The notes beneath the pieces are model-generated. The model was given only the letters and a program-made list of their open reading frames with translations, did not search any database and had not been told where the DNA came from. Position numbers and translations under genes: made by a program. Below, in pieces: positions 1-64,000 of a stretch of DNA of 64,000 nucleotides. Numbering within the stretch: the first letter of the stretch is position 1; every line of letters begins with the position of its first letter. Source of the DNA: an uncultured Ignavibacteriales bacterium. GTDB lineage: Bacteria; Zixibacteria; MSB-5A5; GN15; FEB-12. The stretch covers positions 811,705-875,704 of the forward strand of contig CAZILL010000002.1 in assembly GCA_964540105.1 (NCBI GenBank), written 5' to 3'.

Positions 1-1
1 T

Positions 2-901
2 GGCATACTCGTGGTCGACGAATATACCGAAGACAGTGAGTTCAACCCCTCGGCGGCACAACACGCTGCTTTCTGTGACTCAGTTTTTGGTCCAGCCCTT
101 CGCAATTCAATAGTCGTCGACTCCATATCCAAGGCGCTGACTCGTGATCAGGCGGCTCAGTACTCTTCAATTTTTTGGTTCGACGACGACATTGTAACGA
201 AGCTGCTGCCATACAGCCGGGAGAATCTCAAGTGGTACACGGGATTCGCGACTAATCTGTTCCTGGGCGGCTACGAGACGATCCGCCAGTTCTGCGCAGT
301 CACCCCATTAGCGCCGGGGAACCTGCTCTACGATCAGTTCATGCTTCAGAGCTTTTCTGTCAATTATCCACGAGATTTTGTCGCGGCCAAAGGTCAGTTT
401 GGCTGGCCTACGATCCAACTGGATACCACACGCGGCATGCGCAACATGGGAGATATCCCCTCGCTCATGGCGCGGCCAGGGGCACAAGTGATTTACACCT
501 ATCACTCCAGTATTGCCGATCCGGCTCGCGAAGGCGCGCCAGTTGGCATTGCCTATGACTCTCCTCAGGGGCGTCGGATTTTGCTGGCTTTTCCGCTCTA
601 CTACATGACTCCGACCACAGCTTCTGCATTCATCGCAGCGGCGCGCACCTATTTCCATGAATCGGGAACGGAGAGCCCCAACGGTGACCTCGACGGATCA
701 GGGTATTGCGATGTTCTCGACCTCGTAATTCTGATCGACTACCTCGCCTTTAGTCTCCCACTTACGGCTGGATTAGAAGCGGCTGATGCCAATGGATCAT
801 GTGAAATTGACATCGGCGATATCTTCTTTATCGTTGACTATCTCATCGGCGGTGGGGAACCGCCTCGCGCAGGGTGCGCACGAATGTCGGCAGGTCAGTA
901 G
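2..901 (+). CDS. 5-prime-truncated secreted protein with C-terminal dockerin-like Ca-binding repeat pair
   Basis: The frame is open to the window edge, with no in-frame stop upstream of the GTG at 11, so the CDS continues upstream. The C-terminus (about nt 680-870) has two dockerin/EF-hand-type repeats: NGDLDGSGYCDVLDLVILIDYL and ADANGSCEIDIGDIFFIVDYLIGG. The rest of the protein is not recognised. Confidence 0.6.
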   Translation, partial: GILVVDEYTEDSEFNPSAAQHAAFCDSVFGPALRNSIVVDSISKALTRDQAAQYSSIFWFDDDIVTKLLPYSRENLKWYTGFATNLFLGGYETIRQFCAVTPLAPGNLLYDQFMLQSFSVNYPRDFVAAKGQFGWPTIQLDTTRGMRNMGDIPSLMARPGAQVIYTYHSSIADPAREGAPVGIAYDSPQGRRILLAFPLYYMTPTTASAFIAAARTYFHESGTESPNGDLDGSGYCDVLDLVILIDYLAFSLPLTAGLEAADANGSCEIDIGDIFFIVDYLIGGGEPPRAGCARMSAGQ

Positions 902-1055
902 ACCGGAGTTACTGCCCTTGCACATTTTGTGAAATCGTCGCCTGCGAACCTTCTGTTTTCTCAACCGAACCGCCAGAGCCTGAGCGGCCAGCAGCTCGTG
1001 TCGGCAAATTCTTTGTTGATTGACAACAAGTTAGGGGACCGCATCGGAAAGGGGC

Positions 1056-1895
1056 ATGGCTCTTGCTCTAACAGAGAGCGTGAAAACGAATGTGCTTTCC
1101 CAGGTCCGGATCATCGAGGCGAGCAGAGTCCTTCAGTTCGAATGGCCCCAGGAGCGGGATCAGCATGACGAGCGTCGAGTTGACGACAACGGAACAGTGC
1201 GGCACCCGCTTCCCGTGCTCGACTTGGGGGACGGATCGTTTATCCTGCTTGATGATTCCAAGCAATTGAGAGCGCTCACGGAGACGGGGCTGCCGCACCT
1301 GCTGGTTCAGGTCTGCACCCGCAAGAGCATTCGGGTGATCTCACCGAAGCTCGGGTTAGTCAGTTTTGGGTATGAGGACCTGCTTCGACTGGTGTCGAAA
1401 CATCCTGATCAGATGGCGATCGGCGCTCCCACAGAGGCAATCCCGACCGGATATATGTCAATACCCTTCGAGTTTCCATATCGCACGCCGATATCGTTCT
1501 ATCTTAGAAACTCCACGCGGGTCGGTTGCCCGTTGCCGATGGAGTATCTCTTCCGCTCTATCCTCGAGCAGGGTCGCTATGTGCCGATCGTTGACCGCCG
1601 ACAGCGGGCTGACGCCGTCTTCCGTGCTGTTCCCCACAGCGGCATGTTGGCGATGCCCTCCTTCACACTTGAGGACATCGAGAGCGCTGCGACGTCGGAA
1701 CGATTATTTCCCCCGAATGTGATTCGCCTTCAATCTGACTCGCGCGTCTTCAATATCGATTTCCCCGTATCAATCCTTCGGGCCGAGATGCCGTCCGAAG
1801 AAAAGGAGACCTTCCTGCGCGACCTGATTGTCTTCAGGGAGCAGTCCTATCGGACCACCTTCTTTGAAGGTCAAGTCTACATTCTCAATCGCTGA
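1056..1895 (+). CDS. hypothetical protein (weak ParB-N-like pattern only)
   Basis: 279-aa ATG-initiated ORF. PVLDLGDGSFILLDDSKQLRALTETGLPHLLVQV loosely resembles the ParB N-terminal strand-helix-strand but lacks the GHHR residues. No family assignment is possible by eye. Confidence 0.45.
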   Translation: MALALTESVKTNVLSQVRIIEASRVLQFEWPQERDQHDERRVDDNGTVRHPLPVLDLGDGSFILLDDSKQLRALTETGLPHLLVQVCTRKSIRVISPKLGLVSFGYEDLLRLVSKHPDQMAIGAPTEAIPTGYMSIPFEFPYRTPISFYLRNSTRVGCPLPMEYLFRSILEQGRYVPIVDRRQRADAVFRAVPHSGMLAMPSFTLEDIESAATSERLFPPNVIRLQSDSRVFNIDFPVSILRAEMPSEEKETFLRDLIVFREQSYRTTFFEGQVYILNR

Positions 1896-2019
1896 AAAAT
1901 TATTGTTGTATCCCTTCTCCGGGAGCCGATAGATTGAGCCATGTTGGCCAGTCTGTGCGACGTCATAGCCCGCGAATCGATTTCAGCTCACTCGCTCCTC
2001 AGGGTACAATCCATCGACG

Positions 2020-2050
2020 AAAAAGCCCTGCAGCCAGCTGGCCACAGGGC
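2020..2050 (-). terminator. putative rho-independent terminator downstream of rpsT
   Basis: GCCCTG (2025-2030) pairs with CAGGGC (2045-2050) around an internally palindromic GCCAGCTGGC loop. On the minus strand the hairpin is followed by TTTTT (complement of A 2020-2024). It lies 36 nt after the rpsT stop. Confidence 0.5.
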
Positions 2051-2085
2051 AAACAGTCGTTTTCTGAACTACGAGAGGAAGGACC

Positions 2086-2355
2086 CTAACCGAGTTTCTG
2101 CACAAACATCGCCAGGCGCGACTTGTTGCGGCTGGCGTTCTTCTTATGAATCAAATTATCGGCGGCGGCTTGATCCAGCAGGCTCGACGCCTCGCGGTAC
2201 TTTGTGGCCGCCAGCTGCTTATCCTTCTCGCCGCGAAGGTCTTTCAGAGCTGAGCGGAGTTTGGAACGGAACACTCGGTTCTTCACGCGATCCCGCTCAG
2301 AGGTTTTCATCCGCTTTTCACACGACTTGTGATTAGGCAAGGCAATTCCTTTCAA
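2086..2355 (-). CDS. rpsT: 30S ribosomal protein S20
   Basis: The 89-aa basic protein has the S20 N-terminus PNHKSCEKRMKTSERDRVKNRVFRSKLRSALK and a C-terminal IHKNKASRNKSRL-like motif (IHKKNASRNKSRL). The start is ambiguous: TTG at 2355 or TTG at 2340, directly before PNHKS. Confidence 0.9.
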   Translation of the reverse strand: MKGIALPNHKSCEKRMKTSERDRVKNRVFRSKLRSALKDLRGEKDKQLAATKYREASSLLDQAAADNLIHKKNASRNKSRLAMFVQKLG

Positions 2356-2374
2356 TTGGTTGCAACAAAACTAA

Positions 2375-3979
2375 GTGCGTAATATAAACGGCGGAATCGG
2401 TTTGTCAACAGATAAGGCACCCAAAAATTCGGTAGCCCGATCAACCTGGATTGTCGCCGCCGGCACCGCGTTTTCCCGAGTTTCCGGTCTGCTTCGTGAG
2501 CAGGTGATGGCCTACTATTTCGGAGCCGGCATGGCCACCGACGCTTTTGTGTTGGCCTTCCGAATCCCGAACCTTCTGCGAGATCTTTTTGCCGAAGGGG
2601 CGCTTTCCTCCTCGTTTGTTCCGGTTTTCAAGGAACGCCTGGTGCAACAGACCCAGGAGGAAGCGTTCAAGCTAGCCAACATTGTAATCACTGCCATGGC
2701 CCTGGTCCTGGGAATCGTGACGATCCTCGGGATTGCCGCGACCCCGACGATCATCTACCTCACTGCACACGGATTCACTGACGAAGCTGACAAATTCGCC
2801 CTGACTGTCAACCTGACCCGCATGATGTGGTTCTTTCTCCCGCTCGTCTCTATTTCCGCTCTGATCATGGGGATGCTAAACTCGTTTGATCGATTCGGTT
2901 TGCCGGCCATGTCTCCGGCGATGTTCAACGTCGGCAGCGTCCTGACCGTAGTGTTCTTCTATCACGAATTTGATATGCCAGTGTACACTCTCGGGATCGG
3001 CGTGCTGGTGGGTGGAATTGGGCAGATCTTGATCCAACTGCCGTCGCTATGGAAGATCGGGTATCGATTCCGTTTCCGGCTCAGCCTTTTTGATGATGGC
3101 ATGAAGAAGATGATGAAGCTGTTTACCCCGATGATGATCGGGCTGTCCGCGGGACGGATCAACATCCTGGTGAATACACTGTTGGTTTCGTTTCTGGCCG
3201 AGGGATCGATCTCGTACTTGAATTACTCGTTCCGACTGATGCATTTCCCACTGGGGGTCTTTGCGGTGGCGCTCGGGACGGTCGCTTTGCCGCGAGCCTC
3301 AGAGATCGCCAGCAGAGGGAACATGGAAGAACTGGCCAAAATCTTCCACGAAGCGCTCAGCCTTAACTTCCTGCTCATAGTACCCTCGGCGTTCTGCCTC
3401 GGACTGATGGGGAGGGAAATTGTTGAGCTCATTTATCACTACGGAGCGTTTTCAGAGCTTCATACGACCAACACAGCATTGGCGCTGTTGCACTACTCGT
3501 ACGGTCTCATCGGTTTTGCCGCGGTGCGAGTGATTGTACCGATCTACTACGCTCTCGGGGATTCGCGCATCCCCATGAAGTGCTCGATCATCGCCGTCGC
3601 TGTAAATTTGGCGCTGTATTACCCTCTCATGAAACTGATGGATTTCGCCGGGCTGGCGGCCGCTACCTCGGTGGCTGGGCTCGTGAATTCCGGGCTCCTG
3701 ATTTACTATCTGTCAGATAAAGGGGTTCCGGTAAAATACGATAAAATCCTTCTGAACTTTGTTCGCATCTCGGTTGCTTCCGCGATTGCCATGGTTATCG
3801 CCAAATTTCTGCCCATCGATGTCTTGGTCAGCGCCGACAGCTTCGCCGGCCGTGTCGCGCACTCCTTGGTTCCCCCGACCGCGGGCGTTCTGTTGTACGT
3901 GCTGCTCTGTTCCTTCATGGGCATTCAGGAAATGGCTGTTTTGAAGCGGAAACTGCTGCGTCGACGATCCACATCATGA
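2375..3979 (+). CDS. murJ: lipid II flippase MurJ/MviN
   Basis: 534-aa polytopic membrane protein with the MurJ N-terminal signature SRVSGLLREQVMAYYFGAGMATDAFVLAFRIPNLLRDLFAEGALSSSFVPVF. The start is GTG 2375; an in-frame TTG at 2402 is an alternative. Confidence 0.9.
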   Translation: MRNINGGIGLSTDKAPKNSVARSTWIVAAGTAFSRVSGLLREQVMAYYFGAGMATDAFVLAFRIPNLLRDLFAEGALSSSFVPVFKERLVQQTQEEAFKLANIVITAMALVLGIVTILGIAATPTIIYLTAHGFTDEADKFALTVNLTRMMWFFLPLVSISALIMGMLNSFDRFGLPAMSPAMFNVGSVLTVVFFYHEFDMPVYTLGIGVLVGGIGQILIQLPSLWKIGYRFRFRLSLFDDGMKKMMKLFTPMMIGLSAGRINILVNTLLVSFLAEGSISYLNYSFRLMHFPLGVFAVALGTVALPRASEIASRGNMEELAKIFHEALSLNFLLIVPSAFCLGLMGREIVELIYHYGAFSELHTTNTALALLHYSYGLIGFAAVRVIVPIYYALGDSRIPMKCSIIAVAVNLALYYPLMKLMDFAGLAAATSVAGLVNSGLLIYYLSDKGVPVKYDKILLNFVRISVASAIAMVIAKFLPIDVLVSADSFAGRVAHSLVPPTAGVLLYVLLCSFMGIQEMAVLKRKLLRRRSTS

Positions 3980-3985
3980 TGGCGT

Positions 3986-6337
3986 ATGATTCGGCTGTTT
4001 CCGGGTCCATTTGTCCTACTCTTTGTGATTGCCGGCATCATGCTCGGCGACATCACCCATGCCAGCTCCTGGCTCTTTCTCTTTCTGTCCATCCTCTCTT
4101 TTGTTATCGGTATCTACTCAGCGTATCGACGCCGCTTGAAGGCGGCCACGATGGCTCTGGCCGTGTGCATCGGTAGCGCGGCCGGGTTCGAATTCAGTTC
4201 GGGCACGTATGATCTCGGGCCACATCACGTCGCGCGAATAATCCGGGAGCCGCAGGTTTATCAGGTCTTTGGGAAGGTTTCTGACTGGCCTGATATCCGA
4301 TCCACGTACACCGATGTTCGAATCGAGCTCGACTCGATCAGGGGGGACTTTGGCCGCAAAGTGACCGGCGCCATACTGCTGAAAGTGACCGATACGACCA
4401 CTGCTCTGCAACGAGGCGATGCCGTGGAGTTCGTCGGCAGGATCTACCCACTGAAGGGAAGCGACGATTCCCGGGGCGACTATCAGCGACGCCTCGCACT
4501 TCGAGGCATTTTTGGCACCGCGTATTTGCCTACTCTGCTTGATGTTCGCGTGGATCGACGCAGCAGCTACGGACTTGTTCACCAGGCTGATCGCCTGAGG
4601 GAATCGATTAAGGAATCCCTACAGCGAAATCTATCAGTTGAATCGGCAGCGCTGGCATGCGGATTCCTGATCGGAGAAACGCGAGATATCCCCGCTGAAA
4701 TCTATACCCGCTTTCGGGACACGGGAACACTTCATCTTCTGGCCATCTCCGGTTCGAATGTCGCGCTCTTACTTCTGGTCGTTTCCGTCCTGTTGCGACC
4801 GTTCGGCACGTCGCGCGTCACGCGATCGATTCTGCTGCTGGCGGTCGTCCTGGTGTTTTCGCTGATTTGTTATGGAGAACCGTCGGTGATTCGCGCTTCT
4901 CTCATGGCCACCCTTGTGATTCTGGCGCGGCTCGTCGGCCGACGCTACGATCTCAACAATATCATCGGCCTGACCGCTTTACTCATACTCCTCGTCCAGC
5001 CCGGCCAGCTCTTTGATGTCGGCTTTCAGCTGTCGTTTGCGACGGCCTGGGGCTTGATTTTCATCGTCCCGAAAGTTGCCCCGTTACTTGGCAGCTTTGT
5101 GGGTAATCCGTCACGGCAGGTGGATAATGCCGATCCCCAAGGTATGTCGCGGTACCGACTTCTGTTCCGCAGCCGCTGGCTCTCTTGGACACTTCTCTCG
5201 CTTGTTGTCTCTTTCGTTGCTCAGGTATCTTCCGCACCGATCATTATCTACTACTTCCGAGCAATTCCGCTCATCTCCCCGCTGGCGAATCTGCTCGTGG
5301 TCCCGATGGTTTCGTTGAGTGTGATTGGCCTCCAGCTCATCCTTGTAGCCAACCTGATCTGGCCAACGCTTGGGCTGTTCATTGGATCCTTGGTTGATCC
5401 GCTTATTCGCGCCACCTTGCGAGTGGCAAATGCGATGGGTGAGCAGCAGTGGGGAGTCGTCCGCCTCGAGAGCCATGCTGACCGCCTGATTGAGCTATTT
5501 GCAGTATTCTGCGCACTCGCGCTTCCGGCTCTGCTCGCGCTCGCGATAAGCAACAAGCGGTTTAGGCGGATAAGCGTGATCGCTTTCTGCGTGATGCTCA
5601 ATGCCGGGCTTTTCGTAGCTGCCGAGAGTGTTGTAAAGGGATCGGCTCCCTTCGTGCACATCGCCTCCGTCCCCGGTGGAGTTCTTGCGACCGTTTCGAC
5701 AGCGGCAGGCGAACCTGCGGATTGCATTTTGACAGGACTCGTCGGAAAGGAATACCCGGTCGATCAGCGCGTTCTTCTCCCGATTCTGAGCGAGCGGAAG
5801 GTCACCGATCTGGGACGTCTCTTCGTGCTCTCAGTGTCGTACGATGCGGTCGATGAACTGTTCAATCTTTCGGAACGGCTCAGAGTCGATACGCTCTACA
5901 TCCGGTCCGAACTGAGACCAATGATTGAGGACGCCCTGGCAGCCGACAGCACTCGCAGGGAGCAGACGCTGTCCGTATGCTATTTTGGAGACAGGTCTGA
6001 ATCCACACAGCATGCCGGTTATTACCTATCGAATAGCGCAATACGGCTCCACACGGCTGGGCGGGATTTCCAATTCGTGAGCAAGATTGGCTCACATGAG
6101 TTTCCGCCTGTAGAAGGGAGAGGTGCAGTTATGGTCATTGGGGGACCTTGGCAACCCTCAGCGACTGACTGGCTGGATGCGCGCAAGGCTGGTTATGACT
6201 TGGTCGTCTGTTCAAGAATCATACAGTACCACCCCCCGAACATAGACCGTAACGATCCGTATCCGGACCGCGTCGCTCCTGATTATGTCTATGATCTTGA
6301 CCGTCGCGGGAATCTGACCTTACCCTATTCCGAGTAG
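3986..6337 (+). CDS. comEC: ComEC/Rec2-family DNA internalisation channel protein with a degenerate C-terminal metallo-beta-lactamase-like region
   Basis: 783 aa. It has an N-terminal OB-like region (VTGAILLKVTD...GDAVEFVGRIYPL) and the competence-domain signature FRDTGTLHLLAISGSNVALLL within a polytopic membrane core. The C-terminal ~230 aa align in pattern to the ComEC MBL domain but lack the metal-ligand motifs. Confidence 0.85.
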   Translation: MIRLFPGPFVLLFVIAGIMLGDITHASSWLFLFLSILSFVIGIYSAYRRRLKAATMALAVCIGSAAGFEFSSGTYDLGPHHVARIIREPQVYQVFGKVSDWPDIRSTYTDVRIELDSIRGDFGRKVTGAILLKVTDTTTALQRGDAVEFVGRIYPLKGSDDSRGDYQRRLALRGIFGTAYLPTLLDVRVDRRSSYGLVHQADRLRESIKESLQRNLSVESAALACGFLIGETRDIPAEIYTRFRDTGTLHLLAISGSNVALLLLVVSVLLRPFGTSRVTRSILLLAVVLVFSLICYGEPSVIRASLMATLVILARLVGRRYDLNNIIGLTALLILLVQPGQLFDVGFQLSFATAWGLIFIVPKVAPLLGSFVGNPSRQVDNADPQGMSRYRLLFRSRWLSWTLLSLVVSFVAQVSSAPIIIYYFRAIPLISPLANLLVVPMVSLSVIGLQLILVANLIWPTLGLFIGSLVDPLIRATLRVANAMGEQQWGVVRLESHADRLIELFAVFCALALPALLALAISNKRFRRISVIAFCVMLNAGLFVAAESVVKGSAPFVHIASVPGGVLATVSTAAGEPADCILTGLVGKEYPVDQRVLLPILSERKVTDLGRLFVLSVSYDAVDELFNLSERLRVDTLYIRSELRPMIEDALAADSTRREQTLSVCYFGDRSESTQHAGYYLSNSAIRLHTAGRDFQFVSKIGSHEFPPVEGRGAVMVIGGPWQPSATDWLDARKAGYDLVVCSRIIQYHPPNIDRNDPYPDRVAPDYVYDLDRRGNLTLPYSE

Positions 6338-6468
6338 CTGAAAGCGTTCGCTGCTCGCCTGGCTGTTCCCGCTTCACAATAAAGAAATGTCCCCTTCTAC
6401 CCGATACAGATACAGAAGTAGCGGTATACAGGAGAACTCTTCATCATGATCAACAGGGCCGTGAGAAC

Positions 6469-7671
6469 ATGAGCTTGTCAGGAAATCTGCGCACGGTTTC
6501 GTTTCCCGATATCCTGCAGTTGCTGGCCACCGGGAAGAAATCCGGAATTCTCGAGTGTCGAACGGCGACTCGACAGAAGGAGGTCGCGTTTCGTGACGGC
6601 AACATCATTTTCGCCTCATCGCTCAACAGCTCTGAAGATCTCTTGGGAAATATGCTGCTCAAGCGCGGGAAGATTTCCAAAACTGATCTCGAGCGGGCCA
6701 TAACGCTGCATCGGCAGACCGGTCGCCAGTTGGGCACGACGCTGATGGATATGAACCTCTTTGACAAGGAAGAGATCGGCTTGTGTCTCAAGTTGCAGAT
6801 TGAAGAGATCGTGTACAACCTGTTCTCATGGACCGAGGGAGACTTTATTTTTCATGAAGGATCGGCGCCGAGAAACGCCCCGTTCCTGATCGAGCTGAGC
6901 ACGATGAGCGTGATCATGGAAGGGACCCGTCGCATCGACGAGTGGTTGGAAATCCAGAAAGTGCTTCCCCCCGATGATGTCCTGTTGCGGATCAACAAGT
7001 CCCCCAAGGCTAACAACGACGAGGTCGTTCTCGCGCTCGACGAATTCCGCCTGCTGTCTCTTATCAACGGTGAGAGAATCGTTCCCGAATTGATCGACCT
7101 GTCGCCAGTGGGCGAATTCGTGACGTGTCGGGCCATCTACAAATTGATCATCAACGGTTTAGTGGAAGTTGCGGGGCGTCGCGAGGCACGTCCTGAAGAG
7201 CAGGAAGATCTGGAGGAGGCGGCGCTCTCGGTCATCTTCTATCTCTATAACAACTGTTTCTTTAGAATACGAACTCTGGTCGAAGGATTGCTTGGTGATA
7301 GCAATAGCCGCTTCTCCGCTTTCACGGCGCAATATCGCAGCGGCGTGCTGACGTTCTTTCCGGGCGTTGACCCGCACGCAGAGCTGAAGCCTCCCTTCGA
7401 CAAGTTCCTTAGTGCCGTCAAAGCCTTACCCGAGGAAACCCGTTACCACACAACAATGAGCCACTTGGAGCGAATGCTCTCGGAGCAATTGGTCTTTGTC
7501 TATGAGCTGCTCGGAACCGGCGCTTTCAGGGAAGCGGTGAATCGCGCCAAGAAAGAGATCTCCGAACCGTTGGCGGTTCGACGAGATCTGGTCCAGCGCT
7601 ACAGCATTGACGAGAGTATCTATGGTACCATAAAGCGAGCTGACAAGATTGTGAAGTTGATGCGAGGATAA
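6469..7671 (+). CDS. DUF4388 (PATAN-like) domain protein
   Basis: The N-terminus LSGNLRTVSFPDILQLLATGKKSGILECRTATRQKEVAFRDGNIIFASS is the typical DUF4388 opening. A second related segment is DEFRLLSLINGERIVPELIDLSPVGEFVTCRAIYKLIINGLVEV. The C-terminal half is helical. Confidence 0.8.
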   Translation: MSLSGNLRTVSFPDILQLLATGKKSGILECRTATRQKEVAFRDGNIIFASSLNSSEDLLGNMLLKRGKISKTDLERAITLHRQTGRQLGTTLMDMNLFDKEEIGLCLKLQIEEIVYNLFSWTEGDFIFHEGSAPRNAPFLIELSTMSVIMEGTRRIDEWLEIQKVLPPDDVLLRINKSPKANNDEVVLALDEFRLLSLINGERIVPELIDLSPVGEFVTCRAIYKLIINGLVEVAGRREARPEEQEDLEEAALSVIFYLYNNCFFRIRTLVEGLLGDSNSRFSAFTAQYRSGVLTFFPGVDPHAELKPPFDKFLSAVKALPEETRYHTTMSHLERMLSEQLVFVYELLGTGAFREAVNRAKKEISEPLAVRRDLVQRYSIDESIYGTIKRADKIVKLMRG

Positions 7672-7674
7672 ACT

Positions 7675-8058
7675 ATGAAACGAAGCGTTCTTTCAGCACT
7701 AATGATGGCGCTCCTGCCTTTCGCGAATGTGAGCGTTGCCGCTCAGACTCCCCCTGCTCAAACCGTAGCGGTGACTACCGCTCCACCCCTGTTTCTGACC
7801 ATTCTCGTTCTTCTGGCGTCAGGAGCTTGCGTGTATTTCTGCTGGCAGGTGTATAGTCTCGTCAGGGGAGGACAACTGAGCCGCAGCTGGCTGTTCTTTG
7901 CGGCCGGGTTCTTTGTGCTCGGCCTCAGCCAGTTCACACAGCTTCTGGACGGATTTGGAGTTTTCTCCGTTCCGAGATTCCTGGTGCCAATGGCGCTCAT
8001 CATGATGACTGGCCTGTTTTCATTTGGGCTACTCGAGACCAAGAAGGTCTTGAGTTAG
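7675..8058 (+). CDS. small membrane protein (signal peptide plus ~3 TM helices)
   Basis: 127 aa. The ATG lies 3 nt after the upstream stop. It has a signal-like N-terminus MKRSVLSALMMALLPFANVSVAAQ followed by three hydrophobic helices. No family is recognised. Confidence 0.55.
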   Translation: MKRSVLSALMMALLPFANVSVAAQTPPAQTVAVTTAPPLFLTILVLLASGACVYFCWQVYSLVRGGQLSRSWLFFAAGFFVLGLSQFTQLLDGFGVFSVPRFLVPMALIMMTGLFSFGLLETKKVLS

Positions 8059-8071
8059 GGTTGAAATTGAG

Positions 8072-8100
8072 TTGACACAATCGGTTGTAGGATTTATTGT
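8072..8100 (+). promoter_or_regulatory. candidate sigma70-type promoter upstream of the TPR-Roadblock gene
   Basis: TTGACA (8072-8077), a 17-nt spacer, then TATTGT (8095-8100), about 74 nt upstream of the ATG at 8174. This is a pattern match only, and the promoter consensus of this lineage is unknown. Confidence 0.25.
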
Positions 8101-8173
8101 TAAGTGATACCGAAAAACCGAAGAACCGGTCTCGGTTGTCTTGCAGTGACTTAACAGAGTAGATAGAGACAAA

Positions 8174-9034
8174 ATGGCTACCGAACTCGAAGAACGAATC
8201 GACAAGTGCCAAAAGCTTCTGGATGTAGATCCGAACTCTCAGATCTTCGCTGCGCTGGCAGAAGCACACCGCTGCAAAGGGGACCTGGAGAAAGCGTTTC
8301 GAGTCTGCCAGTCGGGACTACGCACGCACCCGTCGTACGGGACCGCTCATGTCGTCATGGCCAAGATTAACCTCGATCGCGGGCTGTACGACTGGGCTGA
8401 GGCAGAAGTGAAGAAAGCGATCGAAATCGAGGGGAATGGTCGCGCAATTGAACTTCTCCTCGCGGAGATCTACATCTATAAGGGCGAGTTCAATGCGGCC
8501 GTCAAATTGCTTCGAAAGCTGCACCAAACAGATTCGAAGAACGAACAGATCAAGAAACTTCTGGATATCGCCCTGAAGCTTCCTGAGGAGCAAGCCTTAC
8601 TGATGAAATCCAAGACGCCCCCGGGGTTTGATACTGGAAACCAGTCTGCGCGAGTTCCCAAGTCGGCTGTCCAGGCCACGAGCCAGACGCTTGACATCAA
8701 GGATGTTCTGCAGGCGGGAGTGGCGATCCCGGATATCGAAGGGGCTCTGTTCATAAATGTCGAAGGGTTGGTAGTCGAATCTGAATGGCAAGTGAACCTC
8801 GATCCGAATGTGTGCAGCGCGGCGCTGGGCGACGTCGATCACTTCCTGAACCAGGCGCTCGTCAGAGGGGCTTTCGGGCGGGTTCGCACTACATTGATCG
8901 AGACGGTCGAGCAGGTGTTTTATCTTTTGCACGTCGCTGACGGACTGTTCCTTTTTGTCGGCAATAGCAAGATTAATCTCGGGACGCTTCGCATGCGAAT
9001 CGCGTCTCTCGTGGACAAATACAAAGCCAGATAG
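8174..9034 (+). CDS. TPR-repeat protein with C-terminal Roadblock/LC7 domain
   Basis: The N-terminal ~135 aa are TPR-like helical repeats (GDLEKAFRVCQSGLRTHPSYGTAHVVMAKINLDRGLYDWAEAEVKKAIEIE...). The C-terminal ~110 aa are Roadblock-like: DIKDVLQAGVAIPDIEGALFINVEGLVVESEW...GLFLFVGNSKINLGTLRMRI. Confidence 0.75.
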   Translation: MATELEERIDKCQKLLDVDPNSQIFAALAEAHRCKGDLEKAFRVCQSGLRTHPSYGTAHVVMAKINLDRGLYDWAEAEVKKAIEIEGNGRAIELLLAEIYIYKGEFNAAVKLLRKLHQTDSKNEQIKKLLDIALKLPEEQALLMKSKTPPGFDTGNQSARVPKSAVQATSQTLDIKDVLQAGVAIPDIEGALFINVEGLVVESEWQVNLDPNVCSAALGDVDHFLNQALVRGAFGRVRTTLIETVEQVFYLLHVADGLFLFVGNSKINLGTLRMRIASLVDKYKAR

Positions 9035-9048
9035 GGCAAGAGTTACCT

Positions 9049-10047
9049 ATGCAAGCAAATGGTCCAGTGAATAGTCGGGTCGTGCTGATCACGCTCGTGT
9101 TGTGGATTGTGCCGATGCTCATGTTTCCGCACATGTTCGGCACGGAATTGGCCAGGGATACGATGATCCATCTGGGATACGAGTTTGTGTTCTATGGATT
9201 GGTGGCCGGCATCTTCTTCCGTCGCAACACACTTATCGGTGTAGTTCAAGCGGCGGTGGCCTGTCTGGTCTATCGTATTGCTGTTGGCGCTGTCTTCGGT
9301 CTGCTGGTGGCGGTGATGTACTCGATGAACATAACGGTGACCATGACGCTCGGGATATTCAGTTATCTGCCGGCTCTCTTGCTCCACATTGTTGCGACGC
9401 CTTTTGCGCTCAGCTCAGTATTATCGTCCAGACAGTCATCCGAGCTTCGGCGCCGCAGTTCGTATCGTCCGTCGACATCGAACCCAGTTTCGACGGCCAG
9501 CCATACGTCGATCGCGATTTCCAAGGAGAAGGGGATTGTCAAGGAGACCGCTACCTCGAGAACGGCCCAGACCTTTGAAGCTTCCCGCCCACCTATCGTT
9601 GAACCCGAAAGCTCACTCTCTCCTCTACAACACTCTGAAGTGACCGGATTTGAACGGGCGACGCGGTATCTCGGAGAACATGCGGGAGTGTTCTTGGCAG
9701 TCGTGGTTGATAACGAAGGCTTGCTCCTTTCGAATTTCAAGCGGGGCACACTCAATCCCGAAGATTGGGCGCCGCTGGCGCTGCTATTCCACGACGCCAA
9801 CAGACGCATTCTCGATCGGACTCGTTTGGGAACGCCCGATCGCCTCGATCTCACGCTCAAGGATAAGCGAATCCTGATCGCGAGGGATTCAGTCTGCACG
9901 TTGATGGTTCTCGCCGAGCGGCACGCCGATGACACCCTGAGCATTCGCGCCACGCAGGCGATGGAAATGATCCGTAAATACGTCACCGATCGATTCGGTC
10001 AAAAACAGGATACTAACGCGGAGAGAATACATGTATCAAGTACTTAA
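9049..10047 (+). CDS. membrane-anchored Roadblock/LC7 domain protein
   Basis: Four hydrophobic helices occupy the first ~125 aa, followed by a Ser/Thr/Pro-rich linker. The C-terminus is Roadblock-like: LGEHAGVFLAVVVDNEGLLLSNFKRG...CTLMVLAERHADDTLSIRATQ. Its 3-prime end overlaps the next gene by 17 nt. Confidence 0.7.
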   Translation: MQANGPVNSRVVLITLVLWIVPMLMFPHMFGTELARDTMIHLGYEFVFYGLVAGIFFRRNTLIGVVQAAVACLVYRIAVGAVFGLLVAVMYSMNITVTMTLGIFSYLPALLLHIVATPFALSSVLSSRQSSELRRRSSYRPSTSNPVSTASHTSIAISKEKGIVKETATSRTAQTFEASRPPIVEPESSLSPLQHSEVTGFERATRYLGEHAGVFLAVVVDNEGLLLSNFKRGTLNPEDWAPLALLFHDANRRILDRTRLGTPDRLDLTLKDKRILIARDSVCTLMVLAERHADDTLSIRATQAMEMIRKYVTDRFGQKQDTNAERIHVSST

Positions 10048-10372
10048 TGATCTGAACAAAACGCCCGGGATCACCGGCTCGATGGTGGTTGGCAATGACG
10101 GGATCGTGATCGCAGCAGACCTCGAGGCCGGGTTTGAGAGTGAGACCGTTGGCGCTCTGGCAGCTTCCATTACGACCAATATCCAGAAATCATTGGATCG
10201 GCTGCACACGAGTCCCCTCAATCAGGTGACGATCGAAGCGGACGACGCCAAGTTGTTCTTCACGGACGCCAACATGGGGATCCTGGTGGTCACGACCGAG
10301 AAGAACGTGAACATTGGCTTGATCAGACTGGAGATCAAGAACGCCGTCGGCAGGCTAAAATCGCCTCACTAA
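10031..10372 (+). CDS. stand-alone Roadblock/LC7 domain protein (MglC-like size)
   Basis: 113 aa. LNDLNKTPGITGSMVVGNDGIVIAADLEAGFESETVGALAASI...GILVVTTEKNVNIGLIRLEIK is a full-length Roadblock pattern. Confidence 0.8.
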   Translation: MYQVLNDLNKTPGITGSMVVGNDGIVIAADLEAGFESETVGALAASITTNIQKSLDRLHTSPLNQVTIEADDAKLFFTDANMGILVVTTEKNVNIGLIRLEIKNAVGRLKSPH

Positions 10373-10404
10373 GCACAGGCAGTCATTAGCGTAGGAAAGA
10401 ACAT

Positions 10405-11448
10405 ATGGTTTCGATTAACTACTCGGCACGCGAGGTCAGCTGTAAAATTGTCTATTATGGCCCCGGATTATCCGGCAAGACCACCAACCTGCAGTACGTT
10501 CATGCGAAGGTTCCTCAGAATACTCGCGGCAAACTCATCTCACTCGCCACGGAAGCCGATCGGACTTTGTATTTTGATTTCCTTCCGATCAACATCGGGA
10601 ATATCAACGGCTTTACCGCAAAGTTCCAGCTCTACACCGTTCCTGGGCAGGTCTATTACAATGCGACCCGCAAACTCGTCTTGCGCGGTGTGGACGGTGT
10701 CGTGTTTGTCGCCGACAGTCAACCCGACAAGATGGATGAGAATCTGGAATCACTGTTGAACCTCGAAGAGAATCTGGCCGAATATGGCTATTCCGTGGAA
10801 GATCTTCCGATTGTCATCCAGTACAACAAACGGGACTTGCCCAACGTGCTCTCGGTCGATCAATTGAACGCTCAGCTCAACAAACGTGGTTGGCCCTACT
10901 ATGAAGCCTCCGCGACTATAGGAAACGGGATATTCGATACGCTGAAACTGGTGATCAAACTCGTTCTCGACAAAGCCAAGAATATCGGGGCCGCCCGCAT
11001 GCGACCGTCGGCTTCACTGGTGCCTTCGGCCGAGATACCGACCCCTCAATTCGAGCGAGTCGAGGTTCCGGCTGCGATGACATCAGAACGAATCACGCCC
11101 GCCGACAGCGGACGAGTATCGATACCGGAGCCTGTAGCCGTGGCCGCGCCAGCGCAAACGTCAACCCCCGAGCCAGCGGCCTTCCGGCCGTACCCTGGCA
11201 GCGGACGCCGCCCAAGCCCCGAACCACATCCCTATCCGCTCGAGGCTGAGTCGACAATCTCTCCGGCGCCCCGGCACACATCGGTGGTCACTGAGATGGA
11301 TGCGTTCAACCATGAAGCCGAGGAGATCGCGGAACATCGTTCATCGACTGAACCGACTCAGCCTCATATGGCTCCTTTCTTGAAGCGTCGACATGAGAAG
11401 GTTACCAAGAAACGCGGGTTCTTTGCGCGTCTCTTCGGATTGAAATAG
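10405..11448 (+). CDS. mglA: MglA-family Ras-like polarity GTPase with ~155-aa C-terminal extension
   Basis: Residues 1-192 align along their length with Myxococcus MglA as I recall it. Matching elements are INYSAREVSCKIVYYGPGLSGKTTNLQY (P-loop), ADRTLYFDFLP (switch 1), LYTVPGQVYY (the MglA-specific TVPGQ) and IQYNKRDLP. A Pro/Ala/Ser/Glu-rich tail follows, ending KKRGFFARLFGLK. Confidence 0.9.
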   Translation: MVSINYSAREVSCKIVYYGPGLSGKTTNLQYVHAKVPQNTRGKLISLATEADRTLYFDFLPINIGNINGFTAKFQLYTVPGQVYYNATRKLVLRGVDGVVFVADSQPDKMDENLESLLNLEENLAEYGYSVEDLPIVIQYNKRDLPNVLSVDQLNAQLNKRGWPYYEASATIGNGIFDTLKLVIKLVLDKAKNIGAARMRPSASLVPSAEIPTPQFERVEVPAAMTSERITPADSGRVSIPEPVAVAAPAQTSTPEPAAFRPYPGSGRRPSPEPHPYPLEAESTISPAPRHTSVVTEMDAFNHEAEEIAEHRSSTEPTQPHMAPFLKRRHEKVTKKRGFFARLFGLK

Positions 11449-11465
11449 ATAACAAGGAGGCAGAA

Positions 11466-11951
11466 ATGTCAGAAGATATACTCATCATTTATGAAGAAGA
11501 GATTAACAAGATCGATGCCCTTCTGAGTAAGATGATCAAGGGAGCCGAGGCCAAGTGCGCGCTTGTCGTGGATAAAGATGGCCATCTCATTACCCGCCAA
11601 GGATTCACCCATTCACTGGACACAACGGCTCTGGCGGCGCTTCTGGCCGGCAGCTTCGCCTCCACAAAAGAGATCGCCCGCCTTGTGGGAGAGCCCGAAT
11701 TCTCGGTGCTGTTCCACCAGGGGAAGAAAGATCACATTCACATGTCGATCGTCGGCGAACGATCCATCCTCGTCGTGATCTTTGATGACCGCACGACGAT
11801 CGGAATGGTCCGCCTCTACGCGAGGGAAACCGCTCAGGAACTGGCCGCGGTATTCGGACAGATCACCAAGAAGACGGACTCCAAGCCGGTGGTGAACACC
11901 AATTTCGCTACGGTTGCCCAAGACCGACTTGATGATATCTTTCAGGATTGA
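11466..11951 (+). CDS. mglB: MglB (Roadblock-type GAP of MglA)
   Basis: 161 aa with a strong SD (AAGGAGG) 6 nt upstream. It is collinear with Myxococcus MglB as I recall it: IYEEEINKIDALL...AKCALVVDKDGHLITRQG...LDTTALAALLAG...ILVVIFDDRTTIGMVRLYA...ITKKTDS...DDIF. Confidence 0.88.
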   Translation: MSEDILIIYEEEINKIDALLSKMIKGAEAKCALVVDKDGHLITRQGFTHSLDTTALAALLAGSFASTKEIARLVGEPEFSVLFHQGKKDHIHMSIVGERSILVVIFDDRTTIGMVRLYARETAQELAAVFGQITKKTDSKPVVNTNFATVAQDRLDDIFQD

Positions 11952-12028
11952 CCGACCCGGAATATCCGGGGGTATGGTTGGACCCATGATATCATCAGCG
12001 TACAAACAGGTCGTACAGGTCCCCTAAG

Positions 12029-13720
12029 ATGTCTGCAGAACTCGGCGCCTTGCTCGTCAGTGCTGGGAAGATCACCCAGGAACAGGCTGATAAAGCTCTA
12101 TCCATTTCCAAGGAACGGAAAGAGAAATTCGGCGCAGCTCTGGTGCAGATAGGGGCCGTGCAGTCAGAAGACGAACTCGCTTCGTTTGTCGGAAAACACC
12201 TTAAGATCGGCGCTCTTCGGCTCAGTGACATCGAAATCAACCCCGATGTCGTTAAGCTCATACCGCTTGACATAGCCCGTAAATTCAAAGTCATCGCCGT
12301 CTCCCGCGTCAACAAGACGTTACTGGTCGCGATCAGCGATCCGAACAATATCTACGTTCTCGACGCCGTTAAATTCATAACGGGTTGCACCGTCCAGCCT
12401 GTTATCTCCCCGGAAAAGGCGATTGAGAAGGCGATCGACGTTCTCTACGCCGACAGCAGCGGCCTGTCGGAAATCGTGAAGGGTCTGGAAGAGTCGGACC
12501 TCGAGGTCGTGGCCGTTGACGAAGGGCTCAATGAGACCGACCTCCTGTCGGCCATTCAAGACAAACCGCTGGTCAAGCTCGTTGATTCAATCATCGGCGA
12601 CGCCATCCGCATGGGGGCGTCTGATATTCACTTCGAAATGTATGAAAAGAAAGTTCGCGTCCGCTACCGCGTCGACGGTGATCTTCAGGAAATGGCGCCT
12701 CTGCCGTTCAAATACCGGGCAGCAATGGTCTCGCGTATCAAGATTATGGCCGACCTGGATATTTCTGAGCGTCGACTCCCGCAGGACGGGCGCATCAAGA
12801 TCAAGTTTGGTGGACGCACGGTTGATCTCCGCGTGTCGGTCTTGCCGACAATCTTCGGCGAGAAAGTTGTCATGCGAATTCTCGACCCGACGGCGCTGCG
12901 CATCGACATGACCCAACTGGGGTTCCGTGAACAGGATTTGGTACGGTTCGAGGAGAAGATCCACTCGCCGTACGGCATTGTCCTGGTGACCGGCCCAACC
13001 GGTTCAGGAAAGACCACGACCCTATACTCCGCACTTCAGCAGTTGAACACCGTGGATGTCAACATCATGACCGCGGAGGATCCGGTGGAGTTCAACTTCG
13101 ATGGTATCAATCAGGTAGCGGTTCGGCCCGACATCGGGTTGACCTTTGCGGCGGCTCTTCGGTCGTTCCTTCGGCAGGACCCGGATATCATCATGGTCGG
13201 TGAGATTCGTGACAGCGAAACGGCCGAGATCGCCATCAAAGCCGCTCTTACCGGCCACCTTGTCTTTTCAACGCTTCATACCAACGACGCACCATCATCG
13301 GTCACCCGTCTCATCGACATGGGGATTCCGTACTACCTGGTGGCCTCGGCGACCAAGCTTATCATGGCTCAGCGTATGATGCGCAAGATTTGTCAACGCT
13401 GCAAGGAAGAGATTAACCTGACTCAGGAGCAGGTAGACAGCCTCAAGGTCCCAAAAGAATCGCTGCGGAATATCAGGGCCTTTCGTGGCGTCGGGTGCAA
13501 CGATTGCGGCAATACCGGAAAGTCCGGCCGAATTGGTATCTTCGAAGTCCTCCCGATCACTCCTGCCATCGAGAACCTCATCTTGGCCAAAGCCTCCGAC
13601 TCCGATTTTCGCCGGGTCGGTATCGAGGAAGGCATGTACAGCCTACGTATGGCAGCCGTAGAGAAGATGAAGAGCGGCATGGTCTCGATAGAGGAAGTGT
13701 TCGCCATTACGACCGCCTGA
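12029..13720 (+). CDS. pilB: type IV pilus assembly ATPase PilB (GspE family)
   Basis: 563 aa. It has an N-terminal T2SSE_N-type domain, Walker A GPTGSGKTTTLYS, the Asp/His boxes (IMVGEIRDSETAEIA, TGHLVFSTLHTNDA) and a tetracysteine motif CQRC...CNDC. Confidence 0.9.
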   Translation: MSAELGALLVSAGKITQEQADKALSISKERKEKFGAALVQIGAVQSEDELASFVGKHLKIGALRLSDIEINPDVVKLIPLDIARKFKVIAVSRVNKTLLVAISDPNNIYVLDAVKFITGCTVQPVISPEKAIEKAIDVLYADSSGLSEIVKGLEESDLEVVAVDEGLNETDLLSAIQDKPLVKLVDSIIGDAIRMGASDIHFEMYEKKVRVRYRVDGDLQEMAPLPFKYRAAMVSRIKIMADLDISERRLPQDGRIKIKFGGRTVDLRVSVLPTIFGEKVVMRILDPTALRIDMTQLGFREQDLVRFEEKIHSPYGIVLVTGPTGSGKTTTLYSALQQLNTVDVNIMTAEDPVEFNFDGINQVAVRPDIGLTFAAALRSFLRQDPDIIMVGEIRDSETAEIAIKAALTGHLVFSTLHTNDAPSSVTRLIDMGIPYYLVASATKLIMAQRMMRKICQRCKEEINLTQEQVDSLKVPKESLRNIRAFRGVGCNDCGNTGKSGRIGIFEVLPITPAIENLILAKASDSDFRRVGIEEGMYSLRMAAVEKMKSGMVSIEEVFAITTA

Positions 13721-13878
13721 TCGTTCAGGCTTGTGTCTGCCATCCCTGTTATCCATCAACAGGTTATCTCTCACCCCCGACAAGTTTTCAATCAAGAATC
13801 CTCGCCCGGCGCCGATATAGTTAGGGTAAGCATTCCTGCTCGAAAACAACCGGAACCTGGCTCTGGGAGACTGTTTAT

Positions 13879-14955
13879 ATGTCGTTGCGTGAATTACTCG
13901 AACACATGGTCAAGATGGGTGCGTCGGACCTACATCTCACCGTTGGCGCCCCGCCCGTTGTGCGCGTCGACGGCCGATTGCAACGACTCAGTGGTCAGGA
14001 CTTGTTGACATCGGAGCAGATTAAGAAGCTCGCGTACTCGATGCTCAACGAGAAGCAGAAACTGAAATTCGAACAAAACTCGGAGCTTGATTTCTCTTTT
14101 GGGATTGAGCAGATGAGTCGCTTTCGCTGCAACATGTTCATGCAGAGAGGCAATGTCGCCGTCGCGATTCGCCAGATACCGTACAATATCAAGACCTTCG
14201 ACGAACTCGGGCTGCCCAAAGTTATCGCCGAGTTCAGCAAGCTCCCTCGGGGTCTCGTGCTGGTTACCGGCCCGACCGGCTCCGGTAAATCAACTACTCT
14301 GGCGGCGATCATCGACAAGGTCAACAAAGAACGTCCTGTCCATATCATCACCGTTGAGGATCCGATTGAATACCTGCACCGTCATCAGATGGCGCTGGTA
14401 AATCAGCGGGAAGTGTATTCCGACACGCAATCATTCTCCGCGGCCCTGAAGTACGCCCTTCGCGAGGATCCCGACGTGGTTCTGATTGGTGAAATGCGCG
14501 ACCTGGAAACCATCGAAGCTGCGCTCTCGATCTCCGAGACCGGGCATCTGGCTTTTGCGACACTGCACACCAACTCCTGTGCCGAGACCATCAACCGGAT
14601 CGTGGATGTCTTCCCGACGAACCAGCAGGAGCAGATTCGAGTAGCCCTCTCTTTCTCGCTTCAGGCAGTGGTATCGCAGACCCTCATTCCCAAGGTCGGC
14701 GGCGGGCGCGTGATGGCTATGGAGGTCATGGTTGCGACGCCGGCCATCCGAGCCATCATCCGCGACGATAAAGTGCACCAGGTGTATTCCATGATCCAGG
14801 CGGGACAGAAATTCGGGATGAAAACAATGAATCAGTCGCTGGCCGAACTCTACACCAGCGGCCGGATAACCATAAACGATGCGATGAGCTACAGTCACAA
14901 CACCCAGGAGCTCAGCGAGATGCTGAACCGGCAGAAGACGCCGGCGTATTCATGA
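13879..14955 (+). CDS. pilT: twitching-motility retraction ATPase PilT
   Basis: 358 aa. It carries MGASDLHLTVGAPPVVRVDG, Walker A GPTGSGKSTTLAA, VLIGEMRDLETIEAAL, TGHLAFATLHTNS and the PilT-type AIRAIIRDDK (AIRNLIRE-like) motif. Confidence 0.92.
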   Translation: MSLRELLEHMVKMGASDLHLTVGAPPVVRVDGRLQRLSGQDLLTSEQIKKLAYSMLNEKQKLKFEQNSELDFSFGIEQMSRFRCNMFMQRGNVAVAIRQIPYNIKTFDELGLPKVIAEFSKLPRGLVLVTGPTGSGKSTTLAAIIDKVNKERPVHIITVEDPIEYLHRHQMALVNQREVYSDTQSFSAALKYALREDPDVVLIGEMRDLETIEAALSISETGHLAFATLHTNSCAETINRIVDVFPTNQQEQIRVALSFSLQAVVSQTLIPKVGGGRVMAMEVMVATPAIRAIIRDDKVHQVYSMIQAGQKFGMKTMNQSLAELYTSGRITINDAMSYSHNTQELSEMLNRQKTPAYS

Positions 14956-14981
14956 TGGGTAAGCAGGAAAGGAAATAGATC

Positions 14982-16178
14982 ATGCCGGTCTTTGAATACA
15001 AGGGCAAGACCTTAGCCGGAGCCGCCGTACAGGGGACCCTGAAGGCTAACAGCAAAGGGGAACTTGAGCGCCTTCTGCGCCGAAACCGCATCCTGGTGTC
15101 GTCGATAAGCAAACGCGCTCCGGAGATAAGCATCAAGTTTGGCACAGGCATCAAGAAGGTTGAAATCTCACGCTTTACTCGCCAGTTCGCGACCATGATC
15201 GGCGCCGGTCTCCCCATGGTTCAGTGTCTCGAAATCCTTTCTTCGCAGACCGAGAATAAGGAGATGGCCAAGGTTATCGGGGCGATCAAGAGCGGCGTTC
15301 AAGGAGGCTCGACCCTCTCGGAGTCCATGGCCCGCCACCCGAAAGTCTTTGACCCGCTGTACACTAACATGGTCGAAGCGGGTGAGGTTGGGGGTGCCCT
15401 CGACGCCATCCTGATTCGGTTGGCTGTCTATCGCGAGAAGGCCGACAAGTTGATTCGCAAAGTTAAAGGGGCGATGATGTATCCGGCGGTGATCGTTGTG
15501 GTCGCCACGGGCGTTACGATCGCGATGCTGACCTTCATCGTGCCGGTCTTCGCCAAGATGTTCGCAGGTGTTGGCGCCGAACTGCCGGGTCCCACTCAGG
15601 TCGTGCTCTCTCTGTCCAATTTCCTCAAGGCCAATATTGTCTATCTCGCACTTGGGGTTATCGGGCTGGTTGTCGGCGTCGTGTACTGGAAGAAGACCCC
15701 CAGCGGAGCGCTGAATTTCGACCGCATCCTCCTTAGGATGCCGGTCCTTGGGAATCTGGTGAGAAAGTCGTCGGTCGCTCGCTTCACCCGGACTTTGAGC
15801 ACCCTGCTTGCCTCCGGCGTTTCCATCCTTGATGCTTTGGAGATTACGGCCAAGACTTCGGGTAACCTTGTCGTGGCAGCGGCAATCAACAAGTCCGTGC
15901 TGGCCATCGCCGAGGGAGAAACCATCACCGGACCGCTGAAGGAGACCGGCGTCTTCCCGCCCATGGTCATTCAGATGATCGGCGTCGGTGAGAAGACCGG
16001 TGGTCTGGACGACATGTTGAATAAGATCGCTGACTTCTACGATGAAGAAGTTAATGATGCAGTGGCTGCGCTGACCTCTGTTATCGAGCCAATAATTATT
16101 GTGCTGATGGGTATTATCATCGGCGGTATTCTGATCGCTATGTACCTGCCGATGTTCGACATTATCGGAAAGATCTGA
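14982..16178 (+). CDS. pilC: type IV pilus platform protein PilC (T2SS F family)
   Basis: 398 aa with two T2SSF repeats. Supporting motifs are RFTRQFATMIGAGLPMVQCLEIL, RFTRTLSTLLASGVSILDALEI, GEKTGGLDDML and a C-terminal LPMFDIIG. Confidence 0.92.
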   Translation: MPVFEYKGKTLAGAAVQGTLKANSKGELERLLRRNRILVSSISKRAPEISIKFGTGIKKVEISRFTRQFATMIGAGLPMVQCLEILSSQTENKEMAKVIGAIKSGVQGGSTLSESMARHPKVFDPLYTNMVEAGEVGGALDAILIRLAVYREKADKLIRKVKGAMMYPAVIVVVATGVTIAMLTFIVPVFAKMFAGVGAELPGPTQVVLSLSNFLKANIVYLALGVIGLVVGVVYWKKTPSGALNFDRILLRMPVLGNLVRKSSVARFTRTLSTLLASGVSILDALEITAKTSGNLVVAAAINKSVLAIAEGETITGPLKETGVFPPMVIQMIGVGEKTGGLDDMLNKIADFYDEEVNDAVAALTSVIEPIIIVLMGIIIGGILIAMYLPMFDIIGKI

Positions 16179-16245
16179 TCACGACGCACACTGGCTGCAA
16201 AAGCCGGTGTCAATGTCAGGGCTCTGATCAGGGATATGAATGAGA

Positions 16246-16272
16246 AAGACGGCGCCGCCCCGGTGCCGTCTT
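16246..16272 (+). terminator. strong GC-rich hairpin between pilC and the kinase gene (terminator or attenuator)
   Basis: AAGACGGCGCCG (16246-16257), a CCC loop, then CGGTGCCGTCTT (16261-16272). This gives a 12-bp stem with one G-U pair. It is followed by AGTTTTA and then ATG 16279. Confidence 0.5.
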
Positions 16273-16278
16273 AGTTTT

Positions 16279-17991
16279 ATGGAACAGCAAGAACGACTCC
16301 GTCGACTCGGTTGGTTTCTGCCCCTCAGGCTGGCGTCCTACGTCATCTTGATGGCCGTGGTGGCGGTCTGGATGGGTTATCCGCGTTACCTTCAGTTCCA
16401 GGTCATCAGCTATTCAATTTGCACACTGGCCTTTACGCTCTCTTTCGCTCTTGAACGGCGTTTTTCACTTTCGCGGGTCACCCATGTTCTTGTCGCTATT
16501 CAATTCCTTTTAGAGATTTCGCTTGAGGGCGGAATCATCTACACGACCGGCAACGTCAACTCGCCGTTTTCGGCGCTCTTTCTGCTCACGATTGTATCGG
16601 CGGCGCTCGCCTATCGCCTCATGGGGACAATTGTCGTGGCCTCGATCGTTTCTCTGGCATATACCTTCATCATCTGGCTGGGGCTGAGCCAGTCTTCCGA
16701 TTCCGAAATGAATGTGCAGGCCTTGCGAACGATCTTCGCCAGCCAGGACGATGTCTTCTATTCGATATTTCTGCATATTCTGATCTTCTTTCTCATCGCA
16801 TTCATCTCCGGCTATCTCGCTGAACGCCTCAGCAGCCAGGACAAGCGCCTGGCCGACGCGTCACACGCTCTCAAGCTGGCCCGGCTGGAGACGGATGATA
16901 TTCTCCGCCATGTCAACTCCGGATTATTGACCATCGATTCAAGCGGGCACGTCATCTACTTCAATCATGCTGCCGAACGCATCCTGGGGTATCGGGAAGA
17001 GGAGGTACGTGGGCTGGCATGTGAGCAGGCTTTTGCCGAACGAATGCCGGTTCTTGCCCAACGACTCAAAGAAGGAATTCAGCAGGGGATAGAGCACCCC
17101 CGCCGCGAGATCGAAATCATTAATGCCGATCGTATACCGATTCCGCTTGGACTTTCCACGTCGATTCTTATGGGTGAAAGTGGTCTCGTGCGAGGCGTGA
17201 TTGCCATCTTCTCCGATCTCACCGAGGCTAAGGCGCTTGAAGCGAAAGTACGCGCCGCCGACCGGTTGACCGCGGTGGGCGAGCTCTCGGCGTCGATTGC
17301 CCACGAAATCCGAAATCCCCTGGCCGCGATTTCCGGGTCGGTCGAAGTTCTCAACAATGAACTGCAACTAACGGGTGAGAACGCCCGCCTGATGAATCTC
17401 ATCATCAAAGAATCCTCGCGGCTCAACAAAATCCTCTCGGACTTCTTGTCGTATGCCCGGGTCGATCGGCCCACGTACGACAAGGTTGAACTCTGCCACA
17501 TTGTTTCCGAAGTCATTGAGCTGCTGTATCATCAGGGGGAATTCAAGGATAACGTGAGCATCCGCTTTGACAGTGCGGAATCAATCGTGTATGTCATCGG
17601 CGATGGCAACCTGTTCAAGCAGTTGCTGATGAACCTGATGTTGAACGCTTGCGAGGCTTTTGAGGGGAAAAGGGGAGAGGTTGTCGTAAAGCTTGAGACG
17701 CGAACTTCATCAAGAACAGTTCTTCTTTCGGTTAGTGACAATGGCCCCGGCATCCCGGAGTCTCGTCTCGAAAGAATCTTCCAACCCTTCTACTCGACCA
17801 AGAAACACGGCACGGGTCTGGGACTCGCGATTGTTCACAGAATCTGCGCAGCCCTGCGAGTGAACACACATGTACACTCTCGTGTCGGGCAGGGGACGGC
17901 GTTCGTTCTCGAACTGCAGCGATACTCGCAGGATACTCCTCTCGAACACTACGGCAACGACGCCCCGGCTCTTCAGATCACTCACTCCTGA
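16279..17991 (+). CDS. PilS-like sensor histidine kinase (polytopic N-terminus, PAS, HisKA, HATPase)
   Basis: There are about 6 N-terminal TM helices and a PAS segment ILRHVNSGLLTIDSSGHVIYFNHAAERILGY. The H-box is SASIAHEIRNPLAAISG, and the ATPase boxes are LMNLMLNACEA, DNGPGIP and GTGLGLAIVHR. I moved the start from 16240 to ATG 16279 so that the hairpin at 16246-16272 is not coding. Confidence 0.85.
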   Translation: MEQQERLRRLGWFLPLRLASYVILMAVVAVWMGYPRYLQFQVISYSICTLAFTLSFALERRFSLSRVTHVLVAIQFLLEISLEGGIIYTTGNVNSPFSALFLLTIVSAALAYRLMGTIVVASIVSLAYTFIIWLGLSQSSDSEMNVQALRTIFASQDDVFYSIFLHILIFFLIAFISGYLAERLSSQDKRLADASHALKLARLETDDILRHVNSGLLTIDSSGHVIYFNHAAERILGYREEEVRGLACEQAFAERMPVLAQRLKEGIQQGIEHPRREIEIINADRIPIPLGLSTSILMGESGLVRGVIAIFSDLTEAKALEAKVRAADRLTAVGELSASIAHEIRNPLAAISGSVEVLNNELQLTGENARLMNLIIKESSRLNKILSDFLSYARVDRPTYDKVELCHIVSEVIELLYHQGEFKDNVSIRFDSAESIVYVIGDGNLFKQLLMNLMLNACEAFEGKRGEVVVKLETRTSSRTVLLSVSDNGPGIPESRLERIFQPFYSTKKHGTGLGLAIVHRICAALRVNTHVHSRVGQGTAFVLELQRYSQDTPLEHYGNDAPALQITHS

Positions 17992-18060
17992 TCTTTTTGG
18001 GCTTGCTTTTCTCCCCTCGTTGTATAATTTGTGAGCCTTGATTGACCCCCGACGGAGACT

Positions 18061-19821
18061 ATGATGATGCGTTCGTTCTTTCTTCTTCTGACAATAGCCG
18101 CCACTCTCTTCTTGACCACGATTTCGTGTCAATCCCCTCCCGCTCTGAGCGAAGAAACAGCCCCTGCTTCCACTTTCCCAATCGCGACGGCCGATCACGA
18201 CTATGTGCTGACCGCCGATCAGTACTATTCCAAGCTTAACAAGAGCGATGTGCAGCTCACAGGCGGTTATCTAACACGTGCAGCGATCGACGGCTTTCGC
18301 GATAGTCTCTTAGTCGACACGCTCCTGGGCTTCGAGGCCGATCAGCTCGATCTGAGCAAATACTACTACGATCTGTGGGATTACCGCCTCCAGTACCAAT
18401 CGCTCCTGATCCAGGTGTATCTGGAGAAGAACGTGTACAGCAAAGTTGCCGTTGATAGCTCCGAGATTCCCGGGTTTCATAAGAGTCGGGCAGACCTGTT
18501 TTCGTCGGACGATGAGGTCAAACTCTTCCAGATCCTTGTGCTTCCCTCAGTGCTCAGGGACGGCCGGGATTCGCTGCATTATCGTTCTCTCGATAAGGAG
18601 GAGTTCGAAGCCCAGGTCAGGGATTACGCGTTCACCCTCTACGATTTGATCCAGATGGGAGAGCCCTTACAGAATGTCGCTCTTCAGTATTCTCACGATA
18701 TAGATTCCAAAAACAAGGGCGGGTTTGTCGGGTGGGTTCCCCGCGGTCGATATCATCCCCCCTTCGATTCCGTCGCCTTCAACCTCAAGGCTGGCGAATA
18801 CTCCCAACCATACCGTGACCGCGACGGTTGGCATATCCTGTATGTAGATGACCGGGTCTATGCCGGTCTGTTGCCCCTCGATCGCCCCGATGTCTACACC
18901 TCGGTCTTGCATTCGCTGAAGACAGTCAAGTCTAACCAGATCGGTCGTCGACTTCTTGACAGCCTCCGCGCGTCGCTTGTGGTCGACATGAATGATGCCA
19001 TCATGGACGCTGACATATACTTGGCTGATGATTCGTTGTGGGCGGCGATCGTGAACAAGGCCGACACCATCGACTGCAAGTATGTCAAGAACTACGAGGA
19101 GGACTATCGTCGAGCCTACGACGTTCCGCAGACAACGCGCGCAATCAAGGAAATCATGCTCCGCAACATTGCGGAACGATTCATGATCGCCGATGCGGCA
19201 CGATCGGAACGACTCGACACCACGGCTGCTGTCAGGGAGAAGGAGTACTTCATGAGGCACCGGGCGTGTCGCTCAATACTGGAGCGAACGCGATACACCA
19301 TCGATTGGGCGCCGGGTGATTCCGCGGTCAAGGGATACTACGACGACCATCTTGACGAATTCGTGAAGGCGAAACCGCTGACCATTCAGCGGGTGGTGTG
19401 TTCTGATTCTGTCTACGGAGAGTTCCTCCGCGATCAGGCGATGTCTGGAATCGATTTGGAAGCGTTGGCGAAGAGTCCCACTGAGGGCGTCAAAGTAAGT
19501 CTCCAGTACAAGGGTGCGACGCCTGTTGGTCCGGGTGATCTGTCTCCGGAGCTCTACAACGCGGCGGTGGGGCTCGGAATCGGCGACATCTCGCATCCGA
19601 TACGACACGGCCGTTCTTTTTCTGTCATGAAGTGTCTTGAGCGATCTGATGCCCAGGATTTTGAGCACGCACGAACCCAGATTACTACTCGCCTCGCGCT
19701 CCAGCATCGGGAGGAGGAGCTCCTGTCCCACAGAGATCGTCTGTTTGGCAAGTATCATGTGAATTTCCCGAGACAGTTGAAGTCGGTCCACCTGAAGCCG
19801 TTCATCGATCGCAATAACTGA
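18061..19821 (+). CDS. SurA/PrsA-like periplasmic chaperone with parvulin-type PPIase domain(s)
   Basis: 586 aa with a signal peptide. The parvulin pattern is VKLFQILVLP...GGFVGWVPRGRYHPPFDSVAFNLKAGEYSQPYRDRDGWHILYVDDR. A second, more degenerate parvulin-like segment lies near the C-terminus (LTIQRVVCSD...GDISHPIRHGRSFSVMKCLE). Confidence 0.75.
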   Translation: MMMRSFFLLLTIAATLFLTTISCQSPPALSEETAPASTFPIATADHDYVLTADQYYSKLNKSDVQLTGGYLTRAAIDGFRDSLLVDTLLGFEADQLDLSKYYYDLWDYRLQYQSLLIQVYLEKNVYSKVAVDSSEIPGFHKSRADLFSSDDEVKLFQILVLPSVLRDGRDSLHYRSLDKEEFEAQVRDYAFTLYDLIQMGEPLQNVALQYSHDIDSKNKGGFVGWVPRGRYHPPFDSVAFNLKAGEYSQPYRDRDGWHILYVDDRVYAGLLPLDRPDVYTSVLHSLKTVKSNQIGRRLLDSLRASLVVDMNDAIMDADIYLADDSLWAAIVNKADTIDCKYVKNYEEDYRRAYDVPQTTRAIKEIMLRNIAERFMIADAARSERLDTTAAVREKEYFMRHRACRSILERTRYTIDWAPGDSAVKGYYDDHLDEFVKAKPLTIQRVVCSDSVYGEFLRDQAMSGIDLEALAKSPTEGVKVSLQYKGATPVGPGDLSPELYNAAVGLGIGDISHPIRHGRSFSVMKCLERSDAQDFEHARTQITTRLALQHREEELLSHRDRLFGKYHVNFPRQLKSVHLKPFIDRNN

Positions 19822-19822
19822 T

Positions 19823-20452
19823 ATGCTTGTCGGCACAGGGGAACCGGCTCAGCAGATCAGTTTCCGACGGGAGTTAGCTCGCAAAGCAACCCATATGGGG
19901 GCTTTGACTATTCCGATCGGCTACTATGTTCTGGATCTTCAGAAATGGCAGATGTTCACGGTCATGGTCGTGGCGACCGGGCTTATGGTCGCGATCGATA
20001 TCGCCCGTCTTAGAAACTGGGCTTTGTGGAGCGGCTTTGTTAAGGGACTCATCGCGCCGATAGTCCGAGAGCACGAAAAACGAGGGGATTTCACAGGAGC
20101 GACGTATCTGCTGCTATCGGCGTGTGCGACGATCGCCATGTACGATCGCTCGATAGCTATTGCCGCCCTTGCGTTTATCATCGTCGGAGATTCCTTTGCC
20201 GCCGTCATCGGCCGCCGATTTGGCGCTCACCGCTTTCGAAACAAATCACTCGAGGGCTCGCTTGGTTGCCTTCTCGGAACACTGATTGTTGCTTTTGCCT
20301 CCCCCGGCCTGCCACTTTACATCGCGATCATCGGAGCCTTCATAGCCACGCTTGTCGAAGCGTTTCCGTTCGGCGTTGATGATAACGTTTCTGTACCGAT
20401 TTTATCGGGATTGTCGATGACTATCATTCAAAAAACATCGCTCTTCTGTTAG
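19823..20452 (+). CDS. CTP-dependent polyprenol/diacylglycerol kinase family membrane protein (SEC59/DGK1/VTE5-like)
   Basis: 209 aa with ~6 TM helices. The motif IIVGDSFAAVIGRRFGAHRFRNKSLEGSLG is typical of this family. Confidence 0.6.
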   Translation: MLVGTGEPAQQISFRRELARKATHMGALTIPIGYYVLDLQKWQMFTVMVVATGLMVAIDIARLRNWALWSGFVKGLIAPIVREHEKRGDFTGATYLLLSACATIAMYDRSIAIAALAFIIVGDSFAAVIGRRFGAHRFRNKSLEGSLGCLLGTLIVAFASPGLPLYIAIIGAFIATLVEAFPFGVDDNVSVPILSGLSMTIIQKTSLFC

Positions 20453-20541
20453 TTTTTTGTAGCGTCGGGGCAGCGGAATGCGTATAATAGCTAATGAGAG
20501 CGGGAATGATTCAAACGCCACCAAAGCATTGGAGGTAGTTC

Positions 20542-20748
20542 ATGTCAAAAGGCAAGGTAAAGTATTTCAACGACCAAAAGGGTTGGGGTATAATAACTTG
20601 CGACGGCACGGAACAGGACATTTATGTCCATCACACTGCCATTAACATGCCGGGGTATCGGACGCTCCGGGAGGGGCAGGAAGTTTTCTGTGAGGTAGCC
20701 TCGAGCGACAAGGGACCGAAAGCTCACAACGTCACAGTAGTCCAGTAA
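20542..20748 (+). CDS. cspA: cold-shock protein (CspA family)
   Basis: 68 aa with GKVKYFNDQKGWGIIT (RNP-1-like) and DIYVHHTAI (RNP-2-like). A GGAGG SD lies 7 nt upstream. Confidence 0.92.
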   Translation: MSKGKVKYFNDQKGWGIITCDGTEQDIYVHHTAINMPGYRTLREGQEVFCEVASSDKGPKAHNVTVVQ

Positions 20749-20772
20749 CGTACTCACCATTCACCAGACTTG

Positions 20773-20802
20773 GGTCGTCCATCAACGGGCGACCTTTTTT
20801 TT
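20773..20802 (+). terminator. rho-independent terminator of csp
   Basis: GGTCGTCC (20773-20780), loop ATCAAC, GGGCGACC (20787-20794). This is an 8-bp stem with one G-U pair, followed by T8 (20795-20802). Confidence 0.8.
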
Positions 20803-20869
20803 GTGCGCGAGGGGATGGCGGAACAGGAATTGGCTTTATCGACCTCGGTGTTTTGGTATATTGGGACTC

Positions 20870-21898
20870 ATGAAAACGATCGATCTACGGTCCGACACGG
20901 TCACAAAGCCGTGCTCAGCAATGCGCCAGGCGATGGCCGCTGCCGAAGTGGGCGACGACGTTCTCGGCGACGACCCAACCGTTCAGGAATTGGAGCGACA
21001 TGTCGCGTCGCTTTTTGAACAGGAAGCGTCGCTGTACGTCCCGTCCGGAACAATGGCCAATCAGATTGCCCTCAAGGCCGGTTCCGAGCGAGGTTGGGAG
21101 CTTCTGTGCGATCGCGAGTGCCATGTTGTCAACTATGAGTGTGCCGGTCCGGTTATTCACTCGCAATTGCTGGTTAATCTTCTCACCACAGATCGCGGAA
21201 TGATCAGCGCTGCTACTGTCAGAGAAAACGTTCGTACCAAAGGGATTCACATCCCCGAGACCAGAATAGTGGCTCTCGAGAATACCCATAACCGTCACGG
21301 GGGAACGATTCTTCCGCAGGAGGAGATCGTCGAGGTTCGACGCGTGTGCGACGAATTTGGACTTCGCCTACACCTCGACGGCGCGCGCATTTGGAACGTC
21401 CACGTGGTAACCGGACGCTCGCTCGCAGAGCTGGTTCGGCCGTTTCATTCAATCTCTGTCTGTCTTTCGAAGGGGCTGGGAGCGCCAGTTGGCTCGATGA
21501 TCCTGGGGTCGAAACAGTTCATCGAGAAGTGCCGGAGGGAGAGGAAGTTGTTTGGTGGAGGGATGCGTCAGGTAGGCATTCTGGCGGCGGCAGGACTGTA
21601 TGCCGTAATGAACAATATCAGCCGCCTGACCGATGATCACGCCAACGCTCAACTGCTGGCGCACGGATTCAATTCGATTCCGGGATTCTCAGTCGACCTG
21701 AGCCGAGTGGAGACCAACATCGTGGTCGTGCAGATTTCAGCTGACGGAACTTCGGATGAGATCTGCGCGCGCATGAAAGATGTTGGAGTATGGGCGCTTC
21801 CCTTTGGACGGAAGAAATTCCGATGTGTGACGCATCTTGATGTGTCCCGTTCCGACTGTGAAGAGGCGCTTGCGCGACTCAGAGCCCTGTTTCACTGA
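20870..21898 (+). CDS. ltaE: low-specificity L-threonine aldolase
   Basis: [14 protein letters not shown]...[25 protein letters not shown]...PSGTMANQ, with the PLP-Lys region [14 protein letters not shown]. The start is set at ATG 20870. The tracked start at 20801 would overlap the csp terminator. Confidence 0.85.
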
Positions 21899-21972
21899 GT
21901 TCTGAGGGGGAAGTGCGCGCCTTCGGAGACAGCGATGCACGAATTCAGGATCATCACACGCACGCTGTTGAT

Positions 21973-23448
21973 ATGATCTCTTCGAAAAAAACCATCCTGC
22001 TTATTCTCGGACTGATAGTTCTTCACATGGCGTTGATCATTCTCTTCGTATTCACACGCAGCATAGATGTCGACGAGGGTTTTTATCTCTCGGCGGCGCA
22101 GCAGGTGGCGCATGGAGCTGTGCCATACGTAGAGTTCTTCTTCCCACAGATGCCACTTCTGGCGAACGTACTGTCGTTCACTGCCGGGCATGGTTTTGAA
22201 ACTTTGTACTATAGCCGAATCATCAGTGCGCTGGTTTCGTCGGTCGCCATGATTTGCTTTGTGATACTTGCTTTACGGGTCGCCCGGCAACGCACAGTGG
22301 CAACTGCCATGATCGGCCTCTACGCCTGCTCCGGATTGGTCGTTTCATGGCACTCAGTGGCAAAGACTTACCCTTGGACTGATCTGTTCTTGCTGGCCGG
22401 ATTCTGGATGCTTCTCAGGATGATGAGTGCGCGCCGATTGAAGTGGGTCATGGCAGCGGCGATCTGTCTTGGGGTCGCCATCGGATTCCGGCTCGTGTTT
22501 GCGGGTCTGATCCCGCTTTACGGATATGCCGTGATCTCTGCTTTCCGGAAGCAGAAGATCAAAGCAGTCCTGTCGTTTTCAGTCGGACTGCTGGTTGTCC
22601 TACTCCCAATACTGCTCACATATCGCTCCGAATTTTCCCGCTTCTATTTTGACAATCTCGGTTTTCATCTCCTTCGGGATTCACAGGCGACGGTTCCCGA
22701 GGCCCTGCTTCAACGATTGTTCACCCTTGTGAAACTGGTCATCTCCCCGCAGATACTCGTTCTTCTCTCTTTTGTTCTGATCGCACTCTACCGAAGTAGT
22801 GAAAGACCACTGAAGATTAGGGAGCTTGTTCAAACACCGGGCGGACTGGCCTCGGGTATGGCGGCAGCGATTTCCGTCATATATGTTCTGCCCAGCCCGA
22901 TTCATCAGCAGTATTTCGAGCAAGTGATTCCGTTCGTGCTTCTTGGACTCTCAGCCGGCCTTCCTTCCCTGAGTGATGATGCCGGGCGTCTTGTCAAGTG
23001 GTCATCGAACAGGACGGTGCGATGGATTTTGGGAGGAGTCTACTTGTTGGGATTCGTCCCGTTTGTTGTAGTGTTTATCGCTGGTACCCGGTACCGAGAA
23101 CGAGCATACAGCCTTCAGAATGTTCGGGAGCTATCCGCGTTTGTGTCGTCGTATCCGCAGCCGGGACCGCTCTATTCCGAATGGGCTGGACTTCCCGCGC
23201 TTTCGGGGCGAGCGTCGATTCGAGGACTGGAATTCATCGGCTTCGATTATCGTATGGATATTGACAGCAGTCGGAAGCGATTCTATCGAATGCCGGTGAA
23301 CGAGGACCTGAGATTGGCATTAGAGTCGAAGCAACCGGCGTTGTACGTGATCTTCGATGACCCCGACCCGGAGCTGGCCGATGTGATCAGTCGTTGTTAT
23401 CGCCTCGAACGCAGCTTCGACCGCTTCCATGTGTATGCCCGCAAGTAA
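21973..23448 (+). CDS. GT-C fold glycosyltransferase (ArnT/PMT, GT39/GT83-like) membrane protein
   Basis: Polytopic membrane protein. The first periplasmic loop carries SIDVDEGFYLSAAQQVAHGAVPY, the acidic-loop pattern of 4-amino-arabinose/mannosyl-type GT-C enzymes. The start is set at ATG 21973, just before TM1. The ORF is open from GTG 21913. Confidence 0.65.
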   Translation: MISSKKTILLILGLIVLHMALIILFVFTRSIDVDEGFYLSAAQQVAHGAVPYVEFFFPQMPLLANVLSFTAGHGFETLYYSRIISALVSSVAMICFVILALRVARQRTVATAMIGLYACSGLVVSWHSVAKTYPWTDLFLLAGFWMLLRMMSARRLKWVMAAAICLGVAIGFRLVFAGLIPLYGYAVISAFRKQKIKAVLSFSVGLLVVLLPILLTYRSEFSRFYFDNLGFHLLRDSQATVPEALLQRLFTLVKLVISPQILVLLSFVLIALYRSSERPLKIRELVQTPGGLASGMAAAISVIYVLPSPIHQQYFEQVIPFVLLGLSAGLPSLSDDAGRLVKWSSNRTVRWILGGVYLLGFVPFVVVFIAGTRYRERAYSLQNVRELSAFVSSYPQPGPLYSEWAGLPALSGRASIRGLEFIGFDYRMDIDSSRKRFYRMPVNEDLRLALESKQPALYVIFDDPDPELADVISRCYRLERSFDRFHVYARK

Positions 23449-23454
23449 GCTCTT

Positions 23455-24195
23455 TCACTTGCGCAGTGAACGGGCGTACTCGCGATTCATCTTGGCGATC
23501 ATCGAAACACTGATCTGTTTGGGGCAGACAGCTTCACACTCGTATTGATTCGTGCAGGCTCCGAATCCCTCTTTGTCCATCTGCGCAACCATGGCCCGGA
23601 CACGATTCTCGCGCTCTACCTTGCCTTGTGGAAGATAGGCGAAATGCGAAACCTTGGCCGCGACAAACAGCATGGCCGAGGCATTCTTACAGGCCGCGAC
23701 ACAGGCTCCGCACCCTATGCAAGCGGCGGCATCCATGGCGCTCTCGGCGTCATCCTTTGGAATCGGAATGGCATTCGCGTCAGGTGTCCCGCCGGTATTG
23801 ATAGAAACAAAACCACCCGCCTGCATGATTCGGTCGAAGGCGGACCGATCGACGACGAGATCCTTGATCACTGGGAAAGCCCGTGCTCGCCACGGTTCGA
23901 TGTAGATCGCATCGCCGTCCTTAAAGTGCCGCATATGCAATTGGCAGACCGTTGTGCCAGGTTCGTGACCGTGCGGAATCCCGTTGATGACCATGGAACA
24001 CATCCCGCAAATCCCCTCGCGGCAATCGTGGTCGAAGTGGATTGGGTCGACGCCCTTCGCAATCAATTCCTCGTTGACGACATCAAGCATTTCGAGAAAG
24101 GACATATGGGAGCTGACATTGTCGGCCCTGTAGACTTCCATCCGGCCTTTATCAGTTGCGTCTTTTTGACGCCAAACATGCAACGTGAGACGCAT
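23455..24195 (-). CDS. sdhB: succinate dehydrogenase/fumarate reductase iron-sulfur subunit
   Basis: Three Cys clusters are present: [11 protein letters not shown] (2Fe-2S), [11 protein letters not shown] (4Fe-4S) and [12 protein letters not shown] (3Fe-4S). Confidence 0.9.
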
Positions 24196-26108
24196 TACTT
24201 GTAACTCCTTTGGGCAAGATGAACGGTTTCGAAGTCGAGCTGCTCCTTATGCAGGACGGGGGCTTTGCCCGGCCCGGAGTATTCCCAACAGGAGGCATGG
24301 CAGAAATTGGCGTCGTCGCGAAGCGCTTCCCCTTCGGAAGTCTGACTCTCCTCGCGAAAATGCCCTCCGCACGATTCAGTGCGGTCGAGAGCGTCGGTGC
24401 ACATGAGTTCCGCGAACTCAAGGAAATCAGCAACCCGGCCCGCTTTCTCCAGCGACTGGTTCATCTCGTTGTTACCGGCCAGGACCGTAACGTTTTTCCA
24501 GAACTCATCCCTGATTTCAGGAATTCGCTTGAGCGCTTTGCGAAGTCCGGCGTCGTTTCGTCCCATCCCGCAGTACTCCCACAGGAGTGTACCAAGTTCA
24601 CGATGAAAGGAGTCGACCGAACGACTACCCTTGACTGACAAAAGCTTCTTTGTCCTCGTGGCCGCTTCCTCTTCAGCCTTCCTGAACTCTGGATGATCGG
24701 ACTTGACCTTTACCTTGCCGTGTGTGGCCAGGTAGTCGCCAATTGTGTACGGAAGCACAAAGTAGCCGTCGGCCAGTCCCTGCATCAGGGCGCTGGCACC
24801 GAGGCGATTGGCTCCATGGTCAGAGAAATTGGCCTCTCCAATTACGTGCAGGCCCGGAATCGTACTCATTAGATTGTAGTCAACCCACAGTCCGCCCATT
24901 GTGTAGTGCGGAGCCGGATAGATGCGCATCGGGGTTTCGTACGGATTCTCACCGGTAATCCGTTCGTACATCTCAAACAGATTGCCGTAGCGCTCCTCGA
25001 TAACGTGCTTGCCCAACCTCTTGATCGAGTCGGCAAAGTCCAGATAAACGCCGAGTCCGCTCTCGCCAACACCAAGGCCGGCGTCGCACACTTCTTTGGC
25101 GCTTCGAGAGGAGATGTCGCGCGGCGCCAGGTTGCCATAGCTTGGGTATTTGCGTTCAAGGTAGTAATCCCGGTCGCTCTCAGATATCTGGCTTGGGCTC
25201 TGCTTGTTCCCTTTCGTTCTGGGAACCCAGACTCTACCGTCATTGCGCAGCGATTCCGACATGAGCGTCAGTTTGGACTGGTAGTCACCGCTGACCGGAA
25301 TACAGGTAGGGTGAATCTGCGTAAAGCACGGATTTGCAAACAGGGCGCCCTTCTTGTGGGCGCGGTAAATGGCGGTAACATTGCACCCTTTAGCGTTCGT
25401 CGAGAGGTAGAAAACGTTGGCGTATCCGCCGGTCCCGAGCACGACCGCGTCACCGGTATGAGCGGTGATCTTGCCGGTCACCATGTCCCGAGTGATAATT
25501 CCCTTGGCGTGGCCATCAATTACCACGACGTCGAGCATCTCCGTTCGTGGATACATCGTGACCTGACCCAACCCGATCTGTCGGGAAAGAGCAGAATAAG
25601 CCCCAAGCAGAAGCTGCTGACCAGTCTGACCTCGAGCATAGAATGTTCGAGACACCTGCGCACCGCCAAACGATCGATTGGATAGGAGTCCGCCGTAGTC
25701 CCGTGCGAACGGAACTCCCTGCGCAACGCACTGGTCGATGATGTTGTTTGAGACTTGCGCCAGACGATAAACATTGGCTTCCCGAGCTCTGAAATCTCCA
25801 CCTTTCACCGTGTCGTAAAACAGGCGGTAGATGCTGTCCCCATCGTTTGGGTAATTCTTGGCAGCGTTAATCCCCCCTTGGGCGGCGATGCTGTGCGCGC
25901 GGCGCGGACTGTCCTGAAAACAGAAGCACTTCACGTTGTAGCCCAATTCACCGAGTGAGGCCGCGGCTGCCCCACCTGCGAGCCCTGTACCCACCACTAT
26001 AATATCGTACTTCCGCTTATTGGCCGGATTGATCAACTTCATCTCAGCCCGATGTTTATCCCATTTTTCTGCAAGGGACCCGGAGGGAATCTTTGCGTCG
26101 AGTTTCAT
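24195..26108 (-). CDS. sdhA: succinate dehydrogenase/fumarate reductase flavoprotein subunit
   Basis: 637 aa. It has the FAD fold [15 protein letters not shown], the covalent-FAD His region [17 protein letters not shown] and the active-site [10 protein letters not shown]. It overlaps the sdhB start by 1 nt. Confidence 0.93.
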
Positions 26109-26109
26109 G

Positions 26110-26832
26110 TTACATAGCCTCCCCGGGAAGTTTCACCAACCCGAGCAGAATCGCTGTCGGCACCGAAGCGTAGCCGACGAAGAAGATTATGCTGATCGCC
26201 GTCCCGAGTCTCTTGAGAGGCGTTTCGCAACGCTGACCGTTCAAACCGATTGATTGAAACATGCTGGCGATGCCGTGGCTCAAGTGGTAGCACAGAAAGC
26301 CGACCGCGATCAGATAGAAAGTCGAAATGTATCCGTTGCGAAATCCCATGATGACCATCGAGTACACGTCGTAGCGACCATGACCGTCGGTTAGATTCGC
26401 AAAATCGGGATTGGTGACACGGGCGGTGAAATGCAGGATATGGTAGACGAAGAAAGCCAGAATCGTGAGTCCGGTTATGATCATCGTGCGAGACGCGAAC
26501 GTAGCCTGAACTGTGATCGGCTTGGCGTATGACACCGGCCGAGCGGCCATGTTCTCGAGTTTGAGAACGGTACCAAGCCAAATGTGCGCTGCAAAGGCCG
26601 CCAGTAAGAAGATGCGAATAACCCACAAGAGTGGTCCAAGCGAGTGGAGAGCTTCGGCATATGCATTTAGCCGATCCTGGCCCAGGAAGATCTGAAGATT
26701 GCCGAGCATGTGACCGGCTACATACCCGAAAGCGACAAAACCGGTCAGTGCCATAAGGATTTTTTTTCCAACTGAGGTTCCGATCAGAAGGGAAGGAAGG
26801 CTCTGAGCCTTGCTCGAAAGAACTGTATTCAT
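26110..26832 (-). CDS. sdhC: succinate dehydrogenase cytochrome b subunit (single-subunit, b558/type-B family)
   Basis: It has about 5 TM helices with conserved His residues, and its stop lies 1 nt before the sdhA start. I prefer the ATG at 26832 (MNTVLSS...); a TTG at 26847 is also possible. The longer 313-aa ORF in another frame is rejected. Confidence 0.8.
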
Positions 26833-27061
26833 CGTGGTCCCTTTCAAATAGTCCGCGGAAAATAGGCCTACCGACCCATTGAGTCAAACGAAAAATGGTC
26901 TTGTCGAGCGTGCATTTCGCACACTGTACAGGAAGCCTGTTGGTCGGGCCGGATCGATAAAATGTTTGACTTCGAGACAATGTGGAATTATGGTTTCGTT
27001 CTGCCGATATTACGGTATAAGAGAAAACTGTGCAATTTGCTAACATAACAGGAGAATCAGT

Positions 27062-27697
27062 ATGTCCAAGTTCATCCGTTCAGTAGCGGCATTGGTCGTT
27101 ATCTTTCTCGTTGCCGCGGGAATCGTCTGGGCTGAAGAGAAGGGGAAAGACGCACCCAAGACAGGGAAGACTGGCGAGCCGTTAGCCATAGCTCTGAAGC
27201 TCTCCGGTAAGGGAGTTGTCAACGACAGCACGGTCAAGGCCGGCGAGCCTTTCTCGGTCGACATCTATTTCGCCAATGACAAGCATGTGCGCGGCTTTAC
27301 CGCCGGGCTGAAGGTTTCCTCAGCAGACATAAAGACGATCACTCACCCGTCCGACTCAGGCAAGGGGATCAACGAGAACGGCGACATTAAGGGATACAAC
27401 GGCTGGCAGGATAATTCTATTTGGGACCTGACCGGACTCAAAGTCGCCAAAACGGATTGGGATGGCACGTTGCCAGATGTAGCCGGATTTCTTGCCAGTG
27501 CGATGAAGAAGACCTTCGATCCGCAAGGTATGACCAAGAATCTCTCGATGGATCTTGTTGTCTCGGAGCCGGGAACACTGGTGATCGATTCTTGTTTCTA
27601 TCCGCCATCGAATTCATGGAAGTTCATTACGACGGACAATCGTCAGGGTATGAAAGCGCTCTGGAAGGGGCCGTACCACTTCAAGGTAGTGAAGTAA
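27062..27697 (+). CDS. secreted hypothetical protein (cohesin-like beta-sandwich pattern, tentative)
   Basis: 211 aa with an AGGAG SD and signal peptide MSKFIRSVAALVVIFLVAAGIVWA. GEPFSVDIYFANDKHVRGFTAGLKVSS resembles the cohesin opening pattern (G-x-hydrophobic-x-V-x-V...GF-x-hydrophobic-x-L-x-Y). Confidence 0.55.
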   Translation: MSKFIRSVAALVVIFLVAAGIVWAEEKGKDAPKTGKTGEPLAIALKLSGKGVVNDSTVKAGEPFSVDIYFANDKHVRGFTAGLKVSSADIKTITHPSDSGKGINENGDIKGYNGWQDNSIWDLTGLKVAKTDWDGTLPDVAGFLASAMKKTFDPQGMTKNLSMDLVVSEPGTLVIDSCFYPPSNSWKFITTDNRQGMKALWKGPYHFKVVK

Positions 27698-27711
27698 GAA
27701 GGATTGATCAT

Positions 27712-27742
27712 GAAACCCGCCTGTTGGCGGGTTTCTCTTTTG
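27712..27742 (+). terminator. rho-independent terminator
   Basis: GAAACCCGCC (27712-27721), loop TGTT, GGCGGGTTTC (27726-27735). This 10-bp perfect stem is followed by TCTTTTG. Confidence 0.75.
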
Positions 27743-27774
27743 TGCCTCAGGGCTGGTTCGCTGGTTGAAGCAGA

Positions 27775-28617
27775 ATGGAAGTCATGTCCTTCGTAACGAG
27801 ATTGATACTTCGATTCAGCGTCTGTCTTGCCGTGCCGATGTTTCTGACTACGATTGGAATCAGCGCAAGGGCTGGTGAACCAGTCGCGAGCGATTCCGCA
27901 AAGGATCAGTCGCCCCGGCTGATTGTCCGCGTGGATCGGCGCGAGATAACCGATCGCAGGATCATGGATACTCTTGATGTTTCACTCGAGACTTTCCAAT
28001 TCCCGGCGGCGGGATTCGACCTCAAGATAGCCTGCAACAGTCGGTTTGTTGATATAGTGGGAATCATCCCGGGGAAGATTTTTGATTCGTGCCGGTGGGA
28101 CTATTTCACAGCACGACGTCTGGAAACACGATCGGAGAGCAACTACCCTCAGACACTATGGAAGGCGGTTGGACTTGCACAGATGCCGTCAGACACTTCG
28201 CGGCCGATCTGCTTTGGCTTCGACTCTGCGGCCTCGCTGGTCAGGCTGATGGTCAGCAATCATCATGTTCTGCAGATGCCGGAGACTACGGCCGCCATCT
28301 TCTTCTTCTGGGAACAGTGCACGGATAACTGCATCTCTGGTCTCTCGGGCGAGAAGCTCGCGCTCTCCGCAAGCGTCGCTGACTACTTCCCAGTGACTCT
28401 GCTCGATTCTGAGAATTTGTTTCCGACTCACAAAGGCGCTCCTCGACAGTGTGTGAAGCTCTCGACCACCAATCCCCCGCTGAAGTGCATCGAATTTCAT
28501 AACGGCGGTGTGGCGTTTCGCTACCCGTCGGGAAAGCCTGATCCGATAGAATCGGTTGATTCGCTTCCGAAATCAAAATCGACCCGCGAGAAGATCAACG
28601 GGCACAAGCGCCGGTAG
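27775..28617 (+). CDS. secreted hypothetical protein (cohesin-like pattern, tentative)
   Basis: 280 aa with a signal-like N-terminus. DTLDVSLETFQFPAAGFDLKIACNSRFVDIVGIIPGKIF resembles the cohesin 'AGFQFDLKYDPNVLEVVSV' pattern. Confidence 0.5.
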   Translation: MEVMSFVTRLILRFSVCLAVPMFLTTIGISARAGEPVASDSAKDQSPRLIVRVDRREITDRRIMDTLDVSLETFQFPAAGFDLKIACNSRFVDIVGIIPGKIFDSCRWDYFTARRLETRSESNYPQTLWKAVGLAQMPSDTSRPICFGFDSAASLVRLMVSNHHVLQMPETTAAIFFFWEQCTDNCISGLSGEKLALSASVADYFPVTLLDSENLFPTHKGAPRQCVKLSTTNPPLKCIEFHNGGVAFRYPSGKPDPIESVDSLPKSKSTREKINGHKRR

Positions 28618-28771
28618 TCAAGGCAGGGGGCTCGCCCTGCAACCAATTGCCAGTCAACGCGATACACGCTCCAATTCCGGTTGACAAATAACCCGAATCC
28701 TGTACATTGCCCTGACTTGTGAAAGATGTAACGTTGGTGAAAGTTCATACTTCGTTTGGGGAACAGTACTT

Positions 28772-29968
28772 ATGAGATTATTCGAGTTTGAAGGGAAAGA
28801 TCTCTTCAAGAGGTTCAAGATCCCGGTTTCCGAGGGTCGCTTGGCCAAAACGCCAGATGAGACCTACGCCGCCGCCAAGCAGTTCGGGTGTCCAGTGGTC
28901 ATCAAGTCCCAGGTGCTGATAGGGGGACGAGGCAAGGCCGGCGGAATAAGGATCGCCGAAAATCCCGAACAGGCTCACGCGATCGCCCAGGAGCTGTTTG
29001 CTCTTACGATCAAAGGGTATCCTGTCGAGCAGCTTTTGATGGAGCCAAAACTCGTGATCACCAAGGAGTACTACGTCGGTGTCACCATAGATCGCGCGAA
29101 CTACAAACTCGTGGTTATTGCCTCGGGTGACGGTGGCGTCGACATCGAGGAGACCGCAGCCAAGCATCCGGAGCGAATCGTCAAGAAATCGCTCTCAATC
29201 GAAGAGCCGCTGTACGGTTTTGAAGCGTTGGCGATCGCGAAACAGATCGACATTCCGGCCGCGCTGATCCGAAGCGGGGCTGATATTATTGTCGCTCTGT
29301 TCAACATGTTCAAGAAGTACGATGCCAAATTGGTGGAGATCAATCCGCTGGTCCTGACCTCAGATATGAAGTTGATTGCGGCCGACGCCAGGGTATCGTT
29401 AGATGACGACGCGCTTTTTCGCCACCGGGAACTTGGCGACATGGGAATTGAAAAACGTCACGAAGAAGGGGAGATGTCCCCTCGTGAGAAGCAGGCCACA
29501 GAATGGGGGATCCCGTATCTTGATCTTGATGGTGATATTGGTATGTTCCCCGGGGGGGCGGGATTTGGGATTATGGGGAATGACTTCATCCACTACTACG
29601 GCGGCAAACCGGCCAATTTTATGGACTCCGGAGGAGGTCCGACACCGGAGCGCATCGCCCAAATGCTGGTCCTGCTCGACGAGAACCCGGCCGTGAAGGC
29701 GATCTTCGGCGCCCGTTTTGGCGGGATTAGCCGGTGCGACGACTTTGCCCGCGGGGTAGTAATATTTCTCAAGAATCACGGGCTATCCAAGCCGATCGTC
29801 ATGCGCATGACTGGCAACATGTGGCAGGAGGGTGTCCGTATTTTCGAGCAAGCCAAACAGGAAGATCCGTCTCTGTTCGCGAAAGTTGAATTCCACGGGA
29901 TCGAAACTCCCATTGAAGAGATTTCTAAACGAGCGGTCGAGCTGGCCGCTCAGGAACGGGGGCGGTGA
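28772..29968 (+). CDS. sucC: succinyl-CoA synthetase beta subunit (ADP-forming)
   Basis: It has MRLFEFEGKDLFKRFKIPV, an ATP-grasp region (VVIKSQVLIGGRGKAGGI) and the C-terminal CoA-ligase domain. It is coupled to sucD through an overlapping TGATG. Confidence 0.93.
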   Translation: MRLFEFEGKDLFKRFKIPVSEGRLAKTPDETYAAAKQFGCPVVIKSQVLIGGRGKAGGIRIAENPEQAHAIAQELFALTIKGYPVEQLLMEPKLVITKEYYVGVTIDRANYKLVVIASGDGGVDIEETAAKHPERIVKKSLSIEEPLYGFEALAIAKQIDIPAALIRSGADIIVALFNMFKKYDAKLVEINPLVLTSDMKLIAADARVSLDDDALFRHRELGDMGIEKRHEEGEMSPREKQATEWGIPYLDLDGDIGMFPGGAGFGIMGNDFIHYYGGKPANFMDSGGGPTPERIAQMLVLLDENPAVKAIFGARFGGISRCDDFARGVVIFLKNHGLSKPIVMRMTGNMWQEGVRIFEQAKQEDPSLFAKVEFHGIETPIEEISKRAVELAAQERGR

Positions 29969-30834
29969 TGGCTATCCTGGTAGACAAGAAGAGTCGCGTG
30001 ATGGTTCAGGGCATAACAGGATCGGCCGGTAAGTTCCATGCCGAGCGAATGACCGCGTATGGTACCACAATCGTGGGCGGGACATCTCCGGGCAAGGGGG
30101 GGACGGTCATCCTCGACAAGCCCGTGTTTGATACGGTCGCCGAGTGTGTCAAGCAGACAGGCGCCGATGTCTCGGTCATCTTTCTGCCTGCGCCGGCTGT
30201 GAAGGAGGCCGCGATTGAGGCGATCCGCGCCGGTATCAAGTTTCTTGTCGTTGTTCCCGAACATATTCCCATTCATGATATGCTGTTTGTACGCGAAGAA
30301 GCGGTTCGTCATCAGGCCACTGTCATCGGGGGAAACACAGCCGGAATCATCACTCCCGGCGAGGCGAATCTGGGCATCATGCCGGACATCGCGTTCACGC
30401 CGGGTCGTGTGGGGACTGTTTCGCGCTCGGGTTCGATCACCTATTACGTCGCCGACACCCTGACCCGGACTGGCCACGGTCAGACGACTTGCGTAGGACT
30501 GGGCGGGGATCCGGTTCTGGGCTCCACGTTCGATGAAATACTCTGGAAATTCGAACAGGACGAAAAGACGAAAGCAGTTGTCATGTGCGGAGAGATCGGC
30601 GGCGTGTATGAGGAGCGGGCGACGGCGGTCATTCCCAAGATGAAGACCCCAGTACTTGCCATGATCGGTGGTATGTTCGCACCCCAAGGGAAACGGATGG
30701 GGCATGCGGGCGCGATTGTTGAAGGATCGATGGGAACTGCGAAGGAGAAACTGGAGCTCCTTGCTCGTGCGGGTGCACACCCCTGCCGGACTTTCAAGGA
30801 GATTCCAGTGACCTTGAAGAGGCTGGGCGTATAG
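29968..30834 (+). CDS. sucD: succinyl-CoA synthetase alpha subunit
   Basis: It has MAILVDKKSRVMVQGITGSAGKFHAERM and the phosphohistidine loop GKRMGHAGAIVEG. Confidence 0.93.
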   Translation: MAILVDKKSRVMVQGITGSAGKFHAERMTAYGTTIVGGTSPGKGGTVILDKPVFDTVAECVKQTGADVSVIFLPAPAVKEAAIEAIRAGIKFLVVVPEHIPIHDMLFVREEAVRHQATVIGGNTAGIITPGEANLGIMPDIAFTPGRVGTVSRSGSITYYVADTLTRTGHGQTTCVGLGGDPVLGSTFDEILWKFEQDEKTKAVVMCGEIGGVYEERATAVIPKMKTPVLAMIGGMFAPQGKRMGHAGAIVEGSMGTAKEKLELLARAGAHPCRTFKEIPVTLKRLGV

Positions 30835-30992
30835 CAGCCACCTCCAGCTGGAACCGTCATTATTTACGCTATCGCGCAAGATATCTGCGCATTTATGGCA
30901 ATCTCTTCGTAAATTAACCTGCGACAAGGTATCTCGCGGGCGGTTGCCCGAACGGAACGAAGGTAAGAGCAACATTGAGAGACACATACGCC

Positions 30993-32024
30993 ATGGGGAC
31001 GAGCTTCAATGAGCCTGAGATTGGTGCGAGGATCTATCGCGGGCGGAGCGTTGAGGCTACCCACTACGCATCCATCGCTGTGGTGGACGGCGCAGGCACG
31101 CTGACTCACGCTCTTGGTGATCCGTATCTGGTTACGATGACCCGATCCTCGATCAAGCCCTTTCAATTGGCGCCACTGGTTATGACGGGCGCAGCCGACC
31201 ACTACAAGTTCTCCAATGAACAACTGGCGATCATGTCCGGATCGCATTCCGGAACCGACGAACATCGTGTGGTAGTGCAGTCCAATCTTGAGCGGGCGGG
31301 GAACAGACCGGAAGATCTGAAGTGCGGAGCACATCTACCGCTGTATATGCAGATCGAAAACCTCTATCCCCGAGACAGTGAGGATAAGGACCCGGTGCGT
31401 CACAATTGTTCGGGAAAGCACTCGGGCTTTCTGGCGCTGGCGCGCTTCATGGGGGTCGCTGCCGAAGACTACCTCGATCCGGAGAGTAAGTCCCAGAAGT
31501 TGATCAAGAAGACGATTGCGGAAATCTGCGAGTATGATCAGGAGAAGATGTATATTGGCACTGACGGATGTTCGGCCCCCAATTACCCCCTCCCGCTGGC
31601 CAGCCTTGCCCTGGGCTTTATGAAACTCGCCAATCCGGACAGATGTCCAAATGATCTTGGAAAAGCGTTAAAGCGCATAGGCGACGCGATTACCCAAGCG
31701 CCATATATGGTCTCAGGACTGAAGCGACTCGACTACAACCTCATGATCTCATTTCATGGCACGATTGTCTGCAAAGGGGGGGCTGAGGGGCTTCAAGGGA
31801 TTGGGTTCTCGAATCCCCCAATCGGGATCGCGATCAAAGTTCATGACGGCAACGCTCGCGCGCTGGGCGCTATCTGCGTTGAAGCGCTCAAGCAACTGGG
31901 GATTCTCCGGAATATGGGAGATTATCCGGAGCTCTATCGTTATGAAAAACCCGAAGTTCGGAGCAATCGTGATCTTGTCACAGGACACATTGTTCCCGAA
32001 TTCAAGCTGAAGGAAGTGCGGTAG
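30993..32024 (+). CDS. asparaginase-II family protein (PF06089-like)
   Basis: It has RGRSVEATHYASIAVVDGAGTLTHALGDPYLVTMTRSSIKPFQ and HNCSGKHSGFLALA, both typical of the Rhizobium-type asparaginase II family. I prefer the ATG at 30993 over the TTG at 30975. Confidence 0.75.
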   Translation: MGTSFNEPEIGARIYRGRSVEATHYASIAVVDGAGTLTHALGDPYLVTMTRSSIKPFQLAPLVMTGAADHYKFSNEQLAIMSGSHSGTDEHRVVVQSNLERAGNRPEDLKCGAHLPLYMQIENLYPRDSEDKDPVRHNCSGKHSGFLALARFMGVAAEDYLDPESKSQKLIKKTIAEICEYDQEKMYIGTDGCSAPNYPLPLASLALGFMKLANPDRCPNDLGKALKRIGDAITQAPYMVSGLKRLDYNLMISFHGTIVCKGGAEGLQGIGFSNPPIGIAIKVHDGNARALGAICVEALKQLGILRNMGDYPELYRYEKPEVRSNRDLVTGHIVPEFKLKEVR

Positions 32025-32165
32025 TTCTCATGTGGCGAATCATGACACTGCCAGTGCACCTTGGGCTCAATTACCATCGCCGCCGTATCAAAGATCACAC
32101 CTAAGATACTCTCTTTTCTCAGCGGTCGCAGAGCATTCCGTACGCGTGAAAGAAAGGAGAAATCG

Positions 32166-33569
32166 ATGTATCACCGTCAACCGACAGAACCTTACCGCAT
32201 CAAAGCAGTCGAACCGATCAGGCTCTTGGATCGGAAGCAGCGAGAGCAGAAGATAAGGCAAGCTGCATACAATGTTTTCAAGCTTGATGCCGCCGACATT
32301 TACATAGATTTGCTGACCGATTCCGGTACCGGCGCCATGTCCAACGCGCAGTGGGCCGCCCTTATGATGGGGGACGAGTCCTACGCTGGAGCACGATCGT
32401 TTCGCACGTTTGAGAGCACTGTCCAGACAATCTTCCGTAAACGTTTCGTCATACCGGTCCATCAGGGTCGAGTAGCGGAGAACCTGATCTTCAGCACTGT
32501 TTTGAAGAAGGGACAATTCGTCCTTAATAACACGCACTTTGACACGACGCGTGGCAATGTGCTCCATAAGGGAGGGATCCCTGTCGACCTGCCCTGTCCC
32601 CAGTCAAGATCAACCGATCCGCTTCAGTTCAAGGGGAACATGGATACTGCAAAGCTCGAAGAGTTCATTAAGGAACATGGTGTTGACGTAATTGCGATGG
32701 TGATCATGACCGTCACTAACAACTCGTTGGGGGGGCAGCCGGTCTCGATGGCGAATATCCATGAGACGTCGGAAATCTGCCGACGCTACCGTATTCCGTT
32801 CTACTTTGACTGCGCGCGCTTCGCCGAGAACTGCTACTTCATCAAGCGGGACGAAGCGGGTTACGCCGAAGTGAGTATCCCTCAGATCGCGGCCGAGATG
32901 TTCGAAGCTGCCGACGGGGCCTTGATGTCTGCCAAGAAGGACGGACTGGCGAATATTGGAGGCTTGATCGCCCTCAACGACGAACAGCTGTACCAGCGAA
33001 TCACGGAACTGATGGTGCTCATCGAAGGGTTTCCGACGTACGGCGGGCTGGCGGGGCGTGACCTTGAAGTACTGGCTGTTGGCCTGCGCGAGGTCATGGA
33101 GTTCGATTATCTCGATTTCCGTATCGGGCAAGTCCATTATTTCGGTGAAAAGATCAAAGAAGCGGGGATGCCTATCATTGAGCCAACAGGAGGTCACGCG
33201 ATTTTTGTCGATGCCGGCCGCCTCCTGCCTCAAATTCAGCCCGAGCACTTCCCCGGGCAGGGGTTGGCCGTCGCATTCTATCTTGAGGGGGGAATACGCG
33301 CTGTGGAGATTGGTACTCTCATGTTTGGCGGAATCGATCAGTGCACGGGTAAGAAACTCACGTCACAGAAGGAACTTGTCCGAATGGCACTGCCACGACG
33401 AGTTTTCACCAATTCACACATTGACTATGTGGCCGAGGTTGCCGAGCGGATTGTGACCAAGAAGTCCGACATTCACGGATTCCGAATCACGAAAGAGAGC
33501 GAGTTCCTCCGTCACTTTACCTGTGAGCTCGCAGAACTCTCGGCGGAAGAAGTGAATCTGGCTCGATAG
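32166..33569 (+). CDS. PLP-dependent beta-eliminating lyase (tryptophanase / tyrosine phenol-lyase family)
   Basis: It is collinear with Citrobacter TPL and E. coli TnaA as recalled: EPYRIKAVEPI, DIYIDLLTDSGTGAMSNAQWAALMMGDESYAG, GGQPVSMANI, the PLP-Lys motif SAKKDGLANIGG, and GGLAGRDLEVLAVGLRE. The start is set at ATG 32166, preceded by AAAGGAG. Substrate (Trp versus Tyr) cannot be decided by eye. Confidence 0.9.
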   Translation: MYHRQPTEPYRIKAVEPIRLLDRKQREQKIRQAAYNVFKLDAADIYIDLLTDSGTGAMSNAQWAALMMGDESYAGARSFRTFESTVQTIFRKRFVIPVHQGRVAENLIFSTVLKKGQFVLNNTHFDTTRGNVLHKGGIPVDLPCPQSRSTDPLQFKGNMDTAKLEEFIKEHGVDVIAMVIMTVTNNSLGGQPVSMANIHETSEICRRYRIPFYFDCARFAENCYFIKRDEAGYAEVSIPQIAAEMFEAADGALMSAKKDGLANIGGLIALNDEQLYQRITELMVLIEGFPTYGGLAGRDLEVLAVGLREVMEFDYLDFRIGQVHYFGEKIKEAGMPIIEPTGGHAIFVDAGRLLPQIQPEHFPGQGLAVAFYLEGGIRAVEIGTLMFGGIDQCTGKKLTSQKELVRMALPRRVFTNSHIDYVAEVAERIVTKKSDIHGFRITKESEFLRHFTCELAELSAEEVNLAR

Positions 33570-33583
33570 GGTGAAAGGTGAAT

Positions 33584-34174
33584 ATGCGCGCGTTCTATAT
33601 CGCTTCTTCCGTTGTCCTGCTTTCCTTTGTGGTTGGCGCCGGATGTATCAAAATCCAAACCGGATCTCAGACTGCGGACGAAGCTAAAGAGTCATCGGAG
33701 GTACGAGCCAAAGAATTCCAGGTGCAATGGGCCACGCGCCTGCAGGCGGCGCCACCGCTCGAGAAAATCAGTTTGGTGAGGACCCTCATGGATTCAGTCG
33801 CGGCCAGCTACTTCCGATATGGGCGAAGTGTCTCTGAGCAGTGGCGGCAGGGATCCTCCGGACGCGGAAAACCAATCGAAGACACAGAAATGCAAGCGAC
33901 AGTCCAACGCTGGAATGAGGCCCAGAAGCCGGTGATGAAGGGATATGATGCCGTGGTCGAAAACGGGATTGATCAAATCAAGCAGAGTGGGGTTTTCGAC
34001 GAGCGAGTCCTCACTAAACTCCTGCAGCTTCGGGACAACTTCTTCAGGGTCTGCGATGCCGTCTTCTTTCCGACTGGGAATCCGGACAGCTACGACGAGA
34101 AACTCGGGTCGCTCAGCCGCGACAACGCCCGATTCAGCTCGGAACTTGAACAGGAGGTGAGGCGTTTTCAGTAG
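33584..34174 (+). CDS. hypothetical lipoprotein
   Basis: It has a signal sequence with a lipobox-like VVGAGC. The rest is helical and charged. No family is recognised. Confidence 0.5.
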   Translation: MRAFYIASSVVLLSFVVGAGCIKIQTGSQTADEAKESSEVRAKEFQVQWATRLQAAPPLEKISLVRTLMDSVAASYFRYGRSVSEQWRQGSSGRGKPIEDTEMQATVQRWNEAQKPVMKGYDAVVENGIDQIKQSGVFDERVLTKLLQLRDNFFRVCDAVFFPTGNPDSYDEKLGSLSRDNARFSSELEQEVRRFQ

Positions 34175-34393
34175 GTTGGCTGATCACTTTCGACTCATCT
34201 GGGTCTGACAGGGAGAAAAAAGTGAAGAAGATTTCACGAACAACCGGGGGAAACTGGGCCCGGATCGCTCAATAACGACGTGTTGGTCTCAGTTAAGTAC
34301 TTGTCTGGTATGACTATACTCATATAGAGAGGGGAGAGGCTTCAACTCGGCCGGCAAATTGCATATCAACTGAACGTATTTCCCGCCCTGATC

Positions 34394-34422
34394 TTGACAA
34401 TTGCGCGGGAACTTATTATTAT
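34394..34422 (+). promoter_or_regulatory. candidate sigma70-type promoter of the PorU/PorV envelope operon
   Basis: TTGACA (34394-34399), a 17-nt spacer, then TATTAT (34417-34422). It sits in the largest (333 nt) and most AT-rich intergenic region of the window, about 85 nt upstream of the 34508 start. Confidence 0.3.
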
Positions 34423-34507
34423 GAACCGGCTTATAAGAACAGGAGACAATCTATAGCGACACAGCTAACGAAAAGAATAGAATCGTAACAAATACCGAGT
34501 ACGTTAG

Positions 34508-37500
34508 TTGAATCGACCACTTGGCCGTGCAATAGGTTGCTCCGATCGAAAGCCGCATTCTCTTCAGAATCCGGGAAGAGGTGAATTTTGTCTCTTCCTG
34601 TACGTCTTAACACTTCTTACACTTATTTCTTCCCAGTCCGTCAGGGCCTTGGGATCTCCGGTAGAATTGCTGTCATCGACCGCGCAGGGGGTTCGTTTCA
34701 AGGTAATTGTATCGGCCGACTTGACGGGTCTTGACCAGATCCGATCCGGCGGCTCGGTCATCGCCTGTGTGAAGACCGTGCAGGTTGCCATCCCTTCGGG
34801 GGCCTCGGCTCGAATCGTGAGCGCAACAAAACGTCTTCCGATGCCAATCGCAGTCGATGCGCTAAACGGCGAAGGGCTGTCGCTTCGCAATCTCCCTTTG
34901 GCTTCCCTTTCGCACCCGCTTGAAATCCGAGGCCGCGAGTTTGTGGCTGTTCAAATAAGCCCGATTCTCTCGGGAGAAGTTTATCAGGAGGTCGAAGTTA
35001 CTTTGGCTCTTGACGGCGGGCTGAAGCTGGCCGATGGCATCATCACGCCTGATCCCCTCTTTGAGCGCATGCTCAGGAATTCCGTGATCAACGCTGAGAA
35101 CATGATCGCCTGGCCCCAGCTGGTGCCGTCAGTAGGTTCGGATAAGATCGCCAAGCCAGAGCAGGGTCCTTTCTCTCGCAGCGATACCTGGTACAAGATC
35201 GCCATCGACCAGTCAGGTCTGTGCCGAATTACGGGCGCAGAGCTCGAGGGCGCGGGACTGTCGCTTGCCGATCTCCAGTCTGATTCTATCCGAGTTTTCT
35301 CTGGCGGGGGGCTGCCGCTTGAGATGCTGAATTCACGCCCAAGGCCCGAACTGAATGAGATTGCAATTAGGGTGGAGGATGGTGGTGACGGCTTATTTGG
35401 TAAGTCAGACCAGATTCTCTTCTACGGTGAGGCGGTGAATCGCTGGATCTACCGAGCCGATTCAGCTCCAAGGTTTGTCTCGAACCCCTACACACCCAAC
35501 AATATTTACTGGCTGACGGTCTCAGGCGACTACCCCGCGCCAAGGATCAGGATGCAGGATGTTGACGGATCCCTCGGCGGTGCAATCGACACGACAATCT
35601 CGAGTTGCTGGAGTCAGGTCCATGTCGAGCAGGATCACCTTCTGATGCAGGATGGTGATAGTCACGTCGACAATTTCTACACGTGGTACTGGAGCGACAG
35701 CACGAGGGTGTCTTTCTTCTTCGGCGCCCCGGGAGCCATTTCTTCCGACTCAGCCCGGATCACTGTAGTCGGTCGAACCGGATATCCGTTCATAGAACTC
35801 GATGTCAATCAAGTACGAGCGGTCCGGGACAGCGCTGATTCCTATCGCTGTTCAATGACTTCGCGGAGTCTTATCAACGGGCTCAACCAGGTCACAGTGT
35901 CTCTGTCTCCCATTTCGAGGGCTGTTTCTCCTTACTTGGACAATCTTGAGTGTTCGTATCATCGCCAGCTTGTTCCGGAGAACGACCGCCTCGACATCGC
36001 TCTCGGCGAGGCACGTGGTCGCGGCCGTATCCAGATCGCTGATGATTTCGTCTCGCGCCCTATCATTCTGGAGGTATCGAATCCGCTCCACCCGAAGGAA
36101 GTCACCGGTGCTGTCTCAAGCAACGGAGTCCTGTCGTTCGACGCAGATCTTCTTGCCGAGAACGCCAATCGCTTCTACTGCGCAAGTCGGTCAGCAGCTG
36201 TAAAGCCGGTTTCGATTACGCAGGCTCACCCATCCGATCTGCGAGCCGCTTCGAGTCAGACTGACCTGATTATAATCACCCCGAAGAGCTTTACAAGCGC
36301 TTTGGGGGAATACACGGCCTATCGGAGCGCCCAGGGTTACGCGATCAGGATAGTCGCGATAGAAGATGTCATGGATAACTTCTCGTTCGGGCTCTTTGAT
36401 CCGACCGCCATTCGTGATTTCCTGAAATATGCTTATGAAAACCGCATCGCCTATCCGGCCCCTATTCCCTCGGCTGTCCTTTTCGTTGGGGATGCAAACT
36501 ACGATTTTCTCAATCACTTGGAGACTTCTGTTCCGAATCTCGTGCCGACGTACATCAACCCAATGGAAGTCAGTTCAATTGGCAATACGTATGGAGACGA
36601 CAATTACGTGTATTTCGGAAAGTACGGGATTCTCGATAGCGACACCAGTCGCACAAAGCTCCGCGATCGTGGGTATGACATGATGACAGCACGCTGGCCG
36701 GTCAAGAGCGTTAGCGAAATTGCTATGATTACGAAGAAGATCAAGACCTATGAATCGGCTGCGAACCTCGGGGCGTGGCGCAATGCCGTAACTCTGGTAG
36801 CCGATGACGAATTTGGCGCGGAGAGTGACGAGACCTACCACACCACCCAGACGGAAACGCTGGAGCAGGCACACCTTCCCCGCAATTTCAATCGCACTAA
36901 GATCTATCTGTGGGATTACCCGTTTGTCAATCGACAGAAGCCCGCCGTGAATGACGCTATTGTCGAGGCGTTCAACGCCGGCAGCCTTCTGGTCAACTAT
37001 GTCGGTCACGGCAATCCTGATGTCTGGTCGCATGAACATGTCTTCACCCGGACGAGCGACCTGAGCCGACTGAATAATAACAATCTTCCGTTAGTGATTG
37101 CCGCTTCCTGCGCGATTGGTTTCTTTGATGATCCTCGTCGAGAGTCAATGGGTGAAGACTTGCTGAGCATGGCCCATGGGGCGATCGGCGTCATCTCCGC
37201 CATGCGGCTGGTCTTCTCCTATGACAACGCTCAGCTGAATCGACAGATCTACGACTACATGATGTCCGACAAGTCTCTCACCATCGGCGAGTCGTTGTTT
37301 CTCGCCAAAATGACACGCCAGTATGGAGGCGGTTCAATTCCGCAGCAGATCCAGAATGATCGCGGCTATGCGTACTTCGGCGATCCTTACTTGCGGCTTG
37401 GTCAGCCGGTTCTGAACGTTAGCTTCGATCCCTTTCGGGATAGCCTCACGGCGCTGAAGAAGATGTCGATCACTGGCTCCGTCACGGATCACAGCGGCGC

Positions 37501-38476
37501 TCCGGTCGGATTTGACGGCACTCTGAAGGTTACTGTTTTCGATTCCGAGCGTCACCGCGTTCATCGCCTCCTCAACTCCGGAGGGGCAGTCGTTCAGAGC
37601 GTTCCGTACAATCTCCCTGGACCGACGATTTTCCGCGGCAGCGCGCCGATCAACGACGGACGCTTCAGTTTCGATTTCATCGCCCCGCTCGATATCGGGT
37701 ATGGCGGGCAAGGGGCCAGGATCTCCGCCTACGCTGTCCTTGACACCGTGGACGCGGCAGGGGTTGCCGATTCTATCCCGGTATCTTCGGCTGTAGCCCC
37801 GACAACCGATTCAAGCGGCCCGGCGATCAGTTTCTCAGTCGGTGATCGCGCCAATATGGTTGGTGGCGAGACCGTTGGACTTAACGAAGTGTTGCAACTG
37901 ACTATCAGCGACTCTTCGGGAGTCAATCTCGCCGGAGGTCTTGCCCATGGGATCACCCTGGAGGTCGATGAACGAGCCGACAAGATGATCAACGTGACCG
38001 ACTTATTCGCCTACGAAGTGGGCACCTACGCTGTGGGGCACTTGCAGTATTCGCTGTCGGAGCTTGAGCCGGGCGAACATCAGTTCAAGATCAAGGCCTG
38101 GGACAACGCCAACAATTCATCGTCGGTTCAGTTTTCTCTCAAACTAACAGCGCAGCAACATCTGGCGATCATTGATCTGTTAAACTATCCGAATCCGATG
38201 TCAGCTCAGACGACTTTCTACTTCGAGCTGACCGATCAGGCCACGCGCTTTAGCCTGGAAATTTTTACCCTTTCGGGCAAAAAAATCAAGACCTATGTCA
38301 GGCAGGGTTTGGCTGCCGATAATTATCCAAATAACGACTATTCGATAGTCTGGGACGGCCATGACGCCGTCGGGGATCGAGTAGCCAGTGGAGTCTATAT
38401 CTACAAGGCCACAGCACAACCACTTCAGGGTGGAAGGTCGGTAGAGTCGTTTGGGAAAGTTGTTGTTATTAACTAA
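34508..38476 (+). CDS. porU: peptidase C25 (gingipain-fold) protein with T9SS C-terminal sorting domain; PorU-like sortase candidate
   Basis: 1322 aa with a signal peptide. The C25 catalytic dyad context is VNYVGHGNPDVW (His codon 37007-37009) and LPLVIAASCAIGFFD (Cys codon 37109-37111). The C-terminal ~98 aa (38180-38473) are a T9SS type-A/FlgD-Ig-like CTD: LLNYPNPMSAQTTFYFEL...LEIFTLSGKKIKTY...WDGHDAVGDRVASGVYIYKA. A PorV-family gene follows directly, matching the Bacteroidetes porU-porV synteny. The start codon (TTG 34508) is uncertain. Confidence 0.75.
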   Translation: MNRPLGRAIGCSDRKPHSLQNPGRGEFCLFLYVLTLLTLISSQSVRALGSPVELLSSTAQGVRFKVIVSADLTGLDQIRSGGSVIACVKTVQVAIPSGASARIVSATKRLPMPIAVDALNGEGLSLRNLPLASLSHPLEIRGREFVAVQISPILSGEVYQEVEVTLALDGGLKLADGIITPDPLFERMLRNSVINAENMIAWPQLVPSVGSDKIAKPEQGPFSRSDTWYKIAIDQSGLCRITGAELEGAGLSLADLQSDSIRVFSGGGLPLEMLNSRPRPELNEIAIRVEDGGDGLFGKSDQILFYGEAVNRWIYRADSAPRFVSNPYTPNNIYWLTVSGDYPAPRIRMQDVDGSLGGAIDTTISSCWSQVHVEQDHLLMQDGDSHVDNFYTWYWSDSTRVSFFFGAPGAISSDSARITVVGRTGYPFIELDVNQVRAVRDSADSYRCSMTSRSLINGLNQVTVSLSPISRAVSPYLDNLECSYHRQLVPENDRLDIALGEARGRGRIQIADDFVSRPIILEVSNPLHPKEVTGAVSSNGVLSFDADLLAENANRFYCASRSAAVKPVSITQAHPSDLRAASSQTDLIIITPKSFTSALGEYTAYRSAQGYAIRIVAIEDVMDNFSFGLFDPTAIRDFLKYAYENRIAYPAPIPSAVLFVGDANYDFLNHLETSVPNLVPTYINPMEVSSIGNTYGDDNYVYFGKYGILDSDTSRTKLRDRGYDMMTARWPVKSVSEIAMITKKIKTYESAANLGAWRNAVTLVADDEFGAESDETYHTTQTETLEQAHLPRNFNRTKIYLWDYPFVNRQKPAVNDAIVEAFNAGSLLVNYVGHGNPDVWSHEHVFTRTSDLSRLNNNNLPLVIAASCAIGFFDDPRRESMGEDLLSMAHGAIGVISAMRLVFSYDNAQLNRQIYDYMMSDKSLTIGESLFLAKMTRQYGGGSIPQQIQNDRGYAYFGDPYLRLGQPVLNVSFDPFRDSLTALKKMSITGSVTDHSGAPVGFDGTLKVTVFDSERHRVHRLLNSGGAVVQSVPYNLPGPTIFRGSAPINDGRFSFDFIAPLDIGYGGQGARISAYAVLDTVDAAGVADSIPVSSAVAPTTDSSGPAISFSVGDRANMVGGETVGLNEVLQLTISDSSGVNLAGGLAHGITLEVDERADKMINVTDLFAYEVGTYAVGHLQYSLSELEPGEHQFKIKAWDNANNSSSVQFSLKLTAQQHLAIIDLLNYPNPMSAQTTFYFELTDQATRFSLEIFTLSGKKIKTYVRQGLAADNYPNNDYSIVWDGHDAVGDRVASGVYIYKATAQPLQGGRSVESFGKVVVIN

Positions 38477-38494
38477 TAATTCGTGGAGAACTTG

Positions 38495-41086
38495 ATGAAA
38501 GCAAAACTCGCTGTCCTTGCCCTGCTTGGATGCAGTCTCATCTTGACTGCGACTCAGGATGCGCGCGCCTCGATCTCACAGGCTGCCTGCCTGTTCCTAC
38601 GCATCGCTCCCGGTGCACGGGCGGCCGGTATGGGGGAGGCCTTTGTGGCGATTGCCGATGATGCCACCGCCACCCATTGGAATCCGGCCGGCCTTGGGGC
38701 TTACCCGCTGGCAAGCTCGTGGGTGTCGTCCAGAATTCCGGCCCAGTTTCGTCCAATCTCGCACATGGCGGTCTTGAAAGCGCGCTCTGGAAGCAACTAC
38801 CTGGCATATGATGTCTGGGCGGTCACACCCCAGGGACTTGCTCGTTACGACAACAAGAACTGGAATCTCGGAGAAGTGTTCAACACCCGAACCGATCAGA
38901 CCGTCGCGGGAATCGTCTCGAAGTATTTCAACGTCTCCGATGACGAAACATTGGCGCGCATACTGAACCGAGTCGCCGTTGTCAACAATCGCGGCACACA
39001 CAAGAGCCTGGTTGACCTTCGCGATAGCGTCATGACCGTAGTCCCCGCCGATTACAGCGGTAATGAGTCTCTGAAGAACGGCTTTGACACACTCCTCTCG
39101 AGCTACGTGCAGTGTCGACTCAACTGGGAGAAAGTGCAGGAGATACGGGATCTATTTTCCGGAGCTATGCGGGACAGTGCGCTGACGGCCAAGGAAGCCG
39201 ACAAGATTAACTTCGCCGTTGAGCAGACGCAAACACGCTTCATCCCCGAGACCATCACCCTTCCGTATCAGGTCATTCTGGAGGGGGACATCACCTCCCT
39301 GGCCTCGAACGGTGAGATTCTCCTGGTCGGTACGACCCAGGGATTAATCCGCTATACAGGACGCGTGTGGCAGACCATTACGACGGACGAAGGTTTACCG
39401 TCAAACAACATCACCTGTCTCGAGCCTGCCGGAACCGCCACGTTCATAGGGACGGACAACGGCCTCGCTCGCTTCAATGGCCTGACGGCCGAGAAACTCG
39501 ACTCGACCTCCGGCGCTCCGGCCGGTCGGGTGGCCGCTCTCGGAGCGCGGTCGTCGAATGACGTTTATGCCGTGGTTGATCAGGAAATCTACAACTACGA
39601 TGGAAAGCGCTGGTCATCGGGCTACCGTTACACGGTCGCTCTGGATGAGACTCCCGAGACAATTGCTCGAAAATTCGCACTGTACGGGACCGCTTTGGAA
39701 GCGGAGCTTTACATCAAGAAACTCTCGGCGCTCAATCCGCAGCTTCCGGCGACGAACCTTACCCTGAAGCCCGGAGACACGATTCTTGTGCCGTTTGTTG
39801 CCAAGCTCAACAGTCCCGTGAATGCCTTGGCCGCAGGGCTGAATGGAACAGTGTGGCTCGGGACAGATCATGGTGTCATGTACAACCAGGATGGTCTGTG
39901 GGGAATTCCGGGATATCGAATTGACACCCTCGTTCAGAACCAGTCAGTGGACGACTTAGTCGCAAGCCGGGGAGCAGTCGATTCCGCCGCCGCACTGAAG
40001 TATGCCGAGGCGCTTCGGATCATCAATAACCTCTCGTCAGATTCCATGCATGGCGGCGAAGCCGTGGCCGTGTACAAGAACCCGGCGGCGTCGGCGGTAC
40101 ACCGAATAGCGCTGCGCAACGACCGAGTGTACTTTGGCACCGACGATGGTCTTCTTGAATTCGATGGCGTCGAATGGGGTCGTTCTGACTTGTACGATCT
40201 CGGCAGCAAACCCAGCTCAAGCCTGTCCATCGTGCAGGATGAATACTGGTTTGCCGGTCCCGACAAACTGGTGACGAGGGCGAATGGACGTCCCGAGATC
40301 TCCCTCATGTACGTAAAGTGGTTGCCGGCGCTGGCCAGCGATCTCTATTACGCGTACTCTTCGTTTGTCAAGAGCACGGAGACATGGGGTACGTTCGGTG
40401 GAAACGTGACCTTCATATCCTACGGCAAGTTCAGCCGGACGGCCGAAGGTACCCCGACAGTGGTCGGTACGTTCGAATCGTTCGAAACGGCGATTACGGG
40501 TTCCTATGGGACTTCGGTCTCCCGAAACCTCTCGCTGGGCATCTCGGCCAAGCTCATCTATTCAAAACTCGCGGATGCCGGAGCCGGAATCGAGCGCGGC
40601 AAAGGGACAGCGACTGATTTTGCCGTCGATCTGGGACTCCTCTACAGGGTCTTCCCACAATTGAACGTCGGGATTTCTCTGACCAACCTGGGGCCCAAGA
40701 TCTCGTACATCGACGCCGCTCAGTCGGATCATCTCCCGCGCAATCTGGCGGTTGGGCTCGCCTATAAGATCATTCAATCCGAGTACAATCGATTGACTCT
40801 CGCTGCTGATGTGAACAAGATTCTGGTCGGGCTCGATCAGAACGTAAAGCTCAGCAAGTCCCTAAATGATGTTGTAATCAATACGGGTCTCGAATACACG
40901 TACGCCAATCTCATATCAGCCCGCGGCGGGTATATCTACGATAATGAAGGAAAGATCAAGGTGTTCACTCTTGGAGCCGGACTGAATCTTCTTGATCGTT
41001 TCCGGTTTGACTTTGCGTATATTCCGAGCCAGAGCAATTCGGCGCTGTCGAACATATTGAGGACATCAATTTCTGTCTGGCCGTAA
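38495..41086 (+). CDS. porV: PorV/PorQ-family outer-membrane beta-barrel protein with a ~525-aa insertion (beta-propeller-like repeats plus LysM-like segment)
   Basis: After the signal peptide comes the PorV-family opening RIAPGARAAGMGEAFVAIADDATATHWNPAGLG. The last ~260 aa have alternating-hydrophobic barrel strands with PorV-like motifs (DFAVDLGLLYR, LPRNLAVGLAYK, INTGLEYTYANLISARGGYIYD, FTLGAGLNL..FRFDFAYIP). Between them lie Reg_prop-like repeats (GLIRYTGRVWQTITTDEGLPSNNITCL; VWLGTDHGVMYNQDGLW; RVYFGTDDGLLEFDGVEWG) and a LysM-like stretch. Confidence 0.7.
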   Translation: MKAKLAVLALLGCSLILTATQDARASISQAACLFLRIAPGARAAGMGEAFVAIADDATATHWNPAGLGAYPLASSWVSSRIPAQFRPISHMAVLKARSGSNYLAYDVWAVTPQGLARYDNKNWNLGEVFNTRTDQTVAGIVSKYFNVSDDETLARILNRVAVVNNRGTHKSLVDLRDSVMTVVPADYSGNESLKNGFDTLLSSYVQCRLNWEKVQEIRDLFSGAMRDSALTAKEADKINFAVEQTQTRFIPETITLPYQVILEGDITSLASNGEILLVGTTQGLIRYTGRVWQTITTDEGLPSNNITCLEPAGTATFIGTDNGLARFNGLTAEKLDSTSGAPAGRVAALGARSSNDVYAVVDQEIYNYDGKRWSSGYRYTVALDETPETIARKFALYGTALEAELYIKKLSALNPQLPATNLTLKPGDTILVPFVAKLNSPVNALAAGLNGTVWLGTDHGVMYNQDGLWGIPGYRIDTLVQNQSVDDLVASRGAVDSAAALKYAEALRIINNLSSDSMHGGEAVAVYKNPAASAVHRIALRNDRVYFGTDDGLLEFDGVEWGRSDLYDLGSKPSSSLSIVQDEYWFAGPDKLVTRANGRPEISLMYVKWLPALASDLYYAYSSFVKSTETWGTFGGNVTFISYGKFSRTAEGTPTVVGTFESFETAITGSYGTSVSRNLSLGISAKLIYSKLADAGAGIERGKGTATDFAVDLGLLYRVFPQLNVGISLTNLGPKISYIDAAQSDHLPRNLAVGLAYKIIQSEYNRLTLAADVNKILVGLDQNVKLSKSLNDVVINTGLEYTYANLISARGGYIYDNEGKIKVFTLGAGLNLLDRFRFDFAYIPSQSNSALSNILRTSISVWP

Positions 41087-41108
41087 ACATTCTCTCTGAG
41101 GGCGATTA

Positions 41109-44100
41109 GTGAGTTGCACACATAGGACGATTGTGCTCACACTGGTCATCGGCCTTGTCGTTGCGATGTCGGCGGAGGCCGAAGACAAAGTATGGGTCGG
41201 TAGACGCAGCGTTACGCCACCAACCGAGGGGCAGAACGATGTCGTTCATCGCTGCCTTACCCCCAGCATAGGGGATGTCAACTCCTCGACCTCTACTCGC
41301 AAGGCTCAATGGTCTCTGCCGGAACAGGCTTTGTCGACGTCATTTGACACTATCATCCGGGTACTTGTCCTGCGTTTCGATTTTCAGTATGAGGAGCAGG
41401 ACGACCCGAACAGTACTGGACGCGGGCGCATGGATCTTTCACGCCCTCTCGCCAATGCGGTCGATTCGGCCAGATATTTTGATACGATCGGGCATTGGAT
41501 CGATCCACCACCACACGATTCCGCTTATTTCAGCTCCCACATGCGCGCGCTCAATCTGTATTGGTTGCAGGTCTCACAGGGGCGATACCACCTGGTGTGG
41601 GACATCTTCCCGAAGCGCAACGACTCGCTCTACACGCTGCCCCACCCGATGAGTTATTACGGTCGTTGTCCGTTCGATTCAGTCGTGGTCGGTCTCGAGG
41701 AGTTTTTCAAGGATTGCATCCATGGTGCGGACTCAAGTCCTGAGATCGACTTCTCGCGCTACCAGGCGATCGTGATCTTCCACGCCGGTTCTGATCGCCA
41801 AAACGACATCGGATTCCCTCAGACCTGCGCTGATCTCTTCACGGGATTCATTAAGTTCAAGGACTCCATCCCGGTCGACGACGGTCGGACTTATATTCGG
41901 AAGGCAGTCATGATGCCTGAGACCGCGTGCCAGGATAATCGCGCCACTGCCCTCAATGCCGTGCTCGCCCATGAATTCGGCCATCAGCTTGGCCTTGTCG
42001 ACCTGTACAACACACGCGGCTTCATGTCTCAGCTGGGGGATTTCTGCCTCATGGATAACAACGGTTTTGGCAGTGGGATCGAATACGAAGGATTTACGGT
42101 CGGCAAGGTGTTTGGAGCGATCCCGGTTTATCCCGATGCTTGGTCGAGAGCCTATCTCGGATTCGACTCGGTTGCTGACTTCCGCCACGGCTCGGACATA
42201 CGGCTGGTGGCGGCCGAGATTGCGTCGCGCGGGCTCAAGATAGCGCGGGTGCCGATCTCCGAAAACGAATACTATCTCATCGAGAATCGGAATATCGACA
42301 CCGACGGCGACACGACGGTCACCCGTGTCGATTCGACCACGAACGTGATCCTCGGACCTGCCAACAAGCGTCGTCAGTTTACCGGAGAATATGACTTTCT
42401 CATGCCGGGCTCGGGGATGTTGATCTATCGCGTGGATGAAGGGGTGGCCGGTCTCGACTACAATGACAATGGCACAAACAACTTCGAGGACAATACCCTT
42501 CAATGGGACCCCAACCGCCGGTTTGTTTCGTTGGTTGAAGCGGACGGCTTTGTGAATTTCGGCGGGTATTATCGCAAGGGGTATGGCGACGTTGGGGATT
42601 GTTTTCGCGATGACCTCGTCACGCGGTTCACCCCCAACACGAATCCTCCGGCGCTCGACAACGGGGGGAACAACACCCATGTCAGCGTGACCGGCATCAC
42701 CCGTGAGCTCTATACCTCACCGGGCAATTCGAAGCCGATTCTTCTCGATAGCGTGATGTTCTTCGACGTCGAAACCGATATGCTGGCCGCGGGCTTCCCG
42801 GTGCGAGCGGGCTACCCGGTCTATCCGTTGTCCTCGATTGTAGATGATCTCGATCGCGACGGCCAACCGGAAGTAATCGCCGCGGCTCGCCGACTGATAA
42901 CCGTTTTCACGACTGCAGGCGAGAACTATCTTCGCAAGCGCACAAATTGCACTACGTGCCCGGAATATGCCGACATTGTCAAGTCAACCATGAGCGCCGG
43001 AACGCCTCGCGTCGTGCCAGCCTTTGCTATTGTCGGGGGAGCGAATGACACAATAACATCAGGTCCGGTCACAGGTGACTTTGCGGAAAAAGGGCTGCTC
43101 AAGTTTGTTGCGGTCGGATATCGCACCGGACCCGCCGCTGGTCGAGTAGTCTTATATGTCCCGACTGACGATAATCGCGACGGGTTGGCAGATCTGGCGA
43201 CAGAAGAGTTCGCAACAGACGGTAAACCAGTAGCCCTGTCGTTCGGGAACATTCTCTATGTGCTCACCGACAAGGGAAAAGTCTATCGACGGGATGGCAT
43301 CCTCGGTGCAACGGTCCTACTGGCGACCATAGACGCGCCCTTATTTCAAGGAATCAGCAGAATCGGCAATCGACTCGTGGTTATGGCCGGGAGCGAGCAA
43401 AACAGCAAACTATTCGTCGTGGGTTCAACACTCGATTCGATTTCCCTCGGTGACAATTTCAGCCTTGGTCCGATCACCGCTGACATGAATCGAGACTCCA
43501 TTCCAGAGGTTGTCTCTTTTACTACCGACGGCGACGGCATCTGTGTAAGCGTCGACACAACGCGCGAGCCGCCGCTGCTTACAGTTCTCGCGCAATCAGC
43601 GAGCGGCTATCACCTGACCGTCAACCCGATTGTGGGCGATGTCGACGATGACGGTCTTCCGGATGCGATCGTAGGTGGGACGAACGCTCTTTACGCTTTC
43701 GACGGCAAACTCGTGCTGAAGAGTAATTTCCCGCTTTCTGTCGATGACCGCTTTCCGTCTTCTGACATTATTGCTTCACCCGTAAGCGCTGACATCTCCC
43801 GGGGCGGCCGCTCTGAGCTGATTTTTCCGAACGATGCCGGCGCAATTCATTCCTATGGCACTTCCTCAGCCGATCTGCCTGCAGCTGTTCAGGTTTACAG
43901 CCGGACGGCCGGCTTCCCGCTCTCAGCAGGCGAGAAAGGGGCAGGCTCGTGCGTTGTATTTGCCGATTCCGCCGGCGGGAAGCTCGGCTACCTGGGCGCC
44001 GATGGATGGTTTTACGCTTGGGAAATAGACCGCGATAGCTCGGCCGACTACTGGCCGATGGGCGGTCACGATCCATCCGGCAGCTTCACTTTTCCTGCGG

Positions 44101-44414
44101 ACAAATTGCACGAACGGAGCGAATACCCGCAGGATTATCTCGGTGGACGGTTCTACAATTATCCAAATCCCGTGACAACGGGATCAACCAATTTTCGATA
44201 CTTCCTGGGGGAGGAGGCTCGACGAGTGACGGTGACTGTGTATGACTTATCTGGTCAGAGGATGGCATCGTTCGATGGGACAAGGGCTGCGGGCGAGAAC
44301 TCTCAGACTTGGAACTGTTCGGACCTGACACCGGGAGTCTATCGATGCCGCCTTGAAGCAACGTTCTCCGGAACCACGAAATCAGTATTCACCGACGTGG
44401 CCATCATCAGATGA
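41109..44414 (+). CDS. M6 (immune-inhibitor-A)-like zinc metalloprotease with FG-GAP/VCBS-like repeats and T9SS C-terminal sorting domain
   Basis: It has a signal peptide and the zinc motif VLAHEFGHQLGLVDLYNT (HEFGH at 41970-41984). FG-GAP-like Ca-binding loops are present (DDLDRDGQPEVI, ADMNRDSIPEVV, GDVDDDGLPDAIVGG). The CTD at 44151-44411 reads FYNYPNPVTTGSTNFRYFL...VTVYDLSGQRM...LTPGVYRCRLEA. Confidence 0.8.
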   Translation: MSCTHRTIVLTLVIGLVVAMSAEAEDKVWVGRRSVTPPTEGQNDVVHRCLTPSIGDVNSSTSTRKAQWSLPEQALSTSFDTIIRVLVLRFDFQYEEQDDPNSTGRGRMDLSRPLANAVDSARYFDTIGHWIDPPPHDSAYFSSHMRALNLYWLQVSQGRYHLVWDIFPKRNDSLYTLPHPMSYYGRCPFDSVVVGLEEFFKDCIHGADSSPEIDFSRYQAIVIFHAGSDRQNDIGFPQTCADLFTGFIKFKDSIPVDDGRTYIRKAVMMPETACQDNRATALNAVLAHEFGHQLGLVDLYNTRGFMSQLGDFCLMDNNGFGSGIEYEGFTVGKVFGAIPVYPDAWSRAYLGFDSVADFRHGSDIRLVAAEIASRGLKIARVPISENEYYLIENRNIDTDGDTTVTRVDSTTNVILGPANKRRQFTGEYDFLMPGSGMLIYRVDEGVAGLDYNDNGTNNFEDNTLQWDPNRRFVSLVEADGFVNFGGYYRKGYGDVGDCFRDDLVTRFTPNTNPPALDNGGNNTHVSVTGITRELYTSPGNSKPILLDSVMFFDVETDMLAAGFPVRAGYPVYPLSSIVDDLDRDGQPEVIAAARRLITVFTTAGENYLRKRTNCTTCPEYADIVKSTMSAGTPRVVPAFAIVGGANDTITSGPVTGDFAEKGLLKFVAVGYRTGPAAGRVVLYVPTDDNRDGLADLATEEFATDGKPVALSFGNILYVLTDKGKVYRRDGILGATVLLATIDAPLFQGISRIGNRLVVMAGSEQNSKLFVVGSTLDSISLGDNFSLGPITADMNRDSIPEVVSFTTDGDGICVSVDTTREPPLLTVLAQSASGYHLTVNPIVGDVDDDGLPDAIVGGTNALYAFDGKLVLKSNFPLSVDDRFPSSDIIASPVSADISRGGRSELIFPNDAGAIHSYGTSSADLPAAVQVYSRTAGFPLSAGEKGAGSCVVFADSAGGKLGYLGADGWFYAWEIDRDSSADYWPMGGHDPSGSFTFPADKLHERSEYPQDYLGGRFYNYPNPVTTGSTNFRYFLGEEARRVTVTVYDLSGQRMASFDGTRAAGENSQTWNCSDLTPGVYRCRLEATFSGTTKSVFTDVAIIR

Positions 44415-45346
44415 GAGGATATCAGATGCGACTTCAGACATGCATGCTTCTTGTGATCTTCGTGTCCTTTGGAACTATTGGGGTTTCCGGCAGGGAACTG
44501 CAGCTAAGTTCGTCTCGCATGTCTCAGGAACTCCTGCAGATGCGCTATCAAGGAGTTCGCATGTTGTCCGAGGAAGAGCCATCGGCGTCAACTCATCAAG
44601 TGGACCAGTCGGAGAGCGTCTCGAATCGATCATCCAAGCAGTGGAAACGCAAGTCCGCCCCGAAAGCGTTCGCCATGTCGTTGGTGATACCCGGCCTCGG
44701 ACAGTTCTACTATGGGAGTCGCGTCAAGGCGGCCCTCTTCTTCGGGGCGGATGTTGCGTTCTGGGCGCTGGCTTCTTCATCGCACAAGAAAGGGAATGAA
44801 CTGACCGACGAGTTCAACGCGTTTAATCGCGCCCACTGGAATCGAGATTCGTACGAACAGAAGTACCTGTTGTGGACCTATGGTTTTGCCGACGACGAAG
44901 AGATCCCGACGGATAAAACCGAAATCAGCCATCATCTTCCGGACACTGAAACACAGCAGTACTTCGAAATGACCGGCAAATACAACCAGTTTGCATGGGG
45001 GTGGGACGACGCCGAATTGAACGGTAAGAAGATAGATGACTACAGCGTGCAGAATCCGCCACTCCGGATTCTGGAACCGGCGTCGACTCCATATTCCCAG
45101 AACCGCCTCACGTATGAAGATATGCGCCACTCCGCGAACAAGAAGTTCGAACAATCTCGAGCCATGATTATGCTGGCAATGGCCAACCGCATCATCAGCA
45201 GCTTCGAGGCGCTCTTCACGGTCAACAGGCACAATCGCGGTCTGGCGCCCGAGCAGCAGTTCAGCAGAGTAGAGGTTCGGGCGTCGCTGAAGTCATACCG
45301 CGCTAAGCGCGACACCCCGTTTCTGAAATTGACATATCGATTCTAA
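44411..45346 (+). CDS. hypothetical envelope protein, PGLGQFY-motif family (DUF5683-like), paralogue 1
   Basis: Its start overlaps the upstream stop (ATGA). It has a signal peptide and the motif KSAPKAFAMSLVIPGLGQFYYGSRVKAALFFGADVAFWA. It is a paralogue of the next gene. Confidence 0.55.
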   Translation: MRGYQMRLQTCMLLVIFVSFGTIGVSGRELQLSSSRMSQELLQMRYQGVRMLSEEEPSASTHQVDQSESVSNRSSKQWKRKSAPKAFAMSLVIPGLGQFYYGSRVKAALFFGADVAFWALASSSHKKGNELTDEFNAFNRAHWNRDSYEQKYLLWTYGFADDEEIPTDKTEISHHLPDTETQQYFEMTGKYNQFAWGWDDAELNGKKIDDYSVQNPPLRILEPASTPYSQNRLTYEDMRHSANKKFEQSRAMIMLAMANRIISSFEALFTVNRHNRGLAPEQQFSRVEVRASLKSYRAKRDTPFLKLTYRF

Positions 45347-45354
45347 GAAAGCGA

Positions 45355-46164
45355 ATGAACTGCACTTCCCTCAAACGCTGGGCGATCATACTGACTGCCA
45401 GTTGCTGCGCCGGATCACTTTACGGACAGGTAAGTTATCCGGCGCTCACCATCCAGGAAGAGTTTCACCAGCGGATGGGAGATCTTAGCCCGCGATTTGC
45501 GGCGCTCTCAGACAGCTCGCGGCGCCCAAGCCAGGCCGTCGGAACAGAGCCCAGCGATGAGGGGACAAGACGCAAGTCTTCCGCAAAGGCGCTTCTGCTC
45601 TCCGCGGTTGTGCCGGGGGCGGGACAGTTCTATCTGGGACAGAGAAGCCGCGCTCGTTTCTTCTTCGCCGGTGAAGCGCTCTCATGGATTGGCTATGCGT
45701 CGTTTCGGCTGTTTGGCCACTGGCGCGAGGAAGACATGATCCGATTTGCCCGCCAGCGCGCGGGAGCAGATTTGAATGGGAAATCCGAACGGTTTCAGGA
45801 CATCGTCGGCTTCTATTGGGACATAGACCAGTACAATTCACTGGGGCGTGCTTATGACCCACAACGCGCATATCTTCCAGACACGCCGGAAAATCACTGG
45901 CGATGGCAGGATCCGGCCGATCAGGTATCGTATCGGCTGCTGAAGAATCGCAGCCGGGGAGCGTTCGATCGAGCCCGACTCATGATCGGCGTTATGGTCG
46001 TCAACCGCGCTCTCAGCGTTATTGACACCTATCGCGAGCTGCGTCATCGAAATTCCCGCAAGGGGCTTTCATCGTCGCTGACCGATCTGGGTAATTATTC
46101 GCTCGATTTCGATCCGTTTGGCCGGAATGATCAGGTGACCCTCACGTGGCGTGCACCGTTCTGA
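45355..46164 (+). CDS. hypothetical envelope protein, PGAGQFY-motif family (DUF5683-like), paralogue 2
   Basis: KSSAKALLLSAVVPGAGQFYLGQRSRARFFFAGEALSWI. The C-terminal FDRARLMIGVMVVNRALSVID matches FEQSRAMIMLAMANRIISSFE in paralogue 1. Confidence 0.55.
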   Translation: MNCTSLKRWAIILTASCCAGSLYGQVSYPALTIQEEFHQRMGDLSPRFAALSDSSRRPSQAVGTEPSDEGTRRKSSAKALLLSAVVPGAGQFYLGQRSRARFFFAGEALSWIGYASFRLFGHWREEDMIRFARQRAGADLNGKSERFQDIVGFYWDIDQYNSLGRAYDPQRAYLPDTPENHWRWQDPADQVSYRLLKNRSRGAFDRARLMIGVMVVNRALSVIDTYRELRHRNSRKGLSSSLTDLGNYSLDFDPFGRNDQVTLTWRAPF

Positions 46165-46166
46165 TC

Positions 46167-47135
46167 ATGCGGCGATCCCCTTTCCCGGCGACGCTCGCCT
46201 TGCTGGCATTGCTTACTCAGTCCTGCACCAAGCCGCCGTCGAAAATAGATCACACCACAGCGCTCACGGTGCGACGACCTGCCGAACTACTTGTAAAGCA
46301 AGTCATCTCCGGCCCTATCCTTGGCATGCAGATGAAGAACCCTTCGGGGCTCGCCGCCGATGATCAAGGTGCACTCTACGTTTGCGACGCGGGCAACAAT
46401 CGAATACTCAAGTTCGGCAGCGATCTGACGCCGGTCAGGGAGTCAGGTGGTTTCGGGAGTGAACCCGGGCTGTTCGGCCAGCCGCGCTTTGTAACAGTCG
46501 ACAACCGCTTGAACCTATGGGTCACCGATCCGGGAAGTCGGCGCGTTGTTCGTCTTGACGCAAACCTCAAGTACGTCGACGAAGTGAACTTGCATGATGA
46601 ACAGGATGCTCTGAAGTACGGCGCTCCCACCGGCGTCGCGTCGTCCATCTACGGCGTCTTGTGGATAGCGGATCGAGAGAAGAGTCGCGTTGCTACGTTT
46701 GATAACGTCGGCCGTTTTGACCGATTTGTTGGCGACTTCGGTTATAGCGGAGGACAGCTTCTCCACCCCGAGAAGATCATCACGGGCCCCGACGACGAGT
46801 ATGTCGTGTGCGATGCCGGCAACCGCAGGATCGTTTTCTACGACAGCTACGGAAACTTCACGAGGACCCTGGAAAATCCCCGATTCGAGTTTCCCGTTGC
46901 CGTCACCGATGATCGCGCCGGGAACCTCTGGATTCTCGATCAGAAGCTCGGTATCCTGAGTCTCTACGATCAGCAAAGACGCTTCGTGCTGGAGCGAGGC
47001 CCGCAATTGAACGGCAACTCGACCGCTCTTCGTGCTCCTTCCGATATTGCAGTGATGTCCGACGGACGGATAGTCATCGCTGATAGTGGCAACAACCGTC
47101 TCGTCGTATGTGAAACAATCTCTGCTGCTCCGTAA
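46167..47135 (+). CDS. NHL-repeat beta-propeller lipoprotein
   Basis: The lipoprotein signal is MRRSPFPATLALLALLTQSC. At least five NHL repeats are present: LYVCDAGNNRILKF, LWVTDPGSRRVVRL, LWIADREKSRVATF, YVVCDAGNRRIVFYD and IVIADSGNNRLVVC. I prefer the ATG at 46167 over the GTG at 46146. Confidence 0.8.
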   Translation: MRRSPFPATLALLALLTQSCTKPPSKIDHTTALTVRRPAELLVKQVISGPILGMQMKNPSGLAADDQGALYVCDAGNNRILKFGSDLTPVRESGGFGSEPGLFGQPRFVTVDNRLNLWVTDPGSRRVVRLDANLKYVDEVNLHDEQDALKYGAPTGVASSIYGVLWIADREKSRVATFDNVGRFDRFVGDFGYSGGQLLHPEKIITGPDDEYVVCDAGNRRIVFYDSYGNFTRTLENPRFEFPVAVTDDRAGNLWILDQKLGILSLYDQQRRFVLERGPQLNGNSTALRAPSDIAVMSDGRIVIADSGNNRLVVCETISAAP

Positions 47136-47147
47136 GAGCCGGGTGAA

Positions 47148-50100
47148 ATGGACAGGGGCTGGTTCGCACAGGCGTGCAGGATTGCGGCGTGCGGCTGCCT
47201 TTTCACCCAGATGGCCATTGCCCGGACCGACACTCTGCTGGTAGGTTCGGCGATTCCCTCCCGGTTCTTGATTCCAGCCAGTCGCATCTTTTCTAATTCG
47301 GACACATTATACATGAACGGGCGGCTCCTCGCTCGTGGCACGGAGTACCGGTTGGGCGCGGGTGAGAACCTGTTCGAACTTGCTCAGATTCAACGCACCC
47401 CCAACGACACCCTGCGGATCATCTATCATGAATGGCCGAACTGGATGCTCAAATCGTTTGGTCGGCCAATACCTGAAGCGACTGATCGACCCACGGTCGT
47501 CCCACAAGAACCCACGATCGCCAGAAGCGCTAATCCCGGTCTCTTCGGCGAAGGGGTCAGGATCGATGGAGCCAAGTCGTTTCGTTTTTCCACGCGTACT
47601 TCGGGGAACGCTGAATTCGGCCAATCCCTTGATCTTCGCCTTAGCGGTGAACTGTCACCCGGGTTCGAACTCACCGGTGCAATTTCTGATCGGGGCTACA
47701 ACCCCAGCTACGGCACCTCCAATAGCCGACTTAGTGAGCTCGACAAAGTCAATCTCCAGTTGAAATCATCACACCTACAGGCACGTGTCGGTGATATCGA
47801 CATGGCTGCTTCTCAGAAGTCGGGGAATAAGCAGGCCTCAGGCTTCTCGATTGCGCTTTCGTATCCGCAATGGCAGGCGCACGGCGCTATCGCCCGACCC
47901 AGAGGCAGATTTCAAACCATCTCATTTCCAGGGCTCGATGGCTTTCAGGGACCGTATCAGATCGCTTCCGGGTCCAAGATTACTCCTGTTGTTCCGAATT
48001 CCGAAACGGTCTGGCTTGACGGTCAGAAGCTGGAGCGAGGGATCGAAAAGGACTATTCAATCGATTACCCGGCAGGTCGAATAACCTTGAGCAGCCGCCA
48101 TCCGATTGACCGCAGAAGTCGCTTCGAGGTCGACTTTGAGCCACAGTTAGACGCGTATCGCATGGAAATGGCCGAAGTAGGCGGCGCGGTTCAAGCGAAG
48201 GACTCCCTATTCGCGTTCTCTGTGGATGCAACGCGTGAGGGGGATAATCGGAACCAGTCGATCGGAATCGGGTTGTCTGAAACCGACAGACAGATTCTCG
48301 AGAACAGCGCCGACAGCGCTGCTTCGCGCTCCGGCGTCGTTCAGGACACGGCAGGCGATTACGAACTGGAGACTGAGCTTCTTCCAGACTCAGTCTTTCG
48401 CTACGTTGGTCCGTCGAATGGCACCTATCGGATAACCTTCACGTACGTAGGCATTGGTCGCGGTTCGTATCATTTCTTTGGAGCCGGGAACTATCAGTTC
48501 GCCGGGCGGGATTCCGGGGACTACCTGCCGATTGTCATCCTCACCAAGCCTGAGCGACTCGATTCGTATCGTGCTCGTGCGAGTTTTCGCCCGAGCGACT
48601 TGGGGAGATTCACAGTTGACTATCGCCAGACGGAATTCGACGATAATCTGTTCTCAAGTCAACCGCGCACGCGGCAGACCGGTCGAGCGTACCTGGCTTC
48701 GTATGCGAGACAGTGGCAATCTGGGGAGCAGATCAACTCGATCAGCCTCAGTCGCCGTTATCGTCAACCAACGTTCCGATCTCGGGAGCGCTTCTCGCCG
48801 GTCGACCTCGTTCGGGATTTCCTCGTCCCGACTTCCGATAGTACTACCTCTTCTACCGAAACATGGCAGGAATTCAAGGGTGAGTTCCATCTGATTCGTG
48901 CACTGGCAATCACCCCATCGTATTCCACGTTATCCTACGGCCGGGGCTTTTCATCGCGAGCAGGCAGCGTTGGGATCGTATTGAGACCGCTGTCACACTT
49001 CACGTCGAATCTGTCATGGCGGGCCGTTGCGGCTCACCGCTCTACCGATTCCGCCTCACTGCCGGGAGAAGCGAACAGCTACGCGGCGACCGTCGCCTAT
49101 CGGTTCAGTCAAGACCATTCCATCGAAATAGGGGCAGAGCTCGATTCACGGGAACACTATTACTCTGGCCTGCCAAAAGGGACGCGGTTTGTGCGTTCTT
49201 TCGCGAATCTTACTGTTGGCCACGAGCGTTTGCGCTACGAGTACTACCGTGAGGACAGCCTTTCGACCACTTGGTTTACTGACCTTCGGAGGCAGCGCAT
49301 CACCTCGCGCTCGGAGCGGGCGCTGGGAAACCTCCGATATCAGATTGACGCTTCATACCAATGGTTGCAGCTATTGAGTAGTCGGCAGGGGAGTTTCCTG
49401 GCGCGCTCCAACCTGACCTATTCGAATCCGCAGAAGAACTTTGCAGCGAATGCCGCGATCTCACTGTCCGATGAACTGAGAAGTGAGCGCGGAATCAGCT
49501 ATCTGGAGGTGCCCTCAGGACGCGGGAACTACATTCTCGACAACGGGCGGTATGTACCCGATCCTGACGGCAACTTCGTTCAGGTCGAGGAGATTCTGTC
49601 GGCTCAATCTCGCGTGCGTCGCGCAGAGAAGAACTTCCAATTCAGCAAGGACTGGCGCGACGTCTCCATGCACTTCACCTCTGAGGTCAAAGAGGAACTG
49701 CTACCGGCCGGTACGCGACCCTGGATCTGGGCGCTGCCGTTCTATTCGGACGAATCCGAGGCGTATTTGTACCTTTCGAGACGATATGCCGGCGACCTTC
49801 ACCTGTTTGGCTGGAGCACATTTCACTTCGTGAACCTCGAGGCCTCAGAGGAACTCGAGAAACGTCGCCTCGGATCTCAAACTGCGCAACGTCGAGACCA
49901 GAAACTGCAACTCATGTTCAAAGAGGCTCTGGGGAGGCTGTATTGCGATCAGGCCCTTGATCTGTATCACTCGCGGCGCGATGCTTACTTCAGCAGCGGC
50001 GGCGACATCAGCGGTTACAAAGTTCGTACGGGAGTCAAACGGACGCTCGACGTCGGAGAGTACGGAGCCAGCCTGAGTTATCGAAGGGCAGCATCCAGCC

Positions 50101-50396
50101 ATGACGAACAGTCGCGCATTCTGTCAATCATCACCGACATACGTAGTCGACTGAGGCAGCGGGGGGAACTACGCATATCGGTCGAACTCTTTCGTCAGAT
50201 TCTCGATCGGGTTACAGAGTATCCTTCCTATCAACTCACCGATAACCACTTTGGTCAACGGGGAGCAAACTGGTCTTTAGCGCTCAATTACCGAATGAGG
50301 GAAGGGATGCGCCTCAACATCACACTTTCCGGTCGCTCCGCAGACGACCGCGCTGCGCGGATTACTGCCCGAGGTGAGTTTGTTACGGAGTTTTGA
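47148..50396 (+). CDS. large hypothetical outer-membrane protein (putative beta-barrel)
   Basis: 1082 aa with a signal-like N-terminus. It has long stretches of alternating polar and hydrophobic residues rich in Tyr/Arg/Ser/Gly, and a C-terminal aromatic beta-signal-like end ARGEFVTEF. No family is recognised. Confidence 0.6.
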   Translation: MDRGWFAQACRIAACGCLFTQMAIARTDTLLVGSAIPSRFLIPASRIFSNSDTLYMNGRLLARGTEYRLGAGENLFELAQIQRTPNDTLRIIYHEWPNWMLKSFGRPIPEATDRPTVVPQEPTIARSANPGLFGEGVRIDGAKSFRFSTRTSGNAEFGQSLDLRLSGELSPGFELTGAISDRGYNPSYGTSNSRLSELDKVNLQLKSSHLQARVGDIDMAASQKSGNKQASGFSIALSYPQWQAHGAIARPRGRFQTISFPGLDGFQGPYQIASGSKITPVVPNSETVWLDGQKLERGIEKDYSIDYPAGRITLSSRHPIDRRSRFEVDFEPQLDAYRMEMAEVGGAVQAKDSLFAFSVDATREGDNRNQSIGIGLSETDRQILENSADSAASRSGVVQDTAGDYELETELLPDSVFRYVGPSNGTYRITFTYVGIGRGSYHFFGAGNYQFAGRDSGDYLPIVILTKPERLDSYRARASFRPSDLGRFTVDYRQTEFDDNLFSSQPRTRQTGRAYLASYARQWQSGEQINSISLSRRYRQPTFRSRERFSPVDLVRDFLVPTSDSTTSSTETWQEFKGEFHLIRALAITPSYSTLSYGRGFSSRAGSVGIVLRPLSHFTSNLSWRAVAAHRSTDSASLPGEANSYAATVAYRFSQDHSIEIGAELDSREHYYSGLPKGTRFVRSFANLTVGHERLRYEYYREDSLSTTWFTDLRRQRITSRSERALGNLRYQIDASYQWLQLLSSRQGSFLARSNLTYSNPQKNFAANAAISLSDELRSERGISYLEVPSGRGNYILDNGRYVPDPDGNFVQVEEILSAQSRVRRAEKNFQFSKDWRDVSMHFTSEVKEELLPAGTRPWIWALPFYSDESEAYLYLSRRYAGDLHLFGWSTFHFVNLEASEELEKRRLGSQTAQRRDQKLQLMFKEALGRLYCDQALDLYHSRRDAYFSSGGDISGYKVRTGVKRTLDVGEYGASLSYRRAASSHDEQSRILSIITDIRSRLRQRGELRISVELFRQILDRVTEYPSYQLTDNHFGQRGANWSLALNYRMREGMRLNITLSGRSADDRAARITARGEFVTEF

Positions 50397-50399
50397 GTC

Positions 50400-52043
50400 A
50401 TGAAGTCAGTCTTCTGGGCAGCATCTGCAGTACTATTGAGCGTCTGTCAAGTGCACTCATCCACAATTCACTTCACTGGCACGCCGCCTGTTGAAAAGCA
50501 GGCGCTATTGAGAAGTAGTGATCGGCTGCTCAGAAGCAGCGTACCACGCACGGTGGCGCTGGATTCGATCGCATTCTGGCTGATTGAGCTTGGCTATCTC
50601 GAAGCCACTGCAAGACAATCGGGAGACTCGATCCTTGTTTCGGCCGGGCCTCTTTATAGGCTTGAGACGGTTCGTGTCAGTCATGATTCTACGATGGCAT
50701 TTCATCCAAGAACAGCTTTCTCGAAGTTGGCCCTCGAGGCGGCTGCCGACTCGCTGCTCTCCCGTTACCAAGTCGACGGTCACTACTATGCTCGCGCTTC
50801 GATAGACTCAACGACGCGCGCCGGCAACGATCTCTCAATCTCGGCGAAGATCAATCCCGGGCCGGTCGTGACGATCAGAAAGAGAATCTACAACGGGCTC
50901 AGGTACAGCCGCCCGGGACTGGTCGACCGCTTCCTGCGAAACGACTTCGGCGAGTTGCTCACCCAAACGGCAATTGAACGAGTAGAGCGGGACGCTTCTG
51001 CGATACCCTTTCTGGAAGCGATCTTGCCGGTTACGGTTGAGCCTTGCCCCGGATACACACAAGCCGACTTGGTCTTTACCTTTGCAGAGAAGCGCCAGTT
51101 CCGCTTCTTTGGTGGCGCTGGCTATCTGCCCGACAATTCAACCGGTCTGGTCTGGAACGTCGATCTTACGCTGCAGAATCTCTTTGGAGATGGAAGACAG
51201 CTCTCGCTTCGTTCGGAGAGGCGAGAATTGGGAAAGAACACGCTGTCGATCAGTTATGTTCAACCTTCATTCTTGCTGGGAATCGGTGAACTCCGGGCTG
51301 AAGTCTCCACGCGCGATTATCGCAATCAATTTTACGAGTTCGCAATGTCTGCTGAGCAGACCACTCGCTTGGCTGATCATCTGGACGTAGGCGTCGGGAT
51401 TGGCTGGAAGCGTGTTGAGCCTGCTCAGCGGGAGATCGGCTACAATCGTGTAACGGCGGAGGTCACAGGCAGCCGCTCATCGTTTGGACTGGTCCAGAAT
51501 CCCGTAAGCGGGGTAGCCCTTTCCTGGAGTGTCGCCTATGCCCATCGCAGCTATCGACCCGACAGTTCGTTTTTCTCCACCCAGAGCACATCGTTTAGTG
51601 AAACACGAACATCCGCCAGCTTCGACTGGTATCATTGCCTGGCCGGACCGATTGTTTCGCGCCTGCGTGCCCGCTATCAAGGCCTTGAGACGTCGGAAAG
51701 TACGCCACCCCTCTCCGAGCTCTATCTTGTGGGCGGGGCACTCACTCTCCGTGGCTTTCGCAATGATCAGTTCGCCGCCCAGCGAACCGTCCTCGCAACA
51801 GTGGAACCTCGGGTGAGGTTCCACTCGTCATACCTCTTTCTCTTTTGCGATGCGGCGTATATCAACCGACCGTCAAGCGGGTCAATCGAAGGGTCGACGG
51901 TCAAGGAGCTCTTCCGCAACGGCTATGGGGTCGGGTTTGCCATCGTCGACAGAGCGAGCTTTCTCCGCCTTTCGCTCGGATGGAATCCTGAGGTAGCGCT
52001 CTCCGAGCCGAGGCTGTTACTTGAGTTCTCCGCTGGATTATAG
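50400..52043 (+). CDS. Omp85/BamA-family (bacterial surface antigen D15) outer-membrane protein
   Basis: 547 aa with a signal peptide and POTRA-like N-terminal modules. The barrel carries the family motif LYLVGGALTLRGFRNDQF. It starts 3 nt after the upstream stop. Confidence 0.75.
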   Translation: MKSVFWAASAVLLSVCQVHSSTIHFTGTPPVEKQALLRSSDRLLRSSVPRTVALDSIAFWLIELGYLEATARQSGDSILVSAGPLYRLETVRVSHDSTMAFHPRTAFSKLALEAAADSLLSRYQVDGHYYARASIDSTTRAGNDLSISAKINPGPVVTIRKRIYNGLRYSRPGLVDRFLRNDFGELLTQTAIERVERDASAIPFLEAILPVTVEPCPGYTQADLVFTFAEKRQFRFFGGAGYLPDNSTGLVWNVDLTLQNLFGDGRQLSLRSERRELGKNTLSISYVQPSFLLGIGELRAEVSTRDYRNQFYEFAMSAEQTTRLADHLDVGVGIGWKRVEPAQREIGYNRVTAEVTGSRSSFGLVQNPVSGVALSWSVAYAHRSYRPDSSFFSTQSTSFSETRTSASFDWYHCLAGPIVSRLRARYQGLETSESTPPLSELYLVGGALTLRGFRNDQFAAQRTVLATVEPRVRFHSSYLFLFCDAAYINRPSSGSIEGSTVKELFRNGYGVGFAIVDRASFLRLSLGWNPEVALSEPRLLLEFSAGL

Positions 52044-52051
52044 TTGTTGAT

Positions 52052-52930
52052 TTGGCTCTCGTGTCGAGCTACTCTCCGCGCGTGTCGAAGCTCTCTGCAA
52101 TCGCCCGACTTGTTCGCCTCCCAAATTGTCTGATCGCTGCTGCCGGAGTTCTTGTCGGGGCTCACATGGCGGGAGGAATTCGATCAATGTCAGCAATGGC
52201 GCTTTCAGCCCTTGCCGCATCCCTCGTATGTGGAGCGGGGAATATTTCCAACGACATTCTCGATCTACGTATCGATGGCATCAATCGCCCAGACCGTGTT
52301 CTTGTCAGAGGGCTGCTCACGGTCCCATTCGCTCGACGGCTGGCCTTTACCTGCAATCTCCTTGCACTCCTTGTCGCCGGATTTGTCGGCGTGGCGGCGA
52401 CGGGTTTCGTCGCCGGAGCGATTGTTCTCTTGATGGTCTATAATCACTATCTGAAGAAAGTCATGCTGGTTGGCAATATCGCCGTTGCCGCTCTCGGGGC
52501 TTTGATCTTCATAACCGGCGCGGCAGTTGCAGGGAAGGGCTCTCTGCTGCAACTTCCCGGTCCGCTCATTGCATCAGTCTTCGCTTTCCTGATGAATTTG
52601 GCCAGGGAGCTGCTCAAAGATATCGAGGACGTTGAGGGGGATAGAGCGGAAGGAGTCGTTACGCTGCCGCAAGTTCTTGGCGCTACCCGTACGCAGGCTC
52701 TTGCTTGCCTAATCTGGCTCTTCTTGGTGAGTGTCACGTTTGTTCCGATCATTAAACACTGGTACGGAAGCTTCTACTCGGTCGCGGTTGTTCTTCTTTT
52801 CGATTTGCCGCTCTCCGCCATAATGTTGTGGATGATGTTCAGTCGCACGAAGCGATCAGTGGGCGTTGCTTCAGCGTCGCTAAAGATGGCAATGCCAGCC
52901 GGCATCATCATTCTCTTCTTAGCCCGATAG
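52052..52930 (+). CDS. UbiA-superfamily prenyltransferase, DGGGP-synthase-like
   Basis: 292 aa with ~8 TM helices. It has the N-terminal RLPNCLIAAAGVLVGA. The first Asp-rich motif is NISNDILDLRIDGINRPDRVL (NDxxDxxxD plus INRPDR). The second motif is LLKDIEDVEGDRAEGVVTLPQVLG. Confidence 0.8.
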   Translation: MALVSSYSPRVSKLSAIARLVRLPNCLIAAAGVLVGAHMAGGIRSMSAMALSALAASLVCGAGNISNDILDLRIDGINRPDRVLVRGLLTVPFARRLAFTCNLLALLVAGFVGVAATGFVAGAIVLLMVYNHYLKKVMLVGNIAVAALGALIFITGAAVAGKGSLLQLPGPLIASVFAFLMNLARELLKDIEDVEGDRAEGVVTLPQVLGATRTQALACLIWLFLVSVTFVPIIKHWYGSFYSVAVVLLFDLPLSAIMLWMMFSRTKRSVGVASASLKMAMPAGIIILFLAR

Positions 52931-53060
52931 TAGTTGCAACCTACGCGAATTCTACTTGTATAATTCCCCTGTATGGTTGAGGCAGGACCGTAACTAAACA
53001 CTTGACAAACAGTTACGCTTTGGTTTCTTGACCGGCTAAACATTTCACAAGGGTAAGAAT

Positions 53061-53951
53061 ATGGGTCGAATCCGGGCATGTGGAAGTCTGTTTTGGAGCC
53101 TGAGTTTGGGCGCGTTGCTTGCAGTTTCTTCCACTGCCGGCGAGATCAGCGTTTCTCAGGCGCTTGAGCGAACCGAAATCCCCTATAATTCGACAACAAC
53201 TTTGACTATCACGATCTCCTGGCGGGGAGCGCAATCGGCTTATCGCTTTGATCGCCCTCTCCAGCCGCAGCTCGACAAGCTCAAAGTGCGCGAGTTTTCT
53301 TCTACGATCAGCTCCGTTGGCGCCGTTCAGGAGGAGATTACCACCAAGAAGTTTCGATACACACTTATTCCTACGGGTTCTGGTCAGGGGCGGATTGAGC
53401 CGATCACAATCGCGTATGCATCCTGGCCTGACTCTGTTCCGGGGGAGCTTGTTACCGAGGGAATGTGGGTCACTATCGGACTCCCTCCGCCAGTTGAAAA
53501 GAGAGTTGGCTGGAGGGAGCGGCTGACCCTTCCCGTTATCGCTGTCCTTGGTCTTCTGGTCACGGCGGGAACGGGCGCAGTCTTCTATGTCAGGGCGCGT
53601 AACAAGAAACCTCGTGAGACTGTAAAGTCCCCAGCTGAGTTGTTCCTCGAGCAATTAACTGCGGCAAAGGGAGAATCGGGAGGCGACCTGAAGCGTTTCC
53701 AGACCCTTCTCTATCGCAACTTATTGTGGTATGTTCGTGTACAACACGGGGTAGAGCTTTCCGGCCTGACGATGGAGGAGATTCTACGAGTTGTTGATTC
53801 CAGCTCGATGCCGGATCAGCAGAAGGACAGAATATGCGGATGGTTGCTTCGTGCTGATCGGGAAAAATTCAGTCCTGCGACGCCGGCCCCGGGTGAGACC
53901 ATTCGACTGGAAGCAGAAGTTCGCCAGTTTTTTGAGACATTAACAGCATAG
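53061..53951 (+). CDS. BatD-N-like ectodomain / TM / DUF4381-like tail protein (paralogue of 56771-57805)
   Basis: It has a signal peptide, a beta-rich ~130-aa ectodomain, a single TM helix (LTLPVIAVLGLLVTAGTGAVFYV) and a cytoplasmic helical tail containing LTMEEILRVV and LLRADREKFSP. Confidence 0.55.
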   Translation: MGRIRACGSLFWSLSLGALLAVSSTAGEISVSQALERTEIPYNSTTTLTITISWRGAQSAYRFDRPLQPQLDKLKVREFSSTISSVGAVQEEITTKKFRYTLIPTGSGQGRIEPITIAYASWPDSVPGELVTEGMWVTIGLPPPVEKRVGWRERLTLPVIAVLGLLVTAGTGAVFYVRARNKKPRETVKSPAELFLEQLTAAKGESGGDLKRFQTLLYRNLLWYVRVQHGVELSGLTMEEILRVVDSSSMPDQQKDRICGWLLRADREKFSPATPAPGETIRLEAEVRQFFETLTA

Positions 53952-53969
53952 CGATAGAGCGGAGGTGCC

Positions 53970-54959
53970 ATGCACACTGACATTCAGCAAATTCAATCAC
54001 TTGTAGAGAAAGAATCCTCTTTTGTGGATCGACTCACCGGCCAGATCAGTTCGGTCATAGTCGGACAGAAATATCTGATCGAACGGTTACTCGTTGGGGT
54101 CCTCTCCAATGGGCATATCCTGATCGAAGGGGTACCTGGACTGGCGAAAACGCTATCGGTGAAGACGCTTGCCGATGCCATTCAAGTAAAGTTTCGCCGT
54201 CTGCAGTTCACCCCTGACCTGCTGCCAGCCGACCTGATCGGAACCATGATCTACAACCCGCAGAAGGCGGAGTTTACGGTTCGCAAAGGGCCGATTTTCG
54301 CCAATATCATTTTGGCCGATGAAATCAACCGTGCCCCTGCCAAAGTGCAGTCAGCGTTGCTCGAAGCCATGCAGGAGCGTCAGGTTACGATTGGAGAAAA
54401 CTCCTTCAAGCTAGACGAACCGTTCCTCGTTCTTGCGACCCAGAATCCTATCGAACAGGAAGGAACCTACCCGCTTCCCGAAGCCCAGATCGACCGCTTC
54501 ATGCTGATGCTCAAAATCACCTATCCCAAACCGGCGGAAGAGCGCGAGATCATGGATCGCAACACGGCGGTCGGCGTTGCGGATGTGGCCCGTGTCATCG
54601 CTCCTGATGACATTCTCAGGGCACGCACCGTCGTTCGCTCTGTTTACGTTGACGAAAAGATCAAGGACTACATCATCAACGTCATCTTTGCTACCCGCGA
54701 ACCGGCAAAGTACGGTCTCGGGGATCTCGCCAGTCTGATTGCCTTTGGCGCGTCGCCGCGGGCAACGATATACCTCAATCTGGCCGCCAAGGCGCACGCC
54801 TTCATGAAGGGGCGGGGTTATGTAACCCCGGAAGACATCAAGGCTATTGGTGCCGACGTTCTGCGACACCGTGTACTTCTGACCTACGAAGCCGAAGCGG
54901 AAGAAGTCACCTCGGACGACATTGTCAAACGTGTTTTCGATGCCATTGAAGTGCCGTAA
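53970..54959 (+). CDS. moxR: MoxR-family AAA+ ATPase
   Basis: It has ILIEGVPGLAKTLSVKTLA (Walker A), ILADEINRAPAKVQSALLEAMQERQVT (Walker B / sensor region), LVLATQNPIEQEGTYPLPEAQIDRF and ASPRATIYL. Confidence 0.92.
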   Translation: MHTDIQQIQSLVEKESSFVDRLTGQISSVIVGQKYLIERLLVGVLSNGHILIEGVPGLAKTLSVKTLADAIQVKFRRLQFTPDLLPADLIGTMIYNPQKAEFTVRKGPIFANIILADEINRAPAKVQSALLEAMQERQVTIGENSFKLDEPFLVLATQNPIEQEGTYPLPEAQIDRFMLMLKITYPKPAEEREIMDRNTAVGVADVARVIAPDDILRARTVVRSVYVDEKIKDYIINVIFATREPAKYGLGDLASLIAFGASPRATIYLNLAAKAHAFMKGRGYVTPEDIKAIGADVLRHRVLLTYEAEAEEVTSDDIVKRVFDAIEVP

Positions 54960-54968
54960 GTCGACGCT

Positions 54969-55844
54969 ATGATCCCTCGCGAGATTCTAAAGAAAGTCCG
55001 CCGTATCGAAATCTCGACCAAACGGCTGGTCAACAATCTCTTCTCCGGAGAGTATCACTCAACCTTCAAGGGACAGGGGATGGAATTCGAGGAGGTTCGT
55101 CTCTATCAACCCGGTGATGAAATTCGCCTCATCGACTGGAATGTTACGGCTCGTACGGGAGTTCCCTATATCAAGAAATTCTGCGAAGAGAGAGAACTTA
55201 CCGTTGTCCTTCTATTTGACGCTTCGTCGTCGGGGCGATTCGGAACCCGCGGACGCTTCAAGAATGACACTGCCGCCGAGTTGTGCGCCCTGCTGGCCTT
55301 TTCCGCCATCAAGAATAATGATAAGGTCGGGTTGATCATCTTTACCGACCAGATCGAAAAATTTGTTCCACCCAAGAAGGGACGCGCCCATGTACTCCGC
55401 CTGATTCGCGAAATCCTCTATTTTCAGCCGAAGGGAACTCGCACCGACATAACCGGCGCGTTGGAGTACTTCAATCGGGTGATCAAGCGTAAGTCGGTTG
55501 TGTTTCTCATCTCGGATTTCCTTTCCGAGGGTTTCTATAAACCCCTTCAGATCGCCAACAACAAGCACGACGTCATTGCCGTCAAGGTGAGTGACCCGCG
55601 CGAGACCGGTTTCGACGACCTGGGGCTCATTGAGCTTGAAGACACTGAGACCGGTGAAGTGCTCCTTGTGGATACCGGGTCCAAGGAATTTCGCAACGAG
55701 TTTTCAGCTCGGGCACGGGAGGATTTCTCAGCCCTGCGTCGAGGGTTCCAACTGATCAATCTGGATTTCATCAACATTCGCACCGATCAGTCATACATCG
55801 TGCCGTTGATCAACTTTTTCAAGATGCGAGAGAGGAGGCACTGA
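54969..55844 (+). CDS. DUF58 domain protein (MoxR-associated, VWA-like)
   Basis: GEYHSTFKGQGMEFEEVRLYQPGDEIRLIDWNVTARTG is the DUF58 signature. It is followed by a degenerate VWA-like fold (VVLLFDASSSGRFG). Confidence 0.9.
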   Translation: MIPREILKKVRRIEISTKRLVNNLFSGEYHSTFKGQGMEFEEVRLYQPGDEIRLIDWNVTARTGVPYIKKFCEERELTVVLLFDASSSGRFGTRGRFKNDTAAELCALLAFSAIKNNDKVGLIIFTDQIEKFVPPKKGRAHVLRLIREILYFQPKGTRTDITGALEYFNRVIKRKSVVFLISDFLSEGFYKPLQIANNKHDVIAVKVSDPRETGFDDLGLIELEDTETGEVLLVDTGSKEFRNEFSARAREDFSALRRGFQLINLDFINIRTDQSYIVPLINFFKMRERRH

Positions 55845-56755
55845 TGAGAGGGAAGTTTCTGGAAAGGCTCCTGACATTTGTCATCGTTATGGCCACGTTC
55901 GTCGCGTTACTTTCATGTGCTGAGAAGAAAGCAGGAGTATCGATCGAGCTGCGCAAGAAGCTGGCCGGAGATCTCCGCGACAACAAGCTCTACGGAGCGG
56001 CGATAGAGGAATACTTGCAGGTGTTGTCGGGTGACGAACTCGATAATGTCCAGCGCGGTACCTTGAGCTATCTGATCGCTCGGATCTACTTCGATGATCT
56101 CAAGGACTATGCAAACGCTGCGGCCTACTATGTGCGCGCACGCGGATACGATGCCAACGGCTCATACAACAATGAAGCCATGCAAAATCTGGTCGCTTGC
56201 CTCGAAAAGATGGGACAGTATGTCGATGCCCGGCGCGAGCTTGGGGCTGCCACCGACATCAAGGCTGAAGCGAAGCAGAGCGGCGATGTAGAAGTGGCCC
56301 GCATCGGCGGCACACCTATCTGGAAATCCGAGGTTGAAAGCCAGATACAAACCCTGCCACCCAACATGCAAAAAGAATTCGTGACACCTGAAGGGAAACG
56401 GAACTTCGTTCGGCAATATGTCGGCTCGGAACTCATGTATCGCGCCGCCCTGCGTGAAGGGTACGATCGCGATCAGGAAGTTATGCGCAAGAGAGAGCTG
56501 CTCGCGAAGAATCTTGTCGTGAATAAGTACGTTATCGAGAAAGTCATGCCCGAGGTGAAGATCGACACCCAGGATGTTCGCAATTTCTACGTCGCCAACA
56601 AAGATGCCCGATACAAGAATGCCCCGTATGACTCCGTCAAGGCTCAGGTGTTTCTCGACTATCAGGCTGAGAAGGCACAGGCGGCATTCGGGATCTATAT
56701 CGATAAGCTGGCTCGGAGTGAGCAGGTCGAGTTTCTCGACCAGAACATCAGGTAG
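55844..56755 (+). CDS. lipoprotein with TPR-like N-terminus and SurA-N/PpiD-like chaperone domain (no parvulin domain)
   Basis: The lipobox is ALLSC, followed by TPR-like helices. The SurA-N-like pattern is VARIGGTPIWKSEVESQIQTLPP...FVRQYVGSELMYRAALREG...NFYVANKDARY. Its start overlaps the DUF58 stop. Confidence 0.6.
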   Translation: MRGKFLERLLTFVIVMATFVALLSCAEKKAGVSIELRKKLAGDLRDNKLYGAAIEEYLQVLSGDELDNVQRGTLSYLIARIYFDDLKDYANAAAYYVRARGYDANGSYNNEAMQNLVACLEKMGQYVDARRELGAATDIKAEAKQSGDVEVARIGGTPIWKSEVESQIQTLPPNMQKEFVTPEGKRNFVRQYVGSELMYRAALREGYDRDQEVMRKRELLAKNLVVNKYVIEKVMPEVKIDTQDVRNFYVANKDARYKNAPYDSVKAQVFLDYQAEKAQAAFGIYIDKLARSEQVEFLDQNIR

Positions 56756-56770
56756 ATAATCGCAGGTTCC

Positions 56771-57805
56771 ATGTCTCGCAATTCAGTTCCACTACTCATC
56801 GTTCTTGTGAGCCTGTTGGCATTTGCAGGCCACTCTTCGCTGTTTGCCGAACCGATCTCGGATACCGCGGCTTCAATCCCCGGTATAGAAATCAGTACGT
56901 CTGTGGATCTGGCCGAAGTCTACGTCGGCGATCTGATCACGTACAAGGTGACGATCATTCACGATTCCACAATTCGGCTTGTCCCACCGCCACTCGGCGC
57001 CAATTTAGGGGCCTTTGATGTAAAGGACTACCAACCCGATCAAGAGACCAAGCTCCCCGACGGGCGGATCAGAAGTGAGACGAAATTTGTACTCAGCACT
57101 TTCACCACCGGCAAGTACATTATCCCGGCGCTACCGATTCTCTTCCGAATGCCGGACAGTACTGCCCGCGTGATGCTCGCCGAGGCCGTTTCCATCAATG
57201 TGCTTTCTCTGCTTGAGAATGCGAGCGACTCGGCCGACATCCGACCACTTAAGAACCCACACGAATTCAAGCGAAACTGGATGCCATATGTTCTTGCGGG
57301 AGTGGCCGGTATTGTCCTCCTGGTCGCCGCTCTGCTGCTCTGGCTGAAGTTTCGCCGGAAGAAAGGCGCCGTCGATGCTGTGGATTTGCGCCCCCCCTGG
57401 GAGATCGCGTTCGAAAGACTGGCTCTCCTTAAGACGAGTCGCCTGATCGAGGAAGAGAAATTCAAGCAGTACTACATTGAATTGACCGAGATTGTCCGCG
57501 GCTATCTGGCTCGTATGTATGCCATCACCGTGCTCGACATGACAACCGAGGAGTTTCTCTTGCAATTCAGGGACATGACCCTTCCCGCTTACCTTCTGGA
57601 GAACACGGCGTCTTTCCTCCGGCACGCAGATCTCGTGAAATTCGCTAAGTATGTGCCCGAGTCTGAGAGGATCGAGGCCGATTTTTGTACGGCTCATGAT
57701 GTTGTTGAGATCGTACGCGTCGATTTCGAACAGCGCCAGAGGATGCAGATCAACCAGGCTGATTCGCCGCAGTCGGAGCAACCGGTAGGTGGGGGAGAGG
57801 TATGA
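56771..57805 (+). CDS. BatD-N-like ectodomain / TM / DUF4381-like tail protein (paralogue of 53061-53951)
   Basis: It has a signal peptide, a beta-rich ectodomain, a TM helix (YVLAGVAGIVLLVAALLLWL) and a tail containing RPPWEIAFERLALLK, MTTEEFLLQF and LRHADLVKFAKYVP. Confidence 0.6.
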   Translation: MSRNSVPLLIVLVSLLAFAGHSSLFAEPISDTAASIPGIEISTSVDLAEVYVGDLITYKVTIIHDSTIRLVPPPLGANLGAFDVKDYQPDQETKLPDGRIRSETKFVLSTFTTGKYIIPALPILFRMPDSTARVMLAEAVSINVLSLLENASDSADIRPLKNPHEFKRNWMPYVLAGVAGIVLLVAALLLWLKFRRKKGAVDAVDLRPPWEIAFERLALLKTSRLIEEEKFKQYYIELTEIVRGYLARMYAITVLDMTTEEFLLQFRDMTLPAYLLENTASFLRHADLVKFAKYVPESERIEADFCTAHDVVEIVRVDFEQRQRMQINQADSPQSEQPVGGGEV

Positions 57806-58848
57806 TGAGCGCGCTCGAATTCTCCGGATTCGGCCTCAACGTGTTCGATGTCGTCGATACGACCATCCCGGCGTTCCTGATCTTCTCGCTTGGTTTTATA
57901 GTCATCGTCGGGATGATCCTGTTTCAACGGAGCAAGCGTCGCCAATCAGCTACGCTCAAGTATTCCGACATCCGCATTGTCAAGCGGGCCGGTCGCACCA
58001 GCCGCCAGAGACTTCGCGTACTGTTACCGACGCTGCGGATCGCAGCCATAGCTTTGTTCGTCGTCGCTTTTGCCCGCCCGCGCTCGGGAACAGAGGTGAC
58101 CGACGTTAATTCCGAGGGGATCGACATCATGATGGTACTCGACGTTTCCTCTTCGATGCTCGCTGAGGACTTCAAACCGAACAACCGACTTTATGTAGCG
58201 AAAGAGGAATTGAAGCGCTTTGTCACCAAGCGCAAGAATGACCGGATCGGCCTGGTGGTCTTCGCTCGCCACGCGTTCACGCAGTGCCCCCTGACTGTTG
58301 ACTATGGCGTCTTATTGAATTTCGTCGATCAGGTCGATATCGGCACTGTCGACGATGGCACCGCCATCGGCATGGCGATCGCAACCGGCGTCAATCGACT
58401 GCGGGAATCCACCGCGAAATCGAAAGTGATGATTCTCTTGACCGATGGTGATAACAATGCCGGCGAGATTGACCCAATAACGGCGGCCAATCTGGCTCAA
58501 GCCATGGATATCAAGATATATACCATCGGAGTGGGTGTCCCTGGCAACGCCATGTTCCCGTATCAGGATCCAATTTTCGGGAAAAGGTATGTCTATCAAC
58601 CAGTCCGGATCGACGAAGAGAGTCTCAGGGAAATCGCCAGCCGTACGGGAGGGCGCTATTATCGCGCCCGATCCGGTGAAGAACTTGACCAGATCTATAG
58701 CACCATTGACGAGCTGGAGAAGACCGAGATCAAGATATCGGCGCATATCCAGTACAAGGAACTCTTTCAGTATTTCGCTTATGCTGGATTGCTACTGTTG
58801 ACGCTTGAACTGATCCTCGCGAATACATACTTCAGAAAGTTGCCATGA
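57802..58848 (+). CDS. batA: VWA-domain membrane protein BatA
   Basis: It has N-terminal TM helices, a VWA domain with MIDAS DVSSSMLAEDFKPNRL, then ILLTDGDNNAG, and a C-terminal TM helix. It overlaps the upstream stop by 4 nt. Confidence 0.85.
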   Translation: MMSALEFSGFGLNVFDVVDTTIPAFLIFSLGFIVIVGMILFQRSKRRQSATLKYSDIRIVKRAGRTSRQRLRVLLPTLRIAAIALFVVAFARPRSGTEVTDVNSEGIDIMMVLDVSSSMLAEDFKPNNRLYVAKEELKRFVTKRKNDRIGLVVFARHAFTQCPLTVDYGVLLNFVDQVDIGTVDDGTAIGMAIATGVNRLRESTAKSKVMILLTDGDNNAGEIDPITAANLAQAMDIKIYTIGVGVPGNAMFPYQDPIFGKRYVYQPVRIDEESLREIASRTGGRYYRARSGEELDQIYSTIDELEKTEIKISAHIQYKELFQYFAYAGLLLLTLELILANTYFRKLP

Positions 58849-58873
58849 AGAAGCGGCGGAGGAGATTACCGTA

Positions 58874-59896
58874 ATGCGTTTCGCGGAACCGATGAATTTC
58901 CTGCTCCTGATCGGAGTTCTGATCATGGGCGCTTTCATGTTCTGGGCGATAGCCCGCAAGAAGCGTCTGCTTTCCCGATTCGGCGATTTGCCGCTCCTGA
59001 TGAAAGCCGCGCCGTACATATCATTTGCCCGACAGAGAACAAAGGCCACCTTCCTGATATTGGCCCTCGTTTTCATTGTCGTTGCCGTCGCCCGTCTGCA
59101 GTTCGGCACGCATCTGGAAATGCTGAAACGGGAAGGAATCGATATCTTCGTTGCACTCGACGTTTCCACATCGATGCTCGCGCAGGACATCAAGCCCAGT
59201 CGACTGGACAAAGCCAAACAGGAGTTGCGGAGTATTATCGACCGACTCAAAGGGGATCGGATCGGACTGGTCGCGTTCGCGGGCGAGGCTTTTGTGCAGT
59301 GTCCGCTGACTCTCGACTACGGCGCCGCGCGGCTTCTGCTCTCTGTGATGGATAACACTTCGGTATCGATCCAGGGAACATCGATTTCTTCTGCGATCAA
59401 GGTGGCCGAGAAGTCGTTCGATCAGCAGGAAAAGAAGCACAAGGTTCTGGTGCTGCTGACCGATGGGGAAGACCTTGAGGGGGGCGCACAGGAGGCGGCT
59501 GAAGAGGCGCGGAAAGACGGCGTCAAAGTGTATACGGTTGGCATAGGGAATCCCGCCGGGCAGCCCATTCCAGTGTTGGATCGCAGCGGAAATCAGGTTG
59601 GGTTCAAGAAGGATGACAACGGAGAAGTAATCATCTCAAAGCTCGACGAAGAAGCGCTCCAGAAAATCTCTCTGGCGACCGGAGGAAAGTACTACAACGC
59701 CTCGGCGGGTGAAATGGAACTGGATCGAATCTTTGAGGAGATTGGTAAAATGGAAAAGAAGGATCTGGAAGGAACGCTTGTGACCAAGTATGACGATCGA
59801 TACCAGTGGCCGTTGCTCCTTGCCCTGATTTTCATCGTTGGAGAGTTCTTCCTTTCGGAGAGGAAGCGACCAATGGAGGGGACCGGCAATGCGTGA
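58874..59896 (+). CDS. batB: VWA-domain membrane protein BatB
   Basis: It has MIDAS DVSTSMLAQDIKPSRL, then VLLTDGEDLEG, and a C-terminal TM helix. Confidence 0.85.
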   Translation: MRFAEPMNFLLLIGVLIMGAFMFWAIARKKRLLSRFGDLPLLMKAAPYISFARQRTKATFLILALVFIVVAVARLQFGTHLEMLKREGIDIFVALDVSTSMLAQDIKPSRLDKAKQELRSIIDRLKGDRIGLVAFAGEAFVQCPLTLDYGAARLLLSVMDNTSVSIQGTSISSAIKVAEKSFDQQEKKHKVLVLLTDGEDLEGGAQEAAEEARKDGVKVYTVGIGNPAGQPIPVLDRSGNQVGFKKDDNGEVIISKLDEEALQKISLATGGKYYNASAGEMELDRIFEEIGKMEKKDLEGTLVTKYDDRYQWPLLLALIFIVGEFFLSERKRPMEGTGNA

Positions 59897-60656
59897 GAAT
59901 CTGCTGGTTTTCATCTTTGTCACGGTCTCGGCCTGCTCGGCCTTTGCGGAAGACTACGTCAGTAAAGTCCGCAAAGGAAACGCCGCAATGAAGACCGGGG
60001 ACTATAAGACCGCTTTGGAGTGTTACCACGACGCCGAAACCGAAATCCCGGAATCGGCTGAGCTCGATTACAACATAGCCGGTGCGCTGCACGGTCAGGG
60101 GAATTACGAACAGGCGGTCGAGAAATTCAATCGCGCCATGAAAACGACCGATGTTGGGCTTGAATCGAACGCCAGCTATAATCTTGGGAATACCTATTTC
60201 CGAATGAAGGATTTCGAGAAGGCTATCAATTCGTACGAGAATGCCCTCAAGGCCAACCCGGCGGACCAGGACGCGAAGTTCAATCTTGAACTTGCGAGAA
60301 AGAAGCTTAAAGAGCAGATTAAGCCGCAACAGCAGAACGATCAGGACAAACAAGACAAGCAGGACAAGCAGGACAAGCAGGATCAGGAGAAGAAGGATCA
60401 GCAGCAACAGGACCAGCAGCAACAGCAGCAGCAGGACCAGCAGAATCAACAAGATCAACAAGACAAGCAGAATCAACAGGATAAGCAGGATCAGAAGAAC
60501 GAGAACCAGCAGCAGCGTGCACAAAAAGACGCAAAGCAGATGTCCAAAGAAGATGCCGAACGAATACTAAATGCACTGCGTGACGATGAGAAGGACATTC
60601 AGAAGAAGATCAAGCGTGAAACCGTCAAAGGGGACTATGTCGGTAAGGACTGGTAG
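59889..60656 (+). CDS. batC: TPR protein BatC-like with Gln/Asp/Lys-rich low-complexity tail
   Basis: It has a signal peptide (MRENLLVFIFVTVSACSAFA) and TPR repeats (YKTALECYHDAE..., YEQAVEKFNRAM, FEKAINSYENALKANP). A ~60-aa Q/D/K-rich tract follows. The start is set at ATG 59889, which overlaps the batB stop (ATGCGTGA). Confidence 0.65.
   Translation: MRENLLVFIFVTVSACSAFAEDYVSKVRKGNAAMKTGDYKTALECYHDAETEIPESAELDYNIAGALHGQGNYEQAVEKFNRAMKTTDVGLESNASYNLGNTYFRMKDFEKAINSYENALKANPADQDAKFNLELARKKLKEQIKPQQQNDQDKQDKQDKQDKQDQEKKDQQQQDQQQQQQQDQQNQQDQQDKQNQQDKQDQKNENQQQRAQKDAKQMSKEDAERILNALRDDEKDIQKKIKRETVKGDYVGKDW
60328..60516 (+). repeat. imperfect trinucleotide/nonanucleotide coding repeat (CAG/GAC/AAG-rich)
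   Basis: GACAAGCAG occurs three times in perfect tandem (60354-60380), within ~190 nt made almost entirely of CAG/CAA/GAC/GAT/AAG codons. It encodes QQQNDQDKQDKQDKQDKQDQEKKDQQQQDQQQQQQQDQQNQQDQQDKQNQQDKQDQKNENQQQ. Confidence 0.8.
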
Positions 60657-62466
60657 TCACATCGGAATCTGGCGCCGTTTGATCCTCTTTGGGCTAACCG
60701 CTGTCGTGCTGGCGGCGGGGAGAATCTCCGCAACAGACGTTTCGATTGCTGCGGCACTCAGTCCGGACACCGTCGGCGTAGAGGAGCAGAGCGTCCTCGA
60801 GGTCACCGTCTCAGGCGCGGACCAGAATTTTCCCCAACTGCAAATGCCCACGTTGTCGACTGTCGAAGTGTACTCTCAGGGTCAGGCAAGTAATATCAAT
60901 ATTGTCAACGGAGCTGTGAGCGCCTCGATTACTTACCGCTTCCTGCTCATCCCGCGCAAACCAGGAACGATCAATTTACAGGGAATATTCGTCATGAAGG
61001 ACGGCAAGCGATTCGACGCCGACCCGATCCGCTTGACCGTTCTCGACAAACCCAAGTCCGCGTCACCTCGTTCGGAACCGCGGGCCGCTGACGGACAGGG
61101 GAACAGTCGAGACTACTTCCTTGAAGCGGTGGTCGACAAGAAGACTCCGTTCGTCAACGAGCAAGTCACGCTCACGTTGAAGTTCTTCATTGGCGTGCAG
61201 TATTACAGCAGTCCCGAACTCGACGAACCTGCGACGACAGGGTTTTGGACCGAAGTGCTTGGCAACAGCTCCCCCTATTTTCAGAAGGTCGGCGGCCGCA
61301 ATTATCGCGTGATTGAGCGCAAGTATGCGCTCTTCCCGACTCAAACCGGCGAGCTGACCATTGGTCGTGCGGCCATCAGCACAACGGTCGCGGCCCGTGC
61401 GCAGCGTCGGGATCCATTCGATATGTTCGGGGACATGTTTGCCCAGGGGCAGAAGATCACGACCGCCTCTCAACCGATCACGATTCAGGTCAGACCGCTT
61501 CCGCAGGAAGGACAGCCGGCTGATTTCAGCGGCTCGGTCGGCAAATTCGATATCAGTGTCCTCGCCGACAAGACTCAGGTTGAAGTCAATCAACCGGTCA
61601 CAGTCAAAGTGAAAATCGCAGGTGCCGGAAACATCAAGTCAATTGCCGAGCCAAAAATTCCCGATCTTCAGGATTTCCGCGTCTACCGCGCGTCAAGCAA
61701 TGAGAGCTCCGCGAAGATCAACGATCGCCTGAGTGGGACAAAGGTATATGAGGAAGTTTTCATGCCCAAACGTCCGGGGATACTGGAGATTCCCGCCTTG
61801 GCCTTCAACTACTTCGATCCCGATCGCGGTCGCTACGAAACACTGATGACAAAGCCGATCAGCATTTCCGTGGCGAAACCGGAGGGCTACCTTTCGTCAC
61901 CTGACATTCCCTATTCGTCCCCCGCAGCGATCATTGGCAGCCAGGCACAGGACATACGGTACATCAAGAGTGATGCAGGCGATCTCAGGCCAATTGGCAA
62001 GCTCGTGATCCTCACGCCGGCATACCTGCTCGCCAACGGACTGCCGGTCGCGGTATTGGTCGGCTTGGTGGTCATGCGCAGAAGACGCGACCGGCTTTCA
62101 GCGGATATCGGCTATGCTCGTTCGCGGAGTGCGTCACGTGGCGCTCGCAAACGATTAGGCAAAGCGCGTTCGCTCGCGAAACTTGAGACAGCGCAGGAAT
62201 TCTACGGCGAACTGAGCCTCGTCGTTACAGCGTACGTGGCCGACAAACTGAACGTCTCTCCGCACGGTCTGATGAGTGACAAGATAGGTGAACTCCTCGC
62301 CGACATGGAGGCGACCTCGGATCTCATCAATGATGTCACGCGGTTCCTGCGCCAGTGCGATTTCGCGCGTTTTGCCCCGACTTCAATGTCCGCTTCGGAT
62401 CTGGAATCGGCGCTCTCGTCGGCGGAGAGTATCATGGTGCGCATGGAGGAGGTGAAGTTTGGATAA
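60637..62466 (+). CDS. batD: BatD-like (oxygen-tolerance) protein
   Basis: About 609 aa with a signal peptide and a large beta-rich ectodomain made of repeated modules. A TM helix lies near residue ~490 (LLANGLPVAVLVGLVVM), and the cytoplasmic tail ends LRQCDFARFAP. It sits after batC. The start is set at ATG 60637. Confidence 0.7.
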   Translation: MSVRTGSHIGIWRRLILFGLTAVVLAAGRISATDVSIAAALSPDTVGVEEQSVLEVTVSGADQNFPQLQMPTLSTVEVYSQGQASNINIVNGAVSASITYRFLLIPRKPGTINLQGIFVMKDGKRFDADPIRLTVLDKPKSASPRSEPRAADGQGNSRDYFLEAVVDKKTPFVNEQVTLTLKFFIGVQYYSSPELDEPATTGFWTEVLGNSSPYFQKVGGRNYRVIERKYALFPTQTGELTIGRAAISTTVAARAQRRDPFDMFGDMFAQGQKITTASQPITIQVRPLPQEGQPADFSGSVGKFDISVLADKTQVEVNQPVTVKVKIAGAGNIKSIAEPKIPDLQDFRVYRASSNESSAKINDRLSGTKVYEEVFMPKRPGILEIPALAFNYFDPDRGRYETLMTKPISISVAKPEGYLSSPDIPYSSPAAIIGSQAQDIRYIKSDAGDLRPIGKLVILTPAYLLANGLPVAVLVGLVVMRRRRDRLSADIGYARSRSASRGARKRLGKARSLAKLETAQEFYGELSLVVTAYVADKLNVSPHGLMSDKIGELLADMEATSDLINDVTRFLRQCDFARFAPTSMSASDLESALSSAESIMVRMEEVKFG

Positions 62467-63214
62467 ACGCTCTATCGCCATCATCTTTGCACTGTTGTGC
62501 TCCGTCTGCCAGGCAGCATCAGCCACCCCGGCCGACGAGTTCGCGAGGGGTAATCAAGCCTTCGAGGGCAAGCAGTATGCAGAGGCAGCGCGGCTCTATA
62601 CCGGCATCGTCACCCAGGGATTGGAGTCCGCTCCCCTTTACTTCAATCTCGGCAACGCCCACTTCAAGAACGGGGATCTCGGTCTCGCTATTCTGTACTA
62701 CTTGAAGGCAAAACGGATCGATCCTTCCAACGAGGATATCCGCAGCAACCTCCAGTTTGCCAGACAGTTCACCAGTGTCCAAATCGAAGGGATGCAGTTA
62801 AACCCCGTTAGTAGCGTGCTGACGTCAATCCTCGATCCCTATCGGCTCACCACTCTCGCGTGGATATCATCGTTCTGCTTTGTACTGCTGATTGTTATGC
62901 TCGCCTTACGCCACGGGCTGGGGTTAGCCTTGCCGTTCCTGAGAGGCGCGACCTACTTGACGTTAGCGTTGGTTGCCCTCTTTGCGTCGATCACGACATT
63001 CAAGTATCGCCACGACTATCTCACGCGCCGAGCTGTCATCATCGCGCAGGAAAGTCCTGTCCACACTGGCCCCACCGATCAATCGGAGCTCGAACTTCAT
63101 GGGGCCGCGGGTCTGACAGTCGAGGTTCTTTCCGAATCCGGCGAGTATTACAACGTTCTGTTCGAGAACATGCGCCGCGGGTGGATCAAGAAGAGCTTAG
63201 TAGCTGAAATCTAA
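62459..63214 (+). CDS. batE: TPR plus SH3b domain protein BatE-like
   Basis: It has a signal peptide, TPR repeats (YAEAARLYTGIV, LYFNLGNAHFKNGDLGLAILYYLKAKRIDP) and TM helices. The C-terminal SH3b-like segment is AVIIAQESPVHTGP...GEYYNVLFENMRRGWIKKS. The TTG start overlaps the batD stop. Confidence 0.6.
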   Translation: MDKRSIAIIFALLCSVCQAASATPADEFARGNQAFEGKQYAEAARLYTGIVTQGLESAPLYFNLGNAHFKNGDLGLAILYYLKAKRIDPSNEDIRSNLQFARQFTSVQIEGMQLNPVSSVLTSILDPYRLTTLAWISSFCFVLLIVMLALRHGLGLALPFLRGATYLTLALVALFASITTFKYRHDYLTRRAVIIAQESPVHTGPTDQSELELHGAAGLTVEVLSESGEYYNVLFENMRRGWIKKSLVAEI

Positions 63215-63308
63215 GCAGTTACCGCGGCTCTTGCAGCCTTTATTCGATTGACTCTCACAACGACTGCCTCTATCTTTTTGCCTATGCGCAGGGTGGGATT
63301 ATAGTCGT

Positions 63309-64000
63309 ATGTTCAGCTTCCTGAAGCGAAAACAGTTCTGGGGTATTCTGATCGGCGTCGGCTTGCTCTTCTGGTGCGTCAAAGACATCGATCTGCAAGA
63401 AGTGTCGTCGCTGTTCCTTCGCGTCCGCTACAGCTTTCTGCTGTACGCCGTTCTGGCCGCCTTCTCGTTTGTGATCTTCCGGGCGTTGCGCTGGCAGATG
63501 ATGATAACACGGCAGGCAGCGCTGAGCATGCTGCGCGCAGTTGTGCTGTATTCTGCAGGCCAGGTCATGAACATCATCATGCCCATGCTGACCGGGCAGG
63601 TTGGTCGTCTGCTCCTTTTTTCCCGAAGGCTCAAGCTCCGTAAGACGTTCATCTTTTCCACCATCGTTCTCGAAATTCTCTTTGATGCCGTCAGCCTGAT
63701 CATCTTCATGCTCTTTACTTCACTGGCCTTTGTCTTCCCGCAGGAATATCGGGCAGTCAGTTTTGTTGTCGCCGGAGTGACAACCGCTGTCCTCATTGGT
63801 TTCTACGTCATCCTGCACTATCAACGGCGCCTGGAGCAACAGTTGCGGGCTCATCTTGCACCCCGCTGGCCGGGAGTCTACGTGACCACCAAGAAATTCA
63901 TACGCTCCTTCGTCAAGGGGATTGCGCTCCTTCGGTCAAGCCAGCATCTCGCGGGTACCCTGTTCTTTTCTCTTATGGCTTGGACCGCCCACATGCTGGT
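63309..64000 (+). CDS. 3-prime-truncated LPG-synthase-TM / UPF0104 flippase-like membrane protein
   Basis: This ORF is not in the supplied track because it is open to the window end. Hand translation from ATG 63309 gives MFSFLKRKQFWGILIGVGLLFWCVKDIDLQEVSSLFLRVRYSFLLYAVLAAFSFVIFRALRWQMMI... with no stop through 64000. The KxIDxxxV...RAxRW opening and multi-TM layout are typical of the family. Confidence 0.7.
   Translation, partial: MFSFLKRKQFWGILIGVGLLFWCVKDIDLQEVSSLFLRVRYSFLLYAVLAAFSFVIFRALRWQMMITRQAALSMLRAVVLYSAGQVMNIIMPMLTGQVGRLLLFSRRLKLRKTFIFSTIVLEILFDAVSLIIFMLFTSLAFVFPQEYRAVSFVVAGVTTAVLIGFYVILHYQRRLEQQLRAHLAPRWPGVYVTTKKFIRSFVKGIALLRSSQHLAGTLFFSLMAWTAHML

Follow-up and report, generated by a model that had tools for sequence, protein, structure and literature searches.

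The window, a 64,000-nt stretch of a contig from an uncultured Ignavibacteriales bacterium that GTDB places in the Zixibacteria, carries a string of plus-strand genes that opens with a T9SS sortase and leads to a 1082-aa protein and an Omp85-family protein:

34394–34422, +, promoter-like site just 5' of porU (TTGACA-17-TATTAT, 11/12), possible operon start
34508–38476, +, PorU, T9SS sortase, 1322 aa, first gene of the string (NF033707, 673 bits; cutoff 420)
38483–41086, +, PorV-family outer-membrane protein, unusually long at 867 aa (NF033709 PorV/PorQ, 241 bits; cutoff 90; Pfam PorV)
41109–44414, +, M6-like metalloprotease with a type-A T9SS C-terminal sorting domain (CTD) (TIGR04183, 31.4 bits; cutoff 23; M6 domain)
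44411–46164, +, two DUF5683 paralogs, 311 and 269 aa (Pfam PF18935)
46146–47135, +, NHL-repeat six-bladed beta-propeller, first triad member (Pfam NHL, 94 bits)
47148–50396, +, gene for a predicted giant outer-membrane beta-barrel, 1082 aa (ATG start; AF2 and SprA links)
50400–52043, +, Omp85-family protein, 547 aa (ATG start; PF01103, 43 bits; cutoff 24)
51720–51773, +, Omp85 loop-6 motif LYLVGGALTLRGFRNDQF, aa 441–458, containing the (V/I/L)RG(F/Y) signature

The promoter-like site is weak evidence for an operon start, since such sites are no commoner in the region than expected by chance. The M6-like metalloprotease has an intact HEFGH at aa 288 and is likely T9SS cargo. The NHL protein matches NHL propellers in the PDB (E 3e-39); in those Zixibacteria orthologs that were inspected, a conserved Cys follows the hydrophobic stretch, suggesting a lipoprotein, and no clear lipobox was found in KSB1 NHL proteins.

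A sequence-only reading of this DNA had singled out the last two genes as a translationally coupled pair. Both ORFs lie where it placed them, and about 120 full-length homologs listed, together with 146 relatives in species-representative genomes, indicate that they are real genes rather than chance frames. The unit is a triad, however, because the NHL gene directly upstream is equally conserved. The NHL-to-barrel gap is mostly 2–35 nt and the barrel-to-Omp85 gap mostly −32 to +9 nt (68 loci); the tight coupling to Omp85 extends across a whole phylum. Here the barrel gene's TGA stop is followed by gtc and then by the Omp85 ATG (a 3-nt spacer), with a GGAG 9 nt 5' of that ATG, within the end of the barrel gene. 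The POTRA-like modules and D15 motif ascribed to the 547-aa protein are borne out by the PF01103 match, the loop-6 motif (its definition is quoted in PMC12611786) and a layout of signal peptide, about three POTRA-length units (aa ~21–255) and a 16-strand-type barrel (aa ~260–547).

Predicted fold of the 1082-aa protein

The 1082-aa product is a predicted Sec-exported outer-membrane protein. The signal-like N-terminus and aromatic C-terminus first seen in the window recur in its orthologs, which share an n-h-c signal pattern with an A-x-A↓R-T-type cleavage region and, in 72 of 74 cases, a terminal Phe; the window protein ends ...ARGEFVTEF. It is rich in Ser (11.2%), Arg (10.5%), Gly (7.8%) and Tyr (4.6%), and many of its predicted strands alternate hydrophobic and polar residues. 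Its features, all on the plus strand, are:

47148–47222, +, signal peptide, aa 1–25 (helix 3–18 in the AF2 model; ortholog pattern)
47223–47432, +, N-terminal small beta-sandwich domain, aa 26–95, first SprA-type copy (AF2; hhalign)
47556–47687, +, first barrel hairpin, aa 137–180, matching the first SprA hairpin (~158–190; hhalign sub-alignment P 0.0019)
47688–47744, +, most conserved loop of the barrel family, aa 181–199 (pLDDT <50 in both models)
47901–48155, +, inserted beta-sandwich domain 1, aa 252–336, in an extracellular loop (TIGR04189 positions 589–654)
48261–48554, +, inserted domain 2, aa 372–469, in the next extracellular loop (both AF2 models)
50349–50393, +, last barrel strand with terminal Phe, beta-signal-like R.TGRGE.V..F

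Within the conserved loop, D181, R182, G189, S193, R194, E197 and D199 are invariant or nearly so; inserted domain 2 conserves G403, Y405, F431, G439, Y441, G457, Y459 and P461.

We modelled two proteins, the 1082-aa one from an alignment of Zixibacteria sequences (pLDDT 84.6, pTM 0.69) and an Ignavibacteria-type member of its family from another alignment (pLDDT 84.5, pTM 0.72). Each AF2 model contains 38 long strands, most with pLDDT >90. In both, the even-to-odd turns are all 2–6 residues, and the long loops and inserted domains lie without exception at odd-to-even connections; antiparallel strands with this loop parity correspond to canonical outer-membrane-protein topology. The models thus predict with good confidence one giant beta-barrel with some 38 strands (36–38), in keeping with the earlier suggestion of a giant barrel as opposed to a soluble repeat protein. 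We read the models through DSSP strings and confidence values, and barrel closure is itself a prediction. This leaves room for a beta-rich outer-membrane or surface protein that is not one closed barrel, such as an open sheet or a pair of smaller barrels; the Foldseek TM-scores are low whichever barrel is compared (0.24–0.27), and AF2 mis-folds some very large barrels (bioRxiv 10.64898/2026.03.07.710327). Such an artefact is nevertheless very unlikely, as the same strand count and loop parity emerged from two independent alignments with pTM about 0.7, and a 22-strand barrel within the model would give target TM-scores to BtuB-type barrels much above the observed 0.31.

The fold also bears on the two-partner-secretion and TAM analogies drawn earlier, under which the 1082-aa protein would be a TpsA-like exoprotein or a TamB-like periplasm-spanning partner. 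An Omp85 of TpsB/TamA-like length (547 aa) does adjoin a large partner, >1000 aa, as in the TpsB/TpsA and TamA/TamB pairings that the sequence-only reading gave as established, but the partner itself is a poor fit. It is predicted as a barrel of hairpins, with short turns on the periplasmic side and a beta-signal at its C-terminus, not as the beta-helix of a secreted TpsA or a beta-taco; the best 50 fold matches listed for each model are all outer-membrane barrels; Pfam and NCBIfam returned no TPS, ShlB/POTRA_2 or DUF490/TamB matches; the Omp85 is of BamA/TamA rather than ShlB type; and the gene order is the reverse of tamA-tamB. We regard these analogies as scarcely tenable.

Relationship to SprA

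The sequence-only reading could assign the 1082-aa protein to no family, and our scans agree: Pfam gave no match and NCBIfam only a local, sub-threshold match to SprA. There was no full-length match to a well-known family, and no Pfam or NCBIfam model covers the one it belongs to. That family is nonetheless large (about 2,100–3,900 clusters at 50% identity). Zixibacteria, KSB1 and Ignavibacteria-like lineages (FCB) are the sources of its named members, and all those seen are labelled hypothetical.

The SprA equivalog model TIGR04189 is matched by 19 of 41 family members through one domain (best E 1e-11). Scanned singly, members reach at most ~35 bits against a cutoff of 200, and no PF14349 (SprA_N) match was found in the family; by these measures, and by its half length and want of a large cap, the family falls outside SprA. 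Profile comparison with 63 intact SprA sequences (hhalign) places both beta-sandwich copies at SprA ~660–780, with scores of 49.4 (aa 26–95 against SprA ~662–743, P 3.4e-4) and 42.4. A first control set of reversed SprA plus 10 windowed shuffles gave a best score of 27.6, and the best single control matches in 25-shuffle runs were 33.0 (A3) and 30.8 (A5). The best collinear chain to SprA scored 131.5, against a mean of 37 (sd 15.6, max 66) for shuffles.

Searches of 2,075 ORFs with SprA-segment HMMs point the same way. Family members make up 36 of the top 40 matches to a mid-segment HMM and 11 of the top 40 to an N-segment HMM, where three control segments gave 1–4; among the top 100 for the N-segment, 22 of 26 family proteins map to the first hairpin. 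Likeness of the C-terminal barrel to SprA was not reproduced in this enrichment test (3/40, equal to controls). At the level of profiles, then, the beta-sandwich and first hairpin show a remote but specific match to SprA at collinear positions. SprA chains also take Foldseek ranks 1–3 with the second model, and with either model they have the highest query TM-score; this ranking may stem partly from barrel size alone. This remote sequence link, together with SprA being the best fold match of the second model, makes the earlier comparison with SprA apt. We consider the family uncharacterised and a remote but specific relative of SprA/Sov, which could be named 'mini-SprA'.

Gene neighbourhoods and the Omp85 partner

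The sequence-only reading had also tentatively tied the genes to the PorU/PorV pathway, a link that is immediate in Zixibacteria only. There, porU, porV, the CTD protease, two DUF5683 genes and the NHL, barrel and Omp85 genes are collinear at nearly all loci with enough flank. KSB1 keeps the orthologous triad, with porV ~7 kb upstream at one locus and none within 10 kb at another. In the Ignavibacteria-type subfamily, the largest, the barrel gene stands alone, with no adjacent Omp85, NHL or porU/porV, beside ogt/uvrD or murJ/lspA; it is solitary in L017 too.

This distribution gives substance to an alternative in which the barrel is non-secretory. It would then be a structural outer-membrane protein or a very wide channel for diffusion or uptake, sharing no more than a small mobile beta-sandwich with SprA and lying near porU/porV through frozen gene order. 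The Zixibacteria collinearity also takes in unrelated UbiA and Bat/MoxR genes, and since it reaches into the Bat/MoxR operon, long-range synteny alone is no proof of a functional link. The beta-sandwich, in which the bulk of the significant signal to SprA lies, is small and also resembles phage distal-tail proteins (a weak DUF2460 match in 9 of 41 members), and so could be a mobile module. Ignavibacteria are reported to have SprA, PorV and Plug (PMC11705866), so that the barrel there is not simply a SprA replacement. Against this, the first hairpin also matches SprA specifically and at an equivalent position, and the barrel is predicted to have as many strands as SprA or slightly more. A second phylum, too, has porV in the vicinity of the triad. 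Without gating, an open pore of 38 strands would kill the cell, a constraint more in line with a regulated translocon than with a porin. On balance, a non-secretory barrel is a serious but rather unlikely explanation.

The triad could instead be centred on the Omp85, which would insert many substrates in the manner of BAM or TAM, with a BamB-like NHL protein and with the barrel as a membrane-embedded accessory or scaffold like the transmembrane BamG. BamB is a beta-propeller lipoprotein, as the NHL protein appears to be in Zixibacteria, and the trio of genes is closely packed and conserved in two phyla. The Flavobacterium johnsoniae BAM complex, with BamG, BamH and BamM, is an FCB precedent for an Omp85 that works with surface lipoproteins and an additional transmembrane barrel (PMC12611786). 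BamG, however, is a 14-strand FadL-type barrel, the BamA of that complex has five POTRA domains, and its proteins have no sequence relationship to those of the triad. With about three POTRA-length units and 61.6 bits to the BamA model TIGR03303 (cutoff 297; the aligned part is POTRA4-barrel), the 547-aa protein is unlikely to be a housekeeping BamA; in the PDB it matches BamA at E 3e-5. A scaffold would not evidently need 38 strands, and the barrel family occurs far more widely than does its pairing with Omp85. We therefore find an Omp85-centred machine distinctly improbable.

A possible translocation unit and its known counterparts

Our leading interpretation, tentative but the one most apt to be right, is that the barrel serves CTD proteins as a minimal channel of SprA-like kind and has the TamA-like Omp85 as its dedicated assembly partner. 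The barrel would form a protein-conducting channel in the outer membrane through which CTD-tagged proteins might pass to PorV and the PorU sortase. As the loops of the barrel are only short, either its small domains or a partner would have to close the very wide lumen. Among possible plugs, lids or assembly cofactors, the NHL propeller is the obvious choice, by analogy with LptE for LptD and Plug for SprA; a plug role is purely inferred, and sequence comparison found no likeness of the NHL protein to LptE or any solved T9SS component. The co-translated Omp85 would most simply be a dedicated factor that folds and inserts the giant barrel, or it may stay bound to it.

Like LptD–LptE and SprA–Plug, the locus encodes a large barrel beside a lipoprotein or periplasmic protein able to fill its lumen, and so wide a barrel would need sealing; unlike LptD, the barrel has no OstA/LptD domain. 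The 547-aa protein resembles TamA and BamA in its Omp85 barrel, its LRGF loop-6 motif, its roughly three POTRA-length units, its TamA-like size (E. coli TamA is 577 aa) and its position beside a gene for a very large protein. It differs from TamA in that this partner is no TamB/DUF490 protein but itself a predicted barrel, encoded upstream; it lies far under the BamA equivalog cutoff; and, not being a lipoprotein, it differs from the Bacteroidota TamL type.

The closest counterpart of the 1082-aa protein is SprA/Sov (TIGR04189; PF14349; PDB 6H3I, 6H3J, 8GL6, 8GL8). At less than half the 2,300–2,500 aa or so of SprA, it is a protein from which the extracellular cap and other inserts are for the most part missing; its partners, the NHL propeller and the Omp85, are not known for SprA; and its family is present in lineages said to lack the PorKLMN motor. 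To our knowledge, SprA is the largest barrel known and its strand number is otherwise unique. SprA is a giant single-chain barrel of 36 strands, and the 1082-aa protein is predicted to be another, of 36–38. They have in common repeated beta-sandwich domains with the pattern G..L..G.DY.(I/V)(D/N)Y..G.I between barrel strands, and a similar first hairpin at a nearly equal distance from the N-terminus (about residue 155–190). Association with porV/porU and CTD cargo, as seen for the barrel gene in Zixibacteria, is a further feature in common with SprA.

A predicted giant-barrel family and its neighbouring Omp85

The two open reading frames at the centre of this analysis lie exactly where the sequence-only reading had placed them:

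47148..50396, a 1082-aa protein, here called the barrel
50400..52043, a 547-aa protein, here called Omp85

The first ends in TGA, 3 nt follow, and a GGAG lies 9 nt ahead of the ATG of the second. The barrel protein carries a signal peptide, is enriched in Ser, Arg, Gly and Tyr, and has Phe as its last residue. The sequence-only reading could not assign it to any family, and databases agree: there is no Pfam match, and the sole NCBIfam match is a 19-bit local hit to the model for SprA/Sov, the outer-membrane translocon of the T9SS, or type IX secretion system.

A first homology search gave, among the matches listed, about 120 full-length homologs of about 1,080 aa and 32-45% identity; the named ones came nearly all from Zixibacteria, a phylum within the FCB group, and every one was annotated 'hypothetical'. 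Profile searching of 1.84 billion representatives returned 3,942 clusters at E ≤1e-3 and 2,147 at E ≤1e-30, many of them full-length proteins of 1,100-1,190 aa; the family size of about 2,100-3,900 is a count of clusters at 50% identity. The distant class alone, used as query, yielded at least 2,344 proteins, whose named sources are Ignavibacteriae, unclassified 'Bacteroidota' MAGs and candidate division KSB1 and which bear no Pfam domain and no protein name. Two family profiles (A1 and A3) found nothing significant in a PDB sequence search (best E ~1, to the unrelated EVH1 and TRPM4). Among the papers searched, none deals with both Zixibacteria and type IX secretion (or the T9SS), and we found a short SprA-like barrel described nowhere. 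The family is new in the sense that no Pfam or NCBIfam model, solved structure or paper that we found covers it.

For the 547-aa protein, the D15 motif reported earlier stood up, and there is space for the POTRA-like modules. An N-terminal region of ~235 aa would fit about three POTRA units and is followed by a barrel that passes the Pfam Omp85 threshold (PF01103, 43.1 bits against a cutoff of 24), and LRGF within LYLVGGALTLRGFRNDQF (Omp85 aa 441-458) supplies the loop-6 (V/I/L)RG(F/Y) motif; one KSB1 ortholog gives POTRA matches. Against the BamA equivalog TIGR03303 (at least 297 bits, five POTRA), Omp85 reaches 61.6 bits over model positions 262-650 only, a span running from POTRA4 through the barrel, and its sole PDB relative is BamA (E 3e-5). 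The roughly three POTRA units, the 61.6 of 297 bits and the distant BamA match point to a TamA-sized, divergent Omp85, which is unlikely to be the housekeeping BamA. A TamL-type lipoprotein was considered and rejected, since the orthologs carry plain signal peptides and no conserved Cys.

Predicted fold and relationship to SprA

We modelled the window barrel with AlphaFold2 from a 54-sequence Zixibacteria alignment (model 1; mean pLDDT 84.6, pTM 0.69). A signal peptide is followed by a small beta-domain (aa 26-95), a disordered linker and then long beta-hairpins that run uninterrupted from aa 137 to the C-terminus. All even-to-odd connections span 2-6 residues, and the odd-to-even positions hold all the long loops and both inserted domains (aa 252-336 and 372-469), the loop parity that an outer-membrane barrel should show when both its termini are periplasmic. 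That so large a barrel is a modelling artefact is a rival explanation, against which we set a second model, made for P0316, a member of the Ignavibacteria type, on another alignment of 65 sequences (model 2; pLDDT 84.5, pTM 0.72): it has the same architecture and the same number of strands. SprA, with 36 strands, is described as the largest known single-chain beta-barrel (PMC7463736; bioRxiv 10.64898/2026.03.07.710327); the family models give 38 predicted strands, or 36 without one short hairpin (173-180/200-206 in model 1), as counted from DSSP strings. The AlphaFold check that the sequence-only reading had proposed for the large protein returns, in two AF2 models, a predicted giant barrel.

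The most conserved motif of the family falls in the loop at barrel aa 181-199 (window 47688-47744; D181, R182, G189, S193, R194, E197, D199), takes the form TPIQPEG.TQTL.E.DK in the Ignavibacteria/KSB1 class and is modelled at pLDDT <50 in both AF2 models. This loop may be a functional or partner-binding site.

Foldseek searches with both models listed membrane barrels exclusively. SprA had the top query TM-score (0.24) and the longest alignment for model 1, and SprA chains took ranks 1-3 for model 2 (E 4e-11 to 4e-10); as absolute TM-scores are low and the ranking may partly track barrel size, the fold search by itself leaves homology unproven.

By the usual sequence criteria, the family sits outside SprA/Sov. 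The window barrel scores 19.4 bits, over aa 270-333 only, against the TIGR04189 equivalog (cutoff 200 bits, full length), and the best family member scanned singly scores 35.2 bits in a single domain. TIGR04189 is nevertheless matched by 19 of 41 members at E ≤0.01 (best whole-protein E 1e-11), always via one ~60-residue domain (SprA model ~589-669). Pfam SprA_N (PF14349) matches neither the window barrel nor any of the 41 members. SprA is ~2,300-2,500 aa long and has a large extracellular cap closing the barrel, whereas the window barrel has 1082 aa and its inserts are just two domains of ~85 and ~98 aa. Judged by TIGR04189, PF14349 and length, the family would not count as a SprA/Sov member.

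More sensitive comparison called for SprA sequences, of which we recovered 69 long ORFs, most of ~2,300-2,450 aa; the comparison set comprised 63 intact sequences rebuilt from metagenome loci and chosen at 2,250-2,600 aa. In the public long-read metagenome contigs L084-L086, frameshifts split sprA into many small called genes, which is why a 60-aa SprA query returned only 42-103-aa fragments. The rebuilt alignment has low diversity (Neff ~2.3), which limits the sensitivity of hhalign. Both copies of the small beta-sandwich matched SprA ~660-780 (scores 49.4 and 42.4), while the best score in a first control set of reversed SprA and 10 windowed column shuffles was 27.6 and no single control hit of the 25-shuffle runs exceeded 33.0. 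The best collinear chain scored 131.5 against 25 shuffles (mean 37, sd 15.6, max 66), and with a second family alignment 109.6 against controls with mean 45 and max 94.

We then gauged specificity by running SprA-segment HMMs against the complete set of 2,075 ORFs, each 150 aa or longer, that the non-SprA loci contain; this database includes PorV, Omp85 and TonB-type barrels, and the family makes up 4.2% of it. In counts that overstate independent observations, because family members are mutually non-independent, the family supplied 36 of the 40 top hits to the SprA mid-domain, 11 of 40 to the N-terminal segment (three SprA segments used as controls gave 1, 2 and 4) and 3 of 40 to the C-terminal segment, which is no enrichment. 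Within the top 100 for the N-terminal segment, 22 of 26 family hits share one register (SprA ~158-190, family ~152-186) that corresponds to the first barrel hairpin and lies at a near-equal distance from the N-terminus in both families. The family HMM, searched directly against SprA translations, found the small-domain motif only. We place no weight on SprA similarity of the C-terminal barrel, where hhalign gave 33.9, which exceeds the first control set but barely tops the 33.0 of the 25-shuffle run, and the enrichment test was negative. Phage tail proteins of the DUF2460 type share a weak resemblance with the common beta-sandwich domain; these matches reflect that small domain and do not speak for a phage origin.

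Taken at the level of sequence, demonstration of a common origin with SprA is confined to the beta-sandwich domain, and for the first barrel hairpin such an origin is probable. For the two families as a whole, we think a remote common origin likely.

Conserved gene neighbourhood

Besides the barrel and Omp85 genes, the window contains the following:

6469-7671, DUF4388 protein
10405-17991, type IV pilus cluster: Ras/Arf-like small GTPase, PilB-like and PilT-like ATPases, PilC (T2SSF), PilS-like histidine kinase
18061-19821, 586-aa rotamase of the PpiC type (a periplasmic chaperone like SurA/PpiD), ~27 kb upstream of the barrel gene
38483-41086, PorV-family protein, at 867 aa roughly double the size of a normal PorV
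41109-44414, M6-like protein with a T9SS C-terminal sorting domain (CTD)
44411-46164, two DUF5683 paralogs with signal peptides and aromatic last residues (...TYRF, ...RAPF)
52052-52930, UbiA-family prenyltransferase
53061-63214, Bat/MoxR 'aerotolerance'-type operon: BatD-like, MoxR AAA ATPase, DUF58-like, BatA, BatB, second BatD, TPR

By NCBIfam, the genes upstream encode PorU, the T9SS sortase (673 bits), a member of the PorV family (241 bits) and an M6-like protease that bears a type-A CTD; the two DUF5683 genes and an NHL-repeat gene come next. We compared all window proteins by tblastn with 80 loci from species-representative genomes. The single-strand order PorU-PorV-M6-DUF5683-DUF5683-NHL-barrel-Omp85-UbiA-BatD-MoxR...BatA-BatB is kept in nearly every locus with sufficient flank, a gene order so unusually frozen that synteny here needs careful reading. 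Of the Zixibacteria assemblies with this locus, CP070756.1, CP070777.1, CP070824.1, CP070674.1, OY760907.1 and OY969724.1 are complete or nearly so. The NHL-to-barrel gap is mostly 2-35 nt, and the barrel-to-Omp85 gap, across 68 loci, mostly -32 to +9 nt (modes -14, -1 and +7). Such spacing would also suit a rival reading, in which an assembly machine is centred on Omp85 and the barrel is an accessory subunit; on the other side stand lineages in which the barrel gene is solitary, namely Ignavibacteria-like contigs, where either ogt and uvrD or murJ and lspA come after it, and the Zixibacteria-like contig L017.

Candidate division KSB1 also has the NHL-barrel-Omp85 triad, with orthologous partners. 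One KSB1 triad locus has no porU or porV within 10 kb; at the other, porV and a gene resembling those for TonB-dependent receptors lie ~7 kb upstream. A giant channel with a non-secretory role is a rival reading, and the recurrence of porV near the triad in this second phylum counts against it. SprA has a lateral opening to which PorV binds in alternation with a periplasmic Plug; for the barrel, a PorV link would be hinted at by its genomic proximity to a PorV-family gene, in Zixibacteria and at one KSB1 locus. A published survey credits Melioribacter and Ignavibacterium with SprA, PorV and Plug but with none of the remaining T9SS proteins (PMC11705866); as that survey reports SprA in Ignavibacteria, the barrel family probably coexists there with canonical SprA. 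The 64-kb window itself encodes no SprA and no second Omp85. Scanning for promoters and terminators gave nothing informative except a single promoter-like site ahead of porU.

The NHL protein is a canonical six-bladed propeller. A lipoprotein Cys is conserved in Zixibacteria, and the two KSB1 orthologs examined are without a clear lipobox. No support emerged for homology between the NHL protein and the SprA Plug, or any other T9SS component of solved structure.

Several neighbours merit separate remark. Residues 19-71 of the PorV-family protein match the start of the PorV2 model and 603-865 the remaining PorV barrel, a split that points to a ~530-aa insertion after the first strand; a weak LysM match covers 383-437. 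At 230 bits, short of the 600-bit cutoff, the M6-like CTD protein comes closest in NCBIfam to 'T9SS-dependent M6-like inactivated metalloprotease'; its zinc motif, HEFGH at aa 288, is intact, and it may be an active protease. The DUF5683 pair is kept between the CTD protease and NHL genes in Zixibacteria. The UbiA-family gene comes immediately after that for Omp85 at nearly all Zixibacteria loci; the models nearest to its product are those for archaeal-type (di)geranylgeranylglyceryl-phosphate synthase (175 bits, short of the cutoff), and by analogy it recalls the archaeal-like lipid genes reported for FCB bacteria. Throughout the phylum the Bat/MoxR operon stays collinear with the T9SS-like block, and the Pfam DUF58 match for its DUF58-like gene was seen on the ortholog in locus L083. 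Outside the conserved block, the PpiC-type rotamase could be relevant to outer-membrane-protein biogenesis. A type III-A CRISPR cluster (Cas10/Csm1, Csm2, RAMPs, Csm4) lies ~4 kb downstream of a KSB1 triad (L170 15683-21830), probably by coincidence.

A possible translocon and its nearest known systems

The barrel is predicted to be of SprA size and remotely related to SprA, the triad is conserved and tightly spaced, and in Zixibacteria the barrel belongs to a predicted operon with porU, porV and CTD cargo. We suggest that the barrel might act as a gated protein-conducting channel for CTD proteins, that the NHL propeller would close or cap its very wide lumen or help its assembly, and that Omp85 would be its dedicated insertase or a stable partner. 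It is a tentative proposal, and one we hold to be rather unlikely as it stands in full, that the triad is a motor-less minimal type IX-like translocon, in which a half-size SprA homolog is folded by a TamA-like Omp85 and gated by the NHL protein, and CTD proteins are exported to PorV/PorU in FCB phyla devoid of PorKLMN; this would be an ancestral or stripped-down form preceding the 2,400-aa SprA of Bacteroidota.

The T9SS is described as confined to Bacteroidota (PMC7463736; bioRxiv 10.64898/2026.03.07.710327; and further abstracts); yet other FCB phyla also have PorU, PorV and CTD-tagged proteins, as the window shows. The family would supply a candidate translocon for non-Bacteroidota FCB lineages with PorU, PorV and CTD proteins, and would offer a way into the question of how SprA evolved. 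With ~1,100 residues predicted to build a SprA-size barrel, it would provide a minimal 36-38-strand model, whose expression and structure solution should be far less demanding than for SprA, and a natural test case for giant-barrel assembly, because a putatively dedicated Omp85 is encoded adjacent to it by tightly spaced or overlapping genes. Even with a different function, the family merits a name and a database model.

Among known systems, the TamA/TamB and TpsB/TpsA pairs invoked by the sequence-only reading did not survive comparison. In TamA/TamB the partner carries a TamB/DUF490 domain and an inner-membrane anchor, whereas here neither the 1082-aa protein nor its neighbours match DUF490/TamB and the partner is a predicted barrel; ShlB-type, POTRA_2 and TPS models likewise gave no Pfam or NCBIfam match. 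On the domain and fold evidence we reject a TPS- or TAM-type pair. LptD is defined by an N-terminal OstA/LptA-like jellyroll and the LptD barrel model; the window barrel has no Pfam or NCBIfam LptD/OstA match, and LptD chains appear in Foldseek as generic barrel matches only. We would class the protein as a SprA-like barrel in drastically shortened form, with partners that are new.
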